Below, in pieces: positions 1 to 45,555 of a stretch of DNA of 45,555 nucleotides. How positions within the stretch are numbered: the stretch's first letter is position 1; every line of letters begins with the position of its first letter. This stretch comes from a virus. Both the position numbers and the translations under genes were made by a program. The notes beneath the pieces are model-generated. The model was not told the DNA's origin and ran no database searches. It saw nothing but the letters and a program-made list of their open reading frames with translations. Where the stretch lies: UHGV virus genome UHGV-2198558. One strand, written 5' to 3'.

Positions 1-81
1 TGTCGGAGGTGCTTCTGGAAAATCAGAATTGATTCCAGCCGAAATCATATTTTCAAGAGGCTCAAATGTATTTGCACTCAT
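1..81 (-). CDS. Partial CDS (first 27 codons, MSANTFEPLENMISAGINSDFPEAPPT...) running off the left edge; downstream partner of the GHKL ATPase gene
   Basis: ATG at 81..79 overlaps the stop of the upstream GHKL gene (ATGA arrangement), open frame to position 1. Function unknown. Confidence 0.35.
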   Translation of the reverse strand, partial: MSANTFEPLENMISAGINSDFPEAPPT

Positions 82-1538
82 ATTCCGAACTCCTTTTTTA
101 TAGTTTTAACAGCATTAGGATAATTGATATAAGGTTCTATCGTTTCAAGCATTTCCAACATTCGCTTCTGAGCTTCAAGCGAAGATTGTACTGCAAGAAC
201 ATCCCTTATCATCTGTATTATTTCCTTTTCTGCTAGAATTTGGTCGTTTTTAATTTGCTCATCATTATTTAAATCTATATATAACTGATTTAACGGCAAA
301 GATGATTCAATTAAGTGAAGTAGACTCTCTAATAACTTTTGGGCAGACTCGGGATTGCTACGAATCTGTTCTACCACGGGGTGATCTCGGTTGATTTCAT
401 AATAAAAGCCACCTTTTGCTGCTTTCATCCGGTTCCATACGTGCGAAATTGAATCATCCGTTTCCTTTTTCCCTCGGAACACCCAAGTCCGTTTACTTTT
501 CTCTGCTATTTTCTCGATTATTAATTCAAGATTCTTTCGCACCTCCGCAGGCGGTAGAGCAGAGGATTTCTTTATATCCAATGTCCATAAATCATCCAAC
601 GTGTTGGGGATATCTACTTGGATACGGGCGAGCTTTGACAAGTCTCCCTTTCTCATCATTCTAAACCATGTACCCCATACAAGAAGGCGTTTATTTCTAT
701 AAACATAGAACCCCTGTTGTTTCCTTAATCCGTCCTTTCCGCCTAATCGCTTGATTTCCTCTGCCGTCATTTTTGATGTGTGTGGTAAAATATACGGTCT
801 GACAATTATTTTCTCCCCACGAATTTTAAGTATTTCATCATCCATAGGTTGCTGACTTTTACCAGATAAGAATGGATCAAACGGTACTATAGCAGTATTA
901 TTGATGCTAATTTTTATTTTTTTAAGTCCTGTTTCTCCAGATAGATACCTATGGAATACAAGTGAGATATGTTCTCTGACACCATCTATCTTTTTTCCAA
1001 GGACCTCTTCAAAGTTTATCTCACCTGATTTCAGCCGATCCAACTCCTGCCACACAATTAGTGTTCCAGATTCATATTGACACAAAGCTTCAAAATGCGG
1101 AACTGTATGCATCTCATCGGAGTCAAGTACAATTAATGACCATTGACCAGTTTGTGCAACATAGTCGATATCCCATCTTCTTCCTTCGATACTATTACCT
1201 TTCTTAGAGATAACAGTGAGGACTCGACACTGCGATAATGATGCAGTTTTTAATCCTAAACCAAATCTTCCAAGGTCATTTGTAGCTCTTATATCTAATG
1301 GATTTCTGCTTCCATATTGCATAGCTTTATCAATTTCAGGTGCATCCATACCGTTACCATTATCTAGCACAGCTATGTAAGCATCACCGACAGGGAAGAA
1401 AAATATATCTATATTCTCAGAGCAGGCAGCAATACTATTATCGATAATATCTGCTATTGCTGCATCTAACGTATAACCGATTGCCCTTGTAGATTCAATC
1501 AATGTGGGTGCATATGGCGGTAGTTCTATAGTGTGCAT
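78..1538 (-). CDS. GHKL-type (HATPase_c, MORC-like) ATPase
   Basis: N-terminal motifs IDNSIAA, LDNGNGMD, GRFGLGLK typical of the Bergerat ATP-binding fold. Start moved to ATG 1538 (MHTIELPP), which is preceded by GGAGGGAG at 6 nt spacing; the ORF-track start at 1589 lies upstream of the predicted transcription start. Confidence 0.75.
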   Translation of the reverse strand: MHTIELPPYAPTLIESTRAIGYTLDAAIADIIDNSIAACSENIDIFFFPVGDAYIAVLDNGNGMDAPEIDKAMQYGSRNPLDIRATNDLGRFGLGLKTASLSQCRVLTVISKKGNSIEGRRWDIDYVAQTGQWSLIVLDSDEMHTVPHFEALCQYESGTLIVWQELDRLKSGEINFEEVLGKKIDGVREHISLVFHRYLSGETGLKKIKISINNTAIVPFDPFLSGKSQQPMDDEILKIRGEKIIVRPYILPHTSKMTAEEIKRLGGKDGLRKQQGFYVYRNKRLLVWGTWFRMMRKGDLSKLARIQVDIPNTLDDLWTLDIKKSSALPPAEVRKNLELIIEKIAEKSKRTWVFRGKKETDDSISHVWNRMKAAKGGFYYEINRDHPVVEQIRSNPESAQKLLESLLHLIESSLPLNQLYIDLNNDEQIKNDQILAEKEIIQMIRDVLAVQSSLEAQKRMLEMLETIEPYINYPNAVKTIKKEFGI

Positions 1539-1594
1539 ATTTTCTCCCTCCAGTATAGATATAATTTGCGAACGGGTAAAATACCCCATAATCT

Positions 1595-1623
1595 ACTATA
1601 CCACAATCTGCTGATTTTTTCAA
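1595..1623 (-). promoter_or_regulatory. Sigma-70-type promoter for the GHKL operon
   Basis: Minus strand reads TTGAAA, 17-nt spacer, TGgTATAGT (extended -10). Confidence 0.45.
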
Positions 1624-1719
1624 TACACGATCCGCACTTTTTCAGAAAAAAGTAGGTGTTTTGTTTCCTTTCATTTTGTAAAGAGTTACTTTTTTCTCTT
1701 GACAAATCATGATAAGATG

Positions 1720-1768
1720 CGAAAAACTCTGTGCAAGCATCGGACATCAGTGTCCATTTGCACAGAGT
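1720..1768 (-). terminator. Rho-independent terminator after the HExxH-protein gene
   Basis: Perfect 11-bp inverted repeat actctgtgcaa / ttgcacagagt (1726-1736 / 1758-1768), followed on the minus strand by a U-run (plus-strand gaaaaa 1721-1726). Confidence 0.6.
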
Positions 1769-1801
1769 CTTATTCTATGATTTACTTTCTCTACGGACTT
1801 A

Positions 1802-2899
1802 TCACTCCGAATACTCTCTCGCCATCTCTTTTATCTTCTCAACCATCATATCGCTGATGCAGCTTCCGATCTTCTCTAAAGTGTCCTCGTCCATCAACCA
1901 GAAACCTTTCTTATTAAGGTGTGCATCAAGTATCTTATACATTTTCCACATATGCGGCTGATAACACTCTGGTATATCGCTGATGCAGGTCGGCTCTATG
2001 TTTTCATCGGGATAAACGCCGCCATTGATCTTCAGCTTACCCTCGTTAGCGGCATTTACAAATAATATCGTCAGATCGTCTGTGAGCAATTTTGCGAAGT
2101 AGTGGGCAAGCGCATACTCATCAATGGTGTGCGAATAGTAGTAAAGCGTTGCTTCAAGAAAATCCTCTAACTGATTTACTATCCCGCCCCATACATCTGT
2201 TGTCCAGTCGAGCATTTCCGGATGATAGCTGTCACCGCCGGAGCGAATCGTATAGCTGACATGGTTTGCGATTACTTCTGCGATAAACTCCTGCCAGAAC
2301 CAGTAGCCTTCCTGCTTTCGGCGTTCACTGCTGTATCTGCAGCCGTCGATTGCTGCATCATATAAAGGAGAATCATCTATCAGACCGGGTTCATTATAAC
2401 GGTGCAGATCATCTACCTCTGCATTGATAGTGTAGAAATGCCCAAGTTCATGCCAGAAGAAATGTTCAAAATAAACACGCAGCTCGAAGTCGTCATGCAC
2501 AGGCAAGTCTGCCACAAGCTCCCTGCGAATCAGAATCGCATTGCCTTTCTCACCGTGTATGTATTCCATGATGGAGTCAGGCGGTTCCTCTGTATGAGGA
2601 CAGCCGATGCTTTTGATGATCTTCTTTCTTGTCCGGGAATAACTGCTTGCAGTTGAAGTATACACCGGCGGAAACGGAATGCCGAGATCAGGCATGATCT
2701 GCTCAAACTGCATCTTTGCCATTTCAGCCCAGTAAAGAATCGTTGCTTCGGGTATCGGGCGCGGCTTTGGCAGTTCAGCAGGATGTGCGGTATCTTCGCC
2801 GTTAGTACGCTCGGCAAATTCAAGCATACTCTTTACAAAATCAAGCGGCAAGCCTTTTTCTTCTGCCAGCTTCTGTGCTTCGACTTCAAGTTCATTCAT
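1802..2899 (-). CDS. Hypothetical protein with HExxH motif (FFWHELGHF), possible zinc metallopeptidase
   Basis: 365-aa ORF; AGGAG 8 nt upstream of ATG 2899; own promoter and terminator. The HExxH assignment is a motif-level inference only. Confidence 0.6.
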   Translation of the reverse strand: MNELEVEAQKLAEEKGLPLDFVKSMLEFAERTNGEDTAHPAELPKPRPIPEATILYWAEMAKMQFEQIMPDLGIPFPPVYTSTASSYSRTRKKIIKSIGCPHTEEPPDSIMEYIHGEKGNAILIRRELVADLPVHDDFELRVYFEHFFWHELGHFYTINAEVDDLHRYNEPGLIDDSPLYDAAIDGCRYSSERRKQEGYWFWQEFIAEVIANHVSYTIRSGGDSYHPEMLDWTTDVWGGIVNQLEDFLEATLYYYSHTIDEYALAHYFAKLLTDDLTILFVNAANEGKLKINGGVYPDENIEPTCISDIPECYQPHMWKMYKILDAHLNKKGFWLMDEDTLEKIGSCISDMMVEKIKEMAREYSE

Positions 2900-2940
2900 G
2901 CGCTTTACTCCTTGTAAAATAGTACAATAATTTATTTTTT

Positions 2941-2969
2941 ATTATAGCACAATTGCCGCCTGTTTTCAA
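2941..2969 (-). promoter_or_regulatory. Sigma-70-type promoter for the HExxH-protein gene
   Basis: Minus strand reads TTGAAA, 17-nt spacer, TGcTATAAT, then about 35 nt to the RBS and ATG. Confidence 0.5.
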
Positions 2970-2990
2970 GCCTTTAGAGAGCGTTTTCAT

Positions 2991-3038
2991 ATAAAAACTC
3001 AGGCTCTGTGAGAAGACACTATACCTCTCACAGAGCCT
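2991..3038 (-). terminator. Rho-independent terminator after the SRAP gene; also the boundary between the AT-rich island and the prophage body
   Basis: Perfect 13-bp inverted repeat aggctctgtgaga / tctcacagagcct with a 12-nt loop; U-run on the minus strand (plus-strand aaaaa 2993-2997). Confidence 0.55.
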
Positions 3039-3045
3039 CTATTCA

Positions 3046-3681
3046 TTATACAGCCTTTTCCATCACTACCTCAGTCAAAGCCCTCTTGCATATCTCAGCA
3101 GGATTCCCGTTCGGCTTTATCCAGCTTTCAACGTCCTCTCTACTCAGTATCACCGGCATTCGGTCGTGGATGCTTCTCAGTTCCTCGGTTGCGTCCCGTG
3201 TGATTACCGCAAACACCGGGCAATTAACTCCGTTTCTCTCCTCGATCCTATACAACAGCCCAGCAAGCAGCGTAGATTCGGCTCCTTTCGGCTGTATCAG
3301 GTATTTATCGCCAACCTTCTTCTTTTTCCCGTCCGGACTCCTGAAATGCTCCCATTCAAAGTACCAACTGCTCGGAATTACGCATCTACTTCGGAACCAT
3401 GAGTCCTTCCACATTTCCTTCTGGTCAGCCGTTTCGAGGCGGCAGTTCACGATTGGAGCATCGGTCGCGTCATGACTGAAACCCCAGAGCATCGGAAAAA
3501 CTTCCATTCTTCCGTCCTTATTCGGTGCTAAAACCGCAGCAACATCAGTCGGACGCAGTTCACCGGACATAAACAGCGGTTTGCCGAGTTTTACCATGAT
3601 AGTATTCGCTAGCTCCAGTTTCTGTGCCCGTGTGATCAGCGGAGCGAACTGAGCAGGCTCTACATAGAAGCGTGTACACAT
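3046..3681 (-). CDS. SOS response-associated peptidase (SRAP / YedK / DUF159 family)
   Basis: Begins MCTRF with Cys at position 2 (family hallmark), plus a conserved HDRMPVIL segment; 211 aa. Confidence 0.8.
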   Translation of the reverse strand: MCTRFYVEPAQFAPLITRAQKLELANTIMVKLGKPLFMSGELRPTDVAAVLAPNKDGRMEVFPMLWGFSHDATDAPIVNCRLETADQKEMWKDSWFRSRCVIPSSWYFEWEHFRSPDGKKKKVGDKYLIQPKGAESTLLAGLLYRIEERNGVNCPVFAVITRDATEELRSIHDRMPVILSREDVESWIKPNGNPAEICKRALTEVVMEKAV

Positions 3682-3695
3682 AAGACCACGACCTT

Positions 3696-4253
3696 TCAGC
3701 CTTCGATCATTCTCAGCTTATAGTGTTTTCGGCAGAGTGCTGTATAACTCTCATTACCGCCGAGCTGTACCTGTTCTCCCTCTGTGACCATTTCACCGTT
3801 CAGGAGTCTTGCATTGAAGTGCGCTCTTTTGCCGCACCAGCAGATGGTCTTGATCTGCTCAATATCGTCTGCAAGCTCCATGAGCCGCTGTGCGCCGGGA
3901 AACAGATGACTCTGGAAGTCTGTCCGCAGGCCGTAGCAGATAACTGTGATGCCATGAAAATCCACAAGATCACTGAGCTTGTCTATCATTTCAGGTGACA
4001 GGAACTGCACCTCGTCAACGATGATACAGTCATAATGCTCACCATTATAGTCAGCAAGGAAGTTTTCAGCAAACTCGCAGGGTTCTTCAAGTCCGATGCG
4101 GGATTTTAGGTTCTTCGCACCGTCCCTGTCCTCGCATCTCGGCTTCAGCAGAAGCACTTTTTTGTCTCTCTCATAGTAGTTATATCGAACCATAAGCGCA
4201 TTGGCGGTCTTGGAGCTGCCCATTGCGCCGTATCTGAATATCAGTTTTGCCAT
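3696..4253 (-). CDS. tdk: Thymidine kinase
   Basis: P-loop GAMGSSKT, VDEVQF, and C-terminal zinc-binding cysteines (CWCGKRAHF...CRKH); 185 aa. GAGGAG RBS sits inside the 3' end of the repressor gene. Confidence 0.88.
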   Translation of the reverse strand: MAKLIFRYGAMGSSKTANALMVRYNYYERDKKVLLLKPRCEDRDGAKNLKSRIGLEEPCEFAENFLADYNGEHYDCIIVDEVQFLSPEMIDKLSDLVDFHGITVICYGLRTDFQSHLFPGAQRLMELADDIEQIKTICWCGKRAHFNARLLNGEMVTEGEQVQLGGNESYTALCRKHYKLRMIEG

Positions 4254-4258
4254 CTGCC

Positions 4259-5131
4259 TTACTCCTCATCGTCCTCGTGCATGACTTCATATCGCTTGAT
4301 ATCTCTCTTGCTTGCAATGGAAGCGGGTTCAAGGATACCGAGAACGCGCCCGATCAGAGTGACATTGTCATATTCTGTGAATGTCATGGTATCATACTTA
4401 TCATTAAACGATACCAGACCTTCTTCCTCATATATCTTTATGTATGTACTGTTTCCAACCATGAAAGCGCCGACCTCATCGTATTGCAGCTCCGGACAGC
4501 CGGGATACTTCTCCACAAGAACAAGGTCGCCGTCATGATACTCAGGCTCCATACTGTCGCCGTTGACAGGAAACACAAGGTCTGCCTGCCGTATTGCTGT
4601 GTTCGTATTCGGATACAGATAGATCGGTGTTCCGTTGTCCTCAAACTCCGCCCCGCCGTCAAAGCCTGCTGCAAGCCCCTTGTCGCAGAGTGTCAGTTTG
4701 ATGATCTCCGGGAAGCTGCCGACAGTCTCTGCCGCTTCAAGCGAGGATAGCAGACTGTCCATTGCAAGCTGGTGCGGATACGACAGTCCACGGTATCTCT
4801 CTACCATAGACTTTTCCTTATCAGTATAGGTATCTTGCTTGTTTTCGATGCCATATAGTTCATACAGCGTGATACCAAGTGCGTCACATAGCTTAGGAAC
4901 AACGCTGAAATCCGGGCGGGTTCTTCCGTTCTCCCAGTTACTGATAGCATTTGAGGTCACGCCGATTTTTTCTGCAATCACTTTCTGATCTAATTTTAGA
5001 CGCTCCCTGTAGTATTTGATGCGACCGCCAACCGCGTGAGCGTCCTTACGGTGGGCAGGATCAGAGATGTTACTCTTAATATCCTTGCCTCCCTGTGAGA
5101 CTGAGATATTCGGTTTCTTACGCTGTTTCAT
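4259..5131 (-). CDS. Prophage repressor, CI/LexA-like (XRE-type HTH plus S24 self-cleaving peptidase domain)
   Basis: HTH segment IKYYRERLKLDQKVIAEKIGVTSNAISNWENG; S24 motifs VNGDSMEPEY and GDLVLV. Start set to ATG 5131 (AAGGAG 9 nt upstream); the ORF-track start at 5149 is a TTG. Confidence 0.85.
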   Translation of the reverse strand: MKQRKKPNISVSQGGKDIKSNISDPAHRKDAHAVGGRIKYYRERLKLDQKVIAEKIGVTSNAISNWENGRTRPDFSVVPKLCDALGITLYELYGIENKQDTYTDKEKSMVERYRGLSYPHQLAMDSLLSSLEAAETVGSFPEIIKLTLCDKGLAAGFDGGAEFEDNGTPIYLYPNTNTAIRQADLVFPVNGDSMEPEYHDGDLVLVEKYPGCPELQYDEVGAFMVGNSTYIKIYEEEGLVSFNDKYDTMTFTEYDNVTLIGRVLGILEPASIASKRDIKRYEVMHEDDEE

Positions 5132-5291
5132 TACAAAGCTCTCCTTCAAGAATGTATGGGATAGTCAATCCTCAAAACGAACAAATATTCTTATTGAAAT
5201 CTGTGCAACCCTACAAAGTTTATCAAAGACTTTTCAACGCTGAAAACGTTAGAAATGCGAAATTTGGCGTAGGCATTGCATCTTTGATCAC

Positions 5292-5320
5292 ATTATAGCA
5301 CACAATCGGTGTTTTGTCAA
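5292..5320 (-). promoter_or_regulatory. Repressor-operon promoter (consensus sigma-70)
   Basis: Minus strand reads TTGACA, 17-nt spacer, TGcTATAAT: a perfect consensus. Confidence 0.6.
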
Positions 5321-5333
5321 TACAAAATTGCAC

Positions 5334-5362
5334 TTGCAATTCGTTTGACGGTGTGATATAAT
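5334..5362 (+). promoter_or_regulatory. Divergent rightward promoter
   Basis: TTGCAA, 17-nt spacer, TGaTATAAT; back-to-back with the repressor promoter. ATTGCA-type repeats (5274-5339) are candidate operator half-sites. Confidence 0.5.
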
Positions 5363-5563
5363 AGCAATGTCGGTATTCCGCCTACAGGAAAATGAGACCG
5401 AAGGCTGGTGCAGTGTGTCCGTCTTAAGGTGTGTGACAGGACAGACTGCCGGTCAGAGTACCGACAACTTCGCCATCAACCCACTTCGCCACGATAGATA
5501 TACAGAACAATAGAATGGAGCTAATGTTGGAAATACCATAAGTTGCGAAACAGGAGGGCGTAA

Positions 5564-7492
5564 ATGACTATATATCTTGATAGAGGACCGTTTCTCACCA
5601 TTCCCGACAAGCTGCATTCGGGGCAGTACAGAGTGATCCGCAACCCCGACTGGCACGGAGTACTGCCGGAGATCGTGTCCTTCACCGATTTTCTCAAATG
5701 GAATTACACACTGGAGTATGGTCAGTATATCCGCAAATTGCACTACTACCACCAGCTTCCGCTGCCGTGGGTCGTTCCACAGGATGCCGAGATAGAAACT
5801 GTCATCATCGAGGAAGGCAGATATGACCGCATTGATCACAATTCCTTTGATATGTATGTGATATGCGATGTCGTGTTCGAGATGAACGGCTGCCGGCAGT
5901 GCCAGAAGTATATCGTACACGGCTTTTACTGCTCTTACGGCGGTTCAGACTTTCTGTGCGGTGCGGAGCTCTACAATGGTCAGTTTATCCGGCTGAACAA
6001 TCCCTTAGATGAGTTTCTGGTTCCCATCCTTTCAAAGAAAGAATTTGCAAGCATTGCACAAGCAATCATCGACCACTACTATTCATACAAATCGAATTAT
6101 CCCTGCCGCATCAATACTGCTTCAATTGCAAAGGCAATGGGTCACGATATAAAGTATGCCAGACTGTCAAAAAACGGAAATGTCAAGTCCAAGCTGATCC
6201 TGGACAAGCGGGATACGACCGTCTATGATAAGGAATACAAAGCTGTCAAAATGCGGATCGACAGTCCTACGATCCTTGTGGACGAGTCATTGGAGGAGGA
6301 TGAAGCGCAGAACGCCATTATTCATGAGTGCGTTCACGCTTACCTTCACAACCTCTTCTATGAGCTGCAGAGCTACTATCGGAAAATGGTCGGCAGGAAG
6401 ATGCCGGAGTTCAATGACTACTTCTATTCCAAGACGCAGCGTAGCTGCCTGAAATGGATGGAAACACAGGCAAATGCCATCCCACGCTTTATTCAGATGC
6501 CGGAGGAGCAGGCATCCGATGTCATCCTGAACTTCTTCGAGCGACTCCCCGGAGAGCCTGACTGGGACGATTACAGAGAACTGATCGACCTTGTGAAATG
6601 GAAGTTCGGAGTATCCCGCAATGCTGCGAAGAAGCGTATCATTGAGCTTGGCTGGCCGGAGGTGCGCGGTGTGTATGTCTACAACACCACAGGATATGTT
6701 GAGGACTACGATGTAGAGCTAAGATTCCCGCAGGACTATACCTATACACTGTCATTCCGCCAAATCTCTGATGTGTTTGCATCCTGCGAGACCTTCGCAG
6801 AGCTTGTCCGTTCCAAGAAGTTCATCTATCTGGACGGTCATGTTGTGATCAACAGCGACAGGTATATCCGCAAGGAACACGGCTTAGCTATGGGCTTGAC
6901 AGAGTATGCTAGACACCACATGGCAGAGTGCTGTCTGGATTTCAAGCGTATCTACGCAGAATTCGACTACAGCTATACCTATGGCGAGCTACACAAGGAT
7001 GACCTGACCGAGATCACGGCCGAAAACCGTTCGTTCAGCGATGAACAGCGAAAGAAGATCCGCATGGCAATGTATGAGATCACAGAAGAAAACTATAAAC
7101 TGACCGTTCCTTCAGATGTCAACGAATTCGGCAAGGCGGTGCGTTTCCATATGGAGAGATGCGGTCTCACCTCGGATCTGGTTGCAGACCGCAGCGGCAT
7201 GGGTGTGAACACTGTCAATAAGATGCGCAGTGGCAAGAGAGTGAAGCTCGAAACAGTGCTAGCTTTTTGTGTCGCTTTGGAGCTTGAAGAGTCGTTCCGC
7301 ATTGACCTTATGCAGAAAGCGAAGGTTGATTATGATATGAGCAATCCTGCCCATCGGCTCTATGTCACGATCTTTGAGCTGATGCCGAAGGCAAATGTCT
7401 TTCAGATCAACGATCTGCTGAAGGCAGAAGGCTTTACGCCGTGGACGAGGGACTGCGAGGAAAAGAAGCGGTATGCTAAGAAAAGTATGTAA
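5564..7492 (+). CDS. Large regulatory protein: HExxH (ImmA/IrrE-like) metallopeptidase motif plus C-terminal XRE-type HTH
   Basis: 642 aa; CAGGAGGG RBS; IIHECVHAYLH motif mid-protein; C-terminal HTH (GLTSDLVADRSGMGVNTVNKMRSGKR). Confidence 0.7.
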   Translation: MTIYLDRGPFLTIPDKLHSGQYRVIRNPDWHGVLPEIVSFTDFLKWNYTLEYGQYIRKLHYYHQLPLPWVVPQDAEIETVIIEEGRYDRIDHNSFDMYVICDVVFEMNGCRQCQKYIVHGFYCSYGGSDFLCGAELYNGQFIRLNNPLDEFLVPILSKKEFASIAQAIIDHYYSYKSNYPCRINTASIAKAMGHDIKYARLSKNGNVKSKLILDKRDTTVYDKEYKAVKMRIDSPTILVDESLEEDEAQNAIIHECVHAYLHNLFYELQSYYRKMVGRKMPEFNDYFYSKTQRSCLKWMETQANAIPRFIQMPEEQASDVILNFFERLPGEPDWDDYRELIDLVKWKFGVSRNAAKKRIIELGWPEVRGVYVYNTTGYVEDYDVELRFPQDYTYTLSFRQISDVFASCETFAELVRSKKFIYLDGHVVINSDRYIRKEHGLAMGLTEYARHHMAECCLDFKRIYAEFDYSYTYGELHKDDLTEITAENRSFSDEQRKKIRMAMYEITEENYKLTVPSDVNEFGKAVRFHMERCGLTSDLVADRSGMGVNTVNKMRSGKRVKLETVLAFCVALELEESFRIDLMQKAKVDYDMSNPAHRLYVTIFELMPKANVFQINDLLKAEGFTPWTRDCEEKKRYAKKSM

Positions 7493-7506
7493 TAACGGCA
7501 TTTTCA

Positions 7507-7531
7507 GGAGGCTTTCGAGCCTCCTTTTTTT
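7507..7531 (+). terminator. Rho-independent terminator
   Basis: ggaggct / agcctcc stem with a ttcg tetraloop, followed by TTTTTTT. Confidence 0.8.
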
Positions 7532-7794
7532 ATGCCCTGAAATATTTTCATGAAGCCCCCAGAAAAAATGGGGGCGATTTGCGTTTTTGAAATAGTTTAG
7601 AGACAGAATGTTCATAGAATATCCATTTAATTTAGATGATATGAACAAGTGAAGATGATATATCAAAGTTGAGATAAGCACAGTGCATAAAAAGCAGCCC
7701 CCATTTTTTATGTATGTAAAAGAAGATTCGGATATGTTATGATATAGACACGGTCAAGGACAGGCACCACCTTCCAAGACTGAAACACCACAAT

Positions 7795-7915
7795 GCCGGA
7801 TGCATACGGCAGAGGATGTTCATATGATATCTGAACAGAATGCCATAGGTATACCCTGTGGTCGGAAGCCGATGTCATATGTCTACTCTGTGCTATGCAT
7901 CCGGCTATTTTTTTT
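7795..7915 (+). ncRNA. Candidate structured RNA element or complex terminator
   Basis: Perfect 12-bp inverted repeat gccggatgcata (7795-7806) / tatgcatccggc (7894-7905), extended by cagag/ctctg, enclosing about 70 nt and followed by T9 (7907-7915). No ORF with an RBS in the surrounding 600-bp intergenic region. Confidence 0.25.
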
Positions 7916-8140
7916 GCCGCGGCATTCGGAGCATGGCAATTAGATCATTACATTTGTTAGTCAGGGCGCGCACTGGCGGACAGATGCTCATAGCGGAAAT
8001 AACATCACGATTTGGAGTCTGTATAGACTGACAAGGTGTATTTCGTGTGGACATCGTCCCCTGCGTGCCTTTTTCTCTGGGACAGCAGTCGCGTTATGGG
8101 CATCTGCCGCTTGGTGTGTTCCTTGCAGAAAGGAACGATT

Positions 8141-8863
8141 ATGGAAAACGCAAATGTTCAGAATGCTGCCGCTATCACCGATAAGACCACCCTCGGCGAA
8201 CTGCTTGCAATGCTTGACCTCGCTGATAAGGCAGGCAAGATGCCGACACCGAGAGAACTGTTTGAGACTGCCGGTTCGCCGATAGCCGATATGAATGGCT
8301 GCACTCTCTTCAGCAACGGCTTCGCCATCTATCAGAATGTCACTGGGCGCACTGTTGTCTGGCTGCCGTACTGCAAGAGCTTCACCTATTACTTCGGCAA
8401 GCTCCGTGATTCCGAGAAAGACACGCTGACAGAGACCTATGAGCTGCCGGATGGATTTCTGGAAACACAGCCGTGGGTGATCGCAGTAACACTGATCGGC
8501 GACCATCGTGTGGAGGCAAACAGCATGAACCGCACCGGCAGCCGCAAGGATACCACAGATTATGACAGCGCCGATAACGGCGATAAAGACGGTGATGCAG
8601 AGGAGGCTTTGGCAGATCCGTATCGCAGGGCATTCAACTGGTATGACGGACGCATGGGCGAGAATCCGCAGGATGCCGTGGAGCGCAGAGAGACACGCGA
8701 GGAGATGCTTGCAGACATGACGGACAAGCAGCGTGAAGCCTTTATTATGTACTTCAGGGATGGTATGACGCAGGAAGAGATTGCTTCATATATAGGGGTA
8801 AGCCGTGATTCCATAAATGACAGGCTTGAAGGTGCTTTGAAAAAAGCAAAAAAATATTTTTAG
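8141..8863 (+). CDS. Sigma-70 region-4-like HTH protein (putative phage transcription regulator)
   Basis: C-terminus LTDKQREAFIMYFRDGMTQEEIASYIGVSRDSINDRLEGALKKAKK resembles sigma region 4; no region 2 recognised. Start at ATG 8141 after GAAAGGAA. Confidence 0.65.
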   Translation: MENANVQNAAAITDKTTLGELLAMLDLADKAGKMPTPRELFETAGSPIADMNGCTLFSNGFAIYQNVTGRTVVWLPYCKSFTYYFGKLRDSEKDTLTETYELPDGFLETQPWVIAVTLIGDHRVEANSMNRTGSRKDTTDYDSADNGDKDGDAEEALADPYRRAFNWYDGRMGENPQDAVERRETREEMLADMTDKQREAFIMYFRDGMTQEEIASYIGVSRDSINDRLEGALKKAKKYF

Positions 8864-8906
8864 GATACCCACAAAAAGACCTCTCCCACGACAGTATATG
8901 AGAGGG
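8863..8906. repeat. Copy 1 of a 44-bp intergenic repeat (second copy at 22690-22733)
   Basis: ggatacccacaaaaagacctctcccacgacagtatatgagaggg; 41 of 44 positions identical to copy 2; contains a cctctc/gagagg hairpin. Confidence 0.6.
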
Positions 8907-8994
8907 CTTGAAAAGAAACCAAACCGCAAGCGGCTGCAAAGCCCTCGCAGCCGAACCATTATTACATCGGTCGAAAGACCTGAACAGAAAGGAA

Positions 8995-9363
8995 ATGCTT
9001 ATGCCTATGGAAAACAGAGTCCCGAAAAACCGCTACAACGGCGGTGCCGCAACCGATGCCGACAAGCAGGACAAGCCCGATGTGCTGAAGATGATCGAAA
9101 CGGCAATGGACAAGCGTGCGGCGGGCATCGCACAGACGGTCACGGATATGTTCCGTTTCATGTCGATGGCATCTGCCATGCTCCCGAATATGGAGATGGA
9201 TGTCGGTGTGTTCCGTCTGAAGATCGACGATGACGGCATCTTTTTCGAGATCAACCATCCGTTCCGCAAGCGCAAGCAGCGTGATATCTCCAATGACTGC
9301 TGTGCCGAGGAGCCGGACAACTATGATGATGACGAGGAGGGACTGATTTATGACGGAGACTGA
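8995..9363 (+). CDS. Hypothetical protein with acidic C-terminus
   Basis: GAAAGGAA RBS then ATG 8995; C-terminus EEPDNYDDDEEGLIYDGD. Confidence 0.55.
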   Translation: MLMPMENRVPKNRYNGGAATDADKQDKPDVLKMIETAMDKRAAGIAQTVTDMFRFMSMASAMLPNMEMDVGVFRLKIDDDGIFFEINHPFRKRKQRDISNDCCAEEPDNYDDDEEGLIYDGD

Positions 9364-9844
9364 AAAGAAATTCCCTGTGCCGGGACCGCTTCCCGTAGAC
9401 GCAAAGAAGCTGATCGATGGGCTTGGCACGATCTTCGGCGGCGTGATCCAGCTTCTGGCAGCAATGGAGCCGAACATGGCAAAGGAGCTGGCGGACATGG
9501 CGATCAACGGTGTGCCAAAGGAGACTGCGCCGGAGGAAATCAATCCGGACGATTTCGAGGAGATCATCACCGCTGACGATCTGCCGTGGGATACAGAGCC
9601 GGAGCAGCCCGAAGAGCCGAAACCTGCGGAAAAGCCCAAACCGAAGAAGGCGGCAAAGAGGGCGGAGCCTGCATCGGAGCTGACCGCTGATGACCTCATC
9701 CGCGTGGTGACGCAGAAGATCAAGCAGAACCGTGCCAACAAGGACAAAGTGCTGGCGCTGCTGAAATCCTACGGTGCGGCAAAAGTCAGCGATATACCTG
9801 CGGACAAGTACGAAGCGTTTCTCACTGACCTGTCGCAGCTCTGA
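9350..9844 (+). CDS. Hypothetical protein
   Basis: GAGGAGGGA RBS; 164 aa with a Pro/Glu/Lys-rich linker; overlaps the previous stop by 14 nt. Confidence 0.55.
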   Translation: MTETEKKFPVPGPLPVDAKKLIDGLGTIFGGVIQLLAAMEPNMAKELADMAINGVPKETAPEEINPDDFEEIITADDLPWDTEPEQPEEPKPAEKPKPKKAAKRAEPASELTADDLIRVVTQKIKQNRANKDKVLALLKSYGAAKVSDIPADKYEAFLTDLSQL

Positions 9845-9858
9845 TCGGAGGTGGCACG

Positions 9859-11106
9859 ATGCCGGATGTTCATGCACTTCTGAGTGCATCCAGTTCCAAG
9901 CAATGGCTTCACTGTCCGCCGTCCGTCCGCCTGCAGGAGAACTTTCCGAACGAGAGCTCCGTGTATGCCGCCGAGGGAACATTCGCTCATGAGGTCTGCG
10001 AGTACAAGGTCCGCAAGTATCTGAAGGAGCGTGTGAAACGTCCGCAGTCCGAGGAATATGACACCGAGGAAATCGAGCAGATCACAGATGTGTATGCGGA
10101 GTTCGTGATCTCCATCATTGAGCAGATGAAGGAGAACGGCTGTGAGTCGCTTGCTTTTGTTGAGGAGCGTGTGGACTACAGCCACATTGCCCCTTCCGGC
10201 TTTGGCACGGCAGATATGCTCATCATCGGTAAGGACGAGCAGGGACGCGGAATCCTTCATGTATGCGATTTCAAGACGGGTGCAGGCGTGTTTGTGGATG
10301 CAGACCACAACAGCCAGATGATGCTCTATGCGATCGGAGCTTTAGCCGCCTACGGCTTTTTGTATGATATTGAGATCGTGCGTATGAGCATCATTCAGCC
10401 TCGTCTGGATAATATCAGCACATTCGAGTGCAGCAGAGCCGAGCTTGAGGAATGGGGCGAGAGCATCAAGCCCATTGCGAAACTTGCCTACGAGGGCAAG
10501 GGCGAACAAAGCCCCGGCGACTGGTGTCGGTTCTGCCGTGCAAAGCCTGTTTGCAAAGCGTGTGCCAATGAAGCACTGGCACTCTGCCGTGAGGATTTCC
10601 TTGACCTCGATGCCGGAGCATTCGATGATACTGCGGAGGAAAGCGATATGACCGCACCCTACGAAGCGGATATACAGACTGCCGTATTCAAGCAGCCGGG
10701 ACTGATTCCTATCAGCGAACTTGCGGAGATCCTGCCGACTCTGAACCGCATCAGCTCTTGGATCGAGGCGGTATTCGCATTCGTATCCTCCGAGGCGATC
10801 AATCACGGTGTACCGATTCCCGGCTATAAGGTGGTCGAAGGGCGCAGCAAGCGTGTATTCACAGATACAAAAGCTGTGGTCGATACCGCTGTTCAGAACG
10901 GGTACACCGACCTTTACAAGCAGACGCTCATCACGCTGACGGAATTTGAAAAGATGATGGGCAAGAAAAAGTTCAACGAGCTGCTCGGTGAGTATGTCGC
11001 CAAGCCACCCGGAAAGCTGGCACTTGTGCCGGAGAGCGATCCGAGAGAACCCGTTGATCTCACAACACCCGGTCAGGAATTTGAAGTTCTCTCTGATGAT
11101 GAGTGA
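9859..11106 (+). CDS. PD-(D/E)xK nuclease, DUF2800-like (Cas4/RecB-like cysteine cluster)
   Basis: N-terminus LSASSSKQWLHCP, core DMLIIG...HVCDFKTG, cysteine cluster CRFCRAKPVCKAC; GGAGGTG RBS. Family name from recall. Confidence 0.78.
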   Translation: MPDVHALLSASSSKQWLHCPPSVRLQENFPNESSVYAAEGTFAHEVCEYKVRKYLKERVKRPQSEEYDTEEIEQITDVYAEFVISIIEQMKENGCESLAFVEERVDYSHIAPSGFGTADMLIIGKDEQGRGILHVCDFKTGAGVFVDADHNSQMMLYAIGALAAYGFLYDIEIVRMSIIQPRLDNISTFECSRAELEEWGESIKPIAKLAYEGKGEQSPGDWCRFCRAKPVCKACANEALALCREDFLDLDAGAFDDTAEESDMTAPYEADIQTAVFKQPGLIPISELAEILPTLNRISSWIEAVFAFVSSEAINHGVPIPGYKVVEGRSKRVFTDTKAVVDTAVQNGYTDLYKQTLITLTEFEKMMGKKKFNELLGEYVAKPPGKLALVPESDPREPVDLTTPGQEFEVLSDDE

Positions 11107-11179
11107 GGATCATACAATAATGCCGCAATTATTCTGTTTGGTGAATACGCAAAATTGAATGAAATATAGGAGGTATACT

Positions 11180-11755
11180 ATGGCAAACACAACACCCGCG
11201 ACTAAAGTGGTTATTCCCTGTCGCATTTCTTTTGCGAACATCTGGGAGCCAAAATCAATTAATGGCAGCGAAGAGAAGTATTCCGTTTCCCTACTGATCC
11301 CGAAGGATGACAAGGCAACGCTCGCCAAGATCAAGAAGGCAATTGAGGCGGCAAAGGAAGCGGCGAAGGAGAAGAAGTGGGGCGGCAAGATCCCGCCGAA
11401 CCTCAAGCTGCCGATGCATGACGGCGACATCGACCGTCCTGATGACGAGAACTATGCCGGTCACTTCTTCTTCAATGCCACGAGCAAGGATGCACCGCAG
11501 ATCGTTGACCGCCATGTGCAGCCGATTCTCGATCCGATGGAGTGCGGCAGCGGTGACTATTGCAATGTCAGCGTGAACTTCTACGGTTTTGCAGCATCCG
11601 GCAACAAGGGCATCGCAGCAGGACTCCAGAACATCCAGCTTGTCCGCCACGGTGAGCGTCTTGCGGGCAGACCGACCGCAGCATCCGACTTCGTTGAGGT
11701 CGAGGGCGATGACACGGATGATCTCGCAGACGATGATCTGGATTTCCTGAACTGA
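11180..11755 (+). CDS. DUF2815-like single-strand DNA-binding protein
   Basis: TAGGAGGT RBS then ATG 11180; acidic SSB-like tail DDLADDDLDFLN; sits between the DUF2800-like nuclease and the polymerase. Family name from recall. Confidence 0.72.
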   Translation: MANTTPATKVVIPCRISFANIWEPKSINGSEEKYSVSLLIPKDDKATLAKIKKAIEAAKEAAKEKKWGGKIPPNLKLPMHDGDIDRPDDENYAGHFFFNATSKDAPQIVDRHVQPILDPMECGSGDYCNVSVNFYGFAASGNKGIAAGLQNIQLVRHGERLAGRPTAASDFVEVEGDDTDDLADDDLDFLN

Positions 11756-11795
11756 CGCATAAGGGAGGCTTGCCTCCCTGTACATACACAAACAG

Positions 11796-14681
11796 GTGGT
11801 GATTTTATTGAGCAGACGTGTACTTTCCATCGACTTAGAGACCTATTCGGATGTAGACCTCCCGAACTGCGGTGTGTACCGCTATGTTGAGGGAGATTTC
11901 CATATCCTGCTGTTCGCATATGCATTTGACGATGAGGAGACAAAATGCGTGGATATGGCCTGCGGGGAGCAGCTCCCGGCAGAGGTCGTGGATGCGCTGC
12001 AGGATGACAGTATTATCAAATCGGCATGGAACGCACAGTTTGAGCGTACCTGCCTTTCAAAATATCTCGGTACGCAGATTTCTCCGGACTCGTGGCAATG
12101 CACGATGGTATGGGCGGCATCGCTTTCACTTCCGCTGAAGCTGGCAACGGCTGCACAGGCACTGAAAACTGCACAGCAGAAGGACGCTGTCGGTGAGCGT
12201 CTTATCCGTTATTTCTCTCTGCCCTGTAAGCCCACCAAAGCAAACGGCGGCAGAACAAGAAATCTGCCGGAACACGCCCCCGAAGACTGGAAGCTGTTCA
12301 AAAGCTACTGCATACAGGACGTGGAAACCGAGCGGGATATCCGCCGCAGGCTTGAAAAGTTCCCCCTGCTCCCGCAGGAATGGGACTACTACCACATGGA
12401 TCAGCGGATCAATGATCGCGGTATCCTGATCGACAAAGAGCTTGTGCAGCAGGCTATTATCTGCAATATGGCAATGTCCGAAGAAATGACAAAACGTGCA
12501 TACGCTCTGACAGGACTTGAAAATCCGAATTCCGTATCACAGCTCAAGGGATGGCTTGAGGAGCGTGGCATTGAGGTGGATTCCCTCGGCAAAAAGAATG
12601 TCGCTTCTCTTATCACAGACCTCGACAGGCACAGCGCAGACGGTGAGGCTCTGGATATGATGAAGCTGCGGTTGCAGATGGCAAAGTCCTCTGTGAAAAA
12701 GTATCAGGCGGCAGAGAGATACATCTGTCAGGACGGCAGGGCGCACGGACTGTTTCAGTTTTCCGGAGCTCAGCGAACACAGCGCTGGTGTCTTACCGGC
12801 GATCATGAAATACTGACAGATAAAGGCTGGCTCAGGCTTGATAATTGGCAGGGCGGTAAGATTGCTTGTTGGAATCCTAATCAGGAAATGGTCTCGTTCC
12901 AGAAAGCGAACGTATTGTGCTTTGAATATGACGGTCCTATCTACCGCTATGAGGACAAACGGATCGATCAGATCAGCACGCCGGATCACAAAATGCGTGT
13001 AAAGAAACGGTATAACGGCGAGTGGACGGATGACACTGTTGGCAATATGGAAAAGTATCGTCCTTCTATTCCGTTTACCGGACGCAGACAAACGATGCCC
13101 GGCTTGGAGCACGCAGAACTGAGGGTACTGGTGATGACGCAGGCTGACGGCAGCTATAAAGAAGATGGAATGCTCTGCTTCCATTTCAAGAAGAAAAGGA
13201 AAATAGAACGGTGCAAACATCTGCTCAGACAGGCGGGCATTTATTTCACAGTGAATGAATGCAGGACAGATGGAACAACGCAGATCAAGATTCCTTCCCG
13301 TGAGCAGCCGATGTATCTAAGAATGTTTCATAACAAGACATTTGGAATGTGGCTTCTCGATGAAAGCCCGGATGTTTTCTTTGATGAGCTTCGGTATTGG
13401 GACGGATCGCAAAGCGCCAAAAACAGTATCCAATATACCACAACGAACAAAGTGAATGCCGATATTGTTCAGGCTTTTGCTCATACAAGTGGTCGCTGTG
13501 CAAAAATGAAAACGGTCATCCGGGATAAAGAACACCCGAATTGGAGCGATGCATACTATCTCGATATATGGCTCACTCCGAAAAACTGTCATGAAATCAG
13601 AGTGAAGCCGACTATCTCGCAATTCAGCGGCAAAATATACTGTGCTGAAACCCCAACCGGATACTTCCTTGTAAGACGTAATGGTAAAGTGTGGGTAACA
13701 GGAAACAGCGGGCGCGGCATTCAATTACAGAACCTGCCGCAGAACCACATCTCTACCCTCGATGAAGCAAGAGAACTTGTCAAAATGGGCTGCTTTGACA
13801 TGATCGAAGCACTGTACGGCAATACGCCGGATATCCTGTCACAGCTTATCCGCACGATGCTCATTCCGAAGGACGGCTGTGAATTTATCGTGGCAGACTT
13901 CTCCGCCATTGAAGCGAGAGTACTTGCGTGGCTTGCCGGAGAACAGTGGCGGCTCGATGCCTTCAAGCGTGGCGAGGATATTTACTGTGCATCCGCATCG
14001 CAAATGTTCGGTGTTCCGGTCGTGAAGCACGGCATCAATGGAGAACTGCGGCAGAAAGGCAAGGTCGCTGAGCTTGCCTGTGGTTACGGAGGTGGCAGCG
14101 GTGCGCTGATCTCTATGGGTGCGCTGGATATGGGACTGAAAGAGGATGAACTTCCCGACATCATTTCAAGCTGGCGCGATGCAAACCCGGAGATCGTGAA
14201 ATTCTGGTATGCCGTGGAGAAAGCGGCGATCGAAACAGTCAAGGACCACGCGGAAAGAACGGTCGGCAGGATCGGTTTTCAGTTCTCTGCAAATACACTG
14301 TGGATCGTGCTGCCGTCCGGGCGCAGACTTGCCTACATCAAGCCGAGGTTACAGCCGAACCGTTTCGGGCGTATGGCGCTGACCTTTGAAGGACTCGGTG
14401 CAAACAACAAATGGACGCGCGGTGAGACATACAGCGGCAAGCTGACGGAGAACATCACACAGGCGACCGCCCGTGACCTGCTTGCAGAGGCAATGCACCG
14501 AATGGAGCTTGCGGGACTTGACATAGTCGGTCATGTGCATGATGAGGTCATTTTGGAAGTGCCGAAAAGACAATATACGGTCGATGATGTGTGCAATATC
14601 ATGAATCAAAATCCGAGATGGGCAGACGGTCTGCCCTTATCATCTGCCGGATATACCGGCAATTACTACTTCAAAGACTGA
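11796..14681 (+). CDS. Family-A DNA polymerase (3'-5' exonuclease plus polymerase) interrupted by an intein
   Basis: Exo motif SIDLETYSD; polymerase motif A FIVADFSAIEARVLAW, motif B RQKGKVAELACGYGGG, motif C HVHDEVILE. Start uncertain (GTG 11796 or TTG 11808). Confidence 0.85.
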   Translation: MVILLSRRVLSIDLETYSDVDLPNCGVYRYVEGDFHILLFAYAFDDEETKCVDMACGEQLPAEVVDALQDDSIIKSAWNAQFERTCLSKYLGTQISPDSWQCTMVWAASLSLPLKLATAAQALKTAQQKDAVGERLIRYFSLPCKPTKANGGRTRNLPEHAPEDWKLFKSYCIQDVETERDIRRRLEKFPLLPQEWDYYHMDQRINDRGILIDKELVQQAIICNMAMSEEMTKRAYALTGLENPNSVSQLKGWLEERGIEVDSLGKKNVASLITDLDRHSADGEALDMMKLRLQMAKSSVKKYQAAERYICQDGRAHGLFQFSGAQRTQRWCLTGDHEILTDKGWLRLDNWQGGKIACWNPNQEMVSFQKANVLCFEYDGPIYRYEDKRIDQISTPDHKMRVKKRYNGEWTDDTVGNMEKYRPSIPFTGRRQTMPGLEHAELRVLVMTQADGSYKEDGMLCFHFKKKRKIERCKHLLRQAGIYFTVNECRTDGTTQIKIPSREQPMYLRMFHNKTFGMWLLDESPDVFFDELRYWDGSQSAKNSIQYTTTNKVNADIVQAFAHTSGRCAKMKTVIRDKEHPNWSDAYYLDIWLTPKNCHEIRVKPTISQFSGKIYCAETPTGYFLVRRNGKVWVTGNSGRGIQLQNLPQNHISTLDEARELVKMGCFDMIEALYGNTPDILSQLIRTMLIPKDGCEFIVADFSAIEARVLAWLAGEQWRLDAFKRGEDIYCASASQMFGVPVVKHGINGELRQKGKVAELACGYGGGSGALISMGALDMGLKEDELPDIISSWRDANPEIVKFWYAVEKAAIETVKDHAERTVGRIGFQFSANTLWIVLPSGRRLAYIKPRLQPNRFGRMALTFEGLGANNKWTRGETYSGKLTENITQATARDLLAEAMHRMELAGLDIVGHVHDEVILEVPKRQYTVDDVCNIMNQNPRWADGLPLSSAGYTGNYYFKD
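12789..13706 (+). mobile_element. Intein (306 aa) within the DNA polymerase, with candidate LAGLIDADG homing-endonuclease motifs
   Basis: Starts CLTGDHEILTDKGW (block A, Cys1) and ends VWVTGN followed by Ser; internal LRVLVMTQADGSY and LRYWDGSQ motifs. Inserted in ...GAQRTQRW / SGRGIQLQNLP. Confidence 0.7.
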
Positions 14682-14694
14682 GGAGGATATTCTT

Positions 14695-15744
14695 ATGAAA
14701 CAGGGACGAGCATTACCGGAAGTGCTGACAGAGCTTCAGAGACAGAATGCAGCAAAGCAGGATTATATTGGCACGGCAGAGGCGTTCCGTCTGGACGAGG
14801 ACGGCAGCACCTTCCGGATCGGTGACGATCACAGCTTTGGTACCACACAGCTTTTCCATCGTCAGGTGGCATCGGCACTCGGCATTCCGGCGAAGTATTA
14901 CGACATGATGCAGAAACAGAAGCCTGACCTTCTGGCAGACAATGTGAATGCATGGTTCAGTGACAAGGGCAGCAGCTACATGGTGCGTACCCTTGATTAC
15001 GGCAGCGGACAGGTTGCGAGAGCCTTTCTGTCTGACCGTTACCGCCGTATCGATAACCTTGAAATTGCCTCGGCTGTTCTCCCGATTTTCGCCGGACAGG
15101 AAGGCATGGAGGTCATGAGCTGCGAGGTCACAGAGAATAAGCTGTATCTGAAGATCGTCAATCACCGTCTGGAAATGGCGTGTGTCGGTGACCGTGTGCA
15201 GGCAGGTGTCATCATCTCCAATTCGGAGGTTGGACTCGGTGCTGTGTCTGTTCAGCCGCTTGTCTATACACTTGCCTGCACCAACGGCATGGTGGTCAAC
15301 AGTATGGGCGAACGCCGTACCCATGTCGGCAGGGCGGCGAAAGCACTGGAAGACAGCTTCAATATCTACACAAATGAAACCCTCGAAGCCGAAGATAAGG
15401 CATTCATGCTGAAGCTCCGTGATACCACAATGGCAGCAATTGAAGAGGCTCGTTTCGCACAGATCATCGGTGTGTTGGAGCAGAGCCACGGCGCAAAGAT
15501 CACAGGACGTGTGCAGGATGTCATCGAACTGACCGGCAAGGCGTATGACCTGAATCAGTCGGAACAGGACAGCATTCTGAACTATCTCATCAAGGGCGGC
15601 GATCTTTCCCTCTATGGTCTGAGCAATGCCATCACACGCGCTTCGCAGGATGTAGATTCCTACGACAGAGCCACTGCGTTAGAGGGCATCGGCTGGCAGG
15701 TGGCGACCATGCCTGCAAATCAGTGGAAGGAGATCAACGCATGA
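14695..15744 (+). CDS. DUF932-like phage/plasmid protein
   Basis: GAGGAGGA RBS; 349 aa; segments AFLSDRYRRIDNLE and VIISNSEVGLGAVS match my recollection of DUF932/TIGR03299 proteins. Confidence 0.6.
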   Translation: MKQGRALPEVLTELQRQNAAKQDYIGTAEAFRLDEDGSTFRIGDDHSFGTTQLFHRQVASALGIPAKYYDMMQKQKPDLLADNVNAWFSDKGSSYMVRTLDYGSGQVARAFLSDRYRRIDNLEIASAVLPIFAGQEGMEVMSCEVTENKLYLKIVNHRLEMACVGDRVQAGVIISNSEVGLGAVSVQPLVYTLACTNGMVVNSMGERRTHVGRAAKALEDSFNIYTNETLEAEDKAFMLKLRDTTMAAIEEARFAQIIGVLEQSHGAKITGRVQDVIELTGKAYDLNQSEQDSILNYLIKGGDLSLYGLSNAITRASQDVDSYDRATALEGIGWQVATMPANQWKEINA

Positions 15745-15974
15745 GCAGAACCTGGAAAGACAGAAAAGGATATAAAACACGCAGAAAACGACACGGATAT
15801 CCTGTGCCGGAGATCTGCAATTACACACGCGGCAGCTATGAAGATTATGACCACAGCGATGAGGAACTGTATGTCGATGACCAGTGCTGCGAGAACTGCC
15901 GCTTTTGCGGATGTTGCCGTCATACACCGTTCCCGTCGGGCTGGTGCGAATACTGGAAGGACGGCACACATTGA
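15741..15974 (+). CDS. Small cysteine-rich protein
   Basis: ATG overlaps the previous stop (ATGA); cysteine cluster CCENCRFCGCC. Confidence 0.45.
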   Translation: MSRTWKDRKGYKTRRKRHGYPVPEICNYTRGSYEDYDHSDEELYVDDQCCENCRFCGCCRHTPFPSGWCEYWKDGTH

Positions 15975-16411
15975 GAGAATATGTTGTCGAAAACGAGTTT
16001 GTCAAGGCGGTAAAAGCGGCAGGCGGTGTGGCATACAAGCTGACATCGCAGACCGCAAACGGACTGCCGGACAGACTCGTTCTGTTCCCGGCGGCAAAGA
16101 CGATTTTCGTGGAGCTGAAAGCACCGGGGAAAATGATGCGACCGTTGCAGCGTAAAAGACGGTATCAGCTTATGAAACTCGGCTTTCCGGTGCTGTGCAT
16201 TGACAGGATGCCGCAGATCAAGCCGTTCATATCAGCAGCATTGTCATGGACACCCGGTGAGCCGTTCCCGGAAGGCATCGGTGCGAAGATACCCGATCTG
16301 GAAAGGGCAACGCTGCCGACGGATATGGATAACTTCGGGGAAACGCTTGAACCCATCGATCCAGACAATCTGATAGAGTTTTATGAAATAGAGGACGGTG
16401 ATGATGCATGA
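15971..16411 (+). CDS. VRR-NUC domain nuclease
   Basis: GLPDRLVLFP...FVELKAPGK...LQRKRRYQ pattern. Start uncertain (TTG 15971 after GGAAGGA, or ATG 15911). Confidence 0.65.
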   Translation: MREYVVENEFVKAVKAAGGVAYKLTSQTANGLPDRLVLFPAAKTIFVELKAPGKMMRPLQRKRRYQLMKLGFPVLCIDRMPQIKPFISAALSWTPGEPFPEGIGAKIPDLERATLPTDMDNFGETLEPIDPDNLIEFYEIEDGDDA

Positions 16412-16905
16412 TTAACCCTAAACGCAGAGCTGTGAGAAAAAGCTGCTCATACTGCGGAACTGTCTTTACCTATGTCGGAAGTCATGGTACAAGAAATAAG
16501 CATTTTTTCTGTTCTCATGAATGCTATATTGCCTTTAAGACAAAGAAAGCAGAAGTGAAATGCGATTGGTGCGGCAAATCAATGCTGAAAAAACGCTCTG
16601 ATATATGGAGAACGGATCACAATTTCTGCTGCCCCGAATGCTGTTTACTGTATAGGCAAAAGCAAGGCGAAACTTCATGGAATCATCGTGTGAATGGAAT
16701 AACCGTACACAGGGGCATTTTGGAGAAGAAGCTCGGACGAGAACTGCGTGCGGATGAAGAAGTACACCTTATCGATGGTAACCATTTCAATAATGATCCG
16801 GACAATCTCATCGCCCTTTCCAAATCGGAACACGCCAAAATTCATTCTTCTTGGAAAGCGAGGGACGAGTATGGAAAATACGTTAAAACGCAGTCAGATT
16901 CATGA
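16408..16905 (+). CDS. HNH homing endonuclease with N-terminal zinc-finger-like CxxC pairs
   Basis: HLIDGNHFNNDPDNLIALSKSEHAKIH HNH motif; ATGA overlap with the VRR-NUC stop. Confidence 0.8.
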   Translation: MINPKRRAVRKSCSYCGTVFTYVGSHGTRNKHFFCSHECYIAFKTKKAEVKCDWCGKSMLKKRSDIWRTDHNFCCPECCLLYRQKQGETSWNHRVNGITVHRGILEKKLGRELRADEEVHLIDGNHFNNDPDNLIALSKSEHAKIHSSWKARDEYGKYVKTQSDS

Positions 16906-18253
16906 ATACCAAAAATACTGTGTTGACTTTATTAAGTCTCATCCCGTATCAGCACTCTTTTTGGATTGCGGACTTGGAAAGACGATCATTTCATTGACTG
17001 CAATATATGATCTAATGTTTGATGAGCTGAAGGTATCTAAAGTTCTTGTAATTGCCCCTCTAAGAGTGACAAATGTCTGGAAAGCGGAGGTTCAGAAATG
17101 GAGTCATCTGCAAGATGTTGATGTTGCGATAGTAGTCGGAACTGTAAAACAGCGGATTGCTGCGATTAACAGTAACGCTCTTGTTTACGCTGTCAACCGT
17201 GAAAATGTGAAGTGGCTCGTAGAGTATTACGAGAAGAACGGTCTTCGCTGGGATTACGATATGATCGTCATTGACGAGCTGAGTTCCTTCAAAAACTACC
17301 AGTCACAGCGGTTCAAATGGTTGCGTAAGGTTCGGCCTTTCGTGAAGCGCTGGGTAGGATTGACAGGAACGCCGACTTCCAACGGTCTCATGGACCTGTG
17401 GGCAGAGATCGGTATCCTTGACGGCGGTGAGCGGCTCGGACGGTTTATAGGCAGATTTCGTGAAAGCTATTTCAAGCCTGCGTCCATGAATCCGTCAACC
17501 GGTGTTGTTTTCAGCTACACCCCACGTCCCGTCGCAGAGGAGCAGATCTATAACAAAATCTCCGACATTACGATTTCCATGAAGGCACTGGATTATCTGG
17601 ATATGCCGGAATGTATCTTCGTCAATCATGAGGTCGAGATGAATGCAGCAGAGCGAAAACTATACGATCAGCTGAAACAGGATCTTATCATTCCGCTTGA
17701 GGACGGAGATATCGATGCTGCCAACGCTGCCTCTCTCTCCAACAAGCTGCTCCAGATGGCTAACGGCGCGGTCTATGACGAAAACAAGGAAGCCCGAATC
17801 ATTCACAGCCGGAAACTGGAAATGCTGGAAGACCTGATCGAAGCCGCAAACGGACAGCCTGTTCTGGTCGGCTACTGGTTCAAGCATGACCGCACTCGCA
17901 TCATGGAGCATCTAACCGCCTGCGGTTACAGCCCTCGTGATATAAAGGATTCCGCCGACATCACAGACTGGAACGCCGGAAACATCCCGGTCGCTCTTAT
18001 ACACCCCGCTTCGGCAGGACACGGTCTGAACATTCAGTCCGGTGGCCATATCATGATCTGGTTCGGTCTGACATGGAGCTTAGAGCTTTATCAGCAGACA
18101 AATGCGCGTTTGTGGAGGCAGGGACAGAAGCACACTGTCACGATCCACCACATCGTAACAAAAGACAGTGTCGATGAGGATGTGCTTGCTGCTTTGGCCA
18201 ATAAGGATGTAACACAGGAGAAATTGATCGCCGCTGTCAAGGCGAGATTATAG
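16871..18253 (+). CDS. SNF2-family helicase
   Basis: Walker A LDCGLGKT, motif II DELS, helicase C-terminal motifs. Start at ATG 16871 (MENTLKRSQIHEYQ); overlaps the HNH gene by 35 nt. Confidence 0.85.
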   Translation: MENTLKRSQIHEYQKYCVDFIKSHPVSALFLDCGLGKTIISLTAIYDLMFDELKVSKVLVIAPLRVTNVWKAEVQKWSHLQDVDVAIVVGTVKQRIAAINSNALVYAVNRENVKWLVEYYEKNGLRWDYDMIVIDELSSFKNYQSQRFKWLRKVRPFVKRWVGLTGTPTSNGLMDLWAEIGILDGGERLGRFIGRFRESYFKPASMNPSTGVVFSYTPRPVAEEQIYNKISDITISMKALDYLDMPECIFVNHEVEMNAAERKLYDQLKQDLIIPLEDGDIDAANAASLSNKLLQMANGAVYDENKEARIIHSRKLEMLEDLIEAANGQPVLVGYWFKHDRTRIMEHLTACGYSPRDIKDSADITDWNAGNIPVALIHPASAGHGLNIQSGGHIMIWFGLTWSLELYQQTNARLWRQGQKHTVTIHHIVTKDSVDEDVLAALANKDVTQEKLIAAVKARL

Positions 18254-18338
18254 GATCATACTCTCCGTATGATCCGCACTGAAAAGACGACAAAGCGGCG
18301 ACAAAACGGTTACACCGCACTCTATGGAGGTGAAAACT

Positions 18339-18842
18339 ATGGCGCGTAAGAACAAACGCCTGAAAACAGAATACCACAGAGGTCTCGGTTTTGATCCGCG
18401 AAAGTATATGACTTCCTACTCCCACCAAACTCGCTGTGAATCAATTCCGACTCCCGACCGTGCTCCAAAGCGCGGCGATATCTGGTTTGCGCGGCTCGGC
18501 ACACATCCGAATTCCAGTGTGCAGGGCGGCACCCGTCCCGTTATCATCATTTCTAACGACCTCGGCAACGAACACGCTGACACCGTCAATGTTGTGCCGA
18601 TGACCAGACACCTGAAAAAGCCGGAGCTGCCTTGTCACACTCCGCTTTCTCCCGGCAGCATTACCGATAGCAGACAGCCGCTTGAACTGTCAATGGTGCT
18701 GGCGGAGCAGCTCACAACTGTCAGCAAGAACGCACTTCGCTATTATGCAGGTCATATTTCCGATGACGAAGCTATGAACCGCATCGAAACCGCTGTTATT
18801 GCGCAGCTCAGTCTTGAAAGGAGATATTCCAAATGCCTGTGA
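18339..18842 (+). CDS. MazF/PemK-like protein with a 48-aa basic N-terminal extension
   Basis: GDIWFARLGTHPNSSVQGGTRPVIIISND and NVVPMT parallel E. coli MazF GDLIWVDFDPTKGSEQAGHRPAVVLS and CVPCTT. GGAGGT RBS 7 nt before ATG 18339. Confidence 0.6.
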   Translation: MARKNKRLKTEYHRGLGFDPRKYMTSYSHQTRCESIPTPDRAPKRGDIWFARLGTHPNSSVQGGTRPVIIISNDLGNEHADTVNVVPMTRHLKKPELPCHTPLSPGSITDSRQPLELSMVLAEQLTTVSKNALRYYAGHISDDEAMNRIETAVIAQLSLERRYSKCL

Positions 18843-21262
18843 ATTTTGTCAATATCCCAGATGTTCTGAAGCAGACCGCTTCTTTCTGTGTCTGGAAGCT
18901 GGAAAAGAGATCCGGCAGACCGACCAAAGTACCGTATAACCCTCGCACCGGTGCAATGGCGAGAACCAACGATCCGTCTACCTTTGCAGACTTCAATACA
19001 GCAATGAAATCCTATGCCATCGGCGGATGGGACGGTATCGGCTATCGTGTCAGCGAAGGCATCGGTGCAATCGACATCGACCACTGCATCCGTGAGGACG
19101 GCAGTCTCAATGATGTTGCAGCATCCATTCTCGGTATCTTCCCCGATGCGTACTTTGAGCGCAGCCCCTCTGGTACCGGCTTGCGCGGCTTTTTTCGCCT
19201 TTCTCCTGATTTCGCCTACGATAAGACTGTGTACTACATCAACAACCGAAAGCACGGTCTGGAGGTCTATCTTCCCGGTGTGACGAACCGCTTTGTGACT
19301 GTTACAGGAGATATGTTCCGCAATGGTGCAGTTACCCGAAATGACGGTTCCCTGCGCACACTACTTGATACCTTCATGAAGCGCAGCACCCGTGTATCTT
19401 CCAAGACTGTCGAGCCTGTGTCCTATCTCGATGATGACGGTGTTATCGCTCACGCATCGGCATCTGAATCCGGCGACAAGTTCAAAGCACTGTATGCCGG
19501 TAACTGGGAGGAAGGCTACGATTCCCAGTCCGATGCAGATATGGCGCTTGTGTCTATCCTTGCATTCTGGTGCGGTAATGTCGAGGAGCAGATCGACCGT
19601 ATCTTCCGAACTTCCGGTCTGATGCGTGATAAGTGGGATCGTATGACCGGAGACAGAACTTACGGACAGATCACGATCCGCAATGCTGTCGCTACCAATT
19701 CCGCTGTCTATACACCGATTCAGGATTCTACGGCAGAAGATGACTTTGACGATATCGAGGGCGATGCGGAAAATGAGCAGCTTATGTTTGAGCCTGATCT
19801 CACCCATGTTTCCCTGACGCTGGAAGAAATGCAGCCGCACACGAATCCCCGCTATCAGCGTGACGAGATCGGCATCGGATATGCATTTGCGGATTATTAT
19901 AAGCCCATCGCTCGTTTTGACCGTGAGCGCGGCATCTGGTATGTCTTTGACGGGAAGGTGTGGCAGCCGGACGAGAATGCGCTTGCCGTGGCGGAGCTTG
20001 CAAAGCGTCTGGCAGACAGGCTGTATACCTTTGCCCTTCAGATCAAGGATGAGGACACACGCAACCGCTATATCAAGCGAGTGCAGAAGCTGCAAATGCG
20101 GAAGAACCGCCGCACCATGATCGAAGATGCGAAATCCGTGTATCCAGTGCCGCACGCTATCTTTGACCGCAATACCTACCTTTTCAACTGTCAGAACGGG
20201 ACACTGAACCTCACCACAGGTGAATTCCGTCCGCACGATCCGGCAGACTTTCTCACCATGATGTCCGGTGTCACTTATGATCCGAACGCCACCTGTCCAC
20301 GATGGGAGCAGTTCATTTCCGAAGTTATGTGTAATGATGCTGACCTCGCATTATACTTGCAAAAAGCCCTCGGATATGCGCTTACCGGCGACACATCACT
20401 GGAATGCCTGTTCATCCTCTACGGTGCAACATCCAGAAACGGCAAAGGCACCACAATGGAGACCTTTCTCAAAATCATGGGCGACTACGGCAAAACCTCC
20501 AATCCGGAGATGCTGTCTACGAAATTCGGCAACACCAATGCTTCCGGACCGTCCGAAGAGATCGCCCGGCTTGCGGGTGTCCGTTTTGTCAATATCTCCG
20601 AGCCGGAGAAGAAGATCACCTTCAATGCGGCACTGGTAAAGCGTATGACGGGTAATGATACACTGAATGCACGTTTCCTGCATGAGAATTCCTTCGACTT
20701 CCGACCGAATTTCAAGATCTTCATCAATACGAATTACAAACCGTCCGTTTCTGATATGACACTGTTTTACTCCAACCGTCTGAAGCTCATTCCGTTCAAA
20801 CGCCATTTTGAGGAGCATGAGCAGGACAAAGGTCTGAAAGCATTTTTCAGTACGTATGTCTGCCTCTCTGCCATCTTCAACTGGTGCTATGAAGGATATA
20901 AGCGGTTCCGTTCCGAAGATCTGGAAGATCCGGCTGCTGTATCTCAAGCAACCAAGGAGTATCAGGAGGAGTCTGACCGTATCGGGCAGTTTGTGGATGC
21001 GTGGCTCGAAGAAGGCGAAGCATTTGAAGTCCGTACCTCTGCGGCATATAAGCTGTACGGTGAATGGTGCGATAAATATGGCTACCGCAAGGAAAACAGC
21101 ACCAACTTCAATAACGCGATCCAGCGTTTCTTCCCCATCGTGCGTAAGCGCCCGAACGATACTAAGGGTGCGCAGAAAACAACGATGCTTGTGGGCTGTC
21201 GTTTTCTGGAGCATGAAAACGGCGAAGCTGACGAACCAGAGGAGTTTGCAGCTTTGGAGTAA
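18833..21262 (+). CDS. Primase-helicase (Prim-Pol N-domain plus P4-type primase NTPase)
   Basis: Prim-Pol motifs GAIDIDHC and SPSGTGLRGFF; Walker A ILYGATSRNGKGTT; 809 aa; GAAAGGAG RBS. Confidence 0.85.
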   Translation: MPVNFVNIPDVLKQTASFCVWKLEKRSGRPTKVPYNPRTGAMARTNDPSTFADFNTAMKSYAIGGWDGIGYRVSEGIGAIDIDHCIREDGSLNDVAASILGIFPDAYFERSPSGTGLRGFFRLSPDFAYDKTVYYINNRKHGLEVYLPGVTNRFVTVTGDMFRNGAVTRNDGSLRTLLDTFMKRSTRVSSKTVEPVSYLDDDGVIAHASASESGDKFKALYAGNWEEGYDSQSDADMALVSILAFWCGNVEEQIDRIFRTSGLMRDKWDRMTGDRTYGQITIRNAVATNSAVYTPIQDSTAEDDFDDIEGDAENEQLMFEPDLTHVSLTLEEMQPHTNPRYQRDEIGIGYAFADYYKPIARFDRERGIWYVFDGKVWQPDENALAVAELAKRLADRLYTFALQIKDEDTRNRYIKRVQKLQMRKNRRTMIEDAKSVYPVPHAIFDRNTYLFNCQNGTLNLTTGEFRPHDPADFLTMMSGVTYDPNATCPRWEQFISEVMCNDADLALYLQKALGYALTGDTSLECLFILYGATSRNGKGTTMETFLKIMGDYGKTSNPEMLSTKFGNTNASGPSEEIARLAGVRFVNISEPEKKITFNAALVKRMTGNDTLNARFLHENSFDFRPNFKIFINTNYKPSVSDMTLFYSNRLKLIPFKRHFEEHEQDKGLKAFFSTYVCLSAIFNWCYEGYKRFRSEDLEDPAAVSQATKEYQEESDRIGQFVDAWLEEGEAFEVRTSAAYKLYGEWCDKYGYRKENSTNFNNAIQRFFPIVRKRPNDTKGAQKTTMLVGCRFLEHENGEADEPEEFAALE

Positions 21263-21301
21263 AAGTAGACTTTTCTCCGTATTTACGCTGTTTTCCGCAG
21301 T

Positions 21302-21500
21302 TGGGGCAGCGTGGGGCAAGTTTTTTCGGTGGTTATTATTATTACTTCTCTTTATATATATTACTATTTTTACTTGCCCCTACTTGCCCCAAATAAATAA
21401 AAACAATAGAAAAGATAAGAAGAATAGAGGATTTTCACTGATTTGAACCATTACCCATTTTGCACTGTTTTGAACCTTGCCCGATGCTGTCACTGACAAA
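21302..21500. promoter_or_regulatory. Putative replication origin / regulatory region downstream of the primase gene
   Basis: Tandem tacttgcccc x2 (21371-21390) with inverted partner ggggcaag (21313-21320), AT-rich core 21331-21420, and repeated tttgaacc motifs. Confidence 0.35.
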
Positions 21501-21568
21501 GAGTGTGTAAGCGACAAAGCGTGGCAAGGTCAAAATCCAATAAACAATCATACAGGAGGAACACGAAT

Positions 21569-22663
21569 ATGAGAATCATTACTTCAGAACAGGTATCCGC
21601 AGGACATCCCGACAAGATCTGTGACCAAATCGCGGATGCCATCGTGACAGACTGCCTTCAGCATGACCGCAGCAGTCGTGTTGCGATAGAGTGTCTTTTC
21701 AAGAACCGCTGTCTTGTGATCGCCGGTGAGCTGACCAGTACCCATGAGCCGGACTACAAGGCTCTGGTGCAGCAGGTGTTCGACCGTATCAACAACGGCG
21801 GAGCTGAGAACAGCGATGCGGGACTTGACTACAAGCTGGACTTCACCGCCGATGATCTGGACATTGCGATTCTGGTCGATCACCAGAGCAATGACATTGC
21901 GCTCGGTGTGAATGTCGGCGGTGCAGGAGATCAGGGTATGATGTACGGCTATGCGACCAACGAAACGCCGGAGATGCTCCCGATCCCCTTCGTGCTGGCT
22001 ACCAGATTTCTGGAACTGCTGAAAGCCTACCCCTGCCGTATGCTGAAAGCCGATGCAAAGGCACAGGTCAGCTATGACTATGACAGCGGTCGCATTACCA
22101 CCTTCCTCTGCTCGGTGCAGCATACACACGATGTGGATGTTGAGGACTTCAAGCCCATCATCGAAAAGCTGATGGTGAGAACGGCAACCGAATACGGGCT
22201 GAATACAGACTTTGCAAAGCTCGTCAACCCGACCGGCAGATTTGTCATAGGCAGTTCCTTTGCGGACTGCGGCGTTACCGGACGCAAGCTCGCCTGCGAT
22301 ACCTATGGCGGTATCGGGCATATCGGCGGCGGTGCAATGTCCGGCAAAGATCCGTCTAAGGTTGACCGCAGCGGCGCATATGCAGCAAGAAAAATCGCAA
22401 GGGATATCGTCAGCGCCGGATATTCAGACAAGGCAGAGGTGCAGATCGCATACGCCATCGGTGTGGCAGAGCCCGTATCCGTGTATGTAGAGACTTTTGG
22501 CACGGAGCATCAGGATACGGAGTTCATCAACCAGTATGTTCGTGAGAATTATGACCTCACGCCGAGGGGAATCATCGAAGGGCTGCATCTGCTCGATGTG
22601 GACTATAACGCCATTTCCGCATACGGACACTTCGGAAAACAGAACCTTCCGTGGGAACTATAA
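21569..22663 (+). CDS. metK: S-adenosylmethionine synthetase
   Basis: Collinear with bacterial MetK: SAGHPDKICDQIAD, GAGDQGMMYGYA, DTYGG, GGGAMSGKDPSKVDRSGAYAARKIA; GGAGGA RBS before ATG 21569. Confidence 0.88.
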   Translation: MRIITSEQVSAGHPDKICDQIADAIVTDCLQHDRSSRVAIECLFKNRCLVIAGELTSTHEPDYKALVQQVFDRINNGGAENSDAGLDYKLDFTADDLDIAILVDHQSNDIALGVNVGGAGDQGMMYGYATNETPEMLPIPFVLATRFLELLKAYPCRMLKADAKAQVSYDYDSGRITTFLCSVQHTHDVDVEDFKPIIEKLMVRTATEYGLNTDFAKLVNPTGRFVIGSSFADCGVTGRKLACDTYGGIGHIGGGAMSGKDPSKVDRSGAYAARKIARDIVSAGYSDKAEVQIAYAIGVAEPVSVYVETFGTEHQDTEFINQYVRENYDLTPRGIIEGLHLLDVDYNAISAYGHFGKQNLPWEL

Positions 22664-22689
22664 TAAATTTTTTGAAATTTTTTTTGATT

Positions 22690-22733
22690 GGATACCCACA
22701 AAATGCCCTCTCCCACGACAGTATATGAGGGGC
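22690..22733. repeat. Copy 2 of the 44-bp intergenic repeat
   Basis: ggatacccacaaaatgccctctcccacgacagtatatgaggggc; hairpin preserved through an A-U to G-U change. Confidence 0.6.
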
Positions 22734-22826
22734 GTTGTTCAGACCGACCACAAACACACTACAAACCAAGCGGGACTGACCGCCCCTATCACTATGCAAC
22801 ACCACTGTGGAAAGGAGGCAGAGACA

Positions 22827-23186
22827 ATGCCAAGCAGACCAAAAACACCATGCAGACACCCCGGCTGTGCTGCGCTCGTACCTTATGGCACCAAGTATTG
22901 TGACAAGCACCGTTCTCTCCATCCGGAGGACACACGCTCCGCAGGCAGTCGAGGCTATGGCACCACATGGAACAAGACCCGCAAGCGTTACCTTGAGACG
23001 CATCCGCTGTGCGTGGAGTGCATGAAGCAAGGGCGCTATATCAAGGCGACCGATGTCGATCACATCATGCCGCACCGAGGAGACAATGTTCTCTTCTGGG
23101 ATCAGAGCAACTGGCAGAGCCTCTGCCACCGACACCACAGCATCAAGACCCGAAATGAGGATCACACCCCCGAGTACAAGTACTAA
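22827..23186 (+). CDS. HNH endonuclease (small phage type)
   Basis: AAAGGAGG RBS; CRHPGC...CDKH...PLCVEC...DVDHIMP...N.QSLC..HH pattern; 119 aa. Confidence 0.8.
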   Translation: MPSRPKTPCRHPGCAALVPYGTKYCDKHRSLHPEDTRSAGSRGYGTTWNKTRKRYLETHPLCVECMKQGRYIKATDVDHIMPHRGDNVLFWDQSNWQSLCHRHHSIKTRNEDHTPEYKY

Positions 23187-23644
23187 ACGCAAGCCACACT
23201 CACTATCGTTGCAGTTCAGGCAGTCTCAGGGGTGTACCTATGGGCGGGGCTGGGGGCTGGGGTTGCCCGCCGGGGCGGGTTCACTTCTCTGTGTGAAAGC
23301 GAACACAAGACCGTCGGCCCCTCTCGTGTGAAAAAACGCGAATTTGCAAGGGCCCCGGTCATTTGGGACCCTGACAGAGATATATTAGCTGTAAATGAAA
23401 TACTGTGCAGAAAACAGAAAACGCAGATTTTTCGTGCTTTTCCATATGCTGCCGTAGGAAACTGCGGCGGCAGGATACATACAGAGTTTCGTTACAAAAT
23501 GCACTGTAAAACGGCGAATTTACGTCAAAAAGCGATAGAATTAGCACATTTTTAGCGCCAAACCGCATTTTACAGTTTTATTCTTGGCGGAGCCCGTGTG
23601 GATACCGAAAACCGCATAAAATCAGAAGTTTCGAGGTGAATCAG

Positions 23645-23950
23645 ATGACAGATTCTCAAAAATATCAAGTACGAATTATGCGGATGCAGGGCATTGGATA
23701 TAAGGCAATAGCAAGGTCGCTGGGCTTGAAAACCAATCAGGTGCAGCTCTTTTGCAAGGCTCACGGTCTTGCAGGAGACAATCATCTGGTCGATGTCAAC
23801 TATCAAATCTGGTGTCAGCAAAACAACCGCTGTCCGGTCTGCGGTGCAAAGGTCACCCAGCCGAGGACAGGACGGCGAAAACGCTTCTGTTCCGGACGGT
23901 GCAGAACAAGATATTATCGTGAAAAACTGGAGGAATCAAAATGCTTGTAA
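23645..23950 (+). CDS. Small DNA-binding protein (HTH plus C-terminal zinc ribbon)
   Basis: HTH-like QVRIMRMQGIGYKAIARSLGLKTNQVQ; CPVCG...CSGRC. Start ATG 23645 (or GTG 23636). Confidence 0.55.
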   Translation: MTDSQKYQVRIMRMQGIGYKAIARSLGLKTNQVQLFCKAHGLAGDNHLVDVNYQIWCQQNNRCPVCGAKVTQPRTGRRKRFCSGRCRTRYYREKLEESKCL

Positions 23951-24097
23951 CCGTTTTGTGCCTTACTTACATGATGATCATCATCCTGATCCATGCGATC
24001 TGGATATCTTCGATCATCAAGCATGACGGGAAATGCCACTACAACGACTGCGGTCACTGTCCGTATGACGCCTGGTGTCCGATGCAGGAGGAAAAAC

Positions 24098-24583
24098 ATG
24101 ACACTGACAGAGAACTTCATTCGTGATGCGATACAGCTTGACAGCGGTGCAGAGGTCATGTACGGCAGCGATCAGATCTATGACACCTACCCCTGCCGCT
24201 TTCCGACTGTCGAGTTCCAGCTCATGGCAACGGATGCACTTGCGGAGGTCGCAGACCGCATCCGAATGGAGAAAGGCTATCTCCCGATGCATCCGAGGGA
24301 CGGGCGCACGGACGATGTTGACAATGACGGCTGGTACGACTTTTATATCGGGATTAGCAAGCTCCCCAGCGATCATAAGGAATGCAAACTTGACAGCAGC
24401 ATTAGTTTCGTGGTCGTCAATTCAGATTCCGATGACAACGAGGATATGTACAGCATTGACCTGACTGAAACAGAGCAGGCGTATGTGTATGAAATACTGA
24501 ACCGGCAATGCCGGAGATATCACGGGAAGGACTGTGCCACGCTTCTGGCAGAGTCTGAAAAGGAGCTGATGGATACAGCATGA
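24098..24583 (+). CDS. Hypothetical protein
   Basis: AGGAGGA RBS before ATG 24098; 161 aa; stop overlaps the nrdD start. Confidence 0.55.
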   Translation: MTLTENFIRDAIQLDSGAEVMYGSDQIYDTYPCRFPTVEFQLMATDALAEVADRIRMEKGYLPMHPRDGRTDDVDNDGWYDFYIGISKLPSDHKECKLDSSISFVVVNSDSDDNEDMYSIDLTETEQAYVYEILNRQCRRYHGKDCATLLAESEKELMDTA

Positions 24584-26721
24584 GGATAATAAAACGAAAC
24601 GGCGCTGAGGTGCCGTATGACTGCGAAAAGATACGAGCCGCAATATCAGCGGCAAATGATGAAGTGCCGGAGAAGATATCAGATACAGTGATCGGATTCA
24701 TTGTCGGGAATGTAGAAAAACGCTGTCATGCCCTTGCAAGACCTGTCCATGTCGAAGAAGTCCAGGACATGGTTCTTGATGAACTGGACAAGGCCGAGGC
24801 TTACAAACTTGCACGGCACTACAGTGAGTACCGCCTGTGGCATGAGCAGCAGCGCCGTATGAACACCACCGACGGCAAGATTCTCAGTCTGCTGGAACGC
24901 AACAACGAGGAGGCAAAGCAGGAGAACGCCAACAAGAACCCCATCATCAACAGCACGCTCCGTGACTATATGGCGGGAGAAGTCAGTCGGGATATATGTC
25001 GGCGCTTCCTGTTTCCGGAGGATGTGATCGCCGCCCATGATGACGGCATCATTCATGTGCATGACCTCGACTACATCGCAGAGCCGATGCACAATTGCTG
25101 TCTGGTGAATCTGGAGGATATGCTTCAAAACGGCACAGTGGTATCCGGTACTATGATTGAGAAGCCGCACAGCTTTTCGACTGCCTGCAATATCGCAACG
25201 CAGATCATTGCACAGGTGGCATCAAATCAGTACGGCGGACAGACGGTATCTCTGGCACATCTTGCGCCTTTCGTGGATATCAGCCGACAGAAAATTCGTG
25301 CCGAGGTGTTCGAGGATGTGAACTGCGACTGCGGTGCAAAGCTGTCTGAAAAAGAACTGGACTACATCGTAGAAAAGCGCGTGCGACGGGAAGTCAAGCG
25401 AGGCGTACAAACGATCCAGTATCAGATCAACACGCTCCTGACAACCAACGGTCAGACACCGTTCGTGACGGTATTCATGTATCTGGACGAGGCACCGGAG
25501 GGACAGACCAGAGATGACCTTGCACTCATTATCGAGGAAACGCTGCTTCAGCGTATCGAGGGCGTGAAAAACGAGAAGGGCGTGTGGATCACACCGGCAT
25601 TCCCGAAGCTGATCTATGTTCTCGATGAGGACAACATTCAGCCCGGTTCCAAGTATTACTACCTCACCGAGCTTGCGGCGAAGTGTACCGCAAAGCGTAT
25701 GGTTCCCGACTATATTTCCGCAAAGGTGATGAAACGTCTGAAGGGTGATGTGTATGCCTGCATGGGCTGCCGGTCATTCCTGACACCTTCTGCCGACCAC
25801 AAATACTACGGCAGATTCAATCAGGGAGTCGTCACGATCAACCTTGTGGATGTTGCGTGTAGCGCAGGCGGAGACGAAGATAAATTCTGGCAGCTTCTTG
25901 ATGAACGCTGCGAACTGTGCCGCAAGGCTCTGATGTGCAGGCATGAACGTCTGAAAGGTACGCCGTCCGATGTTGCACCGATCCTCTGGCAGTATGGCGC
26001 ACTTGCGAGACTGAAGAACGGTGAGGTCATTGACAATTTGCTGTATAACAACTACAGCACGATCTCCCTCGGCTATGCCGGCATCGCGGAAATGACCTAC
26101 CGCATGACAGGCTGTTCGCATACAGAGTCGGAGGGAAAATCCTTCGCCATTTCAGTGATGCATTTTCTGAACGATAAGTGCAGCAAATGGAGAGCTGAAA
26201 GCAATATCTCGTTCTCGCTATACGGCACGCCGATGGAATCTGTGACCTACAAATTTGCAAAGTGTCTGCAAAGGCGGCATGGTATTATTCCGCACGTCAC
26301 GGACAGGAGCTACATTACCAACAGCTATCATGTCCATGTGACAGAGCCGATCGACGCCTTCAGCAAGTTGTCCTTTGAAGCGGAGTTTCAGGAGCTTTCT
26401 CCCGGCGGTGCGATTTCGTATGTAGAAGTGCCGAACCTTCAGAACAACATTCCTGCGGTTCTGGCACTCATGAAACACATTTACGAAACGATTTTATATG
26501 CTGAACTCAACACTAAGTCCGACTACTGTCAGGCTTGTGGCTATGACGGGGAGATGCAGATCGTGGAAGAGGACGGCAAGCTGATCTGGGAATGCCCGAA
26601 CTGCGGCAACCGTGACCAGCGGACAATGAATGTCTGCCGCCGCACCTGCGGATATCTCGGAACGCAGTTCTGGAATCAAGGGCGCACACAGGAGATCGCA
26701 GAAAGGGTGATGCACCTGTGA
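24580..26721 (+). CDS. nrdD: Anaerobic ribonucleoside-triphosphate reductase
   Basis: N-terminal ATP-cone; C-terminal zinc ribbon CQACG...CPNCG; glycyl-radical motif RRTCGYLG; 713 aa. Confidence 0.88.
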   Translation: MRIIKRNGAEVPYDCEKIRAAISAANDEVPEKISDTVIGFIVGNVEKRCHALARPVHVEEVQDMVLDELDKAEAYKLARHYSEYRLWHEQQRRMNTTDGKILSLLERNNEEAKQENANKNPIINSTLRDYMAGEVSRDICRRFLFPEDVIAAHDDGIIHVHDLDYIAEPMHNCCLVNLEDMLQNGTVVSGTMIEKPHSFSTACNIATQIIAQVASNQYGGQTVSLAHLAPFVDISRQKIRAEVFEDVNCDCGAKLSEKELDYIVEKRVRREVKRGVQTIQYQINTLLTTNGQTPFVTVFMYLDEAPEGQTRDDLALIIEETLLQRIEGVKNEKGVWITPAFPKLIYVLDEDNIQPGSKYYYLTELAAKCTAKRMVPDYISAKVMKRLKGDVYACMGCRSFLTPSADHKYYGRFNQGVVTINLVDVACSAGGDEDKFWQLLDERCELCRKALMCRHERLKGTPSDVAPILWQYGALARLKNGEVIDNLLYNNYSTISLGYAGIAEMTYRMTGCSHTESEGKSFAISVMHFLNDKCSKWRAESNISFSLYGTPMESVTYKFAKCLQRRHGIIPHVTDRSYITNSYHVHVTEPIDAFSKLSFEAEFQELSPGGAISYVEVPNLQNNIPAVLALMKHIYETILYAELNTKSDYCQACGYDGEMQIVEEDGKLIWECPNCGNRDQRTMNVCRRTCGYLGTQFWNQGRTQEIAERVMHL

Positions 26722-27185
26722 ATTACTGCGGTCTGAATAAAAACGATATTGCCAACGGTGAAGGTGTGCGTGTGTCGCTGTTCGTGTCCGGATGCCGGAA
26801 TCACTGCATCGGCTGTCACAATCCCGAAGCATGGGATTTCGGCTACGGTCAGCCGTTTACCAAAGAAACCGAAAAAGAGATCATCGAAGCCCTGCGTCCT
26901 TCTTGGATACAGGGCATTTCTATACTCGGCGGTGAACCCTGCGAGGAGGAAAACGAGCGTGTTCTGATACCGTTTCTGAAACGGATAAAACTTGAGTCTC
27001 CGAATTCGGACACTTGGCTGTTCTCCGGATACACCTACGAAATGCTTCAGAATGATGAGATTCTCAAATACATTGATGTGCTTGTGGACGGGCCGTTCCT
27101 GATGGAACAGAAGAACATCTCCCTTGCATTCCGGGGCAGTCGGAATCAACGAATCCTCCGATTAAGAAATGGGGTGCGTGTATGA
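26718..27185 (+). CDS. nrdG: Anaerobic RNR activating protein (radical SAM)
   Basis: CRNHCIGCHN (CxxxCxxC) near the N-terminus; GTG start overlapping the nrdD stop. Confidence 0.82.
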   Translation: MNYCGLNKNDIANGEGVRVSLFVSGCRNHCIGCHNPEAWDFGYGQPFTKETEKEIIEALRPSWIQGISILGGEPCEEENERVLIPFLKRIKLESPNSDTWLFSGYTYEMLQNDEILKYIDVLVDGPFLMEQKNISLAFRGSRNQRILRLRNGVRV

Positions 27186-27499
27186 GAGCCAGACTGAAAC
27201 CGCCGGGAGATGCTGTCCGCTGCGATGCCTGCGGATGTGCCTTTGTGCCGGAGCCGAAAATGCAGCGTGAGGGAGAGATCGAATACAGCTTCCTCAACTG
27301 TGATTACTGTGGCAAAGCGTATATCGTGTCTGTGACCGATGCCGCACTCCGCCGGAGCATCCGCAAGTACCGGACGCTTGCCGAAAAGCTGAAGGGCAAG
27401 CCGTTGAGTGAAGATACGCTCCGTGAGGTCACGGCGCTGAAGGATGCGAACACAAAAAGAGCCGCAGAGCTGCGGCAGATGTATATTCGGGAGGGATGA
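27182..27499 (+). CDS. Hypothetical zinc-ribbon protein
   Basis: CDACGC...CDYCGK; ATG overlaps the nrdG stop. Confidence 0.5.
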   Translation: MRARLKPPGDAVRCDACGCAFVPEPKMQREGEIEYSFLNCDYCGKAYIVSVTDAALRRSIRKYRTLAEKLKGKPLSEDTLREVTALKDANTKRAAELRQMYIREG

Positions 27500-27500
27500 G

Positions 27501-28772
27501 ATGAAAACAGCAGAACTTCGCATGATCCCTGTCTCGGAGCTGAAGCCTGCGGAATACAATCCGCGTAAAAAGCTGAAGCCCGGCGACAAGGAATACGAGA
27601 AGATCAAAAACAGCATCGAGGAATTCGGCTTTGCCGACCCGCTTGTTGTCAACGCCGACATGACGATCATCGGCGGACACCAGAGACTGACCGTAGCAAC
27701 GGCGCTCGGTTACACGGAAGTTCCGTGTGCGGTGGTGGACATCGACAAAGTCCGTGAGAAGGCACTGAACATTGCGCTGAATAAGATCACGGGTGCATGG
27801 GACGAGAATCTTCTGGCGGAACTTCTCGAAGATATCCAGAGCAGCGATTTCGACCTCGGCAAGACCGGCTTTGATCCGCCGGAGATCGAGCAGCTTTTCA
27901 ATGCCGTTCATGACAAGCAGGTCAGTGAGGACAGCTTCGATGTGGAGGAGGAGCTGCAAAAGCCGACATTCTCGCAGCCGGGAGATATCTGGATTCTCGG
28001 CAGGCACAAAGTCATCTGCGGCGATAGTACAATCGCAGAGACATACACCAAGCTGATGGACGGGCAGAAGGCAAACCTCGTCCTGACCGATCCTCCGTAC
28101 AATGTGGATGTTGAGGAAACTGCCGGAAAGATCATGAATGACAACATGAGCGACAGTGATTTCTATAGCTTCCTGCTTTCCGCTTACAAGTGTATGTATG
28201 ACAGTCTTGCCGATGACGGCAGCATTTATGTATGGCACGCCGACACCGAGGGGCTGAACTTCCGCAGAGCGTTCAAGGAGGCAGGCTTCCAGCTTTCTGG
28301 CTGCTGTATCTGGAAGAAGAATTCTCTGGTGCTGGGCAGAAGCCCCTATCAGTGGATTCATGAGCCGTGTCTCTTCGGGTGGAAACAGAAGGGCAAGCAT
28401 CAGTGGTATGCCGACCGCAAGCAGACAACTGTATGGGAGTATGACAAGCCCAAGAGCAGCCCCGATCATCCGACCACAAAGCCTATCCCGCTGATGGCGT
28501 ACCCGATCAAGAACAGCACCATGACCAACGGCATCGTTCTCGATCCGTTCCTCGGCAGCGGTTCGACACTGATCGCCTGTTGCGAGACAGACCGTGTTTG
28601 TCGGGGCATCGAGCTTGATCCGAAGTTCGTGGATGTCATTGTCAAGAGGTATCTGGCATGGTGCCAAGAGAAGCAGACCGCCGAGGTCGCATATGTCATT
28701 CGTGATGGACAGAAGCTCACCTATGAGGAGGCTATCGCAGCGATGCCGCAGGGCGGTGATGCAGTTGAGTGA
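27501..28772 (+). CDS. ParB-like nuclease domain fused to a DNA methyltransferase (N6-adenine/N4-cytosine class)
   Basis: N-terminal ParB-like segment (PAEYNPR...IIGGHQR); methyltransferase motif IV TDPPY and motif I DPFLGSGST; GGGAGGG RBS. Confidence 0.82.
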   Translation: MKTAELRMIPVSELKPAEYNPRKKLKPGDKEYEKIKNSIEEFGFADPLVVNADMTIIGGHQRLTVATALGYTEVPCAVVDIDKVREKALNIALNKITGAWDENLLAELLEDIQSSDFDLGKTGFDPPEIEQLFNAVHDKQVSEDSFDVEEELQKPTFSQPGDIWILGRHKVICGDSTIAETYTKLMDGQKANLVLTDPPYNVDVEETAGKIMNDNMSDSDFYSFLLSAYKCMYDSLADDGSIYVWHADTEGLNFRRAFKEAGFQLSGCCIWKKNSLVLGRSPYQWIHEPCLFGWKQKGKHQWYADRKQTTVWEYDKPKSSPDHPTTKPIPLMAYPIKNSTMTNGIVLDPFLGSGSTLIACCETDRVCRGIELDPKFVDVIVKRYLAWCQEKQTAEVAYVIRDGQKLTYEEAIAAMPQGGDAVE

Positions 28773-29544
28773 TGTGAAGTGTGTATTATATCACGACAAC
28801 TTCCAAAACTTCAAAGGCTACAGCATCCCGAAAGCGCAGCTCGTCATCGCTGACATCCCGTACAACATCGGCGGCGATTTTTACGCAAGCCGCCCCGACT
28901 GGTATGTGGACGGTGACAATCAGAACGGCGAAAGCAGCAAAGCACATAAGGCGGCATTCCATACAGATTACAGCTTTAACATTGCTGAATACTTCGCCTT
29001 CTGCAACCGACTGCTCAAAAAAGAGCCGCCAAAAGGTGAAAAGGATGCGCCGTGCATGATCGTGTTCTGTGCCTTTCAGCAGATACCGGAAGTCATCCGG
29101 CAGGCGGAGAAATACGGCTTCAAGAAGTATCAGTTTTTGTGTTTTATGAAGAATTACAGTCCGCAGGTGTTGAAGGCGAACATGAGGATCGTGGGCGCAA
29201 CGGAATACGCTCTGGTGCTGTACCGGGGCAAGCTGCCGAAATTCCGAAACACGGATGAGAATGGCAAACACCACATGATCTTCGACCATTTTGACTGGAT
29301 GCGGGACGGCAAGGATATCCCGAAGATACATCCTTCGCAGAAGCCGGTAAATCTCCTGAAACGGCTGATCGGGATATTTACCGACGAGGGTGATGTGGTC
29401 ATCGATCCCTGCGCCGGTTCCGGCTCAACGCTGCGTGCGGCGAGGGAGCTTGGCAGACACAGCTACGGCTTTGAAGTCAGCCGGGATTTTTATAATAAAG
29501 CCTGTGAACTGATGCTTGGGGAGGATACCGATGACGAAGCATGA
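28759..29544 (+). CDS. Second DNA methyltransferase (N6-adenine/N4-cytosine class)
   Basis: ADIPYNIG (DPPY-like) and IDPCAGSGST (motif I); start overlaps the previous gene. Confidence 0.72.
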   Translation: MQLSDVKCVLYHDNFQNFKGYSIPKAQLVIADIPYNIGGDFYASRPDWYVDGDNQNGESSKAHKAAFHTDYSFNIAEYFAFCNRLLKKEPPKGEKDAPCMIVFCAFQQIPEVIRQAEKYGFKKYQFLCFMKNYSPQVLKANMRIVGATEYALVLYRGKLPKFRNTDENGKHHMIFDHFDWMRDGKDIPKIHPSQKPVNLLKRLIGIFTDEGDVVIDPCAGSGSTLRAARELGRHSYGFEVSRDFYNKACELMLGEDTDDEA

Positions 29545-29776
29545 ATGTGCGGTCGTGACCGCTTACACAGAGATTTCTATGCTCAAGGGCGACGATCTGA
29601 AATATCTGTATGACTATCTTTCCGGCTTTATCGGCAGACCGGTGTATACACACGAGATTTCTGCTGTGGTGATGGCTTACAGAGAGCAGATCAGGGAGGA
29701 CTTCCTCGATCTGTGCAGGAACGCAAAGGAGGCGGATGATGGATCAGAAACACTTGACTCTCGGCAGCTTATTTGA
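29531..29776 (+). CDS. Hypothetical small protein
   Basis: GGGGAGGA RBS before ATG 29531; overlaps flanking methyltransferase genes. Confidence 0.4.
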   Translation: MTKHECAVVTAYTEISMLKGDDLKYLYDYLSGFIGRPVYTHEISAVVMAYREQIREDFLDLCRNAKEADDGSETLDSRQLI

Positions 29777-32339
29777 CGGCTCCGGTGGCTTTCCGCTTGG
29801 CGGCATCCTTGCAGGGATCGAGCCGAAGTGGAGCAGCGAAATTGAACCATTCCCGGTGCTTGTCACGCACAAGCGGCTGCCGCAGGTGAAGCACTACGGC
29901 GATGTATCCAAACTGAACGGAGCAGAGCTTCCGCCGGTGGATATCATCACCTTCGGCAGCCCGTGTCAGGATCTGTCCATAGCGGGCAAGCGCGCCGGAA
30001 TCCATGACGGTGATCGGTCAAACCTGTTCTTTCAGGCGATCCGCATCATCAAAGAAATGAGGGATGCAACAAATGGACGATATCCGCGATACTGCGTCTG
30101 GGAAAATGTCCCCGGCGCTTTCTCATCCAACGGAGGAAACGACTTCAAGGCTGTCCTCGAAGCAGTTATCGGAGTTAAAGAAAAAGGGATCGAGGTGCCT
30201 GCGCCTGAAAATCACAGATGGGCAAAATCAGACGTATATCTGGGAGACGGATGGAGCGTGGCTTACCGAGTTTTCGATGCTCAATACTGGGGTGTCCCCC
30301 AACGCAGAGCAAGAATCTACCTTGTCGCAGATCTTGCTGGTGGAAGTGCCGGAGAAGTATTATTTAAGTCCGAAGGCGTGTCTGGGTATACTCCGCAGGG
30401 CTTCCGTGCGTGGCAAGGAGCTGCCGGAGGTGCTGAAGAAGGCACTGGAGAGACAGGCGGGCGGTCTGACGCTGGAGGTGGAACCCTCTGCCTGAATACA
30501 CAGGGCAACAGCGGCGTCGGCATCACCGAGAACAAGGCTCTCGCACTGGTCGCACAGGATCATGGCAATCATCCGGCTGTGCTTCATGCGGTCGGTATCG
30601 ACGGCTACAATGCTGCGGTCACCGATGATACGGCAGCAACGCTTGGTGTGAACTGCGGAATGTCCACAGGCAGAAACGGTGTCCTGCAGGCGGCGGGATT
30701 TTCCACAGAACACAGTGCAAAAGCAAGGAGCATCGGCTACGAGGAAGAGGTATCTCCCACACTTCGAGCCGGTGTTGTTCCGGCGGCAATGGAGTTATAT
30801 GAAAATCATGGGCAGGACAGCAGATTCAGAGGACCTTTGGATGTAGCACAGCCTGTGACTGCTACCTACGGCATGGGCGGCAACAATCAGCCGCTTGTGG
30901 TAGAGAACAATCCCACGGACGGCAGAGCGAAGATCAATCCCGACGGTGTGTTTCAGACGCTCTGCGGACGAGCCGGAACAGGCGGAAACAACACGCCGCT
31001 TGTTGCTGAACCGGTCACGCTGAAAATCAGGTCGGGATGTGAGGGCGGTGGCAAGGGTGCTTTATGGCAGACCGACAAGTCTGCTACGCTCGGCACAAAC
31101 AATGACCAGAGTGTATTTGTTCCGTTCGTCAAGGGAACACGTCCGCACTCTGCTGAAGAGGGGCAAACATGGAAACCCGGCGAGGTCGCCAATACACTGA
31201 ATACCTTTGATGTCGGTGAAAGTCGCTGCAATGAACTTGTGGTGGAAGAGCCGCAGATCAGGGCTTTCGGTGTATGCAGCAAGCATTCCAATGCGATGAT
31301 GTCCGACAATCCGCACAGCGGATTCTATGAGGCGACCACAAGCAGAACGCTCGACCAAAGTGGTGGAAATTCTGTGACATCGAATCAGGGCGGCATCTGC
31401 GTGGTAGCACCTGCGCCTGAAACCTTCGATGTGCGTTTCACATCAGACGGTACAAAAAACGCTCGTGGGCATTGCTATCCGACAGACATCTCCCGATGCC
31501 TTGATACGAGCGAGGGATCGCCAGACTCGAATCACGGCGGTGTCGCTGTGGTGGCTCTTGAACCGGGGGCTGCATCACGTGTCGGCGGTCATGTATACAG
31601 TGACGGCAAAAGCGGTACGCTTCGAGCCAATGCCGGCGATAATCAGCAGGCTGTTGTGGTCGCCGAGCCGGAGACCTATGCTCTGCAAGGCTCGATGATC
31701 GGTCGTGCCGACAAGAACGGTCCGCAGGGTGATGGCATCAACGAGGATGTGTGCTTTACGCTCAATACATCGGACAGACACGCCATTGCCGCACCTGATC
31801 CGTCCTTCACAATTTCCCGCGACAACCATTTTGCCGTTTCGGAGGATGTATCCGTTACAGCCGTGGCAAGAGGCCCTGCGGCAGTCGCAGCACCGGCAGA
31901 CCACTATTGCACCAGTAAGAATTCGCATCATACGGTCGCCGCCCATGAGCAGGCAAACACGCTGGTCGCTTCCGACTGGAAGGATCCGCCGCTTGTGAAC
32001 GACCTTCCGAATGACGAGCCAGTATATATCGTTCGCCGCTTGACTCCGGTTGAGTGCGCCAGATTGCAGGGATTCCCTGACTGGTGGTGTGCCGACCTTG
32101 CAATTACTGATCCTTCCGATGAGGAGATCGCCTTCTGGACGGAGGTCTGGGAGACATGGCGGCAGGTCACAAATCCCAAGGGCAAGCCGAAAACGGAAAA
32201 GCAGATCCGCAAATGGCTGGCTGATCCGTACACGGATTCAGCGGAGTACAAGCTGTGGGGCAACGGTGTCTCAGAGCCGGTCGTATACTTCGTGCTTTCC
32301 GGCATCGCATGGGCAGCGCAGAGAGATACACAAAAGTGA
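29736..32339 (+). CDS. C5-cytosine DNA methyltransferase with an unusually long, repetitive target-recognition region
   Basis: Motif I LFDGSGGF, motif IV GSPCQDLSIAGKR, motif VI ENVPGA, motif X RRLTPVECARLQGFPDWW; about 550 aa between motifs VIII and IX with at least 8 TL-type motifs; 867 aa. Confidence 0.85.
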   Translation: MMDQKHLTLGSLFDGSGGFPLGGILAGIEPKWSSEIEPFPVLVTHKRLPQVKHYGDVSKLNGAELPPVDIITFGSPCQDLSIAGKRAGIHDGDRSNLFFQAIRIIKEMRDATNGRYPRYCVWENVPGAFSSNGGNDFKAVLEAVIGVKEKGIEVPAPENHRWAKSDVYLGDGWSVAYRVFDAQYWGVPQRRARIYLVADLAGGSAGEVLFKSEGVSGYTPQGFRAWQGAAGGAEEGTGETGGRSDAGGGTLCLNTQGNSGVGITENKALALVAQDHGNHPAVLHAVGIDGYNAAVTDDTAATLGVNCGMSTGRNGVLQAAGFSTEHSAKARSIGYEEEVSPTLRAGVVPAAMELYENHGQDSRFRGPLDVAQPVTATYGMGGNNQPLVVENNPTDGRAKINPDGVFQTLCGRAGTGGNNTPLVAEPVTLKIRSGCEGGGKGALWQTDKSATLGTNNDQSVFVPFVKGTRPHSAEEGQTWKPGEVANTLNTFDVGESRCNELVVEEPQIRAFGVCSKHSNAMMSDNPHSGFYEATTSRTLDQSGGNSVTSNQGGICVVAPAPETFDVRFTSDGTKNARGHCYPTDISRCLDTSEGSPDSNHGGVAVVALEPGAASRVGGHVYSDGKSGTLRANAGDNQQAVVVAEPETYALQGSMIGRADKNGPQGDGINEDVCFTLNTSDRHAIAAPDPSFTISRDNHFAVSEDVSVTAVARGPAAVAAPADHYCTSKNSHHTVAAHEQANTLVASDWKDPPLVNDLPNDEPVYIVRRLTPVECARLQGFPDWWCADLAITDPSDEEIAFWTEVWETWRQVTNPKGKPKTEKQIRKWLADPYTDSAEYKLWGNGVSEPVVYFVLSGIAWAAQRDTQK

Positions 32340-32416
32340 ACGCATAACGTGCCCGTTTTGAAACGATGAAACGAAAACTCCCGAATCTGCGTTACTTTGA
32401 TTTCGCAAAGATACAC

Positions 32417-32599
32417 TCATTCAGATTTCTTGTCTCCGCCAAGCTCGATCTTTCCGTGCTTTTCCTCATATTTTTCAATGCAGTCACGGATCAGGATCAG
32501 AACCTGACTGTTGGCAGAACGACCTTCGTAATCGGCAACAACGTGAAGTTTATCAAGCATCTCCTGTTCGATACGGATGGATACACTTTTAATAGCCAT
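32417..32599 (-). CDS. Ribbon-helix-helix (CopG/Arc-like) DNA-binding protein
   Basis: MAIKSVSIRIEQEMLDKL... beta-strand then helix pattern; AAGGA RBS; the only minus-strand gene in the 35-kb plus-strand block. Confidence 0.55.
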   Translation of the reverse strand: MAIKSVSIRIEQEMLDKLHVVADYEGRSANSQVLILIRDCIEKYEEKHGKIELGGDKKSE

Positions 32600-32712
32600 A
32601 AAACAACTTCCTTTCAGATATATTATGACTTTATTTTAGACCTGTTTTGTGGTATAATGTTTGAAATGGATATAAAGTGTATCTAAAATATATCTATAAG
32701 AAGTTGTACGAT

Positions 32713-33051
32713 ATGAAAATAGCAATTATTGGCTCACGGGGACTTCATGTGAATGACCTTGAACGGTATCTTCCGGAAGATGTCACAGAAATCGTCAGCG
32801 GAGGAGCAAGGGGCATTGATTCGGATGCGCGGGCATACGCACAGGCACACGGCATTCCGCTGAAGGAGTTTCTGCCGGATTATGAACGCTTCGGCAGGAG
32901 CGCCCCGCTGAAACGGAATCTTGAGATCATCGCTTATGCCGATGTGGTGCTTGCATTCTGGGACGGACAGTCACGCGGCACGAAATATGTGATAGACCAT
33001 TGCCGGGAACAGCACGTTCCGGTCAGGGTTTTCGCACCGAGAAAGAAATAG
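32713..33051 (+). CDS. SLOG/DprA-like Rossmann-fold protein
   Basis: IAIIGSRG...VSGGARGIDSDARAYA...ADVVLAFWDGQSRGT pattern; start uncertain (ATG 32713 or GTG 32677). Confidence 0.5.
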   Translation: MKIAIIGSRGLHVNDLERYLPEDVTEIVSGGARGIDSDARAYAQAHGIPLKEFLPDYERFGRSAPLKRNLEIIAYADVVLAFWDGQSRGTKYVIDHCREQHVPVRVFAPRKK

Positions 33052-33186
33052 TAATAAAGAAGCCATGCAGCAAATTGTGAACATTCTGATACTAAATCAG
33101 ATGTTCTGCCGCAGGGCTTCTTTCTATTCTGTACTATGCACAATCTAAAGGGCAGACACGCCCCGTACATTCTCCGTTTTACAGTC

Positions 33187-33215
33187 TTGCATTCCGGGGC
33201 AAAAGACGGTAATAT
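33187..33215 (+). promoter_or_regulatory. Cassette promoter 1
   Basis: TTGCAT, 17-nt spacer, TAATAT, followed by GTGAC leader. Confidence 0.5.
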
Positions 33216-33283
33216 GTGACTACGAAAACGCCGCAGCCCAACGCACAAGGCTGAGGGGCGGCAGTAAAAACGGAGGTAATCAT

Positions 33284-34192
33284 ATGGAAATCAAGTTCAA
33301 TATTGAAAAGAGCCAGCGCAAGGCACTGGCACAGAAAATCGGCGAGCTGACAGGAGCAGAGGTCAAGTACCTCGGTGTACCGGGCTGCAGATACCAGATC
33401 GACTTCTTCACCCTGGACAAAAACGCAGTCCTCAGTTTCAGCGACCGCATCGACACAGATATCGTGGAGAAGGTACTGAATGGGCTTGCAGAGGCAGGAT
33501 ATGAAAGCAAAACAGTAGCACCGCCGGAAGAAACGGATGCTTCGGCTGAATCAGAGCCGGATATCCCTGACGAACCGAGCAGCGGATTTCCGCTGCTCGC
33601 AAGCATCAGCTTCCCGATTGCAGAGCACACGGTGCAGAGCCTTACAAACCTTATCTGCATGATCCACTCCCGCGGCGCACTTCTCAGCAAGGCGACCGGC
33701 GGACAGTTCTTCGCAGACAAGAGCCTCGCCGATGCGATCCTCGATGACAAGACCTTCCGCAGCATCCACGAGCTTATCGCCTACATCAGAGTATGGGAGG
33801 AAACGAATCCCGAACTGAAGGGCATCCGTTTCGCCGATGACAAGCTGATCTTTGACGGCTTCGGTGCAGCGCAGGATGCCGAAACGGTGCAGACCTTCAC
33901 CAAGCTCGCCACAGCCATGAACAGGATGGCGATCACGCAGAAACGTGTGCAGGCAAAGGATGTCGATGACAGCAACGAAAAGTACGCACTCCGCATCTGG
34001 CTGATCCGCCTTGGGCTGAACGGCGCAGACTGCAAGGTTGACCGCAAGCGCCTCATGGCTCCGCTTTCCGGACACACCGCATTCCGCAACGATGCGGAGC
34101 GTGTGCGCTGGGAGGCAAAGCAAAAGGCAAAGCGTGATGCTGCCAGAACCGAACTGACCGAGGAGGATGAAAACGATGCAGTTTCCGAATGA
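33284..34192 (+). CDS. Hypothetical protein sharing a C-terminal module with the amidoligase
   Basis: CGGAGG RBS; C-terminus KYALRIWLIRLGLNGADCKVDRKRLMAPLSGHTAFRN aligns with the amidoligase C-terminus. Confidence 0.6.
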   Translation: MEIKFNIEKSQRKALAQKIGELTGAEVKYLGVPGCRYQIDFFTLDKNAVLSFSDRIDTDIVEKVLNGLAEAGYESKTVAPPEETDASAESEPDIPDEPSSGFPLLASISFPIAEHTVQSLTNLICMIHSRGALLSKATGGQFFADKSLADAILDDKTFRSIHELIAYIRVWEETNPELKGIRFADDKLIFDGFGAAQDAETVQTFTKLATAMNRMAITQKRVQAKDVDDSNEKYALRIWLIRLGLNGADCKVDRKRLMAPLSGHTAFRNDAERVRWEAKQKAKRDAARTELTEEDENDAVSE

Positions 34193-34424
34193 AAGACAGC
34201 TCAGAGCCTTGCGGGAGCGTTATCCCGCAGGCACCCGCATCCGACTGAAGCATATGGATGACCCTTATGCACCCGTACCGCCCGGCACGGTCGGCGAGGT
34301 TCAGATGGTTGATGACGGCGGCAACATACACATGGTCTGGGAGAATGGCAGAACGCTCTCCCTTATAGACGGTGTCGATGATTTCCAGGTCATTTCTGAC
34401 CGCAATGGGGGCTCCGGAAAATAA
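34176..34424 (+). CDS. Small conserved protein (DUF4314-like by recall)
   Basis: GAGGAGG RBS 9 nt before ATG 34176; GTVGEVQMVDDGGNIHMVWENGRTLSLIDGVDDF. Confidence 0.45.
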   Translation: MQFPNERQLRALRERYPAGTRIRLKHMDDPYAPVPPGTVGEVQMVDDGGNIHMVWENGRTLSLIDGVDDFQVISDRNGGSGK

Positions 34425-34537
34425 GAGATCCTATTCCATTGTATCCGAGTATACCATAGAATTTCAAGTATATCAAGTGTACACATACACCAGATATGAG
34501 CAATGTATTTTCCTCGATATTCTGTGGTTTTAGCGGC

Positions 34538-34566
34538 TTGCTATATCCTCCGAAAGACGGTAATAT
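34538..34566 (+). promoter_or_regulatory. Cassette promoter 2
   Basis: TTGCTA, 17-nt spacer, TAATAT, then conserved leader GTGACACAACGGAAGGGCAAACGCCCACCGAAAA. Confidence 0.55.
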
Positions 34567-34621
34567 GTGACACAACGGAAGGGCAAACGCCCACCGAAAA
34601 ACCGAATCGGAGGATACCAAA

Positions 34622-35566
34622 ATGACTGAGAAAACCGCACAGCAGATCAACAGAATGAAGGAGCAGACCATCGGGGTTGAGATCGAGATGAACAACATCA
34701 CCCGCAAGGCTGCCGCAAAGCTCGCCGCCGACTTCTTCGGCACGAACCGCTACGAGGACACGGCCTGCCGCAACGGCTACGAAACCTACAGTGCTTGGGA
34801 CGCACAGGGACGCGAGTGGAAATTCCAGAAGGACGTCAGCATCGCAGGCCCCGACAGCGAAAAGTGCGAACTGGTCACACCGATCCTGCACTACGCAGAC
34901 ATCGAAACCCTGCAGGAGCTTGTGAGAAGGCTCAGAAAGGCAGGAGCGCGCAGTGATTACACGCGGGGATGTGGAGTCCACTGCCACATTGGAGCCCAGG
35001 GACACACACCGCAGAGCCTCAGAAACCTCGCAAACCTTATGGCAAGCCACGAAACCCTGATCGCCGAGGCAATCAGAGTAGACCAGAGCAGAATGCACCG
35101 CTACTGCAGAACAGTTGACCCGAGATTCCTTGAACAGCTCAACCGCAAAAAGCCCACCACGATGGCACAGCTTGCGGACATCTGGTACGGCGCACAGGGC
35201 TGCGAATACGGCAGAACCCACCACTACAACGACAGCCGCTATCACATGCTCAACCTCCACGCTACCTTCACCAAAGGCACGGTCGAGTTCAGACTTTTCC
35301 AGTTCGCACCGCCTTCCAACGGCAAGCAGAACGGGCTCCACGCAGGCAAGCTCAAGAGCTACATTCAGCTCTGCCTCGCAATGAGCCAGATGGCAAAGGA
35401 CCTGCGGAGCGCCAGCCCCAAGGAACAGCAGAAGGAAAACAAAAAGTTCGCCATGCGGACTTGGCTGATGAGAATGGGATTCATCGGGGATGAATTCGCA
35501 ACGGCGAGAGAGGTCCTCACTGAGAACCTTACGGGCGACAACAGCTTCCGCTTCGGCAGATCTTAA
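34622..35566 (+). CDS. Amidoligase_2-family enzyme (putative peptide/metabolite ligase)
   Basis: N-terminal GVEIE motif; 314 aa; immediately upstream of an AIG2-like cyclotransferase gene, the conserved neighbourhood I recall for this family in Firmicutes phages. Confidence 0.65.
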   Translation: MTEKTAQQINRMKEQTIGVEIEMNNITRKAAAKLAADFFGTNRYEDTACRNGYETYSAWDAQGREWKFQKDVSIAGPDSEKCELVTPILHYADIETLQELVRRLRKAGARSDYTRGCGVHCHIGAQGHTPQSLRNLANLMASHETLIAEAIRVDQSRMHRYCRTVDPRFLEQLNRKKPTTMAQLADIWYGAQGCEYGRTHHYNDSRYHMLNLHATFTKGTVEFRLFQFAPPSNGKQNGLHAGKLKSYIQLCLAMSQMAKDLRSASPKEQQKENKKFAMRTWLMRMGFIGDEFATAREVLTENLTGDNSFRFGRS

Positions 35567-35831
35567 AGGCCTGCCCTTCGGGGCGGAAGAACAAGCGGAA
35601 CGGCACGGCGGCGCACACAGCCGCCACGGTCTCGGCTCTCGCCTCGGTCGGTGCTTCTGCTTCGCAGAGGTTGCCACTGGCAACCCGCACCCCCGTGTGT
35701 GGCGGAAAGGGTATCCTCCGAATCGGTATCCCATCTCAGTCAACCGCGCCACACAGCGCAAATGTAGGCAAGGCATAAAATGCACAACATACGGCACAGA
35801 ATCGCCCTCGATGATCTGTTCATTTACCCGC

Positions 35832-35860
35832 TTGATAATGCCGCCGAAATGAGTTAACAT
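35832..35860 (+). promoter_or_regulatory. Cassette promoter 3 (diverged leader)
   Basis: TTGATA, 17-nt spacer, TAACAT. Confidence 0.45.
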
Positions 35861-35899
35861 AGCACTACCGCAAGGAAAAAACGCAAAGGAGAACATAGC

Positions 35900-36367
35900 A
35901 TGAACAAGAAAAAATACTACATAGCCTACGGCAGCAACCTCAACATCCGCCAGATGCGATTCCGCTGCTCAGGCGCAAAGCCCATCGGCATTTCCGCGAT
36001 TCCTGACTACGAACTGCTCTTCAAGGGCAGCAAGACGGGAGCGTACCTCACCATCGAGCCGAAGGACGGCGGGCTTGTTCCGGTCGCCGTGTGGGAAGTG
36101 ACAGCCGACGATGAGAAGCACCTCGACATCTACGAGGGCTACCCGAACTTCTACTACAAGAAGGAAGTCCGCCTGCCAATCAGGCTGGCAAACGGCAAGA
36201 CCAAAAAGGTCACGGCATTTGTCTACATCATGCACGAGGAGCGTGAGATTGCGATCCCGTCAATGACCTACATCCGCACCTGCGAGGAAGGCTACCGCAA
36301 CTTCGGCTTCGACACCAAGTTCCTTGATGCCGCCTACGAGATCAGCGCAAAGGAGGTACAGCGATGA
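35900..36367 (+). CDS. AIG2-like / gamma-glutamyl cyclotransferase family protein
   Basis: YIAYGSNLNIRQM N-terminal motif; AAAGGAG RBS; 155 aa. Confidence 0.75.
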   Translation: MNKKKYYIAYGSNLNIRQMRFRCSGAKPIGISAIPDYELLFKGSKTGAYLTIEPKDGGLVPVAVWEVTADDEKHLDIYEGYPNFYYKKEVRLPIRLANGKTKKVTAFVYIMHEEREIAIPSMTYIRTCEEGYRNFGFDTKFLDAAYEISAKEVQR

Positions 36368-36564
36368 AAGACCGCAACAAAGAGCCGCACATCTGCCCGA
36401 AATGCGGGCAGGCGTACACCGCCCGACCAGCTCTTTCCCGCGTGGATAACAGCCCAATCTGCCCCGACTGCGGAACGCGTGAAGCGCTTGAAAGCATCGG
36501 CGTCGGACGCGAGGAACAGGACAAGATTCTCGGCATCATCCACGAGAAGTACGAAGGCGAATAA
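36364..36564 (+). CDS. Small zinc-ribbon protein
   Basis: ATGA overlap with the AIG2 stop; CPKCG...CPDCG. Confidence 0.5.
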   Translation: MKDRNKEPHICPKCGQAYTARPALSRVDNSPICPDCGTREALESIGVGREEQDKILGIIHEKYEGE

Positions 36565-36572
36565 GTCGGCAC

Positions 36573-36594
36573 AAAGGGGCGTTACAGCCCCTTT
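36573..36594 (+). terminator. Hairpin, possible weak terminator
   Basis: aaaggggc / gccccttt stem with gttaca loop; weak U-tract. Confidence 0.35.
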
Positions 36595-36635
36595 CCGCAT
36601 TCTCAGGGATAACTTATCCCCCACTTTCCGGGCGT

Positions 36636-36655
36636 GACACGGCGCGTTCTGGCGC
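36636..36655. repeat. Cassette boundary repeat (short copy)
   Basis: gacacggcgcgttctggcgc shares the ACACGGCGCG core with copies at 38314, 39198 and 40524. Confidence 0.45.
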
Positions 36656-36721
36656 AAACTATGTACCTGTTCAGCTTGCTGAAAACGGCGATTCTTCTAC
36701 GATTTATTTTGCACATAGGCG

Positions 36722-36750
36722 TGGACTTTTCAGGCAAAAGGCGGTAGTAT
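36722..36750 (+). promoter_or_regulatory. Cassette promoter 4
   Basis: TGGACT, 17-nt spacer, TAGTAT, then conserved leader. Confidence 0.5.
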
Positions 36751-36807
36751 GTGACACAACGGAAGGGCAGACAGCCCACCGGAATTCATAACATGGAGGA
36801 TACGAAC

Positions 36808-37278
36808 ATGAACGACAGCTACTTTGAGGAGATGACCTTCCAGTGCGCCGCCTATGAACGCGCCAAAAAGGAGCGCGCCGAGCGCAAGGCTCAGATTGCC
36901 GAAGCCCACGGCTACGACAGCCCGGAGGTGGACGCTTGGTACGCTGAGGAGAAGGCGGCAGGTCCTTACCCCTACAGCGGCAATGAGATGAAAGCCTACT
37001 GGGTGTACAAGATGCGCCGCGAGAACGACGGTGACGAGTTCGAGATGAGCGATTACTGCTGGGACAAGGAATTCCACGATTTCATCGAAACGCTCCGCAA
37101 GCTAGGCATCACCGAGTTCACGATCACCAATCAGAGCACGGCGCTGATGGAGAACATCTACGGATTTATTGCAGAAGGCTGCACGATGGTCGGAACGCAC
37201 ACCATCACCAAGAAGAGCCTGCGCTGGGGCGAGGAAGAATACGAAACGGCACAGGGCATCCTTTTCAAGGTGAACTGA
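36808..37278 (+). CDS. Hypothetical protein
   Basis: GGAGGA RBS 7 nt before ATG 36808; 156 aa. Confidence 0.6.
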   Translation: MNDSYFEEMTFQCAAYERAKKERAERKAQIAEAHGYDSPEVDAWYAEEKAAGPYPYSGNEMKAYWVYKMRRENDGDEFEMSDYCWDKEFHDFIETLRKLGITEFTITNQSTALMENIYGFIAEGCTMVGTHTITKKSLRWGEEEYETAQGILFKVN

Positions 37279-37286
37279 TATCGACA

Positions 37287-37322
37287 GGAGCAGGGCTTCG
37301 GCTCTGCTCCCCTCCCCCTTTT
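37287..37322 (+). terminator. Rho-independent-like terminator
   Basis: 10-bp stem ggagcagggc / gctctgctcc with ttcg tetraloop, then a C/T-rich tract ending TTTT. Confidence 0.5.
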
Positions 37323-37395
37323 CCTCATGTGTAAATCCTACAATACGAAAGGCTGAGATCGGCGATTCTTCTACGTTTTATTTTGCACATAGGCG

Positions 37396-37424
37396 TGGAC
37401 TTATCAGCAGGATCATGGTAATAT
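37396..37424 (+). promoter_or_regulatory. Cassette promoter 5
   Basis: TGGACT, 17-nt spacer, TAATAT, then conserved leader. Confidence 0.5.
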
Positions 37425-37479
37425 GTGACACAACGGAAGGGCAGAACGCCTACCGAAAAACGAAACGGAGGATAACACC

Positions 37480-37800
37480 ATGAACCCCTACACACTGAGA
37501 AAGAGCCTGAACCTGATTGATGCCAACACGGCGATCACCCGCGAGGACTTCGAGAGCCTCTTCTGCAAGACTGCAGAGCGTGTCACCTTTACCTTCAACG
37601 GTTGGGACGGCAAGAGCTATGATGGCGAGAGGCGCAGCGGTTACGTTTACCGCACCATCATCGAGGGCTACGAGAATGTGAGATTCGTTAAGGTCGGCAA
37701 GGGACTGCATTACATCGATGAGGACAGCAGCATTACCGAGAAGGCTACGGGCATCGCCCACAAGGAAGCAGAGTGGCTGGTCGATGTGAAGAGAGCATAA
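37480..37800 (+). CDS. Hypothetical protein
   Basis: CGGAGGA RBS; 106 aa. Confidence 0.6.
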   Translation: MNPYTLRKSLNLIDANTAITREDFESLFCKTAERVTFTFNGWDGKSYDGERRSGYVYRTIIEGYENVRFVKVGKGLHYIDEDSSITEKATGIAHKEAEWLVDVKRA

Positions 37801-37866
37801 GCAAAACAGCGGAGCCCTTCCTGCGGGGAGGGCTTACCGCAGAAAAAAACATGGAGGTTTACGAAC

Positions 37867-38250
37867 ATGAGTACGAATTCAAGAGTCGGAATTCTGCATC
37901 AGGACGGCGTCACGGAGACAATCTACTGCCATTGGGACGGCTACCCCGAACACCAGATGCCCATCCTCACCGAGCATTATAACACCGCCGAGAAGGTCAA
38001 GGCACTGCTTGCCCTTGGAGACATCAGCATCCTCGGCGAGCGCCTTGCTCCCGATGCGGATGAGCCGCACAGCTTTGAAAAGCCTGCCGATGGTGTGACG
38101 GTTGCTTACCACCGCGACCGCAAAGAGCCGATGCAGCCTGCGGTCACCCACAAGAGCGTTGTTTCCCTGATGAGCGATGACTGGGGCATTCCGTATTACT
38201 ACCTTTTCGATGAGGAAAAAGGAGCATGGCTTCCGCCGACCGAGGACTGA
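37867..38250 (+). CDS. Hypothetical protein
   Basis: GGAGG RBS 9 nt before ATG; 127 aa; no own promoter, co-transcribed with 37480. Confidence 0.6.
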   Translation: MSTNSRVGILHQDGVTETIYCHWDGYPEHQMPILTEHYNTAEKVKALLALGDISILGERLAPDADEPHSFEKPADGVTVAYHRDRKEPMQPAVTHKSVVSLMSDDWGIPYYYLFDEEKGAWLPPTED

Positions 38251-38313
38251 TAGGTTCAGCCCTGCGGGGCTGACTTGCCCCACGTTGTCCTTTGTGCGGT
38301 TTTCCTGCGATAA

Positions 38314-38366
38314 GCTTGCCCCTGCGGAAAGCCGCCTCACACGGCGCGTTTGTGTGCCTCCTGTGG
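38314..38366. repeat. Cassette boundary repeat
   Basis: cttgcccctgcggaaagccgcctcacacggcgcgtttgtgtgcctcctgtggg. Confidence 0.5.
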
Positions 38367-38430
38367 GCTTGGTGCTATGTATACAACAAATGGCGCAGAT
38401 ACGCCGATTTTGTTCTGAACATTTAGCCGC

Positions 38431-38459
38431 TTGCTATTCCGGAAAGATCATGGTAATAT
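38431..38459 (+). promoter_or_regulatory. Cassette promoter 6
   Basis: TTGCTA, 17-nt spacer, TAATAT, then conserved leader. Confidence 0.5.
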
Positions 38460-38515
38460 GCTACACAACGGAAGGGCAAACGCCCACCGAATACAAAACA
38501 CGGAGGTAAACCACC

Positions 38516-38898
38516 ATGACAAAGAAGGAAATGAAAGCCGCAGTTGCCAAGCTGAAGATGCTGCAGAACGGCAAAGCCGCCCTTGAGGGAATGACCGAAG
38601 CGGACTGCCTTGAGCTTTTCGGGATCAGCAGAGCGCAGGCACTTGCAAACACAAACGCCGCCCTTGCCAAAACCGAGCAGGAGATTTNNNNNNNNNNNNN
38701 NNNNNNNNNNNNGAGCATCCGCTGACAGGCATCGACAAACAGCTCTTCGAGATCGCAGCAAAGCACCTGATCACGGTGCAGGAGCGCGGAGACCTTGAAG
38801 CCCGCCACTGCGACAGCGAGGACTTCATCGAGGGTTCGGTCTGGGGGCTGGAAGCCGCCCTCAAGGATGCCTACGAGGCAGGACGCAAGAGCAAGTAA
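38516..38898 (+). CDS. Hypothetical protein interrupted by an assembly gap
   Basis: CGGAGGT RBS and ATG 38516; coding resumes after the N-run and ends at TAA 38896-38898. Frame across the gap cannot be determined. Confidence 0.4.
38688..38712. other. Assembly gap (25 N)
   Basis: Run of n characters in the sequence. Confidence 0.99.
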
Positions 38899-38960
38899 CC
38901 AAACGGAACAGCGCAGCCCTTCCGCAGGGAGGGGCTGCCAATCCCGAAGGAGGAAAGAAC

Positions 38961-39140
38961 ATGGATACATACGCACAGCTTGAAATGCTGACCGCAGTCA
39001 TCGCAAACCTGTCGGCCACGGGAACATGGACGGAGCGAGAAGTGATGGAAACGCTGCTGGATGTCTTTGAACCGAAGGAGCTTGAACAGCTCGGCTACGG
39101 CGACTGCGTGAACGCATACTTGGAAGAGTACGGCGGATAG
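38961..39140 (+). CDS. Small acidic protein (59 aa), below the ORF-track length cutoff
   Basis: AAGGAGGAAA RBS 7 nt before ATG 38961; MDTYAQLEMLTAVIANLS...EEYGG, stop TAG 39138-39140. Confidence 0.5.
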   Translation: MDTYAQLEMLTAVIANLSATGTWTEREVMETLLDVFEPKELEQLGYGDCVNAYLEEYGG

Positions 39141-39197
39141 CGACGACACACGCACCACGTTGCCTCGTGTGGGGCGGTGCCGGGGAGATGCGTACAG

Positions 39198-39240
39198 CTT
39201 GCCCCTGCGAAAAGCCGCCTTACACGGCGCGTTCTGGCGC
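39198..39240. repeat. Cassette boundary repeat
   Basis: cttgcccctgcgaaaagccgccttacacggcgcgttctggcgc. Confidence 0.5.
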
Positions 39241-39310
39241 GTCCTATACGATGTACAATTCCGCCCGACTTCCCGCCTCATGTTTGTCACATTTATTTTG
39301 CAGACAGACG

Positions 39311-39339
39311 TGGACTTTTCTGCGAAAAGACGGTAATAT
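39311..39339 (+). promoter_or_regulatory. Cassette promoter 7
   Basis: TGGACT, 17-nt spacer, TAATAT. Confidence 0.5.
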
Positions 39340-39386
39340 GTGACTACCGCAAGAGAAGCGGAATCAATCAAAAGGAGCGAATCTAC

Positions 39387-39740
39387 ATGAAAATTCTGGT
39401 ATGCGAACCCGGCAAGCACCCCTACGTCAAGGACATCGAGTCGGGGCTGGAGAACCTTCAGCACGAGGTGGACGGACTGATTCAGGCCCTCTACCCATTT
39501 TCCGAAGAGGCGGCTGTTGTGTGCAACGAAGAAGGGCTGTTCCGCGATGACCTCGAATGGAACAGAACGGTCGATCCCTATGGTCCGATCAAGGGAACAT
39601 TCTTCATTTGTGGGCTCGGCTTTGAAGATTTTACAGGACTGACCGATGAACAGATCGAAAAGTACACTAAGCTCTTCTGGCCTCCTGAGCTTTTCATCCC
39701 GACACCGAACGGCATGGTGGTGCTTCACATTGTGGAATGA
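39387..39740 (+). CDS. DUF3846-like protein
   Basis: AAAGGAG RBS; MKILVCEPGKHPYVKDIE...YPF...VVCNEEG...GTFFICG pattern, recalled from mobile-element proteins of Firmicutes. Confidence 0.55.
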   Translation: MKILVCEPGKHPYVKDIESGLENLQHEVDGLIQALYPFSEEAAVVCNEEGLFRDDLEWNRTVDPYGPIKGTFFICGLGFEDFTGLTDEQIEKYTKLFWPPELFIPTPNGMVVLHIVE

Positions 39741-39843
39741 CCGCAACAGGGGCAGGGCTTCGGCTCTGCTCCGCACTATTCCCCGGTCATAATGTACACA
39801 ACTGAACGCCGAAAAATGCAGAAATGATCGTGATTACTCACGC

Positions 39844-39872
39844 TTGATAATGTAGGCAAGAAGAGTTATACT
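39844..39872 (+). promoter_or_regulatory. Cassette promoter 8
   Basis: TTGATA, 17-nt spacer, TATACT; leader hairpin variant gggcggaaagccc. Confidence 0.5.
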
Positions 39873-39929
39873 GTGTACAACGGAAGGGCGGAAAGCCCAG
39901 CCGAAAACGAAAATGCGGAGGTACACACC

Positions 39930-40109
39930 ATGAAAACGAAGCAGGAACTGATCGAGAAGGCAAAGAAAGAGTGGGGCGAGACTTGGAACGAGGGCATGAT
40001 CGAGTACGATGCCGAGTACAACGAGTACATCGTCTGGGTAGGCAAGCCGGACATCTACAAAGCCTTCTTCGATGCCGACACCCTCAGATGCATTGGCACG
40101 AAGTGCTGA
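39930..40109 (+). CDS. Small hypothetical protein (59 aa)
   Basis: GCGGAGGT RBS; followed by a ccgccc-ttcg-gggcgg hairpin. Confidence 0.5.
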   Translation: MKTKQELIEKAKKEWGETWNEGMIEYDAEYNEYIVWVGKPDIYKAFFDADTLRCIGTKC

Positions 40110-40164
40110 GAACAACCGCCGCCCTTCGGGGCGGCACAACACCAATACTAAGGAGGACATTTAC

Positions 40165-40437
40165 ATGAGCGAGAACACAGAAAAGCGCGATGCAGCCGAA
40201 GAACTAGAACTTACCGATGCACAGGCAGACCGCAACGATGACATCTACGAGGCAGCTTTTGAATTCTGCAAGGTGCTGACCGAGAACCCCGACCTCGAAT
40301 GGGACATGGCGTTCCTCGGTGAGATCGCCGACCTTGCCGCTGGCATCATGACCGAGCAGGGACACAAGGTGCGGTTCCCCAGTGTGGTCACCGAGCAGGA
40401 CGGCACGCAGTACATTGAAGAATACTACGGCGGCTGA
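40165..40437 (+). CDS. Small highly acidic protein (90 aa)
   Basis: AAGGAGG RBS before ATG 40165; roughly 23 Asp/Glu against about 6 basic residues. Confidence 0.55.
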   Translation: MSENTEKRDAAEELELTDAQADRNDDIYEAAFEFCKVLTENPDLEWDMAFLGEIADLAAGIMTEQGHKVRFPSVVTEQDGTQYIEEYYGG

Positions 40438-40523
40438 TCGGCAAAACGGAGCAGTCCTTCTGCGGAGGGGCTGTTCCACGCCACGTTCGCTTGTGTGGGG
40501 GGCTTACGGCTTTCTGCGGATAT

Positions 40524-40575
40524 CTTGCCCCGCGATAAAAGCCGCCCACACGGCGCATTTGTGTGCCTCCTGTGG
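40524..40575. repeat. Cassette boundary repeat
   Basis: cttgccccgcgataaaagccgcccacacggcgcatttgtgtgcctcctgtgg. Confidence 0.5.
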
Positions 40576-40638
40576 CAAGGCATAATATGTACAACAACCG
40601 ACAAAAAATCGCCTTGCACATTCTGGTAGTTTAGCCGC

Positions 40639-40667
40639 TTGATATATCTGCCGAAAAGAGTTATAGT
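40639..40667 (+). promoter_or_regulatory. Cassette promoter 9
   Basis: TTGATA, 17-nt spacer, TATAGT; leader variant with cgggaaaccg hairpin. Confidence 0.5.
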
Positions 40668-40723
40668 GTGTACAACGGAACGGGAAACCGAGCCGAAAAC
40701 TACGAAAGAACGAGGTAAACACT

Positions 40724-40960
40724 ATGTGGCACGAAGGCACGATTCTGGCACCGACCAAGGAAGGCAAGACGGTGGTTCACTACTGGGCAAAGGTCTACGA
40801 CGAGGGCAGCCAGTACGGCATCAACGAGGGCAGAATCAGTAAACTGACACTCAAGGAGAATGGCAAGGTCATCTACAACTATGACAGAGGCGAGGATGTA
40901 CCCGAGCAGAACGAGGCTGCGGAGATTGCCCTTGCGATCCTGATGTACGAGTACAAGTAA
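40724..40960 (+). CDS. Small hypothetical protein (78 aa)
   Basis: ORF directly downstream of cassette promoter 9 and its leader; weak SD (ACGAGG). Confidence 0.5.
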   Translation: MWHEGTILAPTKEGKTVVHYWAKVYDEGSQYGINEGRISKLTLKENGKVIYNYDRGEDVPEQNEAAEIALAILMYEYK

Positions 40961-41048
40961 ATAGAACGGTCGGTAGGCGGTAGCATTAAGCCGCCCATCC
41001 AAACCAAGACGGACACACATATAAATTCAAGGTGGATATACATAGGAG

Positions 41049-41077
41049 AGGCTTGCAGCACGCAGGCCTTTTCTTTA
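41049..41077 (+). terminator. Rho-independent terminator closing the cassette array
   Basis: 8-bp stem aggcttgc / gcaggcct (one G-U), 5-nt loop, then TTTTCTTT. Confidence 0.65.
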
Positions 41078-41108
41078 TGCAGATTTTTTGAGAAAAGGAG
41101 TGATGCGG

Positions 41109-41582
41109 ATGGCTCAGAGAGGCAGAAAACCGACGCCGACAGCAATCAAGGAACTGGAAGGCAATCCCGGAAAACGACCGCTGAATGATGCAGAGCCGAA
41201 GCCGGAACGCAAGGCACCGCCCTGTCCGAAGTGGCTGGAGCCCGAAGCAAAAAAGGAATGGCGCAGGCTGTCAAAGCAACTGGAGCAGATTGGTGTGCTG
41301 ACCGAGGTCGATCAGGCGGCATTCGCATCCTACTGTCAGGCATACGCACGATGGAAAGAAGCCGAGGAATTCATGACCCAGCACGGCACGATCGTAAAAA
41401 CAAAATCAGGTTACTGGCAGCAGGTTCCGCAGGTATCCATTGCGCAAACTTATCTGAAGATCATGAACAAGATCGCAGAGCAGTTTGGCCTGACCCCGGC
41501 GGCAAGAAGCCGTATCACTGCCGGCGCAGATATGAAAAACGCTGCCGTTGACGATATGGATGAACTTCTCGGAGGTGGCTGA
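41109..41582 (+). CDS. terS: Terminase small subunit (P27-family-like)
   Basis: MAQRGRKPTPTAIKELEGNPGKRPLN N-terminus; AAGGAG RBS 8 nt before ATG 41109; stop overlaps the terL start. Confidence 0.8.
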   Translation: MAQRGRKPTPTAIKELEGNPGKRPLNDAEPKPERKAPPCPKWLEPEAKKEWRRLSKQLEQIGVLTEVDQAAFASYCQAYARWKEAEEFMTQHGTIVKTKSGYWQQVPQVSIAQTYLKIMNKIAEQFGLTPAARSRITAGADMKNAAVDDMDELLGGG

Positions 41583-44248
41583 TGGCGAGAACGGCAAAGG
41601 CAAGAGAAAGACCTGCCAACTATCCGAAACTGAAGGATTATAAACCGACACGCTTTATGCTGCCGGAATCGCACTACGATGCGGCAAAGGCTGACCGAGC
41701 TGTGCGGTTCATCGAGAATCTCTGCCATACCAAAGGACGCTGGGCAGGCAAACCGTTCTGGCTGCTTCCGTGGCAGGAACAGATCATCCGGGATATTTTC
41801 GGCATCGTCAAAGAGGACGATATGCGGCAATTTCGTACCGCCTATGTCGAAATTCCAAAGAAAAATGGGAAGCAGCTTGCACTGGATACACCGATCCCGA
41901 CTCCGCAGGGATTCACCAATATGGGAGATCTGAAGGTCGGAGATACAGTATTCGATGAAAACGGCATTCCGTGCCATGTGGTTGCGAAAAGTCCTGTGGA
42001 TGATACAGAGCAAGCCTACAAGCTGACCTTCAAGGACGGCACCTCGATCATTGCCGGGGAAAGGCATCTGTGGAACTGTCAGTATATTTACGGCAAACGC
42101 AAGGATGTTCTCTGGACGACCGGCGAGATCTATCGCAGGACAACGGAATACAGACAGCGTTTTTCCGACAGACCACAGACAAAGCGGGATTCCCTTATCC
42201 GAATTCCGGTGTGCGGTGTCCTTCAGACAGAAGCGGCAGTTTTACCGATTGATCCGTATCTGTACGGCTACTGGCTCGGAAACGGTAATGTGACCATGCC
42301 GGAGATCACTGTTCGGACGGAGGATGTCGAGGATATCATCTCGAATATTCCGTATAAGGTACACAACCGTTATCCGCAGAAATGCGGCGGCAGTGAGATC
42401 ATAAAGTACAATGAACTGAAAGCAGTACTACTTGACAGCTTCCGTGAAAAGAAGATCCGACCAGAATATCTGAGGGCATCCGCAGAGCAGAGATGGGCAT
42501 TACTGCAAGGGCTTATGGATTCGGACGGCTGTATCGGCGAACGCAAAGGGCAAAGTGTGTATGTCACAACGCTGCGAGAGCTGGCGCTTTCCGTCAGAGA
42601 ACTGCTGTGGTCACTCGGCATCAAAAATGCAGTGAAATGTGAGCCTTCTACACGGCATGGGTGGCCGACCGGCGAGATTTTGTATATCGTCCGTTTTACA
42701 ACCTTTGATGGCCAACCGACATCAAGGCTTAAACGCAAAAATACACGCACACAGGCGCGGTTAAAGGAAACTCGCTCCTGTTTTCATTATCTGCTGGATA
42801 TTCAACCTGTAAATCATCCTGTAAAAATGCAGTGCATTCAGGTGGACAGTCCGAGTCACCAATATCTCGCAGGACCGTCATTTGTGCCTACGCACAACAG
42901 TGAGCTTGCAGCGGCAATTGCACTGTATCTGCTCTACGCCGACAACGAGCCGTCTGCTGAGGTCTACGGCGCTGCTGCTGATCGTGGGCAGGCATCCATT
43001 GTATTCGATGTCGCCAAAAGAATGGTTGAGATGACACCGGCACTTCTGAAACGCTCAAAAATCATGGCGGCGACAAAGCGTCTGGTGAATTACAGTAATG
43101 TTGGCTTTTATCAGGTGCTTTCAGCGGAAGTCGGTACAAAGCACGGATTGAATGTATCCGGTCTGGTTTTGGATGAACTTCATGCCCAACCGAACCGCAG
43201 CCTTGTGGATGTTCTCACAAAGGGTTCCGGTGATGCCCGTACTCAGCCGCTGTACTTCCTGATCACAACCGCCGGAACGGATCGCAACAGCATCTGCTAC
43301 GAGTATCACACGAAAGCAAAAGATATTCTGGACGGCAGGCGCATTGATCCGTCCTTCTATCCTGTGATCTACGGCTTGAACGATGATGACGACTGGAACG
43401 CAGAGGAGTCATGGTATAAGGCAAATCCCTCGCTCGGATACACTATCGCCATCGACCGAGTCCGCGATGCTCACCGGGAAGCCCTTACAAATCCCGCTGA
43501 AGAAAATGTATTCCGTCAGCTGAGGCTTGACCAGTGGGTAGGCAGTGCGGTGGCATGGATTCCGGAGCATATCTACGACAGGGGCAATCTTCCGATCGAC
43601 CTCGAAAAGCTCCGGGGACGGGAGTGCTACGCAGGTCTTGACCTATCCAGCACATCGGATATCACGGCATTTGTGCTGGTGTTCCCTCCGCTGCATGACG
43701 GCGAGAAATACATCGTTGTCCCGCACTTCTGGCTGCCGAGAGAAACGCTCGATTTGCGAGTACGGCGAGACCATGTTCCCTACGATGTATGGGAGCGCAT
43801 GGGATTATTTCATATCACCGAGGGCAATGTGGTCGATTACAATTTCGTGCGGAAAACGATCAACGAGCTGCACACGATGTACAACATCAAGGAAATTGCT
43901 GCCGACCGCTGGAATGCCACACAGCTTATCACAGACCTTGAGGGAGACGGATTTACCGTTGTTCCGATGGGTATGGGCTTCAAGGATATGTCCCCGCCGA
44001 TGAAGGAACTGTACAAGCTCATACTCGAGGGGCAGTTTATCCACGGCGGCAACCCTGTACTCCGCTGGATGGCAGGAAATGTGGTCGCTGAAATTGATGC
44101 AGCGGAGAACATCAAACCAAGTAAAAAGAAAAGTACAGAAAAGATTGACGGTATCGTGGCATGGATCATGGCACTTGACCGCTGCATCCGCCACGAAATG
44201 CAGGGCAGTGTCTATGACGAACCCGGCCACGATCTTGTGGTCATCTGA
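41582..44248 (+). CDS. terL: Terminase large subunit interrupted by an intein
   Basis: 888 aa against a typical size near 550; ATPase P-loop region YVEIPKKNGK / SELAAAIALYLLYAD split by a 342-aa insertion; C-terminal nuclease-domain-like sequence. Confidence 0.85.
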   Translation: MARTAKARERPANYPKLKDYKPTRFMLPESHYDAAKADRAVRFIENLCHTKGRWAGKPFWLLPWQEQIIRDIFGIVKEDDMRQFRTAYVEIPKKNGKQLALDTPIPTPQGFTNMGDLKVGDTVFDENGIPCHVVAKSPVDDTEQAYKLTFKDGTSIIAGERHLWNCQYIYGKRKDVLWTTGEIYRRTTEYRQRFSDRPQTKRDSLIRIPVCGVLQTEAAVLPIDPYLYGYWLGNGNVTMPEITVRTEDVEDIISNIPYKVHNRYPQKCGGSEIIKYNELKAVLLDSFREKKIRPEYLRASAEQRWALLQGLMDSDGCIGERKGQSVYVTTLRELALSVRELLWSLGIKNAVKCEPSTRHGWPTGEILYIVRFTTFDGQPTSRLKRKNTRTQARLKETRSCFHYLLDIQPVNHPVKMQCIQVDSPSHQYLAGPSFVPTHNSELAAAIALYLLYADNEPSAEVYGAAADRGQASIVFDVAKRMVEMTPALLKRSKIMAATKRLVNYSNVGFYQVLSAEVGTKHGLNVSGLVLDELHAQPNRSLVDVLTKGSGDARTQPLYFLITTAGTDRNSICYEYHTKAKDILDGRRIDPSFYPVIYGLNDDDDWNAEESWYKANPSLGYTIAIDRVRDAHREALTNPAEENVFRQLRLDQWVGSAVAWIPEHIYDRGNLPIDLEKLRGRECYAGLDLSSTSDITAFVLVFPPLHDGEKYIVVPHFWLPRETLDLRVRRDHVPYDVWERMGLFHITEGNVVDYNFVRKTINELHTMYNIKEIAADRWNATQLITDLEGDGFTVVPMGMGFKDMSPPMKELYKLILEGQFIHGGNPVLRWMAGNVVAEIDAAENIKPSKKKSTEKIDGIVAWIMALDRCIRHEMQGSVYDEPGHDLVVI
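41873..42898 (+). mobile_element. Intein (342 aa) in TerL, non-canonical Gln at position 1, with LAGLIDADG-like motifs
   Basis: Block A-like QLALDTPIPT, block B-like GERHLW, block F-like MQCIQVD, block G FVPTHN followed by Ser; internal LYGYWLGNGN and LLQGLMDSDGCI. Confidence 0.6.
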
Positions 44249-44263
44249 CAGGAGGTAATGTTT

Positions 44264-45555
44264 ATGAGCTTTTTAAGCTGGCTCGGCATCAGCAAGCCGA
44301 GAGATGCGCCGATGCTGCCTGATATTCAGGACAATGTCCGTGATTCTGGAAATCTGTTCGTATTCGGCATGACGCACAGCGGTGAACGTGTCGATGAGCG
44401 CACGGCGATGCAGATCGTGACTGTTTACGCCTGTGTTCGACTGCTCTCCAACACCATCGCAGGACTGCCGCTGCACCTATACAGATACACCGGCAAAGGC
44501 GATGATAAGGAATTAGCCATTGACCATCCGCTGTACAAAATACTCTATCGGCAGCCGAATCCCGAAATGAGTTCATTCTCGTTCTGGGAAGCACTGATGT
44601 GCCACCTTTTACTATGGGGCAACGCCTATGCACAGATTGTCCGGGACGGCAAAAACGGCATCCTCGGTCTCTATCCCCTGCTTCCCGAAAATGTCGAGAT
44701 CGACCGTGATCCGAAATCCGGCGACCTGATCTACACTTACCACGCCTACACCGACGAAAAGCCCGGTGAGCATGACAAGGATATTATCTTCCGCAGGGAT
44801 GAAATCTTACACATCCCCGGTCTGGGATTCAATGGACTGGTCGGTTTCTCACCGATAGCGATGATGAAAAATGCACTCGGTGCGGTCATGGCAGTAGAGC
44901 GATACGGCAGCGCCTTCTTCAAAAACGGAGCGCAGCCTGCCGGAGTTCTCGAACATCCGGGCGTGCTGAAGGATCCGCAGAAGATCCGCGACAACTGGAC
45001 AAAGGCATACGGCGGCGCACGGAACGCACACCGCATCGCAGTCCTCGAAGAAGGTATGCAGTATAAGCCAATCTCCCTGCCGCCGGAGGATTCGCAGTTT
45101 CTGTCCACAAGAGAATTCGATGTGGAGGAAATCTGCCGGATGTTTCAGGTTCCGCCGCATCTGGTACAAGACCTCAAACGCAGTACCTTCAATAACATCG
45201 AGCATCAGGGTATTGCATTTGTGCAGTATTCTCTTATGCCGTGGATCATTCGCATCGAAAAGGGCATCATGAAAGACCTTCTTCTGGAGGAAGAACAGAA
45301 TGTATATTTCCCGAAATTCAATGTGGACGGTCTGATGCGCGGCGACTACCAGAGCCGAATGAACGCCTACGCTATCGGTGTCGGCAACGGCTTTATGTCG
45401 CCCAATGATGTGCGCCGTCTTGAAAATATGGACTTGATCCCTGACGATCAGGGCGGCAACGACTACTACCTGAACGGCTCGTATAACAAGCTGGAGGATG
45501 CAGGTGCGGCATATGCTCTGAATCAGCCGCAGGAACAGCCGGATACCGAGGAACA
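44264..45555 (+). CDS. Portal protein (partial; continues beyond the right edge)
   Basis: Open frame from ATG 44264 to the window end (430 codons), absent from the ORF track because it has no stop in the window; GGAGG RBS; directly after terL. Confidence 0.8.
   Translation, partial: MSFLSWLGISKPRDAPMLPDIQDNVRDSGNLFVFGMTHSGERVDERTAMQIVTVYACVRLLSNTIAGLPLHLYRYTGKGDDKELAIDHPLYKILYRQPNPEMSSFSFWEALMCHLLLWGNAYAQIVRDGKNGILGLYPLLPENVEIDRDPKSGDLIYTYHAYTDEKPGEHDKDIIFRRDEILHIPGLGFNGLVGFSPIAMMKNALGAVMAVERYGSAFFKNGAQPAGVLEHPGVLKDPQKIRDNWTKAYGGARNAHRIAVLEEGMQYKPISLPPEDSQFLSTREFDVEEICRMFQVPPHLVQDLKRSTFNNIEHQGIAFVQYSLMPWIIRIEKGIMKDLLLEEEQNVYFPKFNVDGLMRGDYQSRMNAYAIGVGNGFMSPNDVRRLENMDLIPDDQGGNDYYLNGSYNKLEDAGAAYALNQPQEQPDTEE

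Follow-up and report, generated by a model that had tools for sequence, protein, structure and literature searches.

The segment 21303–21390 of the window (the whole stretch of 45,555 nucleotides that was analysed) is very likely a phage replication origin of the self-loading-helicase (SaPI Rep/PriRep) type. This reading is based on comparative sequence evidence and on homology to PriRep5, and it bears out the earlier note, which had proposed a candidate origin of replication here: the proposal is supported by a layout that is conserved in relatives, by co-variation of the repeat word with the wing tip of the neighbouring primase-helicase and by homology of that protein to SaPI5 PriRep5. Another region outside the 45.5 kb window could also be an origin. 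The kind of element is already known and ordinary, and the segment would be a new instance of it in a rumen prophage. Its placement locates the origin for an uncultured group of rumen Oscillospiraceae/Ruminococcus prophages, which is of use for genome annotation, for vector design in poorly tractable bacteria and for reading coverage profiles in rumen viromes.

The segment lies between the primase-helicase and metK genes, in a gap that had been put at about 300 bp and measures 306 bp (21263–21568). The left repeat begins 40 nt past the primase-helicase stop (21262), and the metK start codon (ATG at 21569) is preceded by AGGAGG at 21554–21559. The left repeat pair, GGGGCAgcgtGGGGCAAG (21303–21320, + strand), is oriented towards the core, and the right pair, CTTGCCCCtaCTTGCCCC (21373–21390, − strand), is its reverse complement; within each pair the copies are 10 bp apart, start to start. 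The four copies form an inverted 2 + 2 arrangement, with GGGGCA at 21303 and 21313 on the + strand and at 21375 and 21385 on the − strand, and the inverted repeats CTTGCCCC begin at 21373 and 21383. The tandem repeat TACTTGCCCC (21371–21380 and 21381–21390) and its inverted partner GGGGCAAG (21313–21320) had been located correctly in the earlier note. The three copies that it counted (2 + 1) stand, but the set was incomplete, as a fourth GGGGCA at 21303–21308 had been missed and the layout is 2 + 2. With at most one mismatch, GGGGCANNNNGGGGCA occurs twice in the window, once per strand and both times at the candidate origin (0.24 expected), a count that was reached in none of 100 shuffles.

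Between the inverted repeat pairs lies the AT-rich core (21321–21372, no strand assigned), a putative DNA-unwinding element of 52–56 bp with about 80% A+T. The AT-richness claimed previously was confirmed: positions 21322–21371 are 82% A+T, the joint most AT-rich 50 bp stretch of the 45.5 kb window, and the core region ranks second in the window at 100 and at 150 bp. The most AT-rich 150 bp (32581–32730, 76% A+T) carry TGTGGTATAAT, an extended −10-like sequence, ahead of a gene at about 32713; this stretch, which has no relation to the repeats, is a candidate for a strong promoter. The right repeat pair is followed by a purine-rich A/G tract, AAATAAATAAAAACAATAGAAAAGATAAGAAGAATAGAG (21391–21431, + strand), which is kept in loci L001–L052 and forms an imperfect inverted repeat (I1; 30 nt, 70% complementary) with the T-rich half of the core. 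The tract may provide a second easily melted flank.

A DnaA-dependent origin was also considered, and was rejected because a cluster of boxes is absent beside the unwinding element. No DnaA box (TTATCCACA-like, at most one mismatch) lies between 16333 and 23596, and the whole window holds 14 such matches, close to the 8.5 expected by chance. The cumulative GC skew climbs steadily through the candidate origin; nearly all genes are co-oriented and the skew is therefore uninformative.

To place the layout in a wider context, 47 viral and 50 genomic loci with relatives of the primase-helicase were fetched. These 97 loci and the window (778 kb together) were scanned for a non-AT 6-mer present twice at 9–11 bp, followed by a core of 40–75 bp and the reverse complement of the 6-mer, again twice. 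The layout was found solely adjoining primase genes. The same geometry stands directly 3′ of the primase stop in 46 loci and about 50 related loci share the layout, with repeats spaced at 9–10 bp and cores of 52–62 bp with 74–88% A+T. The word itself differs among the relatives (GGGGCA, GTAGCA, GTCGCA, TGGGCA, GTTGCA, GTAGAT, GTAAAAG, GGAAAG and others). Within each phage a single word occupies all four copies, which change in concert. The relatives occur in rumen Oscillospiraceae/Ruminococcus assemblies, including Ruminococcus flavefaciens 007c (locus L063); a megablast search of 18800–23200 against 50,697 phage records returned no close relative among deposited phage genomes.

The gene that follows the origin varies among the relatives and may be metK, a gene for a small membrane protein or another gene. 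In two loci, L013 and L062, a 1.5 kb insertion parts the primase from the origin. No repeats are present within 800 nt after the primase in these two loci; the GP wing of their primases led us to predict GTAGCA beforehand, and the generic scan then confirmed GTAGCA sites in the 2 + 2 arrangement 1.5 kb downstream. The insertion after the primase stop is a reverse-strand gene of about 1.5 kb (L013, 6412–7890; L062, 1899–3438), which is also seen in L071 (from 4266), where an exact-match scan did not detect a displaced origin.

The gene upstream of the repeats (18833–21262, + strand) encodes an 809-residue primase-helicase, the putative initiator, which has a PrimPol N-terminus followed by D5_N, SF3 helicase and Pox_D5-type C-terminal domains. 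The corresponding Pfam domains are NrS1-1_pol-like_HBD (the PrimPol helix bundle), D5_N, DUF5906 (the SF3 core) and Pox_D5. The best solved homologue is SaPI5 PriRep5 (7OLA; E = 4.6e-42), which is also matched by a profile of the C-terminal region of the protein. An AF2 model of residues 521–809 that was built with 121 sequences has a mean pLDDT of 82, rising to about 90 across most of the C-terminal domain; an earlier model of residues 641–809 built with 28 fragments had a pLDDT of 51 and was unusable. A Foldseek search with the model of the helicase and C-terminal domain matched ASFV PrimPol and 7OLA. The modelled topology comprises a helix (756–763), a strand (769–772), a loop (773–782) and a second strand (783–791), so that the model shows the C-terminal domain as a predicted helix-helix-strand-loop-strand winged helix with the residues AQK at the wing tip. 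The codons of A780-Q781-K782 lie at 21170–21178 (+ strand), and these residues are the putative specificity determinants for the variable triplet of the repeat.

The wing tip was compared with the repeat word in 28 close relatives (more than 78% identity over the last 215 residues), among which truly independent wing/word switches are modest in number, perhaps five or six mosaic backgrounds. The correspondence has no exception (n = 28): AQK accompanies GGGGCA, G-P or SGP accompanies GTAGCA, S-Q accompanies GTCGCA and S-K accompanies TGGGCA. The two columns with the highest mutual information with repeat class are those of the wing tip (0.89 and 0.80), the next column reaching 0.62. Outside the wing-tip columns, the aligned last 215 residues are up to 94% identical in protein pairs from different classes and as little as 78% identical in pairs from the same class, which argues that the association does not merely reflect relatedness. 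Physical linkage alone is likewise insufficient, because the C-terminal tail, whose codons lie between those of the wing and the repeats, fails to track the class: each tail type is paired with two or three repeat classes, HAATEDD..FS occurring with GTAGCA and GTCGCA and EPEEFAALE with GGGGCA and GTAGCA. The comparison points to the primase-helicase itself as the protein that probably binds the repeats. From the AF2 model, which is of the protein without DNA, we infer that the wing tip would contact the variable triplet.

We propose that the primase-helicase would use its C-terminal winged-helix domain to bind the four GGGGCA(AG) repeats, the constant part of the domain reading the constant GCA(AG) and the wing tip A780-Q781-K782 reading the variable first three bases. 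The repeat pairs, with copies 10 bp apart, would lie on the same face of the helix and face each other over the AT-rich core of 52–56 bp. Hexamers could then assemble on both sides and melt the core, after which the SF3 helicase would unwind in both directions and the PrimPol domain would supply the phage family-A polymerase (encoded at 11796–14681, + strand) with its first primers. A bolder proposal, which we regard as possible rather than probable, is that the relatives form a natural near-isogenic specificity series (AQK, G-P, S-Q and S-K for GGG, GTA, GTC and TGG, respectively) and that the adjacent hairpin at 21467–21537, described below, is functionally tied to the origin. If the specificity series is real, very small changes with matching ones at four DNA sites would be enough to switch the specificity of the origin and, with it, the incompatibility of co-infecting relatives. 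The co-variation of wing tip and word offers a directly testable hypothesis on how the specificity of an origin is recognized and changes in evolution.

Three other readings of the segment were weighed against a replication origin. The repeats might be operators for a phage regulator, within a region that controls transcription at the junction of the replication operon and the metK/nrd/methylase operon, with the core acting as a promoter or terminator. The site does stand at a module boundary with a variable downstream gene, and the left repeats coincide in part with a weak terminator-like hairpin and its T run (21282–21326); the paired part of this hairpin at 21282–21315 has 13 pairs (only four of them G-C) and an 8 nt loop and is followed by GCAAGTTTTT. 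Terminator candidates in the region are as numerous as in shuffled sequence. No sigma-70-like promoter was found on the + strand between 20800 and 22000, although the phage encodes a sigma-like protein (8036–8863) whose promoters would be invisible to the scan. Against operators for a separate regulator, the word varies with the wing tip of the primase-helicase, the one protein that was compared with the word, rather than overall relatedness; the layout accompanies the primase even when an insertion displaces it; and the same layout constitutes the experimentally defined SaPI origin (PMC9371898). We therefore consider a purely regulatory site unlikely. An initiator bound at its own origin could affect transcription as well, so that the two roles are not exclusive.

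The inverted repeats might instead serve pairing alone, as the stem of a long hairpin or cruciform, either an RNA element of the primase–metK transcript or a single-stranded DNA structure. The single-stranded DNA fold of 21296–21396 has an energy of −15.75 kcal/mol (z = −4.6 compared with shuffles) and the two arms co-vary across relatives, as a stem would. Yet the loop would be made up of A+T over some 50 nt, Rfam has no matching family, and the bases between and flanking the copies are complementary between the arms at near the chance level, namely 11–32% at 10 bp spacing and 43% at 9 bp spacing when counted over non-redundant sequences. This argues for selection on the sequence word rather than on a stem. 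Moreover, the copies within an arm always carry the same word, an identity that a stem does not need; a stem would require the flanks to pair, and identical copies with unpaired flanks point to four sites for one DNA-binding specificity. The chance-level pairing between the copies led us to set the hairpin aside as a very improbable account of the repeats, and transient extrusion of a cruciform would be compatible with the origin reading. Least probable of all is a SAM-responsive or other known metK leader or riboswitch in which the repeats are incidental. The position directly upstream of metK and the stable hairpin at 21467–21537 ahead of the ribosome-binding site would suit such an element, but in relatives this non-coding region stands ahead of unrelated genes, for example those for small membrane proteins. 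No Rfam family was found at the gathering score in the whole window or at E < 0.3 in 21100–21750, where permissive E-values returned only models of eukaryotic miRNA, snoRNA and other RNA genes, all far under their gathering scores (best E = 0.37). In view of the lack of a covariance-model match, a metK riboswitch (SAM-I to SAM-VI or SMK box) was rejected. A replication origin thus remains the preferred reading of 21303–21390.

The tttgaacc motifs (TTTGAACC) that the earlier note had counted among the features of the origin do occur, at 21442 and 21469, but their role as origin repeats was rejected, as they belong to a separate conserved hairpin. Both motifs lie in a 27 nt tandem duplication (21432–21485, + strand; repeat family D1). 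One copy of the duplicated unit is present in L001 and L004 and two copies are present in L034, L037, L009 and L011, and only the second copy occurs in every close relative. The second copy of the unit forms the 5′ arm of the hairpin at 21467–21537 (+ strand), which appears in the fold of the window sequence with the arms GTTTTGAACCTTGCC (21467–21481) and GGCAAGGTCAAAATC (21523–21537).

Nearly all relatives have a counterpart of this hairpin downstream of the origin and ahead of the next gene, whichever gene that is (for example at 2813–2931 in L051 and at about 6650–6715 in L020). The outer arms fall into at least four unrelated sequence types that are complementary within each type, with cognate arms pairing at −8.6 kcal/mol and non-cognate arms at −5.9 kcal/mol. 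In relatives of type B the element is a rod-like structure some 100 nt long whose consensus has 31 pairs, and their hairpin is far more stable on the + strand (for example −50.9 versus −33.5 kcal/mol). The much greater stability of the + strand fold suggests G-U pairs and hence a hairpin that would act as + strand RNA or single-stranded DNA. The inner CTTGCC/GGCAAG words are constant across the origin repeat types, and since they do not change with the type of repeat they are not specific repeat sites; other copies of the inner motifs GACAAAGNGTG and GTGGCAAGGTCAAA are no more frequent in the window than expected by chance. No Rfam match to the hairpin was found in the window, nor with permissive E-values in 21100–21750 and in L051. 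RNAalifold returned no structure for a mixed alignment of the downstream element, in which the sequence types do not align, and a covariance model of type B recovered type B only and missed the type A hairpin of the window. Candidate roles are a site for processing or stability in the primase–metK transcript, a transcript that primes or activates the origin and a single-strand initiation signal. As part of the bolder proposal above, the hairpin may be a new structured RNA or single-stranded DNA element coupled to the origin, serving for instance as a primer transcript, as a start signal for the lagging strand or as a site of processing.

The window represents a temperate phage or prophage. A cI-like S24 repressor (4259–5149, − strand) is encoded beside the thymidine kinase and SRAP genes, and divergently from it a 642-residue protein (5564–7492, + strand) shows weak Peptidase_M78 (IrrE-like) and HTH matches. 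A long + strand block encodes the sigma-like protein (8036–8863), a DUF2800 nuclease, an Enc34-type SSB, the family-A polymerase, an SNF2 helicase, a protein of MazF/PemK-like type and the primase-helicase. The gap is followed by metK and by the genes for an HNH protein, for NrdD and NrdG, for three DNA methylases and for the large terminase. The first gene after the origin, metK (21569–22663, + strand), encodes an S-adenosylmethionine synthetase (Pfam S-AdoMet_synt N, M and C). The three DNA methyltransferases, two of N6/N4 types (one fused to ParB_N) and one of C5 type, are encoded within 27444–32339, a few kilobases downstream of metK with NrdD/NrdG between, and it is possible that the phage synthetase supplies SAM for self-methylation.

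The MazF/PemK-fold protein (172 residues; 18324–18842, + strand; PemK_toxin, E = 9e-22) is encoded by a gene that overlaps the primase start by 10 nt. This gene has 60 tblastn matches among the related primase loci, and the full-length matches nearly all end at the primase start; no antitoxin-like gene is evident beside it. Rather than acting as a classic toxin, the protein may belong to the replication module as a fixed partner. The large terminase (888 residues; 41582–44248, + strand) contains a LAGLIDADG_3 match at residues 303–369, upstream of the ATPase domain match, which suggests an intein or an inserted homing endonuclease. The left end of the window (1–3000) differs in composition, with 38–39% G+C in the first 2 kb compared with about 52% elsewhere, and encodes a 503-residue HATPase_c_3 protein (78–1589, − strand) and a 365-residue protein with no Pfam match (1802–2899, − strand). 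It may represent a defence-type accessory cassette or host flank.

Several known systems resemble the arrangement described here. The P4 α protein unites a primase, a helicase and a C-terminal winged-helix origin-binding domain in one polypeptide and reads short repeated words. It requires a second cis site, crr, several kilobases from ori, and its primase fold differs from PrimPol. The present phage likewise has a single primase-helicase with a predicted C-terminal winged helix, and relatives of this protein are named ‘phage/plasmid primase, P4 family’; unlike P4, it has the PrimPol fold and no crr-like second iteron cluster in the window. The layout scan found no further 2 + 2 cluster elsewhere in the window. 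The GGGGCAAG copies at 38274 and 38315, which make up the sole other cluster of the repeat word, were tried as a crr-like second locus and rejected, since they do not follow the origin repeat type and are unchanged in relatives with GTCGCA or GTAGCA origin repeats. They lie in a non-coding region that is kept in relatives (38250–38390), which holds two CTTGCCCC copies 41 bp apart and the inverted repeat GCGGTTTTCC/GGAAAACCGC. Being unchanged in phages with other origin repeats, this region is unrelated to the origin and may encode a structured RNA or act as a regulatory site that precedes the late genes.

The large T antigen of SV40 and other polyomaviruses and the papillomavirus E1 protein are SF3 initiators that act on inverted pairs of short words beside an AT-rich stretch, where two hexamers assemble for bidirectional unwinding. 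Their origin-binding domain has another fold and is N-terminal to the helicase, and their repeats are central and do not flank an AT-rich core. Here, by contrast, the predicted binding domain is C-terminal and the repeats flank the AT-rich core. Papillomavirus E1 also serves as a comparison for the SaPI Reps (PMC9371898).

The closest parallel is offered by the SaPI Reps, which are both self-loading helicases and initiators and whose C-terminal winged helix recognizes penta- or hexanucleotide iterons (PMC9371898). SaPI origins consist of 6–12 iterons immediately 3′ of the rep ORF round an AT-rich centre, with at least two iterons per side in opposite orientations, and PriRep5 without its C-terminal domain loses origin binding (PMC9371898). 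As in the origins of SaPI1, SaPIbov1 and SaPI5, the segment described here lies 3′ of the initiator ORF and has short iterons, an AT-rich centre and at least two opposed iterons per side. The initiators are also alike, being SF3/D5-type helicases that carry a winged helix at the C-terminus (predicted in the phage protein); in SaPI5 the helicase is joined to a primase. The present system differs in belonging to a temperate phage of rumen Oscillospiraceae/Ruminococcus and not to a satellite island, in having four repeats rather than 6–12, in its repeat word and in the low identity of its initiator to PriRep5 (about 18% by Foldseek over the helicase and C-terminal domain). All of the sequence-level features that define a SaPI Rep/PriRep-type origin are present here, and specificity of the iterons for the C-terminal domain of the cognate initiator is indicated by comparison (n = 28 relatives, together with L013 and L062).

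A comparable arrangement accompanies the primases of three cultured phages, phi105 (Bacillus), PSA (Listeria) and phiSP15-1 (Staphylococcus), which are about 31% identical to the primase-helicase of the window. In each of them a non-coding gap of 240–290 bp directly follows the primase-helicase gene and holds inverted word sets round an AT-rich core, the words being GTTACT/AGTAAC in phi105 (L178, 3950–4140), GGTGGATAGTT/AACTATCCACC in PSA (L179, 3780–4045) and TTGGAAGAG/CTCTTCCAA in phiSP15-1 (L180, 3815–4085). The words and copy numbers differ from those found here, and the gaps carry no origin annotation in their records. These gaps are likely to be origins of the same kind, and the recurrence of the layout after the three primase genes suggests that the design is general for this primase-helicase family in Firmicutes phages. 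The SaPI-type design, in which an initiator gene is followed by iterons round an AT-rich core, would thereby extend from satellite islands to true phages of several Firmicutes lineages.

Follow-up and report, generated by a model that had tools for sequence, protein, structure and literature searches.

In the Ca. Heliusvirales, which are gut phages, the two auxiliary genes met with most often are those for MetK (K00789) and a C5 methyltransferase (K00558), and both have been tied to restriction evasion (de Jonge et al. 2024, PMC11283538). Phage metK has already been catalogued in 58.9% of Heliusvirales genomes, 138 GenBank phage records and 441 IMG/VR contigs, and neither the arrangement of phage metK with methyltransferase genes, on record as common in this lineage, nor the proposal of an anti-restriction role is new. 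In GenBank, the MetK genes of Heliusvirales are mislabelled 'peptidase'. Streptococcal phages (phi1207.3 Orf29, the Javan phages and S. agalactiae 12/111phiA) carry a MetK of the same short clade, and the experiments made with the streptococcal prophage enzyme concerned host aggregation and biofilm only, not methylation (PMC8223999). The SAM lyase (SAMase) of phage T3 is likewise the product of a phage gene that acts on the host SAM pool in a restriction-modification context; however, T3 takes the opposite course to the phage described here, since it destroys SAM, inhibits host MetK, stays unmethylated and disables SAM-dependent defences, whereas the present phage appears to gain SAM-making capacity beside its own methyltransferases. 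What is new here is the clade-wide short C-terminus of the phage MetKs, the absence of a riboswitch, the dN/dS values, the locus-wide association with methyltransferases and the reading of the nrdD-nrdG block as an insertion.

The DNA analyzed (hereafter the window) is a stretch of 45,555 nucleotides from the gut virus genome UHGV-2198558. Judging by its gene content, which includes a repressor, an exonuclease, a Gp2.5-like SSB, a family A DNA polymerase, an SNF2 helicase, a primase, TerS and TerL, it derives from a temperate phage. The genome appears to be of the Ca. Heliusvirales type, an assignment based on TerL, TerS, helicase and DNA polymerase identity and on gene order, with the portal and capsid lying outside the window. 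Comparison with the Heliusvirales member Evtepia phage NatCom_42594 revealed identities of 73% for TerL, 70% for TerS, 55% for the helicase, 56% for the DNA polymerase and 61% for MetK, as well as a common order MetK-HNH-...-methyltransferases-...-TerS-TerL. Unlike this relative, the window carries an NrdD-NrdG cassette between the HNH and methyltransferase genes and a second N6/N4 methyltransferase, as well as a C5 enzyme of double the length (variable region of 568-573 aa versus about 207 aa). The streptococcal phages, the MetK of which is 57% identical and also ends one residue past PWE, follow the order primase-...-MetK-HNH-...-DNA methylase-C5 methylase-TerS-TerL, as in the window, but they are without NrdDG and their C5 enzyme is small (389 aa).

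The interval under study (positions 21569-32339) runs from the ATG of metK to the stop codon of the C5 methyltransferase gene and encodes MetK, an HNH nuclease, NrdD, NrdG and three methyltransferases, every one on the + strand; the eight genes at 24098-32339 are tightly packed, with stops and starts that overlap or touch. The earlier note had described a near-full-length MetK in a cluster with nrdG and three methyltransferases, and domains, HMMs and motifs agree with this description. The interval also holds genes absent from that note, namely those for NrdD, the HNH endonuclease (22827..23186; Pfam HNH) and four small conserved ORFs, all likewise on the + strand. The first ORF (104 aa, 23636..23950) gave a weak, zinc-ribbon-like YacG match under the Pfam cut-off, and it is conserved in related loci with 31-100% identity. 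The second (161 aa as called, 24098..24583, with the reading frame reaching back to 23993) overlaps the nrdD start with its stop codon and had no match in Pfam or PHROG. The third (105 aa, 27182..27499) corresponds to phrog_1315 and abounds in cysteine pairs, while the fourth (DUF7736, 29531..29776) overlaps the genes on both sides. After the primase gene, a terminator-like hairpin (21282..21315, + strand) with a 13-pair stem and a T-run was found in a scan that was overall at chance level; it is a weak indication that metK may head a transcription unit of its own.

The metK gene (21569..22663, + strand), the ATG of which is preceded by AGGAGG 8 nt upstream, encodes an S-adenosylmethionine synthetase of 364 aa that ends in PWEL and so belongs to the short phage type. 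PF00438, PF02772 and PF02773 each scored over the Pfam cut-off, the three-domain architecture being whole, and the NCBIfam equivalog TIGR01034 was matched with 385.5 bits (cut-off 309.4). The protein shares 48% identity with E. coli MetK in an alignment spanning E. coli residues 5-369 and is without the last 14 residues of the latter. An alignment of this kind had been proposed in the earlier note, and it showed the catalytic residues to be conserved: in pairwise alignment (E. coli numbering), the phage enzyme keeps H14, D16, K17, E42, D118, K165, F230, D238, R244, K245, K265, K269 and D271, plus Gln98 of the gating loop. The metK product is predicted to be an active SAM synthetase, and the gene is under purifying selection (dN/dS of 0.06-0.09 versus 13 relatives). 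The early stop right after PWE, remarked on beforehand for this one protein, proved to be a trait of the whole clade. Among 91 phage-clade and 74 other loci compared, the phage-clade MetKs have their C-terminus one residue past PWE, and the cellular MetKs carry 11-20 residues beyond that point. Members of the short clade are at least 53% identical to each other, and the cellular MetKs sampled are at most 46% identical to the clade. The short clade is not strictly viral, as two of its loci (L092 and L094) have cellular contexts, and a short-type MetK is seemingly cellular in Oribacterium parvum and in one Clostridia MAG.

This divergence from the cellular enzymes, together with the uniformly missing C-terminal tail, could be taken to mean that phage MetK is a counter-measure, that is, a private, unregulated source of SAM for the phage when SAM is lowered by the host, or by a competing element equipped with a SAM lyase or an inhibitor of MetK; speculatively, the divergent sequence and the lost tail would make the enzyme insensitive to inhibitors of the host enzyme. 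However, no SAM-depleting defence or competitor is known from these hosts or suggested by any gene in the window, and we regard this purely speculative explanation as very improbable, even though MetK is a known target of phage-host conflict, T3 SAMase inhibiting only MetKs with particular surface residues (PMC8406200). As to regulation, a SAM-I element (RF00162) was present 5' of cellular metK in five of six loci from Oscillospiraceae, Ruminococcaceae, Faecalibacterium and Acutalibacteraceae, and none was detected upstream of phage-clade metK in nine loci, the window included, even with E up to 10.

All three methyltransferases reported beforehand are real, as Pfam domains and motifs confirm. 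The first (27501..28772, + strand) joins a ParB_N domain (PF02195, aa 24-104) to a beta-class N6_N4_Mtase domain (PF01555, aa 211-400) and contains the motifs DPPY and FLGSGS. Its Pfam methyltransferase family is also that of M.EcoGIX and M.BceJIII, similarly located on mobile elements (conjugative plasmids); these two enzymes methylate SAY sites promiscuously (single-strand m6A), presumably forestalling cleavage by many restriction enzymes (Fomenkov et al. 2020, PMC7736820). With 'DNA methylase' genes of plasmid leading regions, however, the ParB-methyltransferase shares only about 29% identity, and this in the methyltransferase domain alone. The second enzyme (259 aa, 28765..29544, + strand) belongs to the N6/N4 family (Pfam N6_N4_Mtase; motifs DIPY and AGSGS) and did not reach the NCBIfam cut-offs. 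The third is the C5 enzyme, which is considered further below.

To describe gene neighborhoods, we used those phage-clade loci in which the sequence extends 7 kb or more downstream of metK (n=53, all MetK-positive). A same-strand methyltransferase homologue lies downstream of metK in 49 of them. Two exceptions (L055 and L056) have the ParB-methyltransferase and the C5 methyltransferase slightly past 10 kb, and the other two are the loci with cellular contexts (L092 and L094); methyltransferases are thus downstream in every phage-context locus with sufficient sequence, and they were found downstream of cellular metK in none of the 52 truly cellular loci. The most constant partner is the ParB-methyltransferase (49/53), HNH stands beside metK in 51/53, and the order primase-MetK-HNH-...-ParB-MTase-(MT2)-C5 runs across loci L001-L094. 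In Mycoplasmopsis phage PMF329 and in an Anaerosphaera phage, metK abuts or overlaps the methyltransferase gene, and in Erysipelothrix phi1605 a single small ORF separates the two. The association of metK with DNA methyltransferases is conserved in this lineage. Since all the syntenic loci come from one broad lineage, the conserved order may in part mirror common descent instead of functional coupling. Moreover, the C5 methyltransferase is found in 67% of Heliusvirales genomes (PMC11283538), and because methyltransferases are very common in the lineage anyway, 'MetK implies MTase' says little in statistical terms. Insertions of 4-9 kb are accommodated between metK and the methyltransferase genes, which means that the association does not depend on tight co-translation.

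Such an insertion is seen in the window. The nrdD gene (24580..26721, + strand) encodes a class III anaerobic ribonucleotide reductase with an ATP-cone and the glycyl-radical motif RTCGY (PF01228, PF03477 and PF13597 matched; NF006732 903 bits, cut-off 657), while nrdG (26718..27185, + strand) encodes its radical-SAM activase with CRNHCIGC, that is, C-x3-C-x2-C (TIGR02491 175.3 bits, cut-off 126.1). Next to other phage-encoded class III NrdD/NrdG pairs, e.g. that of phage T4, the present pair, with scores above both equivalog cut-offs and both radical motifs retained, is unremarkable; in the window it forms a putative mobile cassette inside a modification module. The block orf104-orf161-NrdD-NrdG-orf105 occurs in 26-28 of the 53 loci, only in the sub-clade with MetK at least 70% identical to that of the window, and is missing from the phages of Streptococcus, Evtepia, Erysipelothrix, Anaerosphaera and Mycoplasmopsis, in all of which MetK stands beside a methyltransferase. 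The block is a lineage-specific insertion, and its distribution bears on the question, raised as a second suggestion in the earlier note, of whether MetK chiefly feeds NrdG, providing SAM for the activation of the anaerobic ribonucleotide reductase and hence for dNTP synthesis. Both NrdD and NrdG appear intact, the distance from metK to their genes downstream is 2-4.5 kb in the window and those 26-28 loci, and the first large gene past metK-HNH in L056 is an nrdD with an intein. However, about half of the metK loci and all distant phage lineages with MetK beside a methyltransferase are without NrdDG, and methyltransferases occur in the L055/L056 lineage as well. The demand would also be small, because NrdG cleaves one SAM per glycyl-radical generation, i.e., per activation of NrdD and not per dNTP, and the radical is reused across many turnovers. 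We accordingly hold a role chiefly in feeding NrdG to be improbable. The presence of NrdDG in only about half of the loci supports the link to methylation and leaves that to NrdG weak; from the earlier idea of SAM as the cofactor shared by the whole cluster, the methyltransferase association stood as conserved in the lineage and the tie to NrdG did not.

A further possibility is that metK acts in lysogenic conversion: its expression from the prophage would alter the host (through SAM-dependent AI-2, polyamines or surface properties) in ways that favor the lysogen, and phage DNA methylation would not be its purpose. In S. agalactiae, deletion of metK from prophage 12/111phiA lowered aggregation, glycocalyx and biofilm, and plasmid-borne metK gave a partial return of flocculation (PMC8223999); by analogy, this result points to expression in lysogeny and to a host-directed role, and the apparently cellular short-type MetKs of Oribacterium parvum and the Clostridia MAG would fit the same idea. 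The complementation was, however, incomplete, with secondary mutations as a confounder (PMC8223999), and both in the window and in relatives metK sits within the replication/modification block, co-oriented with the primase and methyltransferase genes, with 16 kb between it and the end that bears the repressor and lysogeny functions. As this explanation also leaves the constant pairing with methyltransferases unaccounted for, we consider it unlikely, if somewhat less so than the supply of NrdG.

We therefore favor, as the probable explanation, that metK is part of a conserved self-methylation module that keeps up the supply of SAM for phage DNA methylation. This module would comprise the primase, MetK, HNH, the ParB-fused N6/N4 methyltransferase, in many cases another N6/N4 enzyme as well, and the C5 methyltransferase, whereas nrdD and nrdG would form a separate nucleotide-supply cassette inserted in one sub-lineage and using SAM only catalytically. 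In these Clostridia, the host metK would be shut off by its SAM-I riboswitch when SAM is plentiful, whereas the phage gene, free of this element, would be expressed each time transcription of the replication genes takes place. Both the SAM level and the SAM/SAH ratio would then stay high while the phage methyltransferases modify each new genome copy, and the packaged DNA would thereby be protected against restriction in the next host. SAM might become limiting under such conditions: several short motifs methylated on both strands amount to roughly 10^3-10^4 methyl groups per genome copy, a demand that, multiplied by burst size, rivals the roughly 10^5 molecules of SAM present in a cell at any one time. 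On the other hand, many phages methylate their own DNA without a phage MetK, and those host defences that depend on SAM (type I restriction-modification, BREX) would profit from a surplus too; phage T3, as noted, destroys SAM instead.

The most unusual component of the interval is the C5 cytosine DNA methyltransferase (866 aa, 29739..32339, + strand). The protein has a DNA_methylase domain and scored 120.9 bits against TIGR00675 (cut-off 100.65), and the conserved motifs follow in canonical order: I (FDGSGG), IV (GSPCQDLS), VI (WENV), VIII (QRRARIY), IX (RRLTPVECARLQGFP) and X (GNGV). Motifs I-VIII (aa 10-198) and IX (aa 766-784) align with residues 15-170 and 271-289 of M.HhaI, and between VIII and IX lies a variable region of 568 aa (30330..32033, + strand; aa 199-766 in the numbering of the 867-aa ORF). 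This region consists of about 12 tandem 'TL...hhV(A/E)P' units of 32-50 aa each, 7-8 of which were recovered with leave-one-out profiles versus shuffled controls, and natural variants of the enzyme differ through clean single-unit deletions of 32-43 aa. Structure prediction for the region was uninformative (pLDDT 27), and a sequence search of the PDB gave no match to it. The Bacillus phage C5 enzymes M.SPRI, M.Phi3TI, M.SPbetaI, M.H2I and M.phiBssHII are also orphan enzymes with an enlarged VIII-IX variable region made of short consecutive units, and the unit at aa 674-695 resembles the M.SPbetaI unit adjoining motif IX; however, the variable region of M.SPbetaI (443 aa) measures about 185 aa, as compared with about 570 aa and about 12 units in the window enzyme. 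The repeat units are candidate target-recognising domains, and their cassette-like character suggests far more target specificities than in any characterised enzyme, the multispecific C5 enzymes studied so far having two to five. We tentatively propose that the C5 enzyme may be 'hyper-multispecific', with about 12 exchangeable target-recognising cassettes diversified by gain or loss of single cassettes, and that metK and the three methyltransferases may form a self-sufficient, broad-spectrum anti-restriction module, though we would put the chance of this at somewhat less than even. If this were true, the number of cassettes would be several times that of any characterised multispecific methyltransferase, and the C5 enzyme together with the two N6/N4 enzymes would make genome methylation heavy enough to justify a private, riboswitch-free SAM synthetase.

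The gene content of the window is that of a temperate tailed phage. Outside the interval discussed below, it encodes a CI-like repressor, an exonuclease, a Gp2.5-like SSB, a family A DNA polymerase, an SNF2 helicase, a MazF-like protein, two amidoligases, a gamma-glutamyl cyclotransferase, and both terminase subunits, TerS and TerL. It shares its gene order with Evtepia phage NatCom_42594, a classified member of Ca. Heliusvirales, and the two are 73% and 70% identical in TerL and TerS, respectively. Copies of this phage whose MetK is identical to that of the window occur on 13 public metagenome contigs. A megablast search of the region against GenBank phages returned just short matches of about 72% identity, indicating no close described relative. 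A relative with a MetK 69% identical to that of the window is carried by Clostridium fessum SNUG30386 (locus L088).

Several other features of the window were recorded. TerL (41582-44248) is 888 aa long versus about 530 aa in relatives, and a LAGLIDADG homing-endonuclease domain at aa 303-369 interrupts its ATPase domain, so that the protein likely contains an intein. The DNA polymerase (11796-14681) has 961 aa versus 648 aa in the Evtepia phage, and the similarity of its segment at about aa 332-657 to PHROG families for other proteins (PhoH-like, ribonucleotide reductase) is presumably due to a shared putative intein. Inteins also occur in other genes of the same module in relatives (contig loci L056:11357-16300 and L173:397-3513, the latter on the - strand, and the related protein P0037): an NrdD of 1647 aa combines an intein splicing domain with a glutaredoxin at the C-terminus, and Hint and homing-endonuclease domains are present in C5 methyltransferases 1038 and 1159 aa long. 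At the left end, a low-GC island (78-2899, - strand; 38% versus about 52% GC) contains genes for a 365-aa protein and for a strong MzaB homologue, MzaB being a defence protein (308 bits in PADLOC); the island would be a defence locus carried by the prophage or else host DNA at its flank, and the system may continue past the window edge. Genes for an SOS-response-associated peptidase (SRAP) and thymidine kinase adjoin the repressor (3046-4253, - strand), and a MazF/PemK-like toxin gene with no obvious antitoxin noted lies between the helicase and primase genes (18324-18842). In two copies of this phage, L166 and L168, an IS element (an rve-family transposase and an HTH protein; 2829-4009, - strand) follows a DUF932 gene; it is absent from the window and from L167 and L169, the copies being identical otherwise.

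The interval 21569-32339 is part of a co-oriented run of genes on the + strand, which were assigned between 18833 and 32339 using Pfam, NCBIfam, and gene calls on identical public contigs. The primase gene (18833-21262) is followed by metK (21569-22663), an HNH endonuclease gene (22827-23186), two small conserved ORFs (23636-23950 and 24098-24583), nrdD (24580-26721), nrdG (26718-27185), a 105-aa ORF (27182-27499), a gene for a ParB_N and N6_N4 methyltransferase protein (27501-28772), a second N6_N4 methyltransferase gene (28765-29544), a DUF7736 ORF (29531-29776), and a C5 cytosine methyltransferase gene (29739-32339). These assignments bear out the clustering of MetK with NrdG and three methyltransferases described in the earlier note. 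The eight genes between 24098 and 32339 abut or overlap, like one operon. By comparison, metK is separated by gaps and lies downstream of a terminator-like hairpin, itself weak evidence, after the primase gene; in a promoter and terminator scan of 21000-33300, the results of which were at chance level, this hairpin was the sole item worth mention. Directly 3' of the methyltransferases (32677-36367), a cluster encoding a SLOG/YspA-like protein, two amidoligase-family proteins, and gamma-glutamyl cyclotransferase is kept in relatives.

The 364-aa MetK begins with an ATG preceded by a good Shine-Dalgarno sequence, contains the three MetK domains of Pfam, and scores above the cut-off of the TIGR01034 equivalog model. 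Solved bacterial and human enzymes align with it end to end, and it is 48% identical to E. coli MetK, relative to which all checked catalytic and substrate-binding residues are kept. Because of these domains, the equivalog match, the conserved residues, and a low dN/dS (0.06-0.09 versus 13 relatives), the protein is very likely an active enzyme, and a decayed, non-functional MetK was rejected given the intact residues and the low dN/dS. Its short C-terminus, also pointed out previously, proved to be general across the phage clade: MetKs at least 53% identical to that of the window (91 loci) nearly always end one residue after PWE, whereas those of at most 46% identity (74 loci, mostly cellular) extend 11-20 residues further. 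Against MetKs of the probable host families (Oscillospiraceae, Ruminococcaceae, Faecalibacterium, Acutalibacteraceae), its identity is only 42-46%, which does not exceed the values against those of E. coli or Acidobacteria. A recent capture from the host was therefore rejected, and phage metK is taken as an old separate lineage. The clade is not strictly viral, as Oribacterium parvum and one Clostridia MAG hold a short MetK amid ordinary cellular genes. These MetKs (L092:9998-11056, from O. parvum ACB1, and L094:9995-11065; 58% and 53% identical, respectively) stop right after PWE/NWE and are neighbored by genes for TrkA, phosphoglycerate kinase, and polysaccharide synthesis; the short type may serve as the chromosomal MetK in some bacteria.

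Phage and cellular metK also differ in their leaders. Of six Clostridia loci sampled for cellular metK, five have a SAM-I riboswitch about 100-200 nt upstream of the gene. Rfam at gathering thresholds gave no match in the window, whatever the riboswitch class; eight other phage-clade metK loci had none either, and the metK leader searched at E up to 10 yielded only noise. The phage copy would therefore escape the feedback that limits SAM synthesis in the host.

Phage metK is common: 441 IMG/VR contigs carry it, as do 138 phage records in GenBank, the majority of them from streptococcal prophages and Heliusvirales. In deposited genomes, Heliusvirales MetK genes are annotated as 'peptidase' and are thus hidden from text searches (locus L001:11998-13044 and GenBank PV036427, PV036428, PV036430, PV036444, PV036445, and PV036448). 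Of the phage-clade loci, 53 extend 7 kb or more downstream of metK; in these, an HNH gene was present in 51, a same-strand downstream methyltransferase homologue in 49, a C5 enzyme in 37, and NrdD/NrdG in 26-28. The loci that share this synteny are related by phylogeny, methyltransferases occur widely in the lineage whatever its metK status, and the comparison covered metK-bearing loci. The four loci without a methyltransferase hit could be accounted for: in L055 and L056, a ParB-methyltransferase and an intein-bearing C5 enzyme lie just past the 10-kb flank, and in L092 and L094 metK has a cellular context. Such a neighbor was absent from all 52 metK loci that are truly cellular. The pairing is kept in more distant phages with other gene orders; in Mycoplasmopsis phage PMF329 and an Anaerosphaera phage, the stop of metK and the start of the methyltransferase gene overlap, and one small ORF separates the two genes in Erysipelothrix phi1605. 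The NrdDG block (orf104-orf161-nrdD-nrdG-orf105) is confined to the sub-clade with MetKs at least 70% identical to that of the window, while in the other sub-clades HNH is followed directly by methyltransferases.

Since phage metK belongs to a distinct truncated clade, has no riboswitch, and always keeps the company of methyltransferases, the best-supported reading is that it is part of a phage DNA-modification module rather than of host metabolism. MetK would deliver SAM outside any riboswitch control during the modification of new genomes by two or three methyltransferases. Of the two uses of SAM proposed in the earlier note, supply for methylation is thus supported by the conserved synteny and the missing riboswitch. 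The tie to NrdG is weak, because the NrdDG cassette is an insertion and the activase uses little SAM: glycyl-radical activases consume one SAM per activation event, not per product. A role of prophage metK in lysogenic conversion is kept alive by one genetic study, in which a prophage metK gave host aggregation and biofilm phenotypes (PMC8223999). In the work of de Jonge et al. (PMC11283538), 58.9% of Heliusvirales genomes encoded S-adenosylmethionine synthetase and 67% a C5 methyltransferase, and help against restriction-modification was suggested; virome surveys repeatedly rank the two genes among the top auxiliary genes. Phage T3 follows the opposite strategy and destroys SAM. The phage MetK cluster as such is already known; new here are the clade-defining truncation, the absent riboswitch, the quantified synteny, and NrdDG as an insertion.

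The C5 methyltransferase may hold unusually many target-recognising domains (TRDs). Motifs I-VIII (aa 10-198) and IX (aa 766-784) align to residues 15-170 and 271-289 of M.HhaI, but between them lies a variable region of about 568 aa (window 30330-32033) where M.HhaI has about 100. It comprises about 12 units spaced 30-50 aa apart, each consisting of TL, 8-20 residues rich in G/N/S/T, and a hydrophobic stretch, in many cases with EP at its end. A hand-seeded profile was used to find them, and in leave-one-out controls 7-8 of the 12 scored above nearly all composition-matched shuffles; self-BLAST of the protein gave no off-diagonal alignment. Gut metagenomes contain thousands of homologues of 750-866 aa. 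Relative to the window enzyme, 44 close homologues display clean deletions of 32-43 aa, one unit each, at aa 284-318 (missing in 19), 352-386 (about 32), 462-504 (34), 607-644 (5), and 689-722 (15). The variable regions fall into length classes near 460, 495, 540, and 573 aa, and those of more distant relatives span 150-210 aa. Furthermore, the window unit CFTLNTSDRHAIAAP (aa 674-695) resembles the unit FTVNTIDRHGVAIGE that abuts motif IX in M.SPbetaI, an experimentally multispecific enzyme, and a similar unit occupies another ordinal position in C5 enzymes of Streptococcus and Evtepia phages. An AlphaFold2 model of the enzyme built with 45 close homologues was unusable (mean pLDDT 26.8), and the variable region by itself matched no PDB sequence at E up to 10. 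The pattern of units and deletions is what would be expected of tandem TRDs, and we regard the units as candidate TRDs. No characterised C5 enzyme is known to have as many specificities as this number of TRDs would give.

In viromes from gut, rumen, and digesters, few 'auxiliary metabolic genes' are counted as often as phage metK, which surveys usually file under sulfur or methionine metabolism; the DNA-modification reading would change how such genes are interpreted. If the candidate TRDs are real, the number of specificities of the C5 enzyme would far exceed that of any enzyme characterised so far, which would strengthen the argument from SAM demand, and such large enzymes would be useful for shielding DNA when transforming hard-to-transform anaerobes. 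A dozen C5 specificities, if true, would also explain how these temperate phages, which are very widespread, withstand the many restriction systems found in gut Clostridia.

Follow-up and report, generated by a model that had tools for sequence, protein, structure and literature searches.

Phage sigma-like factors with promoters of their own are already well known. SPO1 gp28 or gp34 are phage sigma factors with their own promoter class, and at the middle promoters of T4, where MotA/AsiA carry out sigma appropriation, the -35 region has a box that is read by a phage protein, and a -10-like element is kept. CGAC serves as the -10-like motif of some Bacillus ECF promoters. At the level of the transcript, 5'-terminal stem-loops stabilise bacterial mRNAs, for example the Escherichia coli ompA and the Bacillus subtilis aprE and ermC leaders. 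Promoter recognition can also extend across two polypeptides, as in SigO-RsoA, the two-subunit sigma factor of B. subtilis, and Xpf of the B. subtilis PBSX prophage is listed with both sigma regions 2 and 4 (PMC10141391). The locus described here stands out for the absence of region 2 and for a protein helix and a DNA box that are exchanged as a pair.

The window, by which we mean the whole 45,555-nt stretch of viral DNA that was analysed (UHGV-2198558), represents a temperate phage with related prophages in Ruminococcus flavefaciens and other Oscillospiraceae. Its features that concern us are as follows.

4259-5149, minus strand: gene for a CI-like repressor
near 5330-5365: canonical early promoter, TTGCAA-17-TGATATAAT
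8141-8863, plus strand: sigma-like gene (240 aa), with a C-terminal sigma-70 region 4 helix-turn-helix and a predicted N-terminal alpha/beta domain of unknown type
8995-22663: replication block (DUF2800 nuclease, single-strand-binding protein, family A polymerase, SNF2 helicase, D5 primase and metK)
21503-22663: metK, with all three S-AdoMet synthetase domains
22812-22818, plus strand: ribosome-binding site of the HNH gene, AAGGAGG
22827-23186, plus strand: HNH gene (PF01844, E 1.7e-4), start ATG at 22827
22827 to about 33051, plus strand: HNH-headed same-strand block (HNH, NrdD, NrdG and three DNA methylases)
33-40 kb: small genes with canonical-looking promoters
41088-44248: terminase genes

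Several other elements of the window deserve mention in their own right. A PemK/MazF-like toxin gene (18324-18842) lies within the replication operon, between the SNF2 helicase and D5 primase genes, and the large terminase gene (41582-44248) encodes a LAGLIDADG domain (residues 303-369) N-terminal to the ATPase and nuclease domains, which points to an intein or to fusion with a homing endonuclease. The gap of roughly 650 nt 5' of the sigma-like gene contains a 20-nt inverted repeat (7795-7814/7886-7905), followed by TATTTTTTTT; the resulting long terminator-like hairpin (7795-7916) has no Rfam match and could be a regulated leader for the sigma-like gene. Between 33200 and 40700, several families of repeat units precede small genes, each with CTTGCTAT or CTTGATAT, then GGTAATAT (a canonical-looking promoter) and a short hairpin, GGGCAAACGCCC, and the same interval holds repeated terminator-like units. 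The promoter-bearing units are a second promoter class, likewise with a 5' hairpin.

The element that is the subject of this analysis is a 48-nt repeat. Bases 22690-22737 are identical to 8863-8910 at 43 of 48 positions, and a 40-nt pattern with two free positions has exactly two matches in the window and none in 100 dinucleotide-preserving shuffles, which bears out the claim of an earlier, sequence-only reading that a second repeat copy stands between metK and the HNH gene. A profile built from relatives likewise returned the two copies in the window (E about 1e-18), and a third was not found. The first base of copy 1 is the last base of the stop codon of the sigma-like gene; both copies are intergenic, co-oriented with long gene blocks and situated 132-137 nt 5' of the first start codon. 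This promoter-type placement (intergenic, operon-upstream, co-oriented) is seen in relatives as well as in the window. We conclude that the repeat is probably (about 0.6) the core of a phage-specific promoter, present in two copies, dependent on a phage factor and followed in each case by a structured leader. On our best reading, copy 1 stands at the head of the replication operon (8995-22663) and copy 2 at that of the operon for HNH, NrdDG and the methylases (22827 to about 33051).

From 5' to 3', the repeat consists of an A/T tract, a variable box of 13-15 nt, a constant core, CTCCCACGACAGTATAT, and a G-rich start, distributed over the two copies in this way:

8842-8862, plus strand: copy 1 A/T tract, UP-element-like, overlapping the final codons of the sigma-like gene (KKAKKYF-stop)
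8863-8877, plus strand: copy 1 variable box, GGATACCCACAAAAA, candidate site for the recognition helix of the sigma-like protein; one box class per cassette
8878-8899, plus strand: copy 1 constant core, GACCTCTCCCACGACAGTATAT, conserved in the information profile
8900-8994, plus strand: copy 1 leader, with a putative start at G8900; start codon at 8995
22664-22689, plus strand: copy 2 A/T tract, directly 3' of the metK stop codon
22690-22704, plus strand: copy 2 variable box, GGATACCCACAAAAT; first 14 of 15 bases as in the copy 1 box
22705-22726, plus strand: copy 2 constant core, GCCCTCTCCCACGACAGTATAT
22727-22734, plus strand: candidate transcript start (G22727) and 5' arm of helix P1, AGGGGCG (22728-22734)
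22737-22780, plus strand: inner helices P2 (about 22737-22742/22776-22780) and P3 (22744-22746/22771-22773), from RNAfold and the RNAalifold consensus of 24 relatives, with a variable loop between
22781-22787, plus strand: 3' arm of helix P1, CGCCCCT

For this anatomy, the G after TATAT was numbered +1. An A-run followed by a T-run is conserved at -60 to -43 over 86 distinct instances, and the tail of the sigma-like gene in relatives still encodes the copy 1 A/T tract. The interval from -41 to -21 is poorly conserved; GATACC is the commonest sequence between -36 and -31, an A-run occupies -28 to -24, and a constant block extends from -20 to +5. A hairpin is possible inside the repeat (CCTCTC...GAGAGG), and it was rejected because relatives do not keep it. 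Since the repeat is conserved as sequence and has a swappable box, like a site read by a protein, it appears to act as DNA and not as folded RNA.

Conservation of the repeat was followed through relatives of the phage, a member of the family being present in R. flavefaciens 007c (NZ_ATAX01000017.1). The 18-mer CCCACGACAGTATATGAG was found at 31 viral loci and more than 118 metagenome loci, almost all of them at the same two genomic positions. Loci found via proteins instead of via the motif are free of motif bias, and in all 13 of the genome assemblies found in this manner with an intact end of the sigma-like gene, the element lies directly 3' of that gene, with no more than 1-2 changes in the core. 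On the HNH side, many relatives carry the element upstream of the HNH gene and many others lack it, metK abutting HNH, so copy 2 is dispensable. Relatives also contain other core types, for example CCCCCCTGAAACGGTATATAGTAGAGGC; types A-F have in common only TATAT, the preceding C-rich block and the following G-rich bases. GenBank phage records contained no DNA relative, and in the literature searched the motif occurs in no paper and R. flavefaciens prophages are linked with a sigma factor in none.

Two arrangements among the relatives depart from the usual one. On the minus strand of L136 (metagenome contig ODAI011118044.1), at about 5190-5360, three tandem elements 55 nt apart carry three different variable boxes, flanked on one side by a DUF6577 protein whose end weakly resembles region 4 and on the other by an ORF that is primase-polymerase-like by eye (no Pfam hit); the contig also encodes a protein with sigma region 2 only, and it may be another mobile element answering several phage specificities. 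In L044 and L018 (viral contig 3300049640_001049), foreign DNA lies inside the element, between ...CCCGCTCC and CCCACGAC, and separates the box from the core.

The sigma-like protein has a region 4 helix-turn-helix, and region 4 alone is matched by Pfam and NCBIfam, where NCBIfam weakly matches 'positive control sigma-like factor'. When solved structures were searched by sequence, the matches were again to region 4 only, and the hhalign alignment with E. coli RpoE was confined to region 4. Sigma70_r2 is absent from the Pfam families reported for 40 diverse members of the protein family. The first AlphaFold run used a shallow alignment and was uninformative for the N-terminal domain; in a second model from a deeper alignment (mean pLDDT 75), residues 10-130 form an alpha/beta domain at the N-terminus, unlike sigma region 2, and an acidic linker predicted to be disordered joins it to region 4, which is modelled with confidence. 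In the window we found no region-2 partner protein, and the phage genomes deposited in GenBank contain no full sigma-like protein, their matches being of region-4 length only. Because region 2 is missing and an alpha/beta fold is predicted for the N-terminal domain, the protein may be an activator and not a sigma factor, a possibility weighed below.

Homologues of this protein are 75-90% identical over their length, except in the recognition helix of the helix-turn-helix (SRDSINDRLEGAL in the window), which comes as discrete cassettes on similar backbones. Each of the 20 cassette variants, in about 13 classes, goes with one box class, as in these pairs:

cassette SRDS[IV]NDRLEGAL: box TACCCACAAAA
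cassette AKMSVNERLRYAL: box ACCCCTTACAAA
cassette TKPAVYVRLNNAL: box GACTTTAACTTTT
cassette SRRTLREHLTCAL: box GACCCGCCATTT
cassette DQTTIRDHLRGAL: box GATACCCCTAAAAC

Because the end of the gene and copy 1 adjoin, the correlation between cassette and copy 1 box could reflect linkage. The second copy offers a better test of coupling, since it lies 14 kb from the sigma-like gene, and it carries the same box as copy 1 in 7 of 8 specificity classes; the remaining class is represented by two near-identical contigs whose HNH-side element is also of another core type. In this discordant pair (L058 and L083 versus L036 and L038; viral contigs 3300031555_010547 and 3300029305_011788), GATACTACCAAAAT accompanies a type A core on the sigma side and CCACCCCGCCATTTT a type C core on the HNH side. 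Four different boxes were found on nearly identical HNH leaders (L048, L051, L064, L070), and the box therefore behaves as an exchangeable module. Judged from these sequence comparisons, related phages swap the box together with the recognition helix that appears to read it.

A scan for sigma-70 promoters found no canonical promoter at copy 2 and, at copy 1, one 9-of-12 match (8837-8866) that stops within the first few bases of the box and has no counterpart at copy 2; the phage's other promoters are canonical, the early promoter listed above being an example. The spacings of sporulation-sigma and flagellar-sigma promoters, compared by eye, did not fit. In the phage-promoter model that we favour, the main sigma factor of the host would express the early genes, including the sigma-like gene (8141-8863), and the region-4 helix-turn-helix of its product would read the variable box, GGATACCCACAAAA, as the co-variation of helix and box suggests. 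RNA polymerase would then start at or next to the G after TATAT, at 8900 and 22727. With such a start, GATACC (-36 to -31) would fall at the -35 position, and the A/T tract (-60 to -43) where an UP element would lie. The G-rich first bases of each transcript would pair with a downstream C-rich arm to give a helix at the extreme 5' end, and the copy 2 stem would be that helix. By analogy with stabilising leaders, the 5' helix would most likely shield the mRNA from 5'-end-dependent decay, which is the weakest step of the model.

The copy 2 stem itself was examined by folding and by comparison. Its arms, AGGGGCG (22728-22734) and CGCCCCT (22781-22787), are complementary and lie where the sequence-only reading had placed them, and P1 was recovered by both RNAfold and RNAalifold, enclosing the two nested helices P2 and P3. 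That reading had also named a stability no better than that of shuffled controls as what would refute its claim, and copy 2 taken by itself does not significantly exceed them: the fold of 22690-22800 has a z of -1.39, with 20 of 200 shuffles as stable or better. A duplex of the arm with the downstream sequence gave a z of -1.56 (p 0.09) for copy 2, and in this test against shuffles only the GAGGGGAGTTG family was significant. In the 24 alignable leaders of the copy 2 type, RNAalifold predicted P1, P2 and P3, and 98.9% of the cells of the alignment pair, versus 29-54% with the partners slid; one pair is changed on both sides, and the covariation score was reached by 27 of 500 shuffles. Changes in the 3' arm of these relatives are C to T, which keeps a G-U pair, and L067 has lost one C. 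CGCCCCT is followed by ATCACTATG, with no U run, and a plus-strand scan found no intrinsic terminator here; Rfam gave no hit at the gathering score and only chance-level ones at E up to 1; and a leader peptide after GAGGGG was rejected by eye, there being no conserved reading frame in relatives.

A stem with differing arms does follow each copy, as had been noticed from the letters alone (GAGGGCTT/AAGCCCTC at copy 1, AGGGGCG/CGCCCCT at copy 2). The two stems cannot be taken as compensatory versions of one homologous helix, since the leaders are not alignable, nor do they have the same architecture. In the copy 1 leader, a helix (8902-8909/8939-8946) and a hairpin (8931-8937/8947-8953) cannot both form in full, as the 3' arm of the helix is the loop of the hairpin, with no spacer between, whereas the copy 2 stem has its two nested helices; because of the overlapping second hairpin of copy 1, the two leaders share the position of the helix and not its architecture. 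Both copy 1 leader helices show compensatory change in L123, and single-sequence folding of copy 1 gives a different minimum-energy fold.

Beyond the window, nearly all type-A leaders, otherwise unrelated, pair bases 1-8 after TATAT with a downstream C-rich arm across loops of 8 to 45 nt, and the 5' arm begins 1-3 nt after TATAT. The arms include the following pairs.

5' arm GAGGGGCG, 3' arm CGCCCCT
5' arm GAGGGGAGTTG, 3' arm CAACTCCCCTC
5' arm GAGGGCTT, 3' arm AAGCCCTC: copy 1
5' arm GAGGACTT, 3' arm AAGTCCTC: L123, compensatory
5' arm GAGAGGCG, 3' arm CGCTTCT: L070, compensatory
5' arm GGAAA, 3' arm TTTCC: L169, compensatory versus L043 GGGGA/TTCCTC

The pairing probability of bases 1-8 was 0.69 versus 0.58 in shuffles (49 leader clusters, not fully independent; Wilcoxon p 2e-6). 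Ranking by arm swaps over 34 arm types gave no overall signal (z -1.25), because the design excluded short-range hairpins and because any C-rich leader can pair with a G-rich arm. In L011 and L113, a gene that starts 11 nt downstream has the G-rich bases after TATAT as its ribosome-binding site, so these bases must be transcribed; this ribosome-binding site and the position of the helices in unrelated leaders together argue, though indirectly, that the RNA begins at or before the G after TATAT. A recurrent leader helix is thus plausible from the sequences compared, and not proven. Of the proposal that structure rather than sequence is conserved, the part that stands is that relatives keep a helix after TATAT, with few compensatory changes; the repeat itself is conserved as sequence.

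Where the RNA begins also separates the phage-promoter model from its main competitor. If the sigma-like protein were an activator, it would bind the box, which would stand in for a -35 element, and recruit the host polymerase with its main sigma factor, and TATAT(G/A) would be the -10 element. TATATG read as an ordinary -10 puts the start about 7 nt later, near 22733-22735, and therefore leaves most of the P1 5' arm untranscribed, so that P1 would be absent from the RNA and only P2 and P3 would form. In favour of such an activator, TATAT is the only core element common to core types A-F, sigma region 2 was not found and the N-terminal domain is not region-2-like; in core type C, moreover, 6-7 nt separate TATATA from the start of the hairpin, the distance that a normal -10 would give. 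We nevertheless regard it as unlikely, because unrelated leaders each have a contiguous complement to the bases right after TATAT, compensatory changes affect bases 4-6 (L070, L169), the ribosome-binding site of L011 and L113 would be lost from the transcript and TATATG is without the conserved final T of the -10 hexamer. Quite improbable, in our judgement, is a role of the element as RNA in transcripts that read through from the upstream gene, for example as a processing site or as a polymerase-modifying signal for antitermination, of the kind known from the put sites of phage HK022. The conserved core shows no covariation, the internal hairpin is lost in relatives, the variable box follows a DNA-binding helix, the tract upstream is of the A/T kind typical of promoters and no Rfam family matches; these points weigh against it. 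In its favour, the window scan found no terminator between the sigma-like gene or metK and the element, and there are two copies per genome with helices after each.

The remaining two explanations are very unlikely. A promoter for a T7-type phage single-subunit RNA polymerase, with TATA directly before a G-rich start, would agree with the helices, which suggest a start directly after TATAT, and with what we take to be a resemblance of the element to T7 and K11 promoters (ACGAC...TATA, then G-rich). There is, however, no RNA polymerase gene among the large ORFs of the 45.5-kb window, which is not a complete genome, and the remainder of such genomes is expected to consist of structural and lysis genes. 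A conserved repeat with A/T tracts might be a DNA site for replication, packaging or recombination, but both copies are co-oriented, stand at equal distance from a start codon at the heads of operons and are coupled to a helix-turn-helix of the transcription type.

The phage-dependent promoter thus remains our preferred reading, and it can be extended, tentatively, to a fuller picture. A Ruminococcus prophage factor with only the -35-reading domain of a sigma factor and a new N-terminal domain might direct starts directly after TATAT, and the exchange of helix and box as paired cassettes might create orthogonal promoter codes among co-resident phages, maybe exploited by other mobile elements that stack boxes. 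If this were true, the family would hold a dozen or more matched helix-box pairs in one nearly constant protein scaffold, which would help in working out DNA recognition by region 4 and in constructing orthogonal gene switches for gut and rumen Firmicutes. A further consequence would be that closely related temperate phages diversify their activation signals, beyond repressor immunity, and annotation would gain two operon starts for an uncultured, widespread prophage group (R. flavefaciens and other Oscillospiraceae).

Set beside the known systems, the locus resembles those of Xpf and of SPO1 gp28/gp34 in combining an early phage region-4 protein with a repeated non-canonical promoter before later operons; it differs from Xpf in that region 2 is undetectable in the window protein, whose N-terminal domain has a predicted alpha/beta fold. 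The window protein finds its best structural matches in the -35-binding domains of ECF sigma factors, and in both cases protein and promoter specificity change together, but here the variation is limited to one recognition helix, exchanged among close relatives. The window core also contains the CGAC of ECF promoters, with a spacing that fits only if transcription starts directly after TATAT. Compared with SigO-RsoA, the window offers no region-2 partner, and a region-2-only protein is encoded by the unrelated element L136. With T4 MotA/AsiA no homology was seen, and in the window protein it is the DNA-binding domain itself that resembles sigma region 4. As for the ompA, aprE and ermC leaders, the comparison lies in a helix within a few bases of the probable 5' end, whose position is kept and whose sequence is variable.

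Follow-up and report, generated by a model that had tools for sequence, protein, structure and literature searches.

The catalytic core and its neighbourhood

The window is the whole analysed stretch of the virus genome UHGV-2198558 (45,555 nt), which belongs to a temperate phage of gut Firmicutes similar to Ca. Heliusvirales. On the plus strand a single ORF of 867 aa (29736..32339) encodes a predicted DNA (cytosine-5) methyltransferase (C5 MTase) with an intact catalytic core. The protein scores 129.1 bits against Pfam PF00145 (cut-off 22) and 120.9 bits against TIGR00675 dcm (cut-off 100.65); the Pfam scan returned no family other than PF00145. The match to PF00145 is split, with aa 9-143 and ~175-198 at the N-terminus and aa ~766-785 at the C-terminus.

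All catalytic motifs assumed by the sequence-only reading were located by direct reading of the sequence: motif I (FDGSGG, aa 13-18), motif IV (SPCQ, aa 75-78, with the catalytic Cys77), motif VI (ENV, aa 123-125), motif VIII (QRRARIY, aa 189-195), motif IX (RRLTPVECARLQGFP, aa 767-781) and motif X (GNGV, aa 842-845). Aligned to M.HhaI they follow the canonical order, and there is one catalytic set only. The residues P76-C77-Q78, E123-N124-V125, Q189/R191/R193 and R767..G779 are invariant across 110 family members. The N-terminal core shows a dN/dS of 0.08-0.22. AlphaFold2 (AF2) assigns a pLDDT of >90 to the N-terminal core and of ~90-97 to the C-terminal core.

Two further methyltransferase genes lie directly upstream (Table 1), and this gene order is also kept in relatives. 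In every relative inspected (synteny L006-L010), the DUF7736 ORF comes before the C5 MTase. A SLOG protein and an Arc-like ORF are further neighbours. On either side of the region lie phage genes for replication and terminase, NrdDG is also encoded, and the phage MetK is a probable cofactor supply for heavy methylation. As to a restriction partner, no nuclease family was detected among the annotated neighbours; the enzyme is classified as a phage-borne orphan with no cognate endonuclease gene nearby.

Table 1. Segments of the C5 MTase and neighbouring genes in the window. Counts out of 150 refer to the family representatives.
Feature	Residues	Position	Strand	Characteristics
MetK, S-adenosylmethionine synthetase		21503..22663	+	Pfam S-AdoMet_synt N, M and C domains
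ParB_N + N6_N4_Mtase fusion, orphan		27444..28772	+	Pfam; upstream of C5 MTase
N6_N4_Mtase, orphan		within ORF 28594..29544	+	Pfam; directly upstream of C5 MTase
DUF7736 small ORF		29516..29776	+	PF24875; overlaps MTase start by 41 nt
MTase core, N-terminal part	1-200	29736..30335	+	Motifs I-VIII; PF00145; PDB HhaI/HaeIII matches
Gly/Ala/Glu-rich linker	201-247	30336..30476	+	From motif VIII to M1; kept in all close homologs
M1	248-284	30477..30587	+	TL at 250; tail 'LALVAQDHGNHPAVL' similar to M13 type; 12/150; omega 0.06-0.18
M2	285-318	30588..30689	+	'TATLGVNCGMSTGRNG'; optional cassette; 21/150; omega 0-0.055
M3	319-351	30690..30788	+	'IGYEEEVSPTLRAG'; 38/150; omega 0-0.02, dS up to 1.5
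M4	352-388	30789..30899	+	'TATYGMGGNNQPLV', T-Y variant; optional cassette; M5 paralog; omega 0.16-0.34
M5	389-424	30900..31007	+	NPTDGRxKIxxDGVFQTLCGRAGTGGNNTPLV; 52/150
M6	425-461	31008..31118	+	'TLKIRSGCEGGGKGALWQTDKSATLGTNNDQ'; 44/150; omega 0.06-0.10
M7	462-504	31119..31247	+	'QTWKPGEVANTLNTFDVGESRCNE'; optional cassette; omega 0.014 vs L009
M8	505-558	31248..31409	+	'NPHSGFYEATTSRTLDQSGGNSVTSNQGG'; 74/150; omega 0-0.09
M9	559-607	31410..31556	+	'ISRCLDTSEGSPDSNHGG', C-L variant; M8 paralog; 59/150
M10	608-644	31557..31667	+	'GGHVYSDGKSGTLRANAGDNQQAVVV'; fits Bacillus TRD pattern xVYxSxGxSxTLTxxxG
M11	645-687	31668..31796	+	'GPQGDGINEDVCFTLNTSDRHAIA'; 70/150
M12	688-720	31797..31895	+	'SEDVSVTAVARGPAAV', T-A variant of TLVAxGPxAV type; optional; omega 0.024 vs L007
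M13	721-761	31896..32018	+	'EQANTLVASDWKDPPLV'; omega 0.02-0.03; SPR SHTLSASDWRG look-alike
MTase core, C-terminal part	762-867	32019..32339	+	Motif IX, ~55-aa helical insert, motif X, stop codon

The best annotated relatives are encoded by NatCom Heliusvirales phages (42-51% identity over the full length), which likewise show a neighbourhood of ParB-MTase, amidoligase and MetK. The C5 MTase (K00558) of Ca. Heliusvirales probably belongs to the same gene family. MetK is found in 58.9% and a C5 MTase in 67% of the Ca. Heliusvirales genomes (PMC11283538), and these phages have been reported as broad-host-range. The two published accounts (PMC11283538; bioRxiv 10.64898/2026.01.26.701711) describe the presence and a presumed anti-restriction/anti-CRISPR role of the C5 MTase only and are silent on modular target-recognition domains (TRDs) or multispecificity; nor did we find a description of its modularity in the literature searched.

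Modular organisation of the variable region

An insert of ~565-570 aa separates motif VIII from motif IX (RRLTP). The sequence-only reading had proposed a variable region of about 550 aa between the core and motif X. Its length holds true; its placement does not, as the insert sits between motifs VIII and IX. The region was also said to be rich in Gly, Asn and Thr, which agrees with its composition (G 12.9%, T 7.8%, N 6.4% vs 8.9%, 4.0% and 3.0% in the core). All eight TL-containing peptides quoted in that reading were found, and there are 11 TL dipeptides in total. Within aa 201-765 this is ~5-fold above the expectation of 2.18 (Poisson P = 1.8e-5); none of 20,000 shuffles contained 11 TL, the maximum being 9. 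Variant motifs are present at aa 377-378 (TY), 588-589 (CL) and 708-709 (TA).

The variable region splits into ~13 modules of 33-54 aa each, ~514 aa together. Ten of the 13 are centred on TL, the other three on TY (M4), CL (M9) and TA (M12). When only the variable region was searched against the sequences of the PDB, nothing matched (phmmer, E up to 10). An intein or foreign domain behind the length of the protein was rejected, with no Hint or LAGLIDADG match. An intein is present in one homolog, P0037. Self-comparison by blastp revealed no internal repeats in the variable region, and the idea of a simple tandem repeat was therefore abandoned: apart from the pairs M4/M5 and M8/M9, the modules did not arise from one another by recent tandem duplication. 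The likeness within these only paralogous pairs is visible at the DNA level, where M4 and M5 have a common 30-nt junction repeat (77% identity) and M8 and M9 a common 34-nt repeat (74% identity).

The family comprises 33,471 matches at E up to 0.001 and 3,526 at E up to 1e-30. It was represented by 150 proteins clustered at 50% identity, together with a close set of 120 homologs. In relatives with 85-97% identity whole modules are present or absent, in frame. The 120 close homologs vary in which complete cassettes they carry; occupancies are 0.42 (M2), 0.18 (M4), 0.10 (M7), 0.92 (M10) and 0.88 (M12). The underlying DNA indels are 105 nt for M2 (vs L007), 105 nt for M4 and 129 nt for M7, all in frame. 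M6 is missing in P0119 and P0120, M10 in P0096.

Each module is found again in 3-74 of the 150 representatives. Among 139 proteins 100 distinct module architectures occur, and in 47 of 111 the module order is unlike that of the 867-aa MTase. This was verified by blastp for P0179 and P0150; in the latter M2 sits at the C-terminal end of the array. The length of the variable region ranges family-wide from 117 to 701 aa and scales with the number of TL motifs (r = 0.81, ~35 aa per TL). Minimal members possess one to three modules of differing types. M5 is one of just two modules in P0178, P0207 and P0255, M13 one of two in P0178 and P0207. When 1068 T-[LIV] windows were clustered de novo, 36 recurrent clusters emerged, ~25 of them non-redundant, with 9091 similarity edges in the real and 1 in the shuffled data. 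M11 belongs to cluster 2 (93 proteins), M8 to cluster 4 (71 proteins) and M12 to cluster 8 (34 proteins). The variable region thus behaves as a set of independent, re-ordered cassettes and not as a single non-repetitive domain.

Every module, optional cassettes included, shows a dN/dS of 0-0.34, and omega is 0.07 over aa 201-761 as a whole. Only in the linker (aa 201-247) is purifying selection not clear, with omega values of 0.23, 1.06 and 3.3 for three pairs. The M2 and M7 cassettes retain 91-100% amino-acid identity at a dS of 0.4-1.1. Between adjacent modules dS leaps from 0 to >1.5, which indicates mosaic recombination. As a proxy for an experiment, the natural variants indicate that the modules are autonomous units: they have been deleted, added or exchanged while the retained ones stay under purifying selection. 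Taken together, sequence comparison argues for an array whose modules are gained, lost, duplicated and exchanged in frame, out of a family-wide repertoire of at least ~25 types.

The structure prediction is of little help here. AF2 gives a pLDDT of 25-50 for the modular region of the 867-aa MTase, very low over aa 215-760, and of 34-61 for the modules of the two-module relative P0178. With such values the prediction is usable neither for nor against a TRD fold. Short strands are predicted at the module ends. Foldseek against the PDB returned only HhaI, HaeIII and DNMT3 cores.

Comparison with known C5 methyltransferases

The enzymes of SPβ, SPR, ρ11s and H2 served as Bacillus benchmark. Their variable regions contain 2, 3, 4 and 4 T-[LIV] motifs, respectively, with a spacing of ~30-48 aa; we take these motifs to coincide with the mapped TRDs, pseudodomains included. 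The TRDs are said to measure ~40-50 aa (Trautner et al. 1996). The Bacillus enzymes (M.SPRI, M.Phi3TI/M.SPβI, M.Rho11sI, M.H2I) are likewise phage-encoded orphan C5 MTases with one core and a motif VIII-IX region of contiguous short TRDs, each centred on T-[LIV]. The tandem TRDs of the SPR/phi3T type suggested by the sequence-only reading are supported by the in-frame cassettes, their re-ordering and the pattern of one T-[LIV] per TRD, and M11 and M13 share local patterns with that family.

In a pairwise blastp comparison aa 616-695, a two-module stretch, align with aa 364-443 of H2 (E = 8e-4). A profile built from 8 Bacillus TRDs only produced 4 weak matches with 12.6 bits summed, a value reached by 0 of 200 shuffles, and its best match is M11. 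M11 'FTLNTSDRHAIA' is similar to Bacillus 'FTVNTIDRHGVA', and its C-TL trimer DRH is the same as in SPR, SPβ and ρ11s. M13 (TLVASDWKD) is similar to SPR (TLSASDWRG). The local patterns VYxxxGxSxTLxxxxG...hydrophobic-E and FT[VL]NTxDRH are common to both groups. M11 is nearest to the TRD that occurs in each of the four Bacillus phage enzymes (DRH), which presumably recognises GGCC. The likeness of M10, M11 and M13 to Bacillus TRDs is weak and local; either distant homology or convergence on a TL scaffold could explain it.

The 867-aa MTase has ~13 modules, vs 2-4 modules in 439-503 aa in the Bacillus enzymes. The catalytic cores share just 30-31% identity, placing it in a different subfamily. 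Unlike the Bacillus enzymes it has a ~47-aa Gly-rich linker after motif VIII and a ~55-aa helical insert between motifs IX and X, and its family shows extensive natural cassette presence/absence, re-ordering and the large module pool described above. Its hosts belong to the Clostridia of the gut (Oscillospiraceae, Ruminococcus), those of the SPR-type enzymes to Bacillus.

M.BssHII / M.φBssHII from a Bacillus stearothermophilus prophage, compared by description only, is likewise a single prophage-borne multispecific C5 MTase. Schumann et al. 1996 reportedly assigned five specificities to this one C5 MTase. The TRDs of φBssHII have been reported at separated locations; in the 867-aa MTase, by contrast, motifs VIII and IX enclose all modules.

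Monospecific Type II C5-MTases usually come with a partner restriction enzyme. M.HhaI and M.HaeIII, whose structures are solved, have the catalytic fold and motifs in common with the 867-aa MTase (phmmer E = 3.6e-14, Foldseek E = 2e-14) but possess one TRD of ~80-100 aa vs ~514 aa of modules. They, too, read DNA through a TL motif with recognition loops on either side of it (PMC2413257). TL, the conserved TRD motif touching DNA in both enzymes, was the basis on which TRDs have been delimited in multispecific enzymes (PMC2413257, PMC2790894). All 13 modules differ in their N-TL and C-TL contact trimers, indirect evidence that each may have its own target, and none of the 13 matches the published Neely & Roberts trimers (SRN/GRQ GGCC, QGE/RHG GCGC, etc.; PMC2413257). 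M11 carries the DRH trimer but lacks the upstream Arg.

Multispecific C5 MTases have counted as a textbook curiosity of a few Bacillus phages. A 2025 review names only these enzymes, for which an anti-restriction role is presumed (PMC12707154). No C5 MTase with >5 TRDs was described in the literature searched. By its sequence features, the 867-aa MTase is a greatly enlarged version of a known type.

Proposed function and competing explanations

The most probable reading, in which we place fairly good confidence, is an orphan phage multispecific C5 MTase that combines one core with ~13 short TRD-like modules, mostly TL-centred. By analogy we infer that the modules act as TRDs with different specificities in the service of anti-restriction. 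As a string of interchangeable recognition modules, the single enzyme would probably mask many restriction sites at once. The mechanism is modelled on the Bacillus phage enzymes of Trautner's group. Per DNA encounter, one module, docked against the core, would sit in the major groove and select a short sequence, whereupon the target cytosine would be flipped out and methylated from SAM, while the remaining modules stay looped out and flexible. The SAM cofactor would come from the phage's own SAM synthetase. Each active module would add one more target sequence, so that progeny phage DNA would become resistant to many Type II systems in lytic growth. We are rather doubtful about a more far-reaching version, a 'master key', according to which the MTase of Ca. 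Heliusvirales and relatives, the most prevalent order of human-gut Firmicutes phages, carries up to ~13 active cassettes shuffled in frame out of at least 25 types, methylates at least ~10 motifs, is fuelled by MetK and is a main cause of the unusually broad host range and the few matching CRISPR spacers.

How many modules are active is the point at which another explanation departs. The array might be real with most modules being inactive pseudodomains or leftovers, so that one or two motifs are methylated, e.g. via M8, M11 and M13. M4, M9 and M12, with TY, CL and TA instead of TL, could indeed be inactive pseudodomains, and inactive pseudodomains are said to occur in Bacillus phage enzymes (Lange et al. 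1991). M8 and M11 are moreover the most widespread modules. The phage genome is strongly depleted in GGCC (O/E 0.13) and in CCWGG, of which 40 kb hold 7 sites, as if these sites were unprotected; it is also depleted in ACGT and CGCG, whereas GCNGC, GATC and AGCT are not depleted. Such a depletion is unexpected if GGCC and CCWGG are protected by methylation, yet 5mC deamination could be an alternative cause. Restriction avoidance and deamination are inseparable here, and site frequencies were therefore left out as evidence. Against widespread inactivity stands the selection on the array: dead domains should decay, but purifying selection is seen in all modules and not in the adjacent linker, and even the optional M2 and M7 are conserved at considerable dS. 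As the module sets of minimal members differ, there is no universal active module. We regard this explanation as unlikely.

Alternatively the modules could be repeat units of one large DNA-binding surface (solenoid or clamp), and cytosine methylation would be relaxed or almost non-specific instead of a sum of discrete specificities. Repeat proteins tolerate it when units are gained or lost, the Gly/Asn/Ser/Thr-rich composition and the short predicted strands at the module ends would fit, and mobile elements are known to use semi-specific orphan methylases (PMC12707154). The modules are, however, alike only in the TL pattern, with two paralogous pairs and no internal repeats; their re-ordering and arbitrary combination better suit autonomous units, single modules are similar to TRDs of sequence-specific enzymes, and AF2 predicts no solenoid. 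We consider this explanation very unlikely. Hardly credible is a long insert that does not serve DNA recognition at all (disordered tether, interaction with host or phage proteins, or defence decoy), with a conventional short TRD by motif IX alone setting the specificity. It would account for the very low AF2 confidence and for the absence of known domains from the insert, but is at odds with the strong purifying selection across the region, with the TL enrichment and TRD-like local patterns in nearly all modules and with the family-wide scaling of length with TL count.

If the multispecific array is active as read, it would extend the Bacillus-phage principle to three to four times the scale of 2-4 domains and show it spread over a very large family characteristic of the gut Firmicutes phages with the highest prevalence. 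One phage gene may then explain many m5C motifs in gut metagenome methylomes, and hypermethylated phage DNA would become a target for methyl-dependent (Type IV) restriction. The family would amount to a natural collection of short, portable modules for DNA recognition, useful for specificity rules of C5-MTases and for methylase engineering. It would likewise be a clear case of domain-cassette evolution in an arms race. For the phages, the array would represent a concrete, testable mechanism behind their broad host range.

Core and insert of the C5 methyltransferase

The ORF at 29736-32339 (+ strand) encodes a protein of 867 aa which scores as a C5-cytosine methyltransferase (C5 MTase) with Pfam PF00145 (129 bits) and TIGR00675 (121 bits). 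Its PDB match is M.HhaI (phmmer, E = 3.6e-14). All three matches are split in two, one part covering motifs I-VIII and the other motif IX. The sequence-only reading had placed the long insert between the core and motif X, a position that has to be corrected, as the insert is located between motifs VIII and IX. Pfam matches no other family in the ~565 aa between the core halves, and the variable region has no relative among PDB sequences even at E up to 10. Motifs IX and X are separated by a further ~55 aa of confidently predicted helices (pLDDT ~90-97). This stretch is conserved across the family, and the corresponding spacing looks shorter in M.HhaI.

Eleven TL dipeptides fall in the variable region, versus 2.18 expected by composition (Poisson P = 1.8e-5); not one of 20,000 shuffles attains eleven. 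All eight T-L peptides quoted in the sequence-only reading are present in this region. Moreover, Gly, Thr, Asn and Ser are enriched compared to the core. Based on TL count, motif matches and composition, the TL-rich insert is therefore real and not due to chance.

AlphaFold2 predicts the core with pLDDT >90 and aa 215-760 with pLDDT 25-50. The modular part of a relative with only two modules (P0178) reaches 34-61. Such low values would be compatible with flexible, DNA-dependent folding but prove nothing.

Features of the window (nt) and of the C5 MTase protein (aa); occupancy refers to 120 close homologs
Feature	Position	Strand	Remark
HATPase_c_3 protein	78-1589	-	left end
SRAP peptidase, thymidine kinase, CI-like repressor (HTH + peptidase S24)	within 78-5149	-	left end
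Peptidase_M78/HTH protein, 642 aa	5564-7492	+	opposite to minus-strand left-end genes
Replication block: DUF2800 nuclease, Enc34-type SSB, family A polymerase, SNF2 helicase, D5-type primase		+	after left end; Pfam
SAM synthetase (MetK)	21503-22663	+	after replication block, upstream of the three methylase genes
Anaerobic ribonucleotide reductase NrdD and activase NrdG	24580-27185	+	upstream of the three methylase genes
ParB-N6 MTase, N6_N4 MTase, C5 MTase			three in a row after NrdD/NrdG; Pfam
DUF7736 small ORF	29516-29776	+	41-nt overlap with C5 MTase start
Motifs I-VIII	aa 9-198		C5 MTase; PF00145, TIGR00675, phmmer against PDB
Optional block	aa 285-318		occupancy 0.42
Optional block	aa 354-388		occupancy 0.18
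Optional block	aa 462-504		occupancy 0.10
Optional block	aa 608-642		occupancy 0.92
Optional block	aa 689-720		occupancy 0.88
Motif IX	aa ~766-785		C5 MTase; PF00145, TIGR00675, phmmer against PDB
Predicted helices between motifs IX and X	32136-32270		aa ~785-840 of C5 MTase
Motif X (GNGV)	aa 842-845		C5 MTase
YspA/SLOG-like protein	32677-33051	+	downstream cluster
ORF, 302 aa, no family	33284-34192	+	downstream cluster
DUF4314	within 32677-36367	+	downstream cluster
Amidoligase_2	34622-35566	+	downstream cluster
GGACT gamma-glutamyl cyclotransferase-like protein	35900-36367	+	downstream cluster
Small and large terminase subunits			right end, after amidoligase cluster
Large terminase, 888 aa	41582-44248	+	LAGLIDADG_3 aa 303-369, TerL ATPase aa 442-580, nuclease aa 589-872

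Gain, loss and re-ordering of modules

In thirteen close homologs (85-97% identity where they can be compared), nearly all differences consist in discrete blocks of 33-43 aa that are present or absent, each bearing one T-L or T-Y motif. Block occupancy was computed over 120 close homologs. Apart from the optional blocks in the table it is near 1.0, with rare extra blocks at other places. At the DNA level, comparison with the relative L007 shows three clean indels, of 105, 105 and 129 nt, each preserving the reading frame. On the basis of block boundaries and motif spacing, we distinguish 13 modules within aa 248-761, named M1-M13; they are 33-54 aa long (~40 on average) and follow a Gly-rich linker (aa 201-247). 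Module ends commonly carry a junction of a hydrophobic strand plus E/P (VVAEP, VVEEP, LVAEP), which is repeated in the DNA as well. M4/M5 and M8/M9 are paralogous pairs. Among the natural variants, P0076 is devoid of M2, M4 and M7, and P0119 of M2, M6 and M7; P0096 has neither M10 nor M12 and bears one additional cassette.

In an exhaustive HMMER search over 1.84 billion cluster representatives, 33,471 matches had E values of 0.001 or lower, and 3,526 had 1e-30 or lower. The 150 best matches have a conserved N-terminus (240 aa) and C-terminus (100 aa) but vary in total length between 299 and 1133 aa. In 77 representatives of full length, the variable region measures 117-701 aa and lengthens with the count of TL motifs (r = 0.81, ~35 aa per motif). 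The shortest family members carry one to three modules, in differing sets; P0178 and P0255 are such minimal relatives. Searching the 150 representatives module by module, each window module recurs in 3-74 of them, and 139 proteins display 100 distinct architectures. With the M4/M5 and M8/M9 pairs merged, module order is unlike that of the window in 47 of the 111 proteins with at least two recognisable modules. Blastp checks of two homologs gave an M11-type N-terminal to M8/9, M2 and M5 types in P0179, and an M2-type as last of the array, directly before motif IX, in P0150. When 1068 sequence windows centred on T-[LIV] were clustered de novo (9091 similarity edges versus 1 after shuffling), 36 recurrent clusters emerged. 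Once off-register duplicates are removed, ~25 module types are left, about a dozen of which do not occur in the window protein.

Nei-Gojobori comparisons of the window gene with DNA of three relatives (L007, L009, L010) gave dN/dS of 0-0.34 in every module, mostly <0.12, which is as low as the 0.08-0.22 of the catalytic core. For the linker the three comparisons gave 0.23, 1.06 and 3.3. Single values are rough owing to small counts per module, but the contrast between modules and linker is consistent. Optional cassettes are constrained, too (M2 omega 0-0.055, M7 omega 0.014). Hence the low dN/dS suggests functional modules, although some, chiefly M4 (TY), M9 (CL) and M12 (TA), may be inactive pseudodomains. 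Within a single comparison, dS jumps from one module to its neighbours (against L007, M10 0, M12 1.19, M5 1.97). These jumps imply that recombination has made the gene a mosaic, its breakpoints lying close to the borders of modules.

A variable region aligning as one non-repetitive domain would have contradicted the tandem target-recognition domains (TRDs) proposed earlier. What we find is cassettes that are gained, lost and re-ordered. A single cooperative domain would not withstand such changes, and judged from their sequences the modules appear to be autonomous, shuffled units.

Bacillus phage enzymes and target sites

As benchmark we retrieved the real genes of the multispecific C5 MTases of SPβ (mtbP), SPR, ρ11s and H2. 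Their variable regions contain 2, 3, 4 and 4 T-[LIV] motifs, respectively, 30-48 aa apart. We take these to be one per TRD mapped in Trautner's work, pseudodomains included. In the TRDs of C5 MTases the TL motif is the conserved element that contacts DNA, and it has served to delimit the TRDs of multispecific enzymes (PMC2413257, PMC2790894).

The Bacillus enzymes share their local sequence grammar with the window modules: M10 reads GGHVYSDGKSGTLRANAGDNQQAVVVAE in the window and NDQVYNSNGLSPTLTTNKGEGVKISVP in ρ11s, M5 PDGVFQTLCGRAGTGGNNTPLVAE and PDGVSPTLTTMGEGHREPKIAVE in Bacillus phage, M11 EDVCFTLNTSDRHAIA and EPAFTVNTIDRHGVAI in the TRD that all four enzymes share, and M13 NTLVASDWKD and HTLSASDWRG in SPR. 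Window aa 616-695 align with aa 364-443 of H2 in a statistically modest link (blastp, E = 8e-4). A profile built from eight Bacillus TRDs only gives four weak matches in the window protein summing to 12.6 bits, the maximum on 200 shuffles being 4.9 bits. The catalytic cores are ~31% identical. The window MTase would thus resemble the Bacillus enzymes in mode of action on every feature testable in silico. The subfamily it belongs to is a different one and much larger.

All 13 modules differ in the contact trimers defined by Neely & Roberts (PMC2413257), and none matched the published codes except 'DRH' in M11, which the corresponding Bacillus TRD has as well. In the phage part of the window (5401-45555) short palindromes are very unevenly depleted. 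GGCC (O/E 0.13, 22 versus 165 expected) and CCWGG (7 sites in 40 kb) are strongly depleted, and O/E is also low for CTAG (0.14), ACGT (0.31) and CGCG (0.40). GATC, AGCT and TCGA range at ~0.9-1.0, GCNGC is abundant (325), and AAGCTT, CAGCTG, GCCGGC, CCATGG and GGCGCC are nearly absent. The depletion could reflect restriction avoidance, i.e. loss of unprotected sites, or 5mC-driven decay in which methylated sites are eroded by deamination.

Phage setting and probable role of the methylase

By its Pfam gene content the window is a temperate phage. The left end (78-5149 on the minus and 5564-7492 on the plus strand) has lower G+C (0.38-0.48) and is probably a lysogeny and moron module. In all relatives examined the DUF7736 ORF precedes the C5 MTase, and its product may be a regulator or partner of the enzyme. 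The downstream cluster (32677-36367) is conserved, with the same gene set in the Heliusvirales phage NatCom_11578. LAGLIDADG_3 in the large terminase probably marks the insertion of an intein or homing endonuclease. The close C5 MTase homolog P0037 (1159 aa, 83% identity) contains Hom_end and Hint_2 domains, an intein within a cytosine methylase.

The C5 MTase has its best annotated relatives in human-gut phages classed as Ca. Heliusvirales, namely phages of Oscillospiraceae, Acutalibacteraceae and Ruminococcus (42-51% identity over full length, neighbourhood in common). In this group 67% of genomes carry a C5 MTase and 59% MetK (PMC11283538), host range is reported to be broad and matching CRISPR spacers few (PMC11283538; bioRxiv 10.64898/2026.01.26.701711). 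Both papers contain nothing on the architecture of the C5 MTase. Three relatives exhibit a PAPS_reduct-family gene between ParB-MTase and N6_N4 MTase (L007 4225-5034, L009 1-611, L010 584-1393), which is absent from the window phage and may serve another DNA-modification function. Phages bearing the homolog P0076 have three consecutive tyrosine-recombinase genes directly downstream of the C5 MTase (L007 8366-11572, L008 3594-6800), likewise absent from the window.

Cassette gain and loss, re-ordering and Bacillus TRD-like patterns support the tandem-TRD proposal at the sequence level. That the enzyme has at least three specificities through tandem TRDs seems to us rather probable. The principle of a multispecific C5 methylase is already known; its scale here, the population-level cassette pool and the occurrence in the dominant gut Firmicutes phage lineage are undescribed in the literature searched. 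Most likely the gene encodes an orphan multispecific C5 methylase in which ~10-13 autonomous recognition cassettes share one catalytic core; this enzyme would shield progeny DNA from many restriction systems and would evolve through cassette shuffling.

Follow-up and report, generated by a model that had tools for sequence, protein, structure and literature searches.

A variable array of co-oriented promoter-leader cassettes upstream of the terminase genes in a temperate phage of rumen Clostridia

The window analyzed here, the whole 45,555-nucleotide stretch of UHGV-2198558, comes from a temperate, Heliusvirales-like phage of rumen Clostridia (Oscillospiraceae/Ruminococcus). Within it, nine units on the plus strand (33187 to 40723), each with a sigma-A-type promoter whose spacer is exactly 17 nt, precede a series of small genes. 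The array is bounded on the left by plus-strand genes (27444 to 33051) for a ParB-N6 methyltransferase, an N6/N4 methyltransferase, an 867-aa C5 methyltransferase, a 106-aa ORF, and a YAcAr/SLOG protein. On the right (41103 to 44248, plus strand) lie the terminase genes, TerS (Terminase_4; 41103 to 41582) and TerL (41582 to 44248), the latter containing a LAGLIDADG intein.

The units, all on the plus strand, are given here from the first base of the −35 hexamer, with each cargo beginning at the start codon. Unit 1 (33187 to 33283; TTGCAT-17-TAATAT, the −10 at 33210 to 33215; Shine-Dalgarno [SD] site CGGAGG) has a leader starting with GTGACTAC and a hairpin of its own and precedes a 302-aa amidoligase-related protein (33284 to 34192) and a DUF4314 protein (34167 to 34424). 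Unit 2 (34538 to 34621; TTGCTA-17-TAATAT; CGGAGG) has the shared leader ACAACGGAAGGGCAAACGCCCACCGAAAA with its two-tier hairpin, followed by a 314-aa Amidoligase_2 protein (34622 to 35566). Unit 3 (35832 to 35899; TTGATA-17-TAACAT; AAGGAG), with a divergent leader that lacks a clear hairpin, carries a GGACT/AIG2-like protein (35900 to 36367) and a 66-aa zinc-ribbon protein (36364 to 36564). The shared leader hairpin recurs in unit 4 (36722 to 36807; TGGACT-17-TAGTAT; GGAGG), upstream of an acidic 156-aa DUF7698 protein (36808 to 37278), and, with a G-U pair (GGGC/GCCU), in unit 5 (37396 to 37479; TGGACT-17-TAATAT; CGGAGG). The latter encodes a 106-aa protein (37480 to 37800) and, past an intercistronic hairpin, a 127-aa acidic protein (37867 to 38250; phrog_1987), which forms a separate cassette of its own in relatives L006 and L020. 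Unit 6 (38431 to 38515; TTGCTA-17-TAATAT; CGGAGG), again with the shared leader hairpin, precedes a c1-family gene (38516 to 38898) that is broken by a run of N (38688 to 38712) and exists as an intact 121-aa version in relatives, and a 59-aa acidic protein (38961 to 39140). Unit 7 (39311 to 39386; TGGACT-17-TAATAT; AAGGAG), with the leader GTGACTACCGCAAGAGAAGCGG and its own hairpin, precedes an acidic 117-aa DUF3846 protein (39387 to 39740). In unit 8 (39844 to 39929; TTGATA-17-TATACT; CGGAGG) the shared leader hairpin reads GGGC-GGAAA-GCCC; its cargo is a 59-aa protein (39930 to 40109), a hairpin, and a very acidic 90-aa protein (40165 to 40437; net charge −17). Finally, in unit 9 (40639 to 40723; TTGATA-17-TATAGT; GAGG) the inner helix of the leader is replaced (CGG-GAAA-CCG), and the cargo is a 78-aa DUF7678 protein (40724 to 40960).

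An earlier note on this DNA had listed nine units with a sigma-70-like promoter and an exact 17-nt spacer, and all nine are indeed present with that spacing. A profile built from them and scanned across both strands of the whole 45.5-kb window recovered the nine array promoters and nothing elsewhere. The description of the cassettes as near-identical was overstated: the 51-nt promoter segments have a mean pairwise identity of 0.51 and fall into at least three classes, and three leaders deviate. The −10 hexamer TAATAT is common to five units, with TAGTAT, TAACAT, TATACT, and TATAGT found once each. The CGGAGG SD site, said to be present throughout, occurs in five of the nine units, but GGAGG, AGGAG, or GAGG variants take its place in the other four. 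A generic promoter scanner recovered four of the nine units, with no excess over shuffled sequence; it misses most of them because TAATAT agrees with the consensus at just four of six positions. The array promoters nevertheless look like host sigma-A promoters, and they have the same form as the phage's own early promoter beside the CI-like repressor gene (TTGCAA, 16-nt spacer, TATAAT).

Comparable arrays were found in a set of 92 related loci, drawn from IMG/VR and from rumen MAGs and including the window. The promoter profile yielded 367 matches of at least 20 bits across these loci, every one on the same strand as its array. The 28 complete arrays (5 to 23 genes, 3 to 12.5 kb) show 18 layouts and always lie between the methyltransferase/SLOG genes and TerS. 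We counted 132 unique combinations of promoter, leader, and cargo, with 19 cargo families immediately after a promoter. Families c13, f4w, f14w, and D7698 are each found behind two to four promoter classes, and in f14 the cargo-specific 3′ part of the leader is retained but combined with different promoters upstream of the ACACAACGGAAGGGC core. These layouts and re-pairings bear out the suggestion of conserved flanks around variable cargo, and relatives do not simply carry identical cargo in identical order. Gene order is mostly kept, however, and the variation is largely one of presence or absence with few permutations rather than free shuffling. Promoter identity is 0.51 within genomes versus 0.56 between genomes; the promoter classes are not homogenized within genomes, so exchange would be too infrequent for concerted evolution.

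The conserved leader claimed for all nine units holds for six (units 2, 4, 5, 6, 8, and 9), which have in common the core ACAACGGAAGGGC...CCGAAAA, but not for units 1 and 7, which share the different start noted for unit 1, or for unit 3. The 13-nt core ACAACGGAAGGGC has five exact copies, all inside the array, and one further copy with two mismatches; the 34-nt leader quoted previously is exact in one unit and has at most three mismatches in one more. A 21-mer of the leader is present in 48 IMG/VR loci and seven rumen MAG contigs. The core folds as a two-tier 5′ hairpin, predicted in every unit bearing the shared leader. Its CGG/CCG outer stem is kept in 83 of 91 distinct leaders, among which the inner helices are GGGC/GCCC, CGG/CCG, GGC/GCC, GGGCG/CGCCC, and G-U variants. 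Of the alignment cells, 98.9% are paired, versus 17 to 64% when the partners are slid. Covariation is small (two of seven pairs, seven cells); the sequence hardly varies, which would suit binding by a protein just as well as a folded structure.

This conservation raises the possibility of a co-regulated regulon, in which the additional conserved sequence (an upstream block TTCTGTACATTTAGCCGC, the spacer motif CaAAA..GG, GTGAC after the −10, and ACAACGGAA with the hairpin) would contain one or more operators or RNA sites at which a dedicated regulator of the phage acts. The cassettes would be switched jointly, turned on in a burst as the DNA enters and then shut off, like the systems of Reg576 (plasmid p576) and RegA/RegB (T4); regulation would be what conserves the repeats, and recombination a by-product. 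Between about −58 and +35, information content is indeed high at positions normally left unconstrained in sigma-A promoters; the nonconsensus TAATAT is retained in 114 of the 132 unique cassettes; and ACAACGGAA is invariant across 48 distinct leaders, with stems that almost never vary. A prophage with strong sigma-A promoters would also require their silencing, and candidate regulators in the window include a sigma-70 region-4 protein (8036 to 8863), the zinc-ribbon protein of the array, and a MazF-like RNase. A precedent is offered by p576, where Reg576 binds a repeated heptamer operator common to four promoters of establishment genes (PMC6294495). However, no regulator was identified, the array promoters show no clear operator in the form of a dyad or direct repeat, and the promoter is kept in the three units without the shared leader. 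Moreover, the palindrome AATTGCA-n2-TGCAATT at the CI/early promoter (5326 to 5341), a candidate operator, is missing at all nine. We therefore regard such a regulon, which would be compatible with the explanation favored below, as possible but not probable.

At the other end of the units, nine GC-rich hairpins with tetraloops and no U tract (35571 to 40477, plus strand) lie 10 to 15 nt past stop codons, at approximately 35571 to 35586, 36573 to 36594, 37287 to 37310, 37809 to 37840, 38256 to 38273, 38911 to 38939, 39749 to 39772, 40118 to 40135, and 40448 to 40477. Their energies range from −11 to −26 kcal/mol, with z-scores of about −2 to −5 in eight of nine, the weakest being the first (z = −0.55). 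The hairpins said usually to close the units are real, but none was called as a canonical intrinsic terminator, the U tracts being missing, and for this reason a role as insulators is uncertain. The sole canonical terminator of the array is at 41049 to 41085 (plus strand; 7-bp stem GGCUUGC/GCAGGCC and UUUUCUUU), ending it before TerS. Some of the GC-rich hairpins also sit between cistrons within single operons. Together with the small leader hairpin near the 5′ end and its purine-rich loops of 4 to 5 nt (AAAC, AGACA, GGAAA, GAAA), this could evoke nut/boxB-like antitermination, with an N-like phage protein loading on the leader hairpin and allowing read-through of the U-less hairpins. We consider this very unlikely: we identified neither an N-like protein nor a boxA, Rfam gave no family match (best E = 0.75, on the opposite strand), nine separate promoters make a long-range mechanism largely needless, and hairpins lacking U tracts may not terminate at all.

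A second conserved noncoding element, absent from the earlier note and here termed el0, is an imperfect palindrome of about 100 nt that begins about 150 nt upstream of the promoter in units 6, 7, and 9 (copies 1 to 3, at 38277 to 38369, 39152 to 39254, and 40479 to 40580, respectively; plus strand). An iterated profile detected a divergent el0-like element upstream of unit 3 (35691 to 35765, plus strand; E = 9e-5), and a partial one, corresponding to the 3′ half ...GACACGGCGCGTTCTGGCGC, lies upstream of unit 4 (36607 to 36663, plus strand). The element is restricted to the arrays and reaches modest z-scores on folding (−0.85 to −2.8).

Comparison with relatives places crossovers in these repeated sequences. 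The single el0 of L022 is an exact chimera, its left part matching copy 2 of the window and its right part copy 3, with the switch point inside the common AAAAGCCGCC..CACACGGCGC stretch; this agrees with a 1.25-kb difference spanning two cassettes and, judged from the sequences, marks an el0-by-el0 crossover. In L010, one gene replaces 3.7 kb, with junctions at 36799 (leader/SD) and 40525 (el0). Noncoding DNA, 32% of the region, holds 24 of the 39 homology breakpoints, six of which fall in el0 (4% of the length); the other 15 are in coding sequence. At least one deletion, in L005, fuses el0 to the interior of a gene, a case of illegitimate recombination.

One could also imagine el0 as a folded attC-like site of an integron-like platform, at which a site- or structure-specific recombinase captures and excises cassettes. 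It is a strand-specific imperfect palindrome at cassette 3′ ends, G-T wobbles and a few CG/TA changes preserve plus-strand pairing, it occurs solely in arrays, and one cassette difference has its junction within it. Yet there is no integrase or other recombinase in or beside the array, the cassettes bring their own promoters, as integron cassettes do not, and el0 is present in only about half of them and folds with modest z-scores. By inspection, RYYYAAC/GTTRRRY cores are not visible in it, and the crossover could lie anywhere in the stretch over which the copies are identical, as expected of ordinary homologous recombination. Hence, we judge this extremely improbable.

The host or competing elements are the probable targets of the cargo. 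As proposed earlier, several proteins are strongly acidic: 6 of 13 have a pI below 5, with net charges of −10 to −17. Searches of PHROGs with ten cargo proteins gave no assigned function except the family label "amidoligase enzyme" for the 302-aa protein, a PDB sequence search with four gave nothing significant, and the confidently predicted model of the DUF3846 protein had no informative structural neighbor. These searches lend no support to the anti-defense function suggested in the earlier note. The units could alternatively be morons, autonomous and active in the repressed prophage to the benefit of the lysogen through superinfection exclusion, surface modification by the amidoligase/GGACT pair, or defense, rather than early infection genes. 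Each has its own promoter and 3′ hairpin, they lie between conserved phage modules, and no CI-type operator was seen at the nine promoters; a role in surface modification has also been raised for amidoligases of Clostridium clostridioforme prophages (PMC11318856). We find this reading unlikely, since the array and the remainder of the phage have equal GC content (0.53 to 0.565 in the array), giving no sign of foreign origin, and PADLOC defense models matched none of nine cargo proteins. Classic morons are heterogeneous, and these units are all co-oriented with the lytic genes and have the promoter-leader in common. The neighboring genes, for three methyltransferases and a SAM synthetase, fit functions at the time of infection.

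The repeats are thus strictly co-oriented, confined to this module, and conserved in about 90 related loci, and they coincide with crossovers that add or delete cassettes or re-pair them with other promoters. Taking these findings together, we propose, as the probable explanation, a hyperplastic accessory module of autonomous "plug-and-play" expression cassettes, the repeated regulatory DNA of which serves as a recombination substrate. The predicted plan of a cassette is an upstream conserved block, a promoter (−35 TTGnTA or TGGACT, 17 nt, −10 TAATAT), a leader of 40 to 100 nt with the two-tier hairpin 2 to 4 nt from where the transcript is predicted to begin, a spacer rich in A, a strong GGAGG SD site, and one to three small ORFs each trailed by a GC-rich hairpin, often with the el0 palindrome of about 100 nt. 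We infer promoter activity, transcript starts, and timing from these sequence features. Host RNA polymerase would fire each cassette independently, so that a gene inserted between two modules could be expressed without reliance on its neighbors. Expression would most likely be early after DNA entry or induction, as the true terminator insulates the array from the late operon beginning at TerS. The 5′ hairpin and strong SD site might stabilize and boost the short mRNAs, and the 3′ hairpins and el0 might limit read-through or 3′ decay. The 50 to 100 nt of shared noncoding sequence would be a substrate for homologous recombination that shuffles the cargo, by host RecA or by candidate phage functions encoded in the window, a DUF2800 nuclease and an Enc34-type ssDNA-binding protein.

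The statement that this architecture was not recognizable as a described system was too strong. The array is much like the PeSLs of T4-like phages, repeated cassettes of a sigma-70 promoter and a stem-loop described as mediating modular shuffling of ORFans (PMC2839356, PMC4122927), in that units are gained, lost, and swapped at shared noncoding sequences; in SPO1, small early operons have likewise been described as clustered and equipped with strong promoters and ribosome-binding sites (PMC6873191).

The interval from 32.9 to 41.7 kb, on reading and on extraction of its intergenic regions, contains nine plus-strand units, in each of which a sigma-70-type -35/-10 pair is followed within a repeated intergenic motif by a Shine-Dalgarno (SD) sequence and a start codon. 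On the basis of a promoter profile and reading of the sequence, the -35 element and the start codon begin at 33187 and 33284 in U1, 34538 and 34622 in U2, 35832 and 35900 in U3, 36722 and 36808 in U4, 37396 and 37480 in U5, 38431 and 38516 in U6, 39311 and 39387 in U7, 39844 and 39930 in U8, and 40639 and 40724 in U9, all on the plus strand. The -35 hexamer is TTGCAT, TTGCTA, TTGATA, or TGGACT, the spacer measures exactly 17 nt in all nine, and the -10 hexamer is TAATAT in five units and TAGTAT, TAACAT, TATACT, or TATAGT in the others. A profile HMM built from the nine 51-nt promoter segments of the window matched all nine units and no other site on either strand of the 45.5-kb window, and a repeat finder independently reported repeat families of 42 to 90 nt there. 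The cassettes are thus a real feature, well above chance and evolutionarily conserved, and the structural description in the earlier note was right in substance. Its wording of nine “near-identical” cassettes is an overstatement, since the promoter segments have a mean pairwise identity of 51% and fall into at least three classes; similarly, the CGGAGG that it gave as the common SD site is the ribosome-binding site of five units and not of the other four. A generic promoter and terminator scan found four of the nine promoters, with no excess over shuffled sequence; it is too strict for a -10 of the TAATAT type, and the family-specific profile was therefore used instead. A CCGAAA-type heptamer, suggestive by eye as a dual operator, was indistinguishable from purine-rich composition. 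Just 5′ of U1 (33120-33175), TTCTGTACTATGCACAATCTAAAGGGCAGACACGCCCC looks, again by eye, like the conserved upstream block joined to a leader hairpin that has decayed. This stretch may be what is left of a tenth unit; the profiles do not detect it.

The leader that the earlier note ascribed to every unit is shared by six (U2, U4, U5, U6, U8, and U9), whereas U1 and U7 have another leader start in common and U3 has none. Its 13-nt core, ACAACGGAAGGGC, is present in five exact copies, all within the array, and in one further copy with two mismatches. Given a transcript start 5 to 8 nt after the -10 hexamer, the mRNA would begin at about ACACAACGG, and a predicted hairpin would start 2 to 4 nt from its 5′ end. 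When sequences are folded individually, a fold of the form CGG-AA-(inner stem-loop)-N-CCG is predicted in every leader-bearing unit. The outer stem is kept in 83 of 91 distinct leaders, among which the inner helix is GGGC/GCCC (53), CGG/CCG (9), GGC/GCC (7), GGGCG/CGCCC (6), or a variant with G-U pairs. RNAalifold recovered almost no consensus structure from MAFFT alignments of either the leader or el0, a conserved palindrome described below, because these alignments were out of register; consensus folding was replaced by per-sequence folds and a covariance model. The first covariance-model alignment (A4) contained invariant stems only and was uninformative. When 66 distinct leader sequences are aligned to a covariance model, 98.9% of the cells are paired, against 17 to 64% with the partners slid, and compensatory change is seen in only two of the seven leader pairs. 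Hence, the hairpin appears to be always possible, with modest support from covariation. That ACAACGGAA does not vary points either to recognition of the sequence itself or to a common descent that is recent. No Rfam family reached its gathering score anywhere in the window, and nothing meaningful was found at an E value of up to 1 in the 33.0- to 41.2-kb interval, the sole match at this level being PhotoRC-I on the minus strand (17.5 bits versus a gathering score of 45). In Bacillus, 5′-proximal stem-loops and strong ribosome-binding sites stabilize mRNAs against decay; by analogy, stabilization of the mRNA is the simplest role that might be proposed for the leader hairpin and its ribosome-binding site.

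A second conserved element of about 100 nt, el0, was first flagged as a spurious “family” by ORF clustering. It is noncoding, because its copies differ by indels of 1 to 2 nt; the overlying ORFs range from 36 to 71 amino acids (aa) and lack a ribosome-binding site, and a small protein gene was rejected. The window has three strong copies (38277-38369, 39152-39254, and 40479-40580, lying before U6, U7, and U9), and an iterated search added two divergent ones (35691-35765 and 36607-36663), all on the plus strand, such that three to five of the nine units possess the element. The first 48 related loci and the window have 115 copies between them, 73 of which are distinct; all 115 are on the array strand. 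True copies are found only alongside promoters and start about 150 nt upstream of the promoter profile, from which we reconstruct the full module as el0, about 50 nt, promoter, leader, and ribosome-binding site. When single-stranded, el0 is predicted to fold back into a long, imperfect hairpin with energies of -35 to -50 kcal/mol and a slight advantage for the plus strand (folding z from -0.85 to -2.8); among the differences between copies, some G-T wobbles and CG/TA exchanges keep the pairing intact. No Rfam family matches el0. A wider distribution of the element was considered and rejected, the other 17-mer matches being chance occurrences in GC-rich contigs. An Frpo-type single-stranded-DNA promoter was ruled out on anatomy: the Frpo stem recreates a -35/-10 pair, whereas the GC-rich stem of el0 has no such pair and no A/T-rich -10 at a 17-nt spacing. 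Phages that package by terminase deliver double-stranded DNA, and the present element is such a phage. The element may serve the RNA as a 3′ structure or processing site, act as an insulator, or be no more than conserved spacer sequence.

The 3′ ends of the units are also structured. A hairpin, in most cases a stable one, follows every cistron (-11 to -26 kcal/mol; in eight of the nine, z is about -2 to -5, and in the weakest it is -0.55), which bears out the GC-rich closing hairpins of the earlier note as structures, mostly stable ones; they lack the U tract of a terminator. A canonical terminator lies at 41049-41085, between the array and the small terminase subunit gene (TerS). Both these 3′ hairpins and the upstream el0 stand apart from the promoter motif. 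Nut-like antitermination is one alternative account of such an arrangement, and the predicted 5′ hairpin in the transcript and the hairpin after each cistron would sit with it; the absence of U tracts from those hairpins and the presence of an own promoter in each cassette have to be set beside these.

An exact search with a 21-mer of the leader retrieved 48 IMG/VR loci, many with two to four copies, and the same 21-mer is found in rumen metagenome-assembled contigs of Oscillospiraceae, Ruminococcus, and Clostridia. Profile searches of the relatives gave 244 leader matches and 367 promoter matches of at least 20 bits, the latter in 92 loci and all on the array strand of their own locus; there are 132 unique promoter-leader-cargo combinations, in which the SD sequence and start codon again follow the -35/-10 pair. 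In every case the array is flanked by the methyltransferase/SLOG genes on one side and by TerS on the other. The amidoligase gene was also used as an anchor to compare loci for cassette strength by amino acid identity: those at 90 to 98% have strong cassettes, those at 82 to 90% weaker but still recognizable ones (six in L078, UViG_2540341248_000001, whose isolate-type contig number suggests a cultured host), and no cassettes were found in loci at about 77% or in the Heliusvirales phages of GenBank. The architecture is therefore specific to one sublineage rather than general. The relatives in GenBank are gut phages of the “Ca. Heliusvirales”; the amidoligase-GGACT genes, with a nucleotide identity of about 70%, are the only ones through which they can be detected. 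The contig ends of related loci, compared for genome termini and the order of array entry, are inconsistent with each other.

Comparison of the relatives upholds the shuffling that the earlier note had surmised from conserved flanks around variable cargo. The 28 loci with a complete array present 18 layouts of 5 to 23 genes over 3 to 12.5 kb; the order of the backbone genes is largely conserved, while cassettes are gained or lost and some are permuted, as with cargo families f12 and f17, whose order flips, and f19, which occupies three different positions. Nineteen cargo families are found directly behind a promoter, several of them behind two to four promoter classes. The junctions lie inside the repeats. 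In L022 and several other relatives, a single el0 replaces two of the window: in L022 it equals window copy 2 up to ...AAAAGCCGCC and copy 3 from there onward, with identity on both sides, so that the crossover falls within a long identical stretch, and this chimera matches the absence of a 1.25-kb stretch carrying the DUF3846 gene and an f50-f21 operon. In L010, the U4 promoter-leader drives a different gene; one junction is at 36799, the leader/SD boundary immediately ahead of the start codon, and the other, at 40525, falls within el0. Further, genes of family f14 keep their own 3′ leader, and the promoter 5′ of the ACACAACGGAAGGGC core is of the TGGACT class in the window versus the TTGCTA class in L013 and L026. 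Overall, 24 of 39 homology breakpoints fall in noncoding DNA, which makes up 32% of the region. Not all exchanges are homologous: one deletion, in L005, joins el0 to a point within a gene. Homogenization of the promoter classes within genomes, as in concerted evolution, was looked for and not seen.

From this anatomy, its conservation, the strand bias, the fixed position, and the junctions in the repeats, we infer how the array might work in terms of promoter activity, timing, hairpin roles, and the enzyme of recombination. We propose that the cassettes would be autonomous, insulated units read by the host sigma-A RNA polymerase, most likely firing early after entry or induction, and that their repeated regulatory DNA could double as a substrate for homologous recombination, which the nuclease and single-stranded-DNA-binding protein of the phage may help. 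Some of the alternatives are compatible with this model. One is a dedicated regulator acting on the conserved non-sigma positions of the promoters or on the leader, and the invariant leader sequence would give it a target. The canonical early promoter of the phage (TTGCAA, 16-nt spacer, TATAAT; 5326-5362), which adjoins a divergent minus-strand LexA/CI-like repressor gene (4259-5149), has a perfect 7-2-7 inverted repeat, AATTGCA-CT-TGCAATT, overlapping its -35; this repeat is a likely operator, and it does not recur at the nine array promoters. A 275-aa early protein (8036-8863), with a match only to sigma-70 region 4 at its C terminus, could be a phage sigma factor or activator and bears on whether host sigma-A alone reads the array promoters. 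Another alternative is site-specific recombination at el0 in the manner of an integron, and the palindromic form of el0 and the junctions within it are what such a process might leave. Integrons have an adjacent tyrosine-recombinase integrase with attI and a common Pc promoter for promoterless cassettes, and their attC sites, one at the 3′ end of each cassette, recombine at a fixed position. Neither the array genes nor the genes flanking them have an integrase domain, each cassette comes with a promoter, and el0 is present at only three to five of the nine units, with its crossover in a long identical stretch; an attC site was ruled out on anatomy, as inspection of the imperfect palindrome showed no RYYYAAC/GTTRRRY cores. 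It is improbable, in our estimate, that the leader hairpin and el0 are the cis-elements of a dedicated phage-encoded system, be it an RNA-binding regulator acting via the ACAACGGAA hairpin, structure-specific recombination at el0, or both. Were it so, the array would be an integron-like capture-and-express platform in a temperate phage, and the cassette signature could be used to harvest counterdefense or host takeover genes from phages of rumen and gut Clostridia.

Morons expressed in the lysogen are a further alternative to early-firing, recombining cassettes. In the concept of Hendrix and Juhala, morons are single heterogeneous insertions with their own promoter and terminator and often a deviant composition that are expressed in the lysogen. 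The array units likewise have an own promoter and a downstream hairpin, albeit one devoid of a U tract, and lie between conserved phage modules; unlike morons, they are many, follow one regulatory design, and have the GC content of the phage itself (0.53 to 0.565 versus about 0.50 to 0.56 for the rest).

The earlier note did not recognize the promoter-leader architecture as a described system. We found no description of these particular cassettes in the literature searched, and the words “promoter,” “amidoligase,” and “accessory” are absent from a text search of the main Heliusvirales paper; the principle, though, of shuffling cassettes made of a repeated promoter and a stem-loop is already known from the promoter-early stem-loops (PeSLs) of T4-like phages (Arbiol et al. 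2010, PMC2839356; Comeau et al. 2014, PMC4122927). These are sigma-70 promoter and stem-loop repeats in hyperplastic regions, 5′ of ORFans, that mediate modular shuffling, with early promoter activity and mini-circles among their defining features. PeSLs are the closest match, in that both systems have a repeated intergenic sigma-70-type promoter, a GC-rich stem-loop, and an SD sequence with a start codon; both occupy a hyperplastic region before small ORFs devoid of assigned function; and in both the junctions between close relatives fall in the cassettes. The array would work like PeSLs without belonging to them by descent. There is no sequence relationship, and the carriers differ, being virulent T4-like myoviruses in the one case and, in the other, a temperate Heliusvirales-like phage of Gram-positive anaerobes with a CI-like repressor, a TerS of the Terminase_4 family, and “Ca. 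Heliusvirales” relatives. The PeSL stem-loop lies in or overlaps the promoter and is a terminator or attenuator, whereas the stem-loops of the array are outside the promoter; the array module, at about 250 nt when counted from el0 through to the start codon, is far longer and adds a conserved 5′ hairpin leader, predicted to be transcribed, and a separate 100-nt palindrome. PeSLs number roughly 50 over several regions, as against one cluster of up to about 11 units here.

Other systems offer more partial parallels. The host takeover module of SPO1 (Stewart et al. 1998, summarized in PMC6873191) is a functional parallel in a Gram-positive phage: as described in the available part of that summary, it too consists of small, mostly uncharacterized genes in many short operons, with promoters and ribosome-binding sites typical of highly expressed early genes. 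Its early expression is demonstrated, whereas that of the array is inferred, and SPO1 is virulent and carries the module in its terminal redundancy; a shared leader hairpin, an el0-like element, and cassette shuffling do not figure in that part of the summary. In the temperate siphoviruses of Cluster K of the mycobacteriophages, the start-associated sequences (SAS) and extended SAS are likewise conserved motifs at the translation starts of many nonstructural genes in one orientation, with an imperfect inverted repeat upstream in about half of the cases; according to the part of the account available, they differ in being 13-bp motifs at the ribosome-binding site with no associated promoter, unrelated in sequence and with no reported role in recombination (PMC3203893). 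The Reg576-controlled establishment gene promoters of plasmid p576 (PMC6294495) also precede small genes and have common sequence features, and with the antidefense leading regions of plasmids (PMC11541004) they have in common with the array the idea of an expression burst on entering a new cell. These belong, however, to conjugative plasmids and depend on a defined heptamer operator with a known repressor or on single-stranded (Frpo) promoters.

The “mobile regulatory cassette” principle has so far been documented for virulent T4-like phages of Gram-negative bacteria. We see the main value of the array in extending it to a temperate lineage of phages of Gram-positive gut and rumen anaerobes, in a longer and more elaborate form (upstream palindrome, promoter, 5′ hairpin leader, and ribosome-binding site), and in the handle that it offers on accessory genes, a short profile sufficing to retrieve hundreds of cassettes and 19 promoter-led cargo families from uncultured phages. 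In hosts that are almost unstudied, these families are natural candidates for host takeover, counterdefense, or lysogen benefit genes. As compact natural expression units, the cassettes may also find use as genetic parts in Oscillospiraceae and Ruminococcus, where such tools are scarce.

This significance is independent of the antidefense label that the earlier note attached to the cargo, which is unproven and finds no support. The cargo families are Amidoligase_2 and an amidoligase-related 302-aa protein, DUF4314, GGACT, a zinc ribbon, DUF7698, DUF3846, and DUF7678, with six further proteins without family assignment (five that could be read and a c1-family gene interrupted by Ns). Pfam gave the cargo DUF or family labels only, and PHROGs added the family label of an amidoligase but no function. 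Nine cargo proteins were searched in PADLOC and none matched a defense model, the sole match being a weak one of the SLOG protein upstream of the array to PsyrA and ShosA, and a sequence search of the PDB with four cargo proteins gave nothing significant (best E, 0.1). The naming of DUF3846 and DUF4314 in the “polyvalent proteins” paper was not borne out by a text search. As the earlier note had observed, several cargo proteins are strongly acidic (6 of 13, with a pI below 5 and a net charge of -10 to -17). The 302-aa protein (33284-34192) matches the PHROG “amidoligase enzyme” and has no Pfam Amidoligase_2 match; it has a C-terminal region in common with the true Amidoligase_2 protein (34622-35566) two genes downstream. 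Conservation of the set formed by amidoligase-like protein, DUF4314, amidoligase, GGACT, and zinc ribbon extends well past the lineage that has the cassettes and takes in GenBank Heliusvirales phages and Terrisporobacter phage TPDSL_ph1. Another phage lineage (ENA metagenome contigs L166-L169, genes at 6001-12174) has a distant DUF3846 homologue flanked by a DUF1492 protein and SAM synthetase, and an Amidoligase_2...GGACT operon a few kilobases away on the opposite strand; these are the same genes in another layout. Hence, the cargo genes travel together as a guild, which says nothing about their function. In the c1-family gene (38516-38898), a run of 25 Ns (38688-38712) occupies a site at which relatives have 8 nt; their protein is intact, at 121 aa. 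Since the sequence as given puts the two halves of the gene out of frame, the Ns seem to mask bases or to hold the place of a gap and not to show its true length.

The surrounding genome is that of a temperate phage. The early region is followed in order by a DUF2800 nuclease, an Enc34-type single-stranded-DNA-binding protein, DNA polymerase A, an SNF2 helicase, a MazF-like protein, and a D5-type primase; the PemK/MazF-like endoribonuclease gene of this replication module (18324-18842) overlaps the start of the primase gene from upstream. Next come SAM synthetase (21503-22663), NrdD/NrdG, three DNA methyltransferases, the SLOG protein, the array, TerS, and the large terminase subunit (TerL). 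The methyltransferases (27444-32339), directly 5′ of the array, are a ParB-N6 fusion, an N6/N4 enzyme, and an 867-aa C5 enzyme with three matched stretches, and together with the SAM synthetase they suggest heavy self-methylation. TerL (41582-44248) reaches 888 aa because of an inserted LAGLIDADG-type intein (Pfam match at residues 303 to 369, before the matched ATPase part); its lengths of 546, 703, or 888 aa among the relatives indicate that the intein is present in some and absent in others. At the left end (1-2900), the GC content is 0.38 to 0.39 over the first 2 kb versus about 0.52 for the phage, and minus-strand genes encode a 503-aa GHKL/HATPase_c_3 protein and a 365-aa protein without a family; this stretch could be a foreign defense-like or moron module or host DNA at the prophage border.

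Follow-up and report, generated by a model that had tools for sequence, protein, structure and literature searches.

Organization of the module

The window analysed here (the whole stretch of 45,555 nucleotides) belongs to a phage, with a CI-like repressor, a PolA/D5/SNF2 replication module and TerS/TerL, and the repressor indicates that this phage is temperate. In the region bounded by the DNA methylases and the terminase lie five open reading frames, all of which were confirmed on the + strand (Table 1). The initial annotation had described them as an amidoligase/AIG2-like cyclotransferase/zinc-ribbon module, a description that the analysis supports overall.

Table 1. Features of the module in the window, in 5' to 3' order.
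Feature	Position	Strand	Protein size	Details
Promoter-like/leader cassette, 5' of p302	33175–33283	+		TTGCAT-N17-TAATAT, leader, GGAGG; one of nine aligned copies; repeat families D8 and D12
p302, predicted dead amidoligase paralog (pseudo-amidoligase)	33284–34192	+	302 aa	
DUF4314 small protein	34176–34424 (longest ORF from 34167)	+	82 aa (85 aa)	Pfam DUF4314, E = 7e-29
Promoter-like/leader cassette, 5' of amidoligase	34513–34621	+		TTGCTA-N17-TAATAT, GTGACACAACGGAAGGGCAAACGCCC leader, GGAGG-N8-ATG; repeats D1, D2 and D8
Amidoligase_2, predicted intact carboxylate-amine ligase	34622–35566	+	314 aa	Pfam
Spacer with GC-rich hairpins and third promoter-like cassette	35567–35899	+		Cassette at 35791–35899, TTGATA-N17-TAACAT
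γ-Glutamyl cyclotransferase-like protein (GGACT/AIG2 fold)	35900–36367	+	155 aa	Pfam GGACT; PHROG 2520
Zinc-ribbon protein	36364–36564	+	66 aa	CPxCG...ICPDCGTREAL; PHROG 2945, E = 4e-23

The notion that each gene has a cassette promoter of its own holds for p302, the amidoligase and the γ-glutamyl cyclotransferase-like protein (GGCT), but not for the genes of DUF4314 and the zinc-ribbon protein; these are translationally coupled to the gene before them, so that the five genes can be read as three promoter-cassette units, namely p302 with DUF4314, the amidoligase, and GGCT with the zinc-ribbon. The probable start of DUF4314, at 34176, gives a 17-nt overlap with p302 and lies 9 nt after a ribosome-binding site (GAGGAGG); the two genes overlap in 113 of 119 loci, with a mode of −17 nt. 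The coupling of the zinc-ribbon to GGCT, already proposed in the initial annotation, is seen as an ATGA overlap of stop and start with AAGGAGG 7 nt upstream, and the two genes overlap or abut in 116 of 134 loci. At the junction between amidoligase and GGCT no overlap occurs (0 of 137 loci) and the median spacer measures 97 nt.

The nine aligned copies of the cassette precede the three genes named above and six further genes downstream, and repeat D6 of the spacer before GGCT is found again at 40574–40663. The cassette is thus real as a repeat and putative as a promoter; a generic sigma-70 scan gave no enrichment relative to shuffled sequences (7 found, 4.9 ± 1.9 expected). Nor is the repeated leader a known RNA family: Rfam returned nothing at gathering thresholds in the whole window, and a single chance-level match at E ≤ 1 over 32300–41200.

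The amidoligase and its paralog

The assignment of the third gene to Amidoligase_2 (PF12224) is borne out by profile search, with a score of 189.7 bits (cutoff 22, E = 1.1e-55) over profile positions 1–244 of 245. Its predicted model (pLDDT 87.5) matches glutamate-cysteine ligases (GCL), glutamine synthetases (GS) and PafA/Dop, which places it in the GS/GCL-like fold of carboxylate-amine ligases, at only 7–14% identity to these fold neighbours; sequence and profile searches of the PDB gave no match, even at E ≤ 10. Residues E20, E22, E83, H120, H122, E222 and R224 are invariant among 72 sequences, including relatives at 25–59% identity, and the ExE, E, HxH and ExR motifs that they form are those expected, by analogy, to bind metal and ATP. 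Taken together, motifs and model indicate that the protein is most likely an intact ATP-dependent carboxylate-amine ligase. Its C-terminal helical domain (aa ~240–310) is specific to the family.

The pairing of ligase and GGCT in phages was already known; what is new here is the nature of the 302-aa neighbour. This protein, p302, is a homolog of the amidoligase along most of its sequence (hhalign probability 99.8%, E = 2e-29), and across 69 sequences its catalytic residues are lost: E20 is replaced by K, R or T, E22 by N or H, H120 by T, C or S, H122 by S and R224 by P or D, while E83 and R163 are deleted. Given these losses and the lack of any match to the Pfam Amidoligase_2 model, p302 is a homolog of the ligase and not a functional ligase, that is, by its sequence, a full-length and catalytically dead paralog. 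It evolves much faster than the ligase and retains in common with it only the C-terminal domain. This domain recurs in ~2,500 clusters (50% identity level), mainly of p302-like proteins for which there is no Pfam model. In GenBank records p302 is labelled "virulence-related protein".

The protein also has an acidic disordered loop (aa 79–106) and an acidic tail with a final Glu, a residue found in three of five distant p302 proteins. The tail overlaps the start of DUF4314, so its conservation may reflect a constraint imposed by the overlap. Searches of the PDB by sequence and profile returned nothing meaningful for DUF4314. The pair p302 and DUF4314 is also found in Streptococcus and Clostridium botulinum phages that carry neither ligase nor GGCT, and its role is therefore not necessarily linked to the ligase.

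In five loci (L126, L158, L161, L162 and L164) the amidoligase gene seemed to contain an insertion of ~400 nt; this proved to be an artefact in which the C-terminal domain of the adjacent p302 was joined to the ligase match, and the amidoligase matches in two pieces in phage records have the same origin.

The γ-glutamyl cyclotransferase and the zinc-ribbon protein

The AIG2/GGCT-like assignment is likewise upheld by the profiles of Pfam (GGACT, PF06094, 49.8 bits against a cutoff of 22.8, E = 6.3e-13; AIG2_2, 29.6 bits against 27, E = 9.6e-7) and by PHROG 2520 (E = 1e-53). The protein aligns to human GGCT (E = 1.9e-4) in such a way that AYGSNL (residues 9–14) and Glu79 fall on the YGSNL motif and on the glutamate of QEG in the human enzyme. 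AYGSNL is present in 64 of 64 family members and Glu79 in 63, so the catalytic signature appears intact and cyclotransferase activity is predicted.

In the zinc-ribbon protein, cysteines C11, C14, C33 and C36 are invariant in the family. Its matches to zinc-ribbon models are sub-threshold in Pfam and in NCBIfam, where the five proteins of the module have no other match, and PDB sequence and profile searches gave only generic zinc-finger matches. A terminal Glu is present in 41 of 50 distinct sequences, whose tails read YEGE, YIPE, RQPE and similar.

Distribution and conservation

Evidently, ligase and GGCT travel together in related phages, as the initial annotation had anticipated: 41 phage records carry both, against ~0.04 expected by chance (with 47 and 45 positives in 50,697 phage records). 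In bacterial loci with good flanks, GGCT and the zinc-ribbon each accompany the ligase in 47 of 48 cases. This trio is kept while its flanks vary (YAcAr is present in 11, DUF7698 in 16 and DUF3846 in 31 of 80 loci), and it persists through changes of gene order (L007–L011 and others). There are also signs of cassette-wise recombination, with zinc-ribbons that are 70% identical where the ligases are 97% identical, and 91% where the ligases are 90%. The two enzymes can occur apart, the ligase without GGCT in Taranis-like phages and GGCT without the ligase in Bacillus phage G and a cyanophage.

The module in this form is very common, with at least 593 matches in IMG/VR and at least 425 matching stretches in a one-genome-per-species bacterial collection. 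In plasmids six weak or partial matches were found, none of them in a mobilisable replicon; matches so few and weak imply that this is not a general module of mobile elements. The five genes form a conserved accessory module that belongs to temperate phages infecting gut and rumen Clostridia; among annotated carriers, the closest are phages of Ca. Heliusvirales, a widespread and ancient lineage of the human gut (PMC11283538), and the paper that describes them does not mention the module. The exteins of the TerL of the window, unlike the closest homologs of the module, are most similar (70–72%) to Streptococcus phages of the Javan/phi-m46.1 type.

Comparison with known systems

The amidoligase–AIG2 pairing that the initial annotation likened to a neighbourhood of Firmicutes phages is indeed on record, both in published annotations and in PHROGs. 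Amidoligase/GGCT cassettes of phages go back to a prediction of 2009 (Iyer et al., 2009, as cited in PMC5498523, PMC11945000 and PMC11318856), and podoviruses of the LUZ24/phiEco32/PSA-HP1 type are credited with such a "peptidoglycan modification cassette" (Iyer et al., 2009; Hardies et al., 2013, as cited in PMC5498523 and PMC11945000). In the literature searched there was neither an experimental characterisation of a phage amidoligase/GGCT cassette nor biochemical work on a single Amidoligase_2 protein. Like the podovirus cassette, the module combines a phage-encoded Amidoligase_2 and a γ-glutamyl cyclotransferase among early or accessory genes, with a predicted function. The podovirus cassette, however, also has an ATP-grasp ligase, a class-II glutamine amidotransferase and a COOH-NH2_lig protein, all three of which are absent both from the ~40 window ORFs that were scanned and from the flanks annotated in five related phages. 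The partners here are instead the dead ligase paralog, DUF4314 and the zinc-ribbon, the hosts are Gram-positive Clostridia, the phage is temperate, and the ligase is distant from its podovirus counterpart (PHROG 7469, E = 2e-8). The GATase does occur together with a distant amidoligase in an Arthrobacter phage.

Closer likenesses are found in prophages phi13-alpha and phi13-epsilon of Clostridium clostridioforme LM41, where two "amidoligase" ORFs (PHROG 2443) flank a single gene and GGCT (PHROG 2520) comes next (PMC11318856), and in Terrisporobacter phage TPDSL_ph1 (PP197246), in which the same module is annotated. The order is that found here, p302, DUF4314, amidoligase and GGCT. These reports are annotations only and are silent on the dead state of one "amidoligase", the zinc-ribbon, the coupling of DUF4314 and the layout in three units.

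Among better-known enzymes, members of the GCL/YbdK (GCS2) and GS families are far larger than the 314-aa ligase, which differs from them also by a C-terminal domain that it has in common only with p302-like proteins. With the PafA/Dop–Pup system the similarity is one of fold only: there is no Pup-like protein, no GGE or GGQ terminus and no proteasome context, and no module protein matches the Pfam model Pup_ligase. Pup is a small disordered tag that ends in GGE or GGQ, whereas the zinc-ribbon is predicted to be folded and its tails lack GG[EQ]. The LysX–LysW system differs in that LysX is an ATP-grasp enzyme, a class absent from the window, while the ligase here has the GS fold; LysW, moreover, has a strictly conserved acidic C-terminus with Glu as its last residue. 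In butirosin biosynthesis (BtrJ/BtrG), a ligase adds a γ-glutamyl protecting group that a GGCT-fold enzyme later removes. The logic is alike, an amide ligase paired with a γ-glutamyl cyclotransferase on the same γ-glutamyl amide, but BtrJ is an ATP-grasp enzyme, and the carrier-protein and transferase steps that separate the two reactions in that pathway have no equivalents here.

Proposed function

The reading that we prefer, and to which we give about an even chance, is that ligase and GGCT form a write/erase (or protect/deprotect) pair for a γ-glutamyl amide on an amine-bearing target, with the zinc-ribbon, p302 and DUF4314 as partners. The amidoligase would activate the γ-carboxylate of glutamate as an acyl-phosphate and join glutamate to an amine; GGCT would act on the same type of bond, releasing the γ-glutamyl group as 5-oxoproline and freeing the amine, and the target would lie in the infected cell or in the lysogen. 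The zinc-ribbon could be a stoichiometric partner of GGCT, and p302, which retains the C-terminal domain, would together with DUF4314 probably serve as a non-catalytic partner, adaptor or decoy. In this scheme glutamate as the acyl substrate is suggested by the distant fold neighbours, and the γ linkage, the passage of the ligase product to GGCT and the roles of the three other partners are inferred as well. There are arguments against it. With near-identical cassettes in front of both, writer and eraser would run as a futile cycle, barring separation in time or space or action on different molecules; each enzyme can occur without the other; and p302 with DUF4314 occurs where both are missing. 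The anatomy of ligase, GGCT, zinc-ribbon, dead paralog and DUF4314 turns "function unknown" into concrete experiments.

The prevailing hypothesis for such cassettes, proposed for the LUZ24/phiEco32-type podoviruses, is a role in the cell wall (PMC5498523, PMC11945000 and PMC11318856, all citing Iyer et al., 2009). Applied here, it would place the target amine in peptidoglycan or its precursors (e.g., the ε-amine of Lys or mDAP) and the benefit in superinfection exclusion. The module is specific to phages, with next to nothing in plasmids, and a function that protects the lysogen is plausible given that the phage is temperate; yet the podovirus partners are missing, Pfam matches and reading of the sequences give no hint of secretion or membrane anchoring, and the hypothesis is a prediction in podoviruses too. 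We regard it as unlikely. The same two activities could instead drain the host, turning glutamate and ATP into 5-oxoproline, ADP and Pi while the amine is recycled, so that ATP and glutamate are depleted or 5-oxoproline builds up in the service of host takeover or abortive infection. A futile cycle of GCL and GGCT is known from human 5-oxoprolinuria, the two genes are tightly linked here, and their common cassette type suggests co-expression. Such a drain would, however, leave the conserved zinc-ribbon, dead paralog and DUF4314 unexplained and, if constitutive, be costly to the lysogen, and none of the five proteins matches a defence system in PADLOC; it is improbable in our view.

A protein could also be the substrate. 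In the narrower form, the ligase would join the C-terminal Glu of the zinc-ribbon (or of p302) to a target amine, as in PafA–Pup or LysX–LysW. The prevalence of a final Glu in the zinc-ribbons is suggestive and not universal, since 9 of the 50 lack it, including close relatives of Glu-ending ones (HRHMQE versus HRHTQG); among distant p302 proteins it is no more regular, and there the overlap with DUF4314 confounds conservation. The match to LysW (E = 0.32) is not significant, and the Pup-like motif and Pup_ligase match are wanting. Canonical GGCT, furthermore, cannot cyclise a Glu whose α-amine is in a peptide bond and would have no role in the scheme. The terminal Glu was accordingly rejected as a tag signature and kept as a rival only, one to which we lend little credence. 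No greater weight is given to protein-level γ-glutamyl conjugation in the wider sense, in which the GS-fold ligase either attaches that Glu to host or phage amines or γ-glutamylates lysines of a host protein recognised by the fast-evolving p302, with GGCT as the eraser; if true, no tagging system of this type would have been known from a phage before, and it would represent a novel way to manipulate the host or counter its defences. Finally, the genes might be independent morons whose only link is their proximity within a variable accessory array. Separate cassettes, cassette-wise recombination and the existence of sub-modules on their own would fit, but the cohesion of the trio amid varying flanks and gene orders and a co-occurrence far above chance already disfavour this and make it highly improbable.

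Few accessory genes of the carrier phages are as conserved as the ligase, which shows 76–98% identity against 30–60% in its neighbours, so it probably does something of importance to the phages that infect dominant gut Clostridia.

Gene content and family assignment

The five ORFs of the module lie on the + strand where the initial annotation had placed them, including the two upstream of the ligase: p302 (302 aa) and a small protein that belongs to Pfam family DUF4314 (E=7e-29). The family identities proposed for the two enzymes also hold: the 314-aa protein (AmLig) matches the Pfam Amidoligase_2 HMM (E=1.1e-55) and phrog_2443, 'amidoligase enzyme' (E=4e-113, PHROGs), while the 155-aa protein (GGCT) matches the GGACT/AIG2 HMMs of Pfam (E=6.3e-13 and 9.6e-7) and phrog_2520, 'gamma-glutamyl cyclotransferase' (E=1e-53). 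Human GGCT can be aligned to the window protein (E=1.9e-4), with YGSNL and the Glu of the catalytic position kept, and within the family AYGSNL is present in 64/64 members and Glu79 in 63/64. Judged from their sequence signatures, AmLig and GGCT both look catalytically competent. The zinc-ribbon matches of the 66-aa protein (ZnR) in Pfam are all sub-threshold; its supposed translational coupling to GGCT is borne out by an ATGA shared by the GGCT stop and the ZnR start, preceded by an AAGGAGG site. The most likely start of DUF4314 is 34176, 9 nt 3' of GAGGAGG, which gives a 17-nt overlap with p302.

Coordinates of the module and of other features (in the window unless a phage is named)
Feature	Coordinates	Strand	Remarks
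HATPase_c_3 (GHKL ATPase) protein	78-1589	-	503 aa; left window edge, adjoins lysogeny region
Sigma-70 region-4 protein	8036-8863		
PemK/MazF-like toxin domain protein	18324-18842		E=9e-22; replication module, between SNF2 helicase and D5 primase-helicase
C-5 cytosine DNA methylase	29736-32339		867 aa
Arc-like ribbon-helix-helix protein	32417-32599	-	AT-richer patch, head of accessory array
YAcAr/SLOG-domain protein	32677-33051	+	weak PsyrA/ShosA-like PADLOC matches; after Arc-like gene
p302	33284-34192	+	
AmLig	34622-35566	+	
GGCT	35900-36367	+	
ZnR	36364-36564	+	
Cassette copies (ends, about)	33283, 34621, 35899, 36807, 37479, 38515, 39390, 39925, 40720		
TerL	41582-44248		888 aa; LAGLIDADG_3 at aa 303-369
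p302-like 'virulence-related protein' + DUF4314	3470-4448		Streptococcus phage Javan630 (L081); methylase-to-terminase position
p302-like 'virulence-related protein'	4776-5498		C. botulinum phage CWou-2020b (L086); methylase-to-terminase position

Conservation of the module

The initial annotation matched the pairing of amidoligase and GGCT to a known neighbourhood, and for phages it is indeed an existing prediction (Iyer 2009, as relayed by PMC5498523, PMC11945000 and PMC11318856). Prophages of C. clostridioforme LM41 carry two 'amidoligase' ORFs, with one gene between, and then GGCT (PMC11318856), and annotated records of Ca. Heliusvirales and Terrisporobacter phages show the same arrangement. 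No experimental work on the amidoligase and GGCT module was found in the literature searched.

The pair is clearly co-conserved in related phages. Among 50,697 GenBank phage records, 47 encode a full-length amidoligase, 45 a GGCT and 41 both, against a chance expectation of ~0.04. The amidoligases without GGCT are one truncated fragment and the Taranis-like clade, the most distant (<=39% identity); the records with GGCT but no amidoligase are those of Bacillus phage G and of one cyanophage, plus a truncated fragment. The two genes are still joined at 42% amidoligase identity (L085), and the pair is essentially absent from plasmids.

AmLig has >593 relatives in IMG/VR, and of the best 80 of these loci (76-98% identity) 75 contain GGCT, 74 p302, 74 DUF4314 and 72 ZnR, the absences falling on truncated contigs. 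The flanks of these 80 loci vary (YAcAr in 11, DUF7698 in 16, DUF3846 in 31), and where the order is instead p302-DUF4314-GGCT-AmLig-ZnR the set is still intact. A bacterial collection with one genome per species yielded another 80 loci, from Oscillospiraceae, Ruminococcus, Lachnospiraceae, Christensenellaceae, Anaerofustis, Ihubacter and others; the 48 flanked on either side by 2.5 kb or more contain GGCT (47/48), ZnR (47/48), p302 (41/48) and DUF4314 (38/48). Some relatives have two GGCT paralogs within the module (L020, L042 and L043, about 4500-5018; L088, L154, L160).

p302, a predicted inactive paralog of the ligase

p302 has zero matches in Pfam or NCBIfam. It matches PHROG 2443 in the same profile region as AmLig (E=1.3e-43); BLASTP aligns the two proteins only along a C-terminal stretch of ~70 aa (E=4e-10). 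The p302 and amidoligase family profiles align along 244 columns with a probability of 99.8% (E=1.8e-29), and the p302-family HMM picks up bona fide amidoligases nearly end to end (best E=3e-38). By these comparisons p302 is a paralog of AmLig, predicted to be catalytically dead.

The shared C-terminal domain, used as query, retrieved 2,520 clusters (50% identity level) from a library of 1.84 billion proteins; 8 of 50 sampled clusters are Amidoligase_2 and ~40, without a Pfam domain, are p302-like. Pfam has no model for this p302-like family despite the ~2,500 clusters with the domain, and in GenBank its members are labelled 'virulence-related protein'. Phages of Streptococcus and C. botulinum that lack both amidoligase and GGCT carry such proteins, with DUF4314 or alone, so the dead-paralog unit has an independent existence. 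As far as could be found, p302 as a dead paralog, the shared C-terminal domain, ZnR and DUF4314 as coupled partners and the conserved layout in three units are described here for the first time.

Junctions, cassettes and mosaicism

This layout follows from the junctions. GGCT and ZnR overlap or directly adjoin each other in 116/134 loci, and p302 overlaps DUF4314 in 113/119. DUF4314-AmLig and AmLig-GGCT never overlap, their spacers having medians of 161 and 97 nt, respectively; the module thus consists of three units, [p302+DUF4314], [AmLig] and [GGCT+ZnR].

Nine promoter-like/leader cassettes precede accessory genes between 33175 and 40720. Each has a -35-like element (TTGCTA/TTGATA, or a GTGGACT variant), ~17 nt, a -10-like element (TAATAT/TAGTAT/TATACT) and a leader conserved as GTGAC(A)CAACGGAAGGGCA..GCC and containing a small hairpin, followed by GGAGG-N8-ATG. 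The initial annotation gave every gene its own cassette; the cassettes are present, but each stands before either a single accessory gene or a gene pair. Rfam has no match to them, and their layout is reminiscent of T4-type phages, in which promoter-stem-loop cassettes are shuffled. The phage-encoded sigma-70 region-4 protein might read these putative promoters. A run of 25 N (38688-38712; assembly gap or masked) lies within a small ORF of the accessory array (38516-38725).

Across the related loci (L001-L167) compared with the window, ZnR identity is ~70% where AmLig is ~97% identical, yet ~91% where AmLig is ~90%. p302 falls to ~36% at ~90% AmLig identity and to ~30% at ~76%; in these loci GGCT and ZnR keep ~61-91% identity and DUF4314 ~46-68%. 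p302 thus evolves far faster than AmLig, or is swapped by recombination. The module is mosaic cassette by cassette, and the identity patterns suggest recombination at the repeated intergenic cassettes.

Proposed function

The data establish family and fold membership, intact motifs, linkage and the coupling of genes. The best-supported reading makes AmLig and GGCT a write/erase or protect/deprotect pair whose target is an amine: in the manner of its fold neighbours, AmLig would make a gamma-glutamyl amide via an acyl-phosphate intermediate, and GGCT would cyclise this gamma-glutamyl group to 5-oxoproline, releasing the amine. Glutamate as acyl donor, the gamma linkage and a substrate common to both enzymes are what we infer, as is every role given to ZnR, p302 and DUF4314.

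For the cassettes of podoviruses, the accepted working hypothesis is modification of peptidoglycan for superinfection exclusion; the partners found there (ATP-grasp, GATase, COOH-NH2_lig) are absent from the window, and we consider it improbable here. Somewhat less probable still is a deliberate futile cycle in which AmLig and GGCT would drain Glu and ATP. We give similarly little credence to a protein tag or carrier system built, like Pup/PafA and LysW/LysX, on a C-terminal Glu, here that of ZnR or p302: this residue ends 41/50 ZnR and 60/64 p302 sequences, but the others lack it, the p302 tail overlaps DUF4314, and GGCT chemistry is unfit for the task, since a canonical GGCT cannot cyclise a Glu whose alpha-amine is peptide-bonded. 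Chance adjacency of the genes, by far the least probable reading, is ruled out by the co-occurrence data.

The rest of the phage genome

The window represents a temperate phage, with genes for a CI-like HTH/S24 repressor, DUF2800, an Enc34-type SSB, PolA, SNF2, a D5 primase-helicase, MetK, NrdD/NrdG, three DNA methylases, TerS and TerL. In tblastn, TerL aligns with Streptococcus phage TerL in two pieces (70-72% identity, ~60% of the query), and its insertion, which contains the LAGLIDADG domain, looks like an intein or homing endonuclease. The C-5 cytosine methylase is unusually long, with methylase motifs at both ends and, between them, a long Gly/Ala/Ser-rich region without a Pfam match. The Arc-like protein might act as a regulator or represent a separate moron, and the HATPase_c_3 protein may be part of a host or prophage defence gene.
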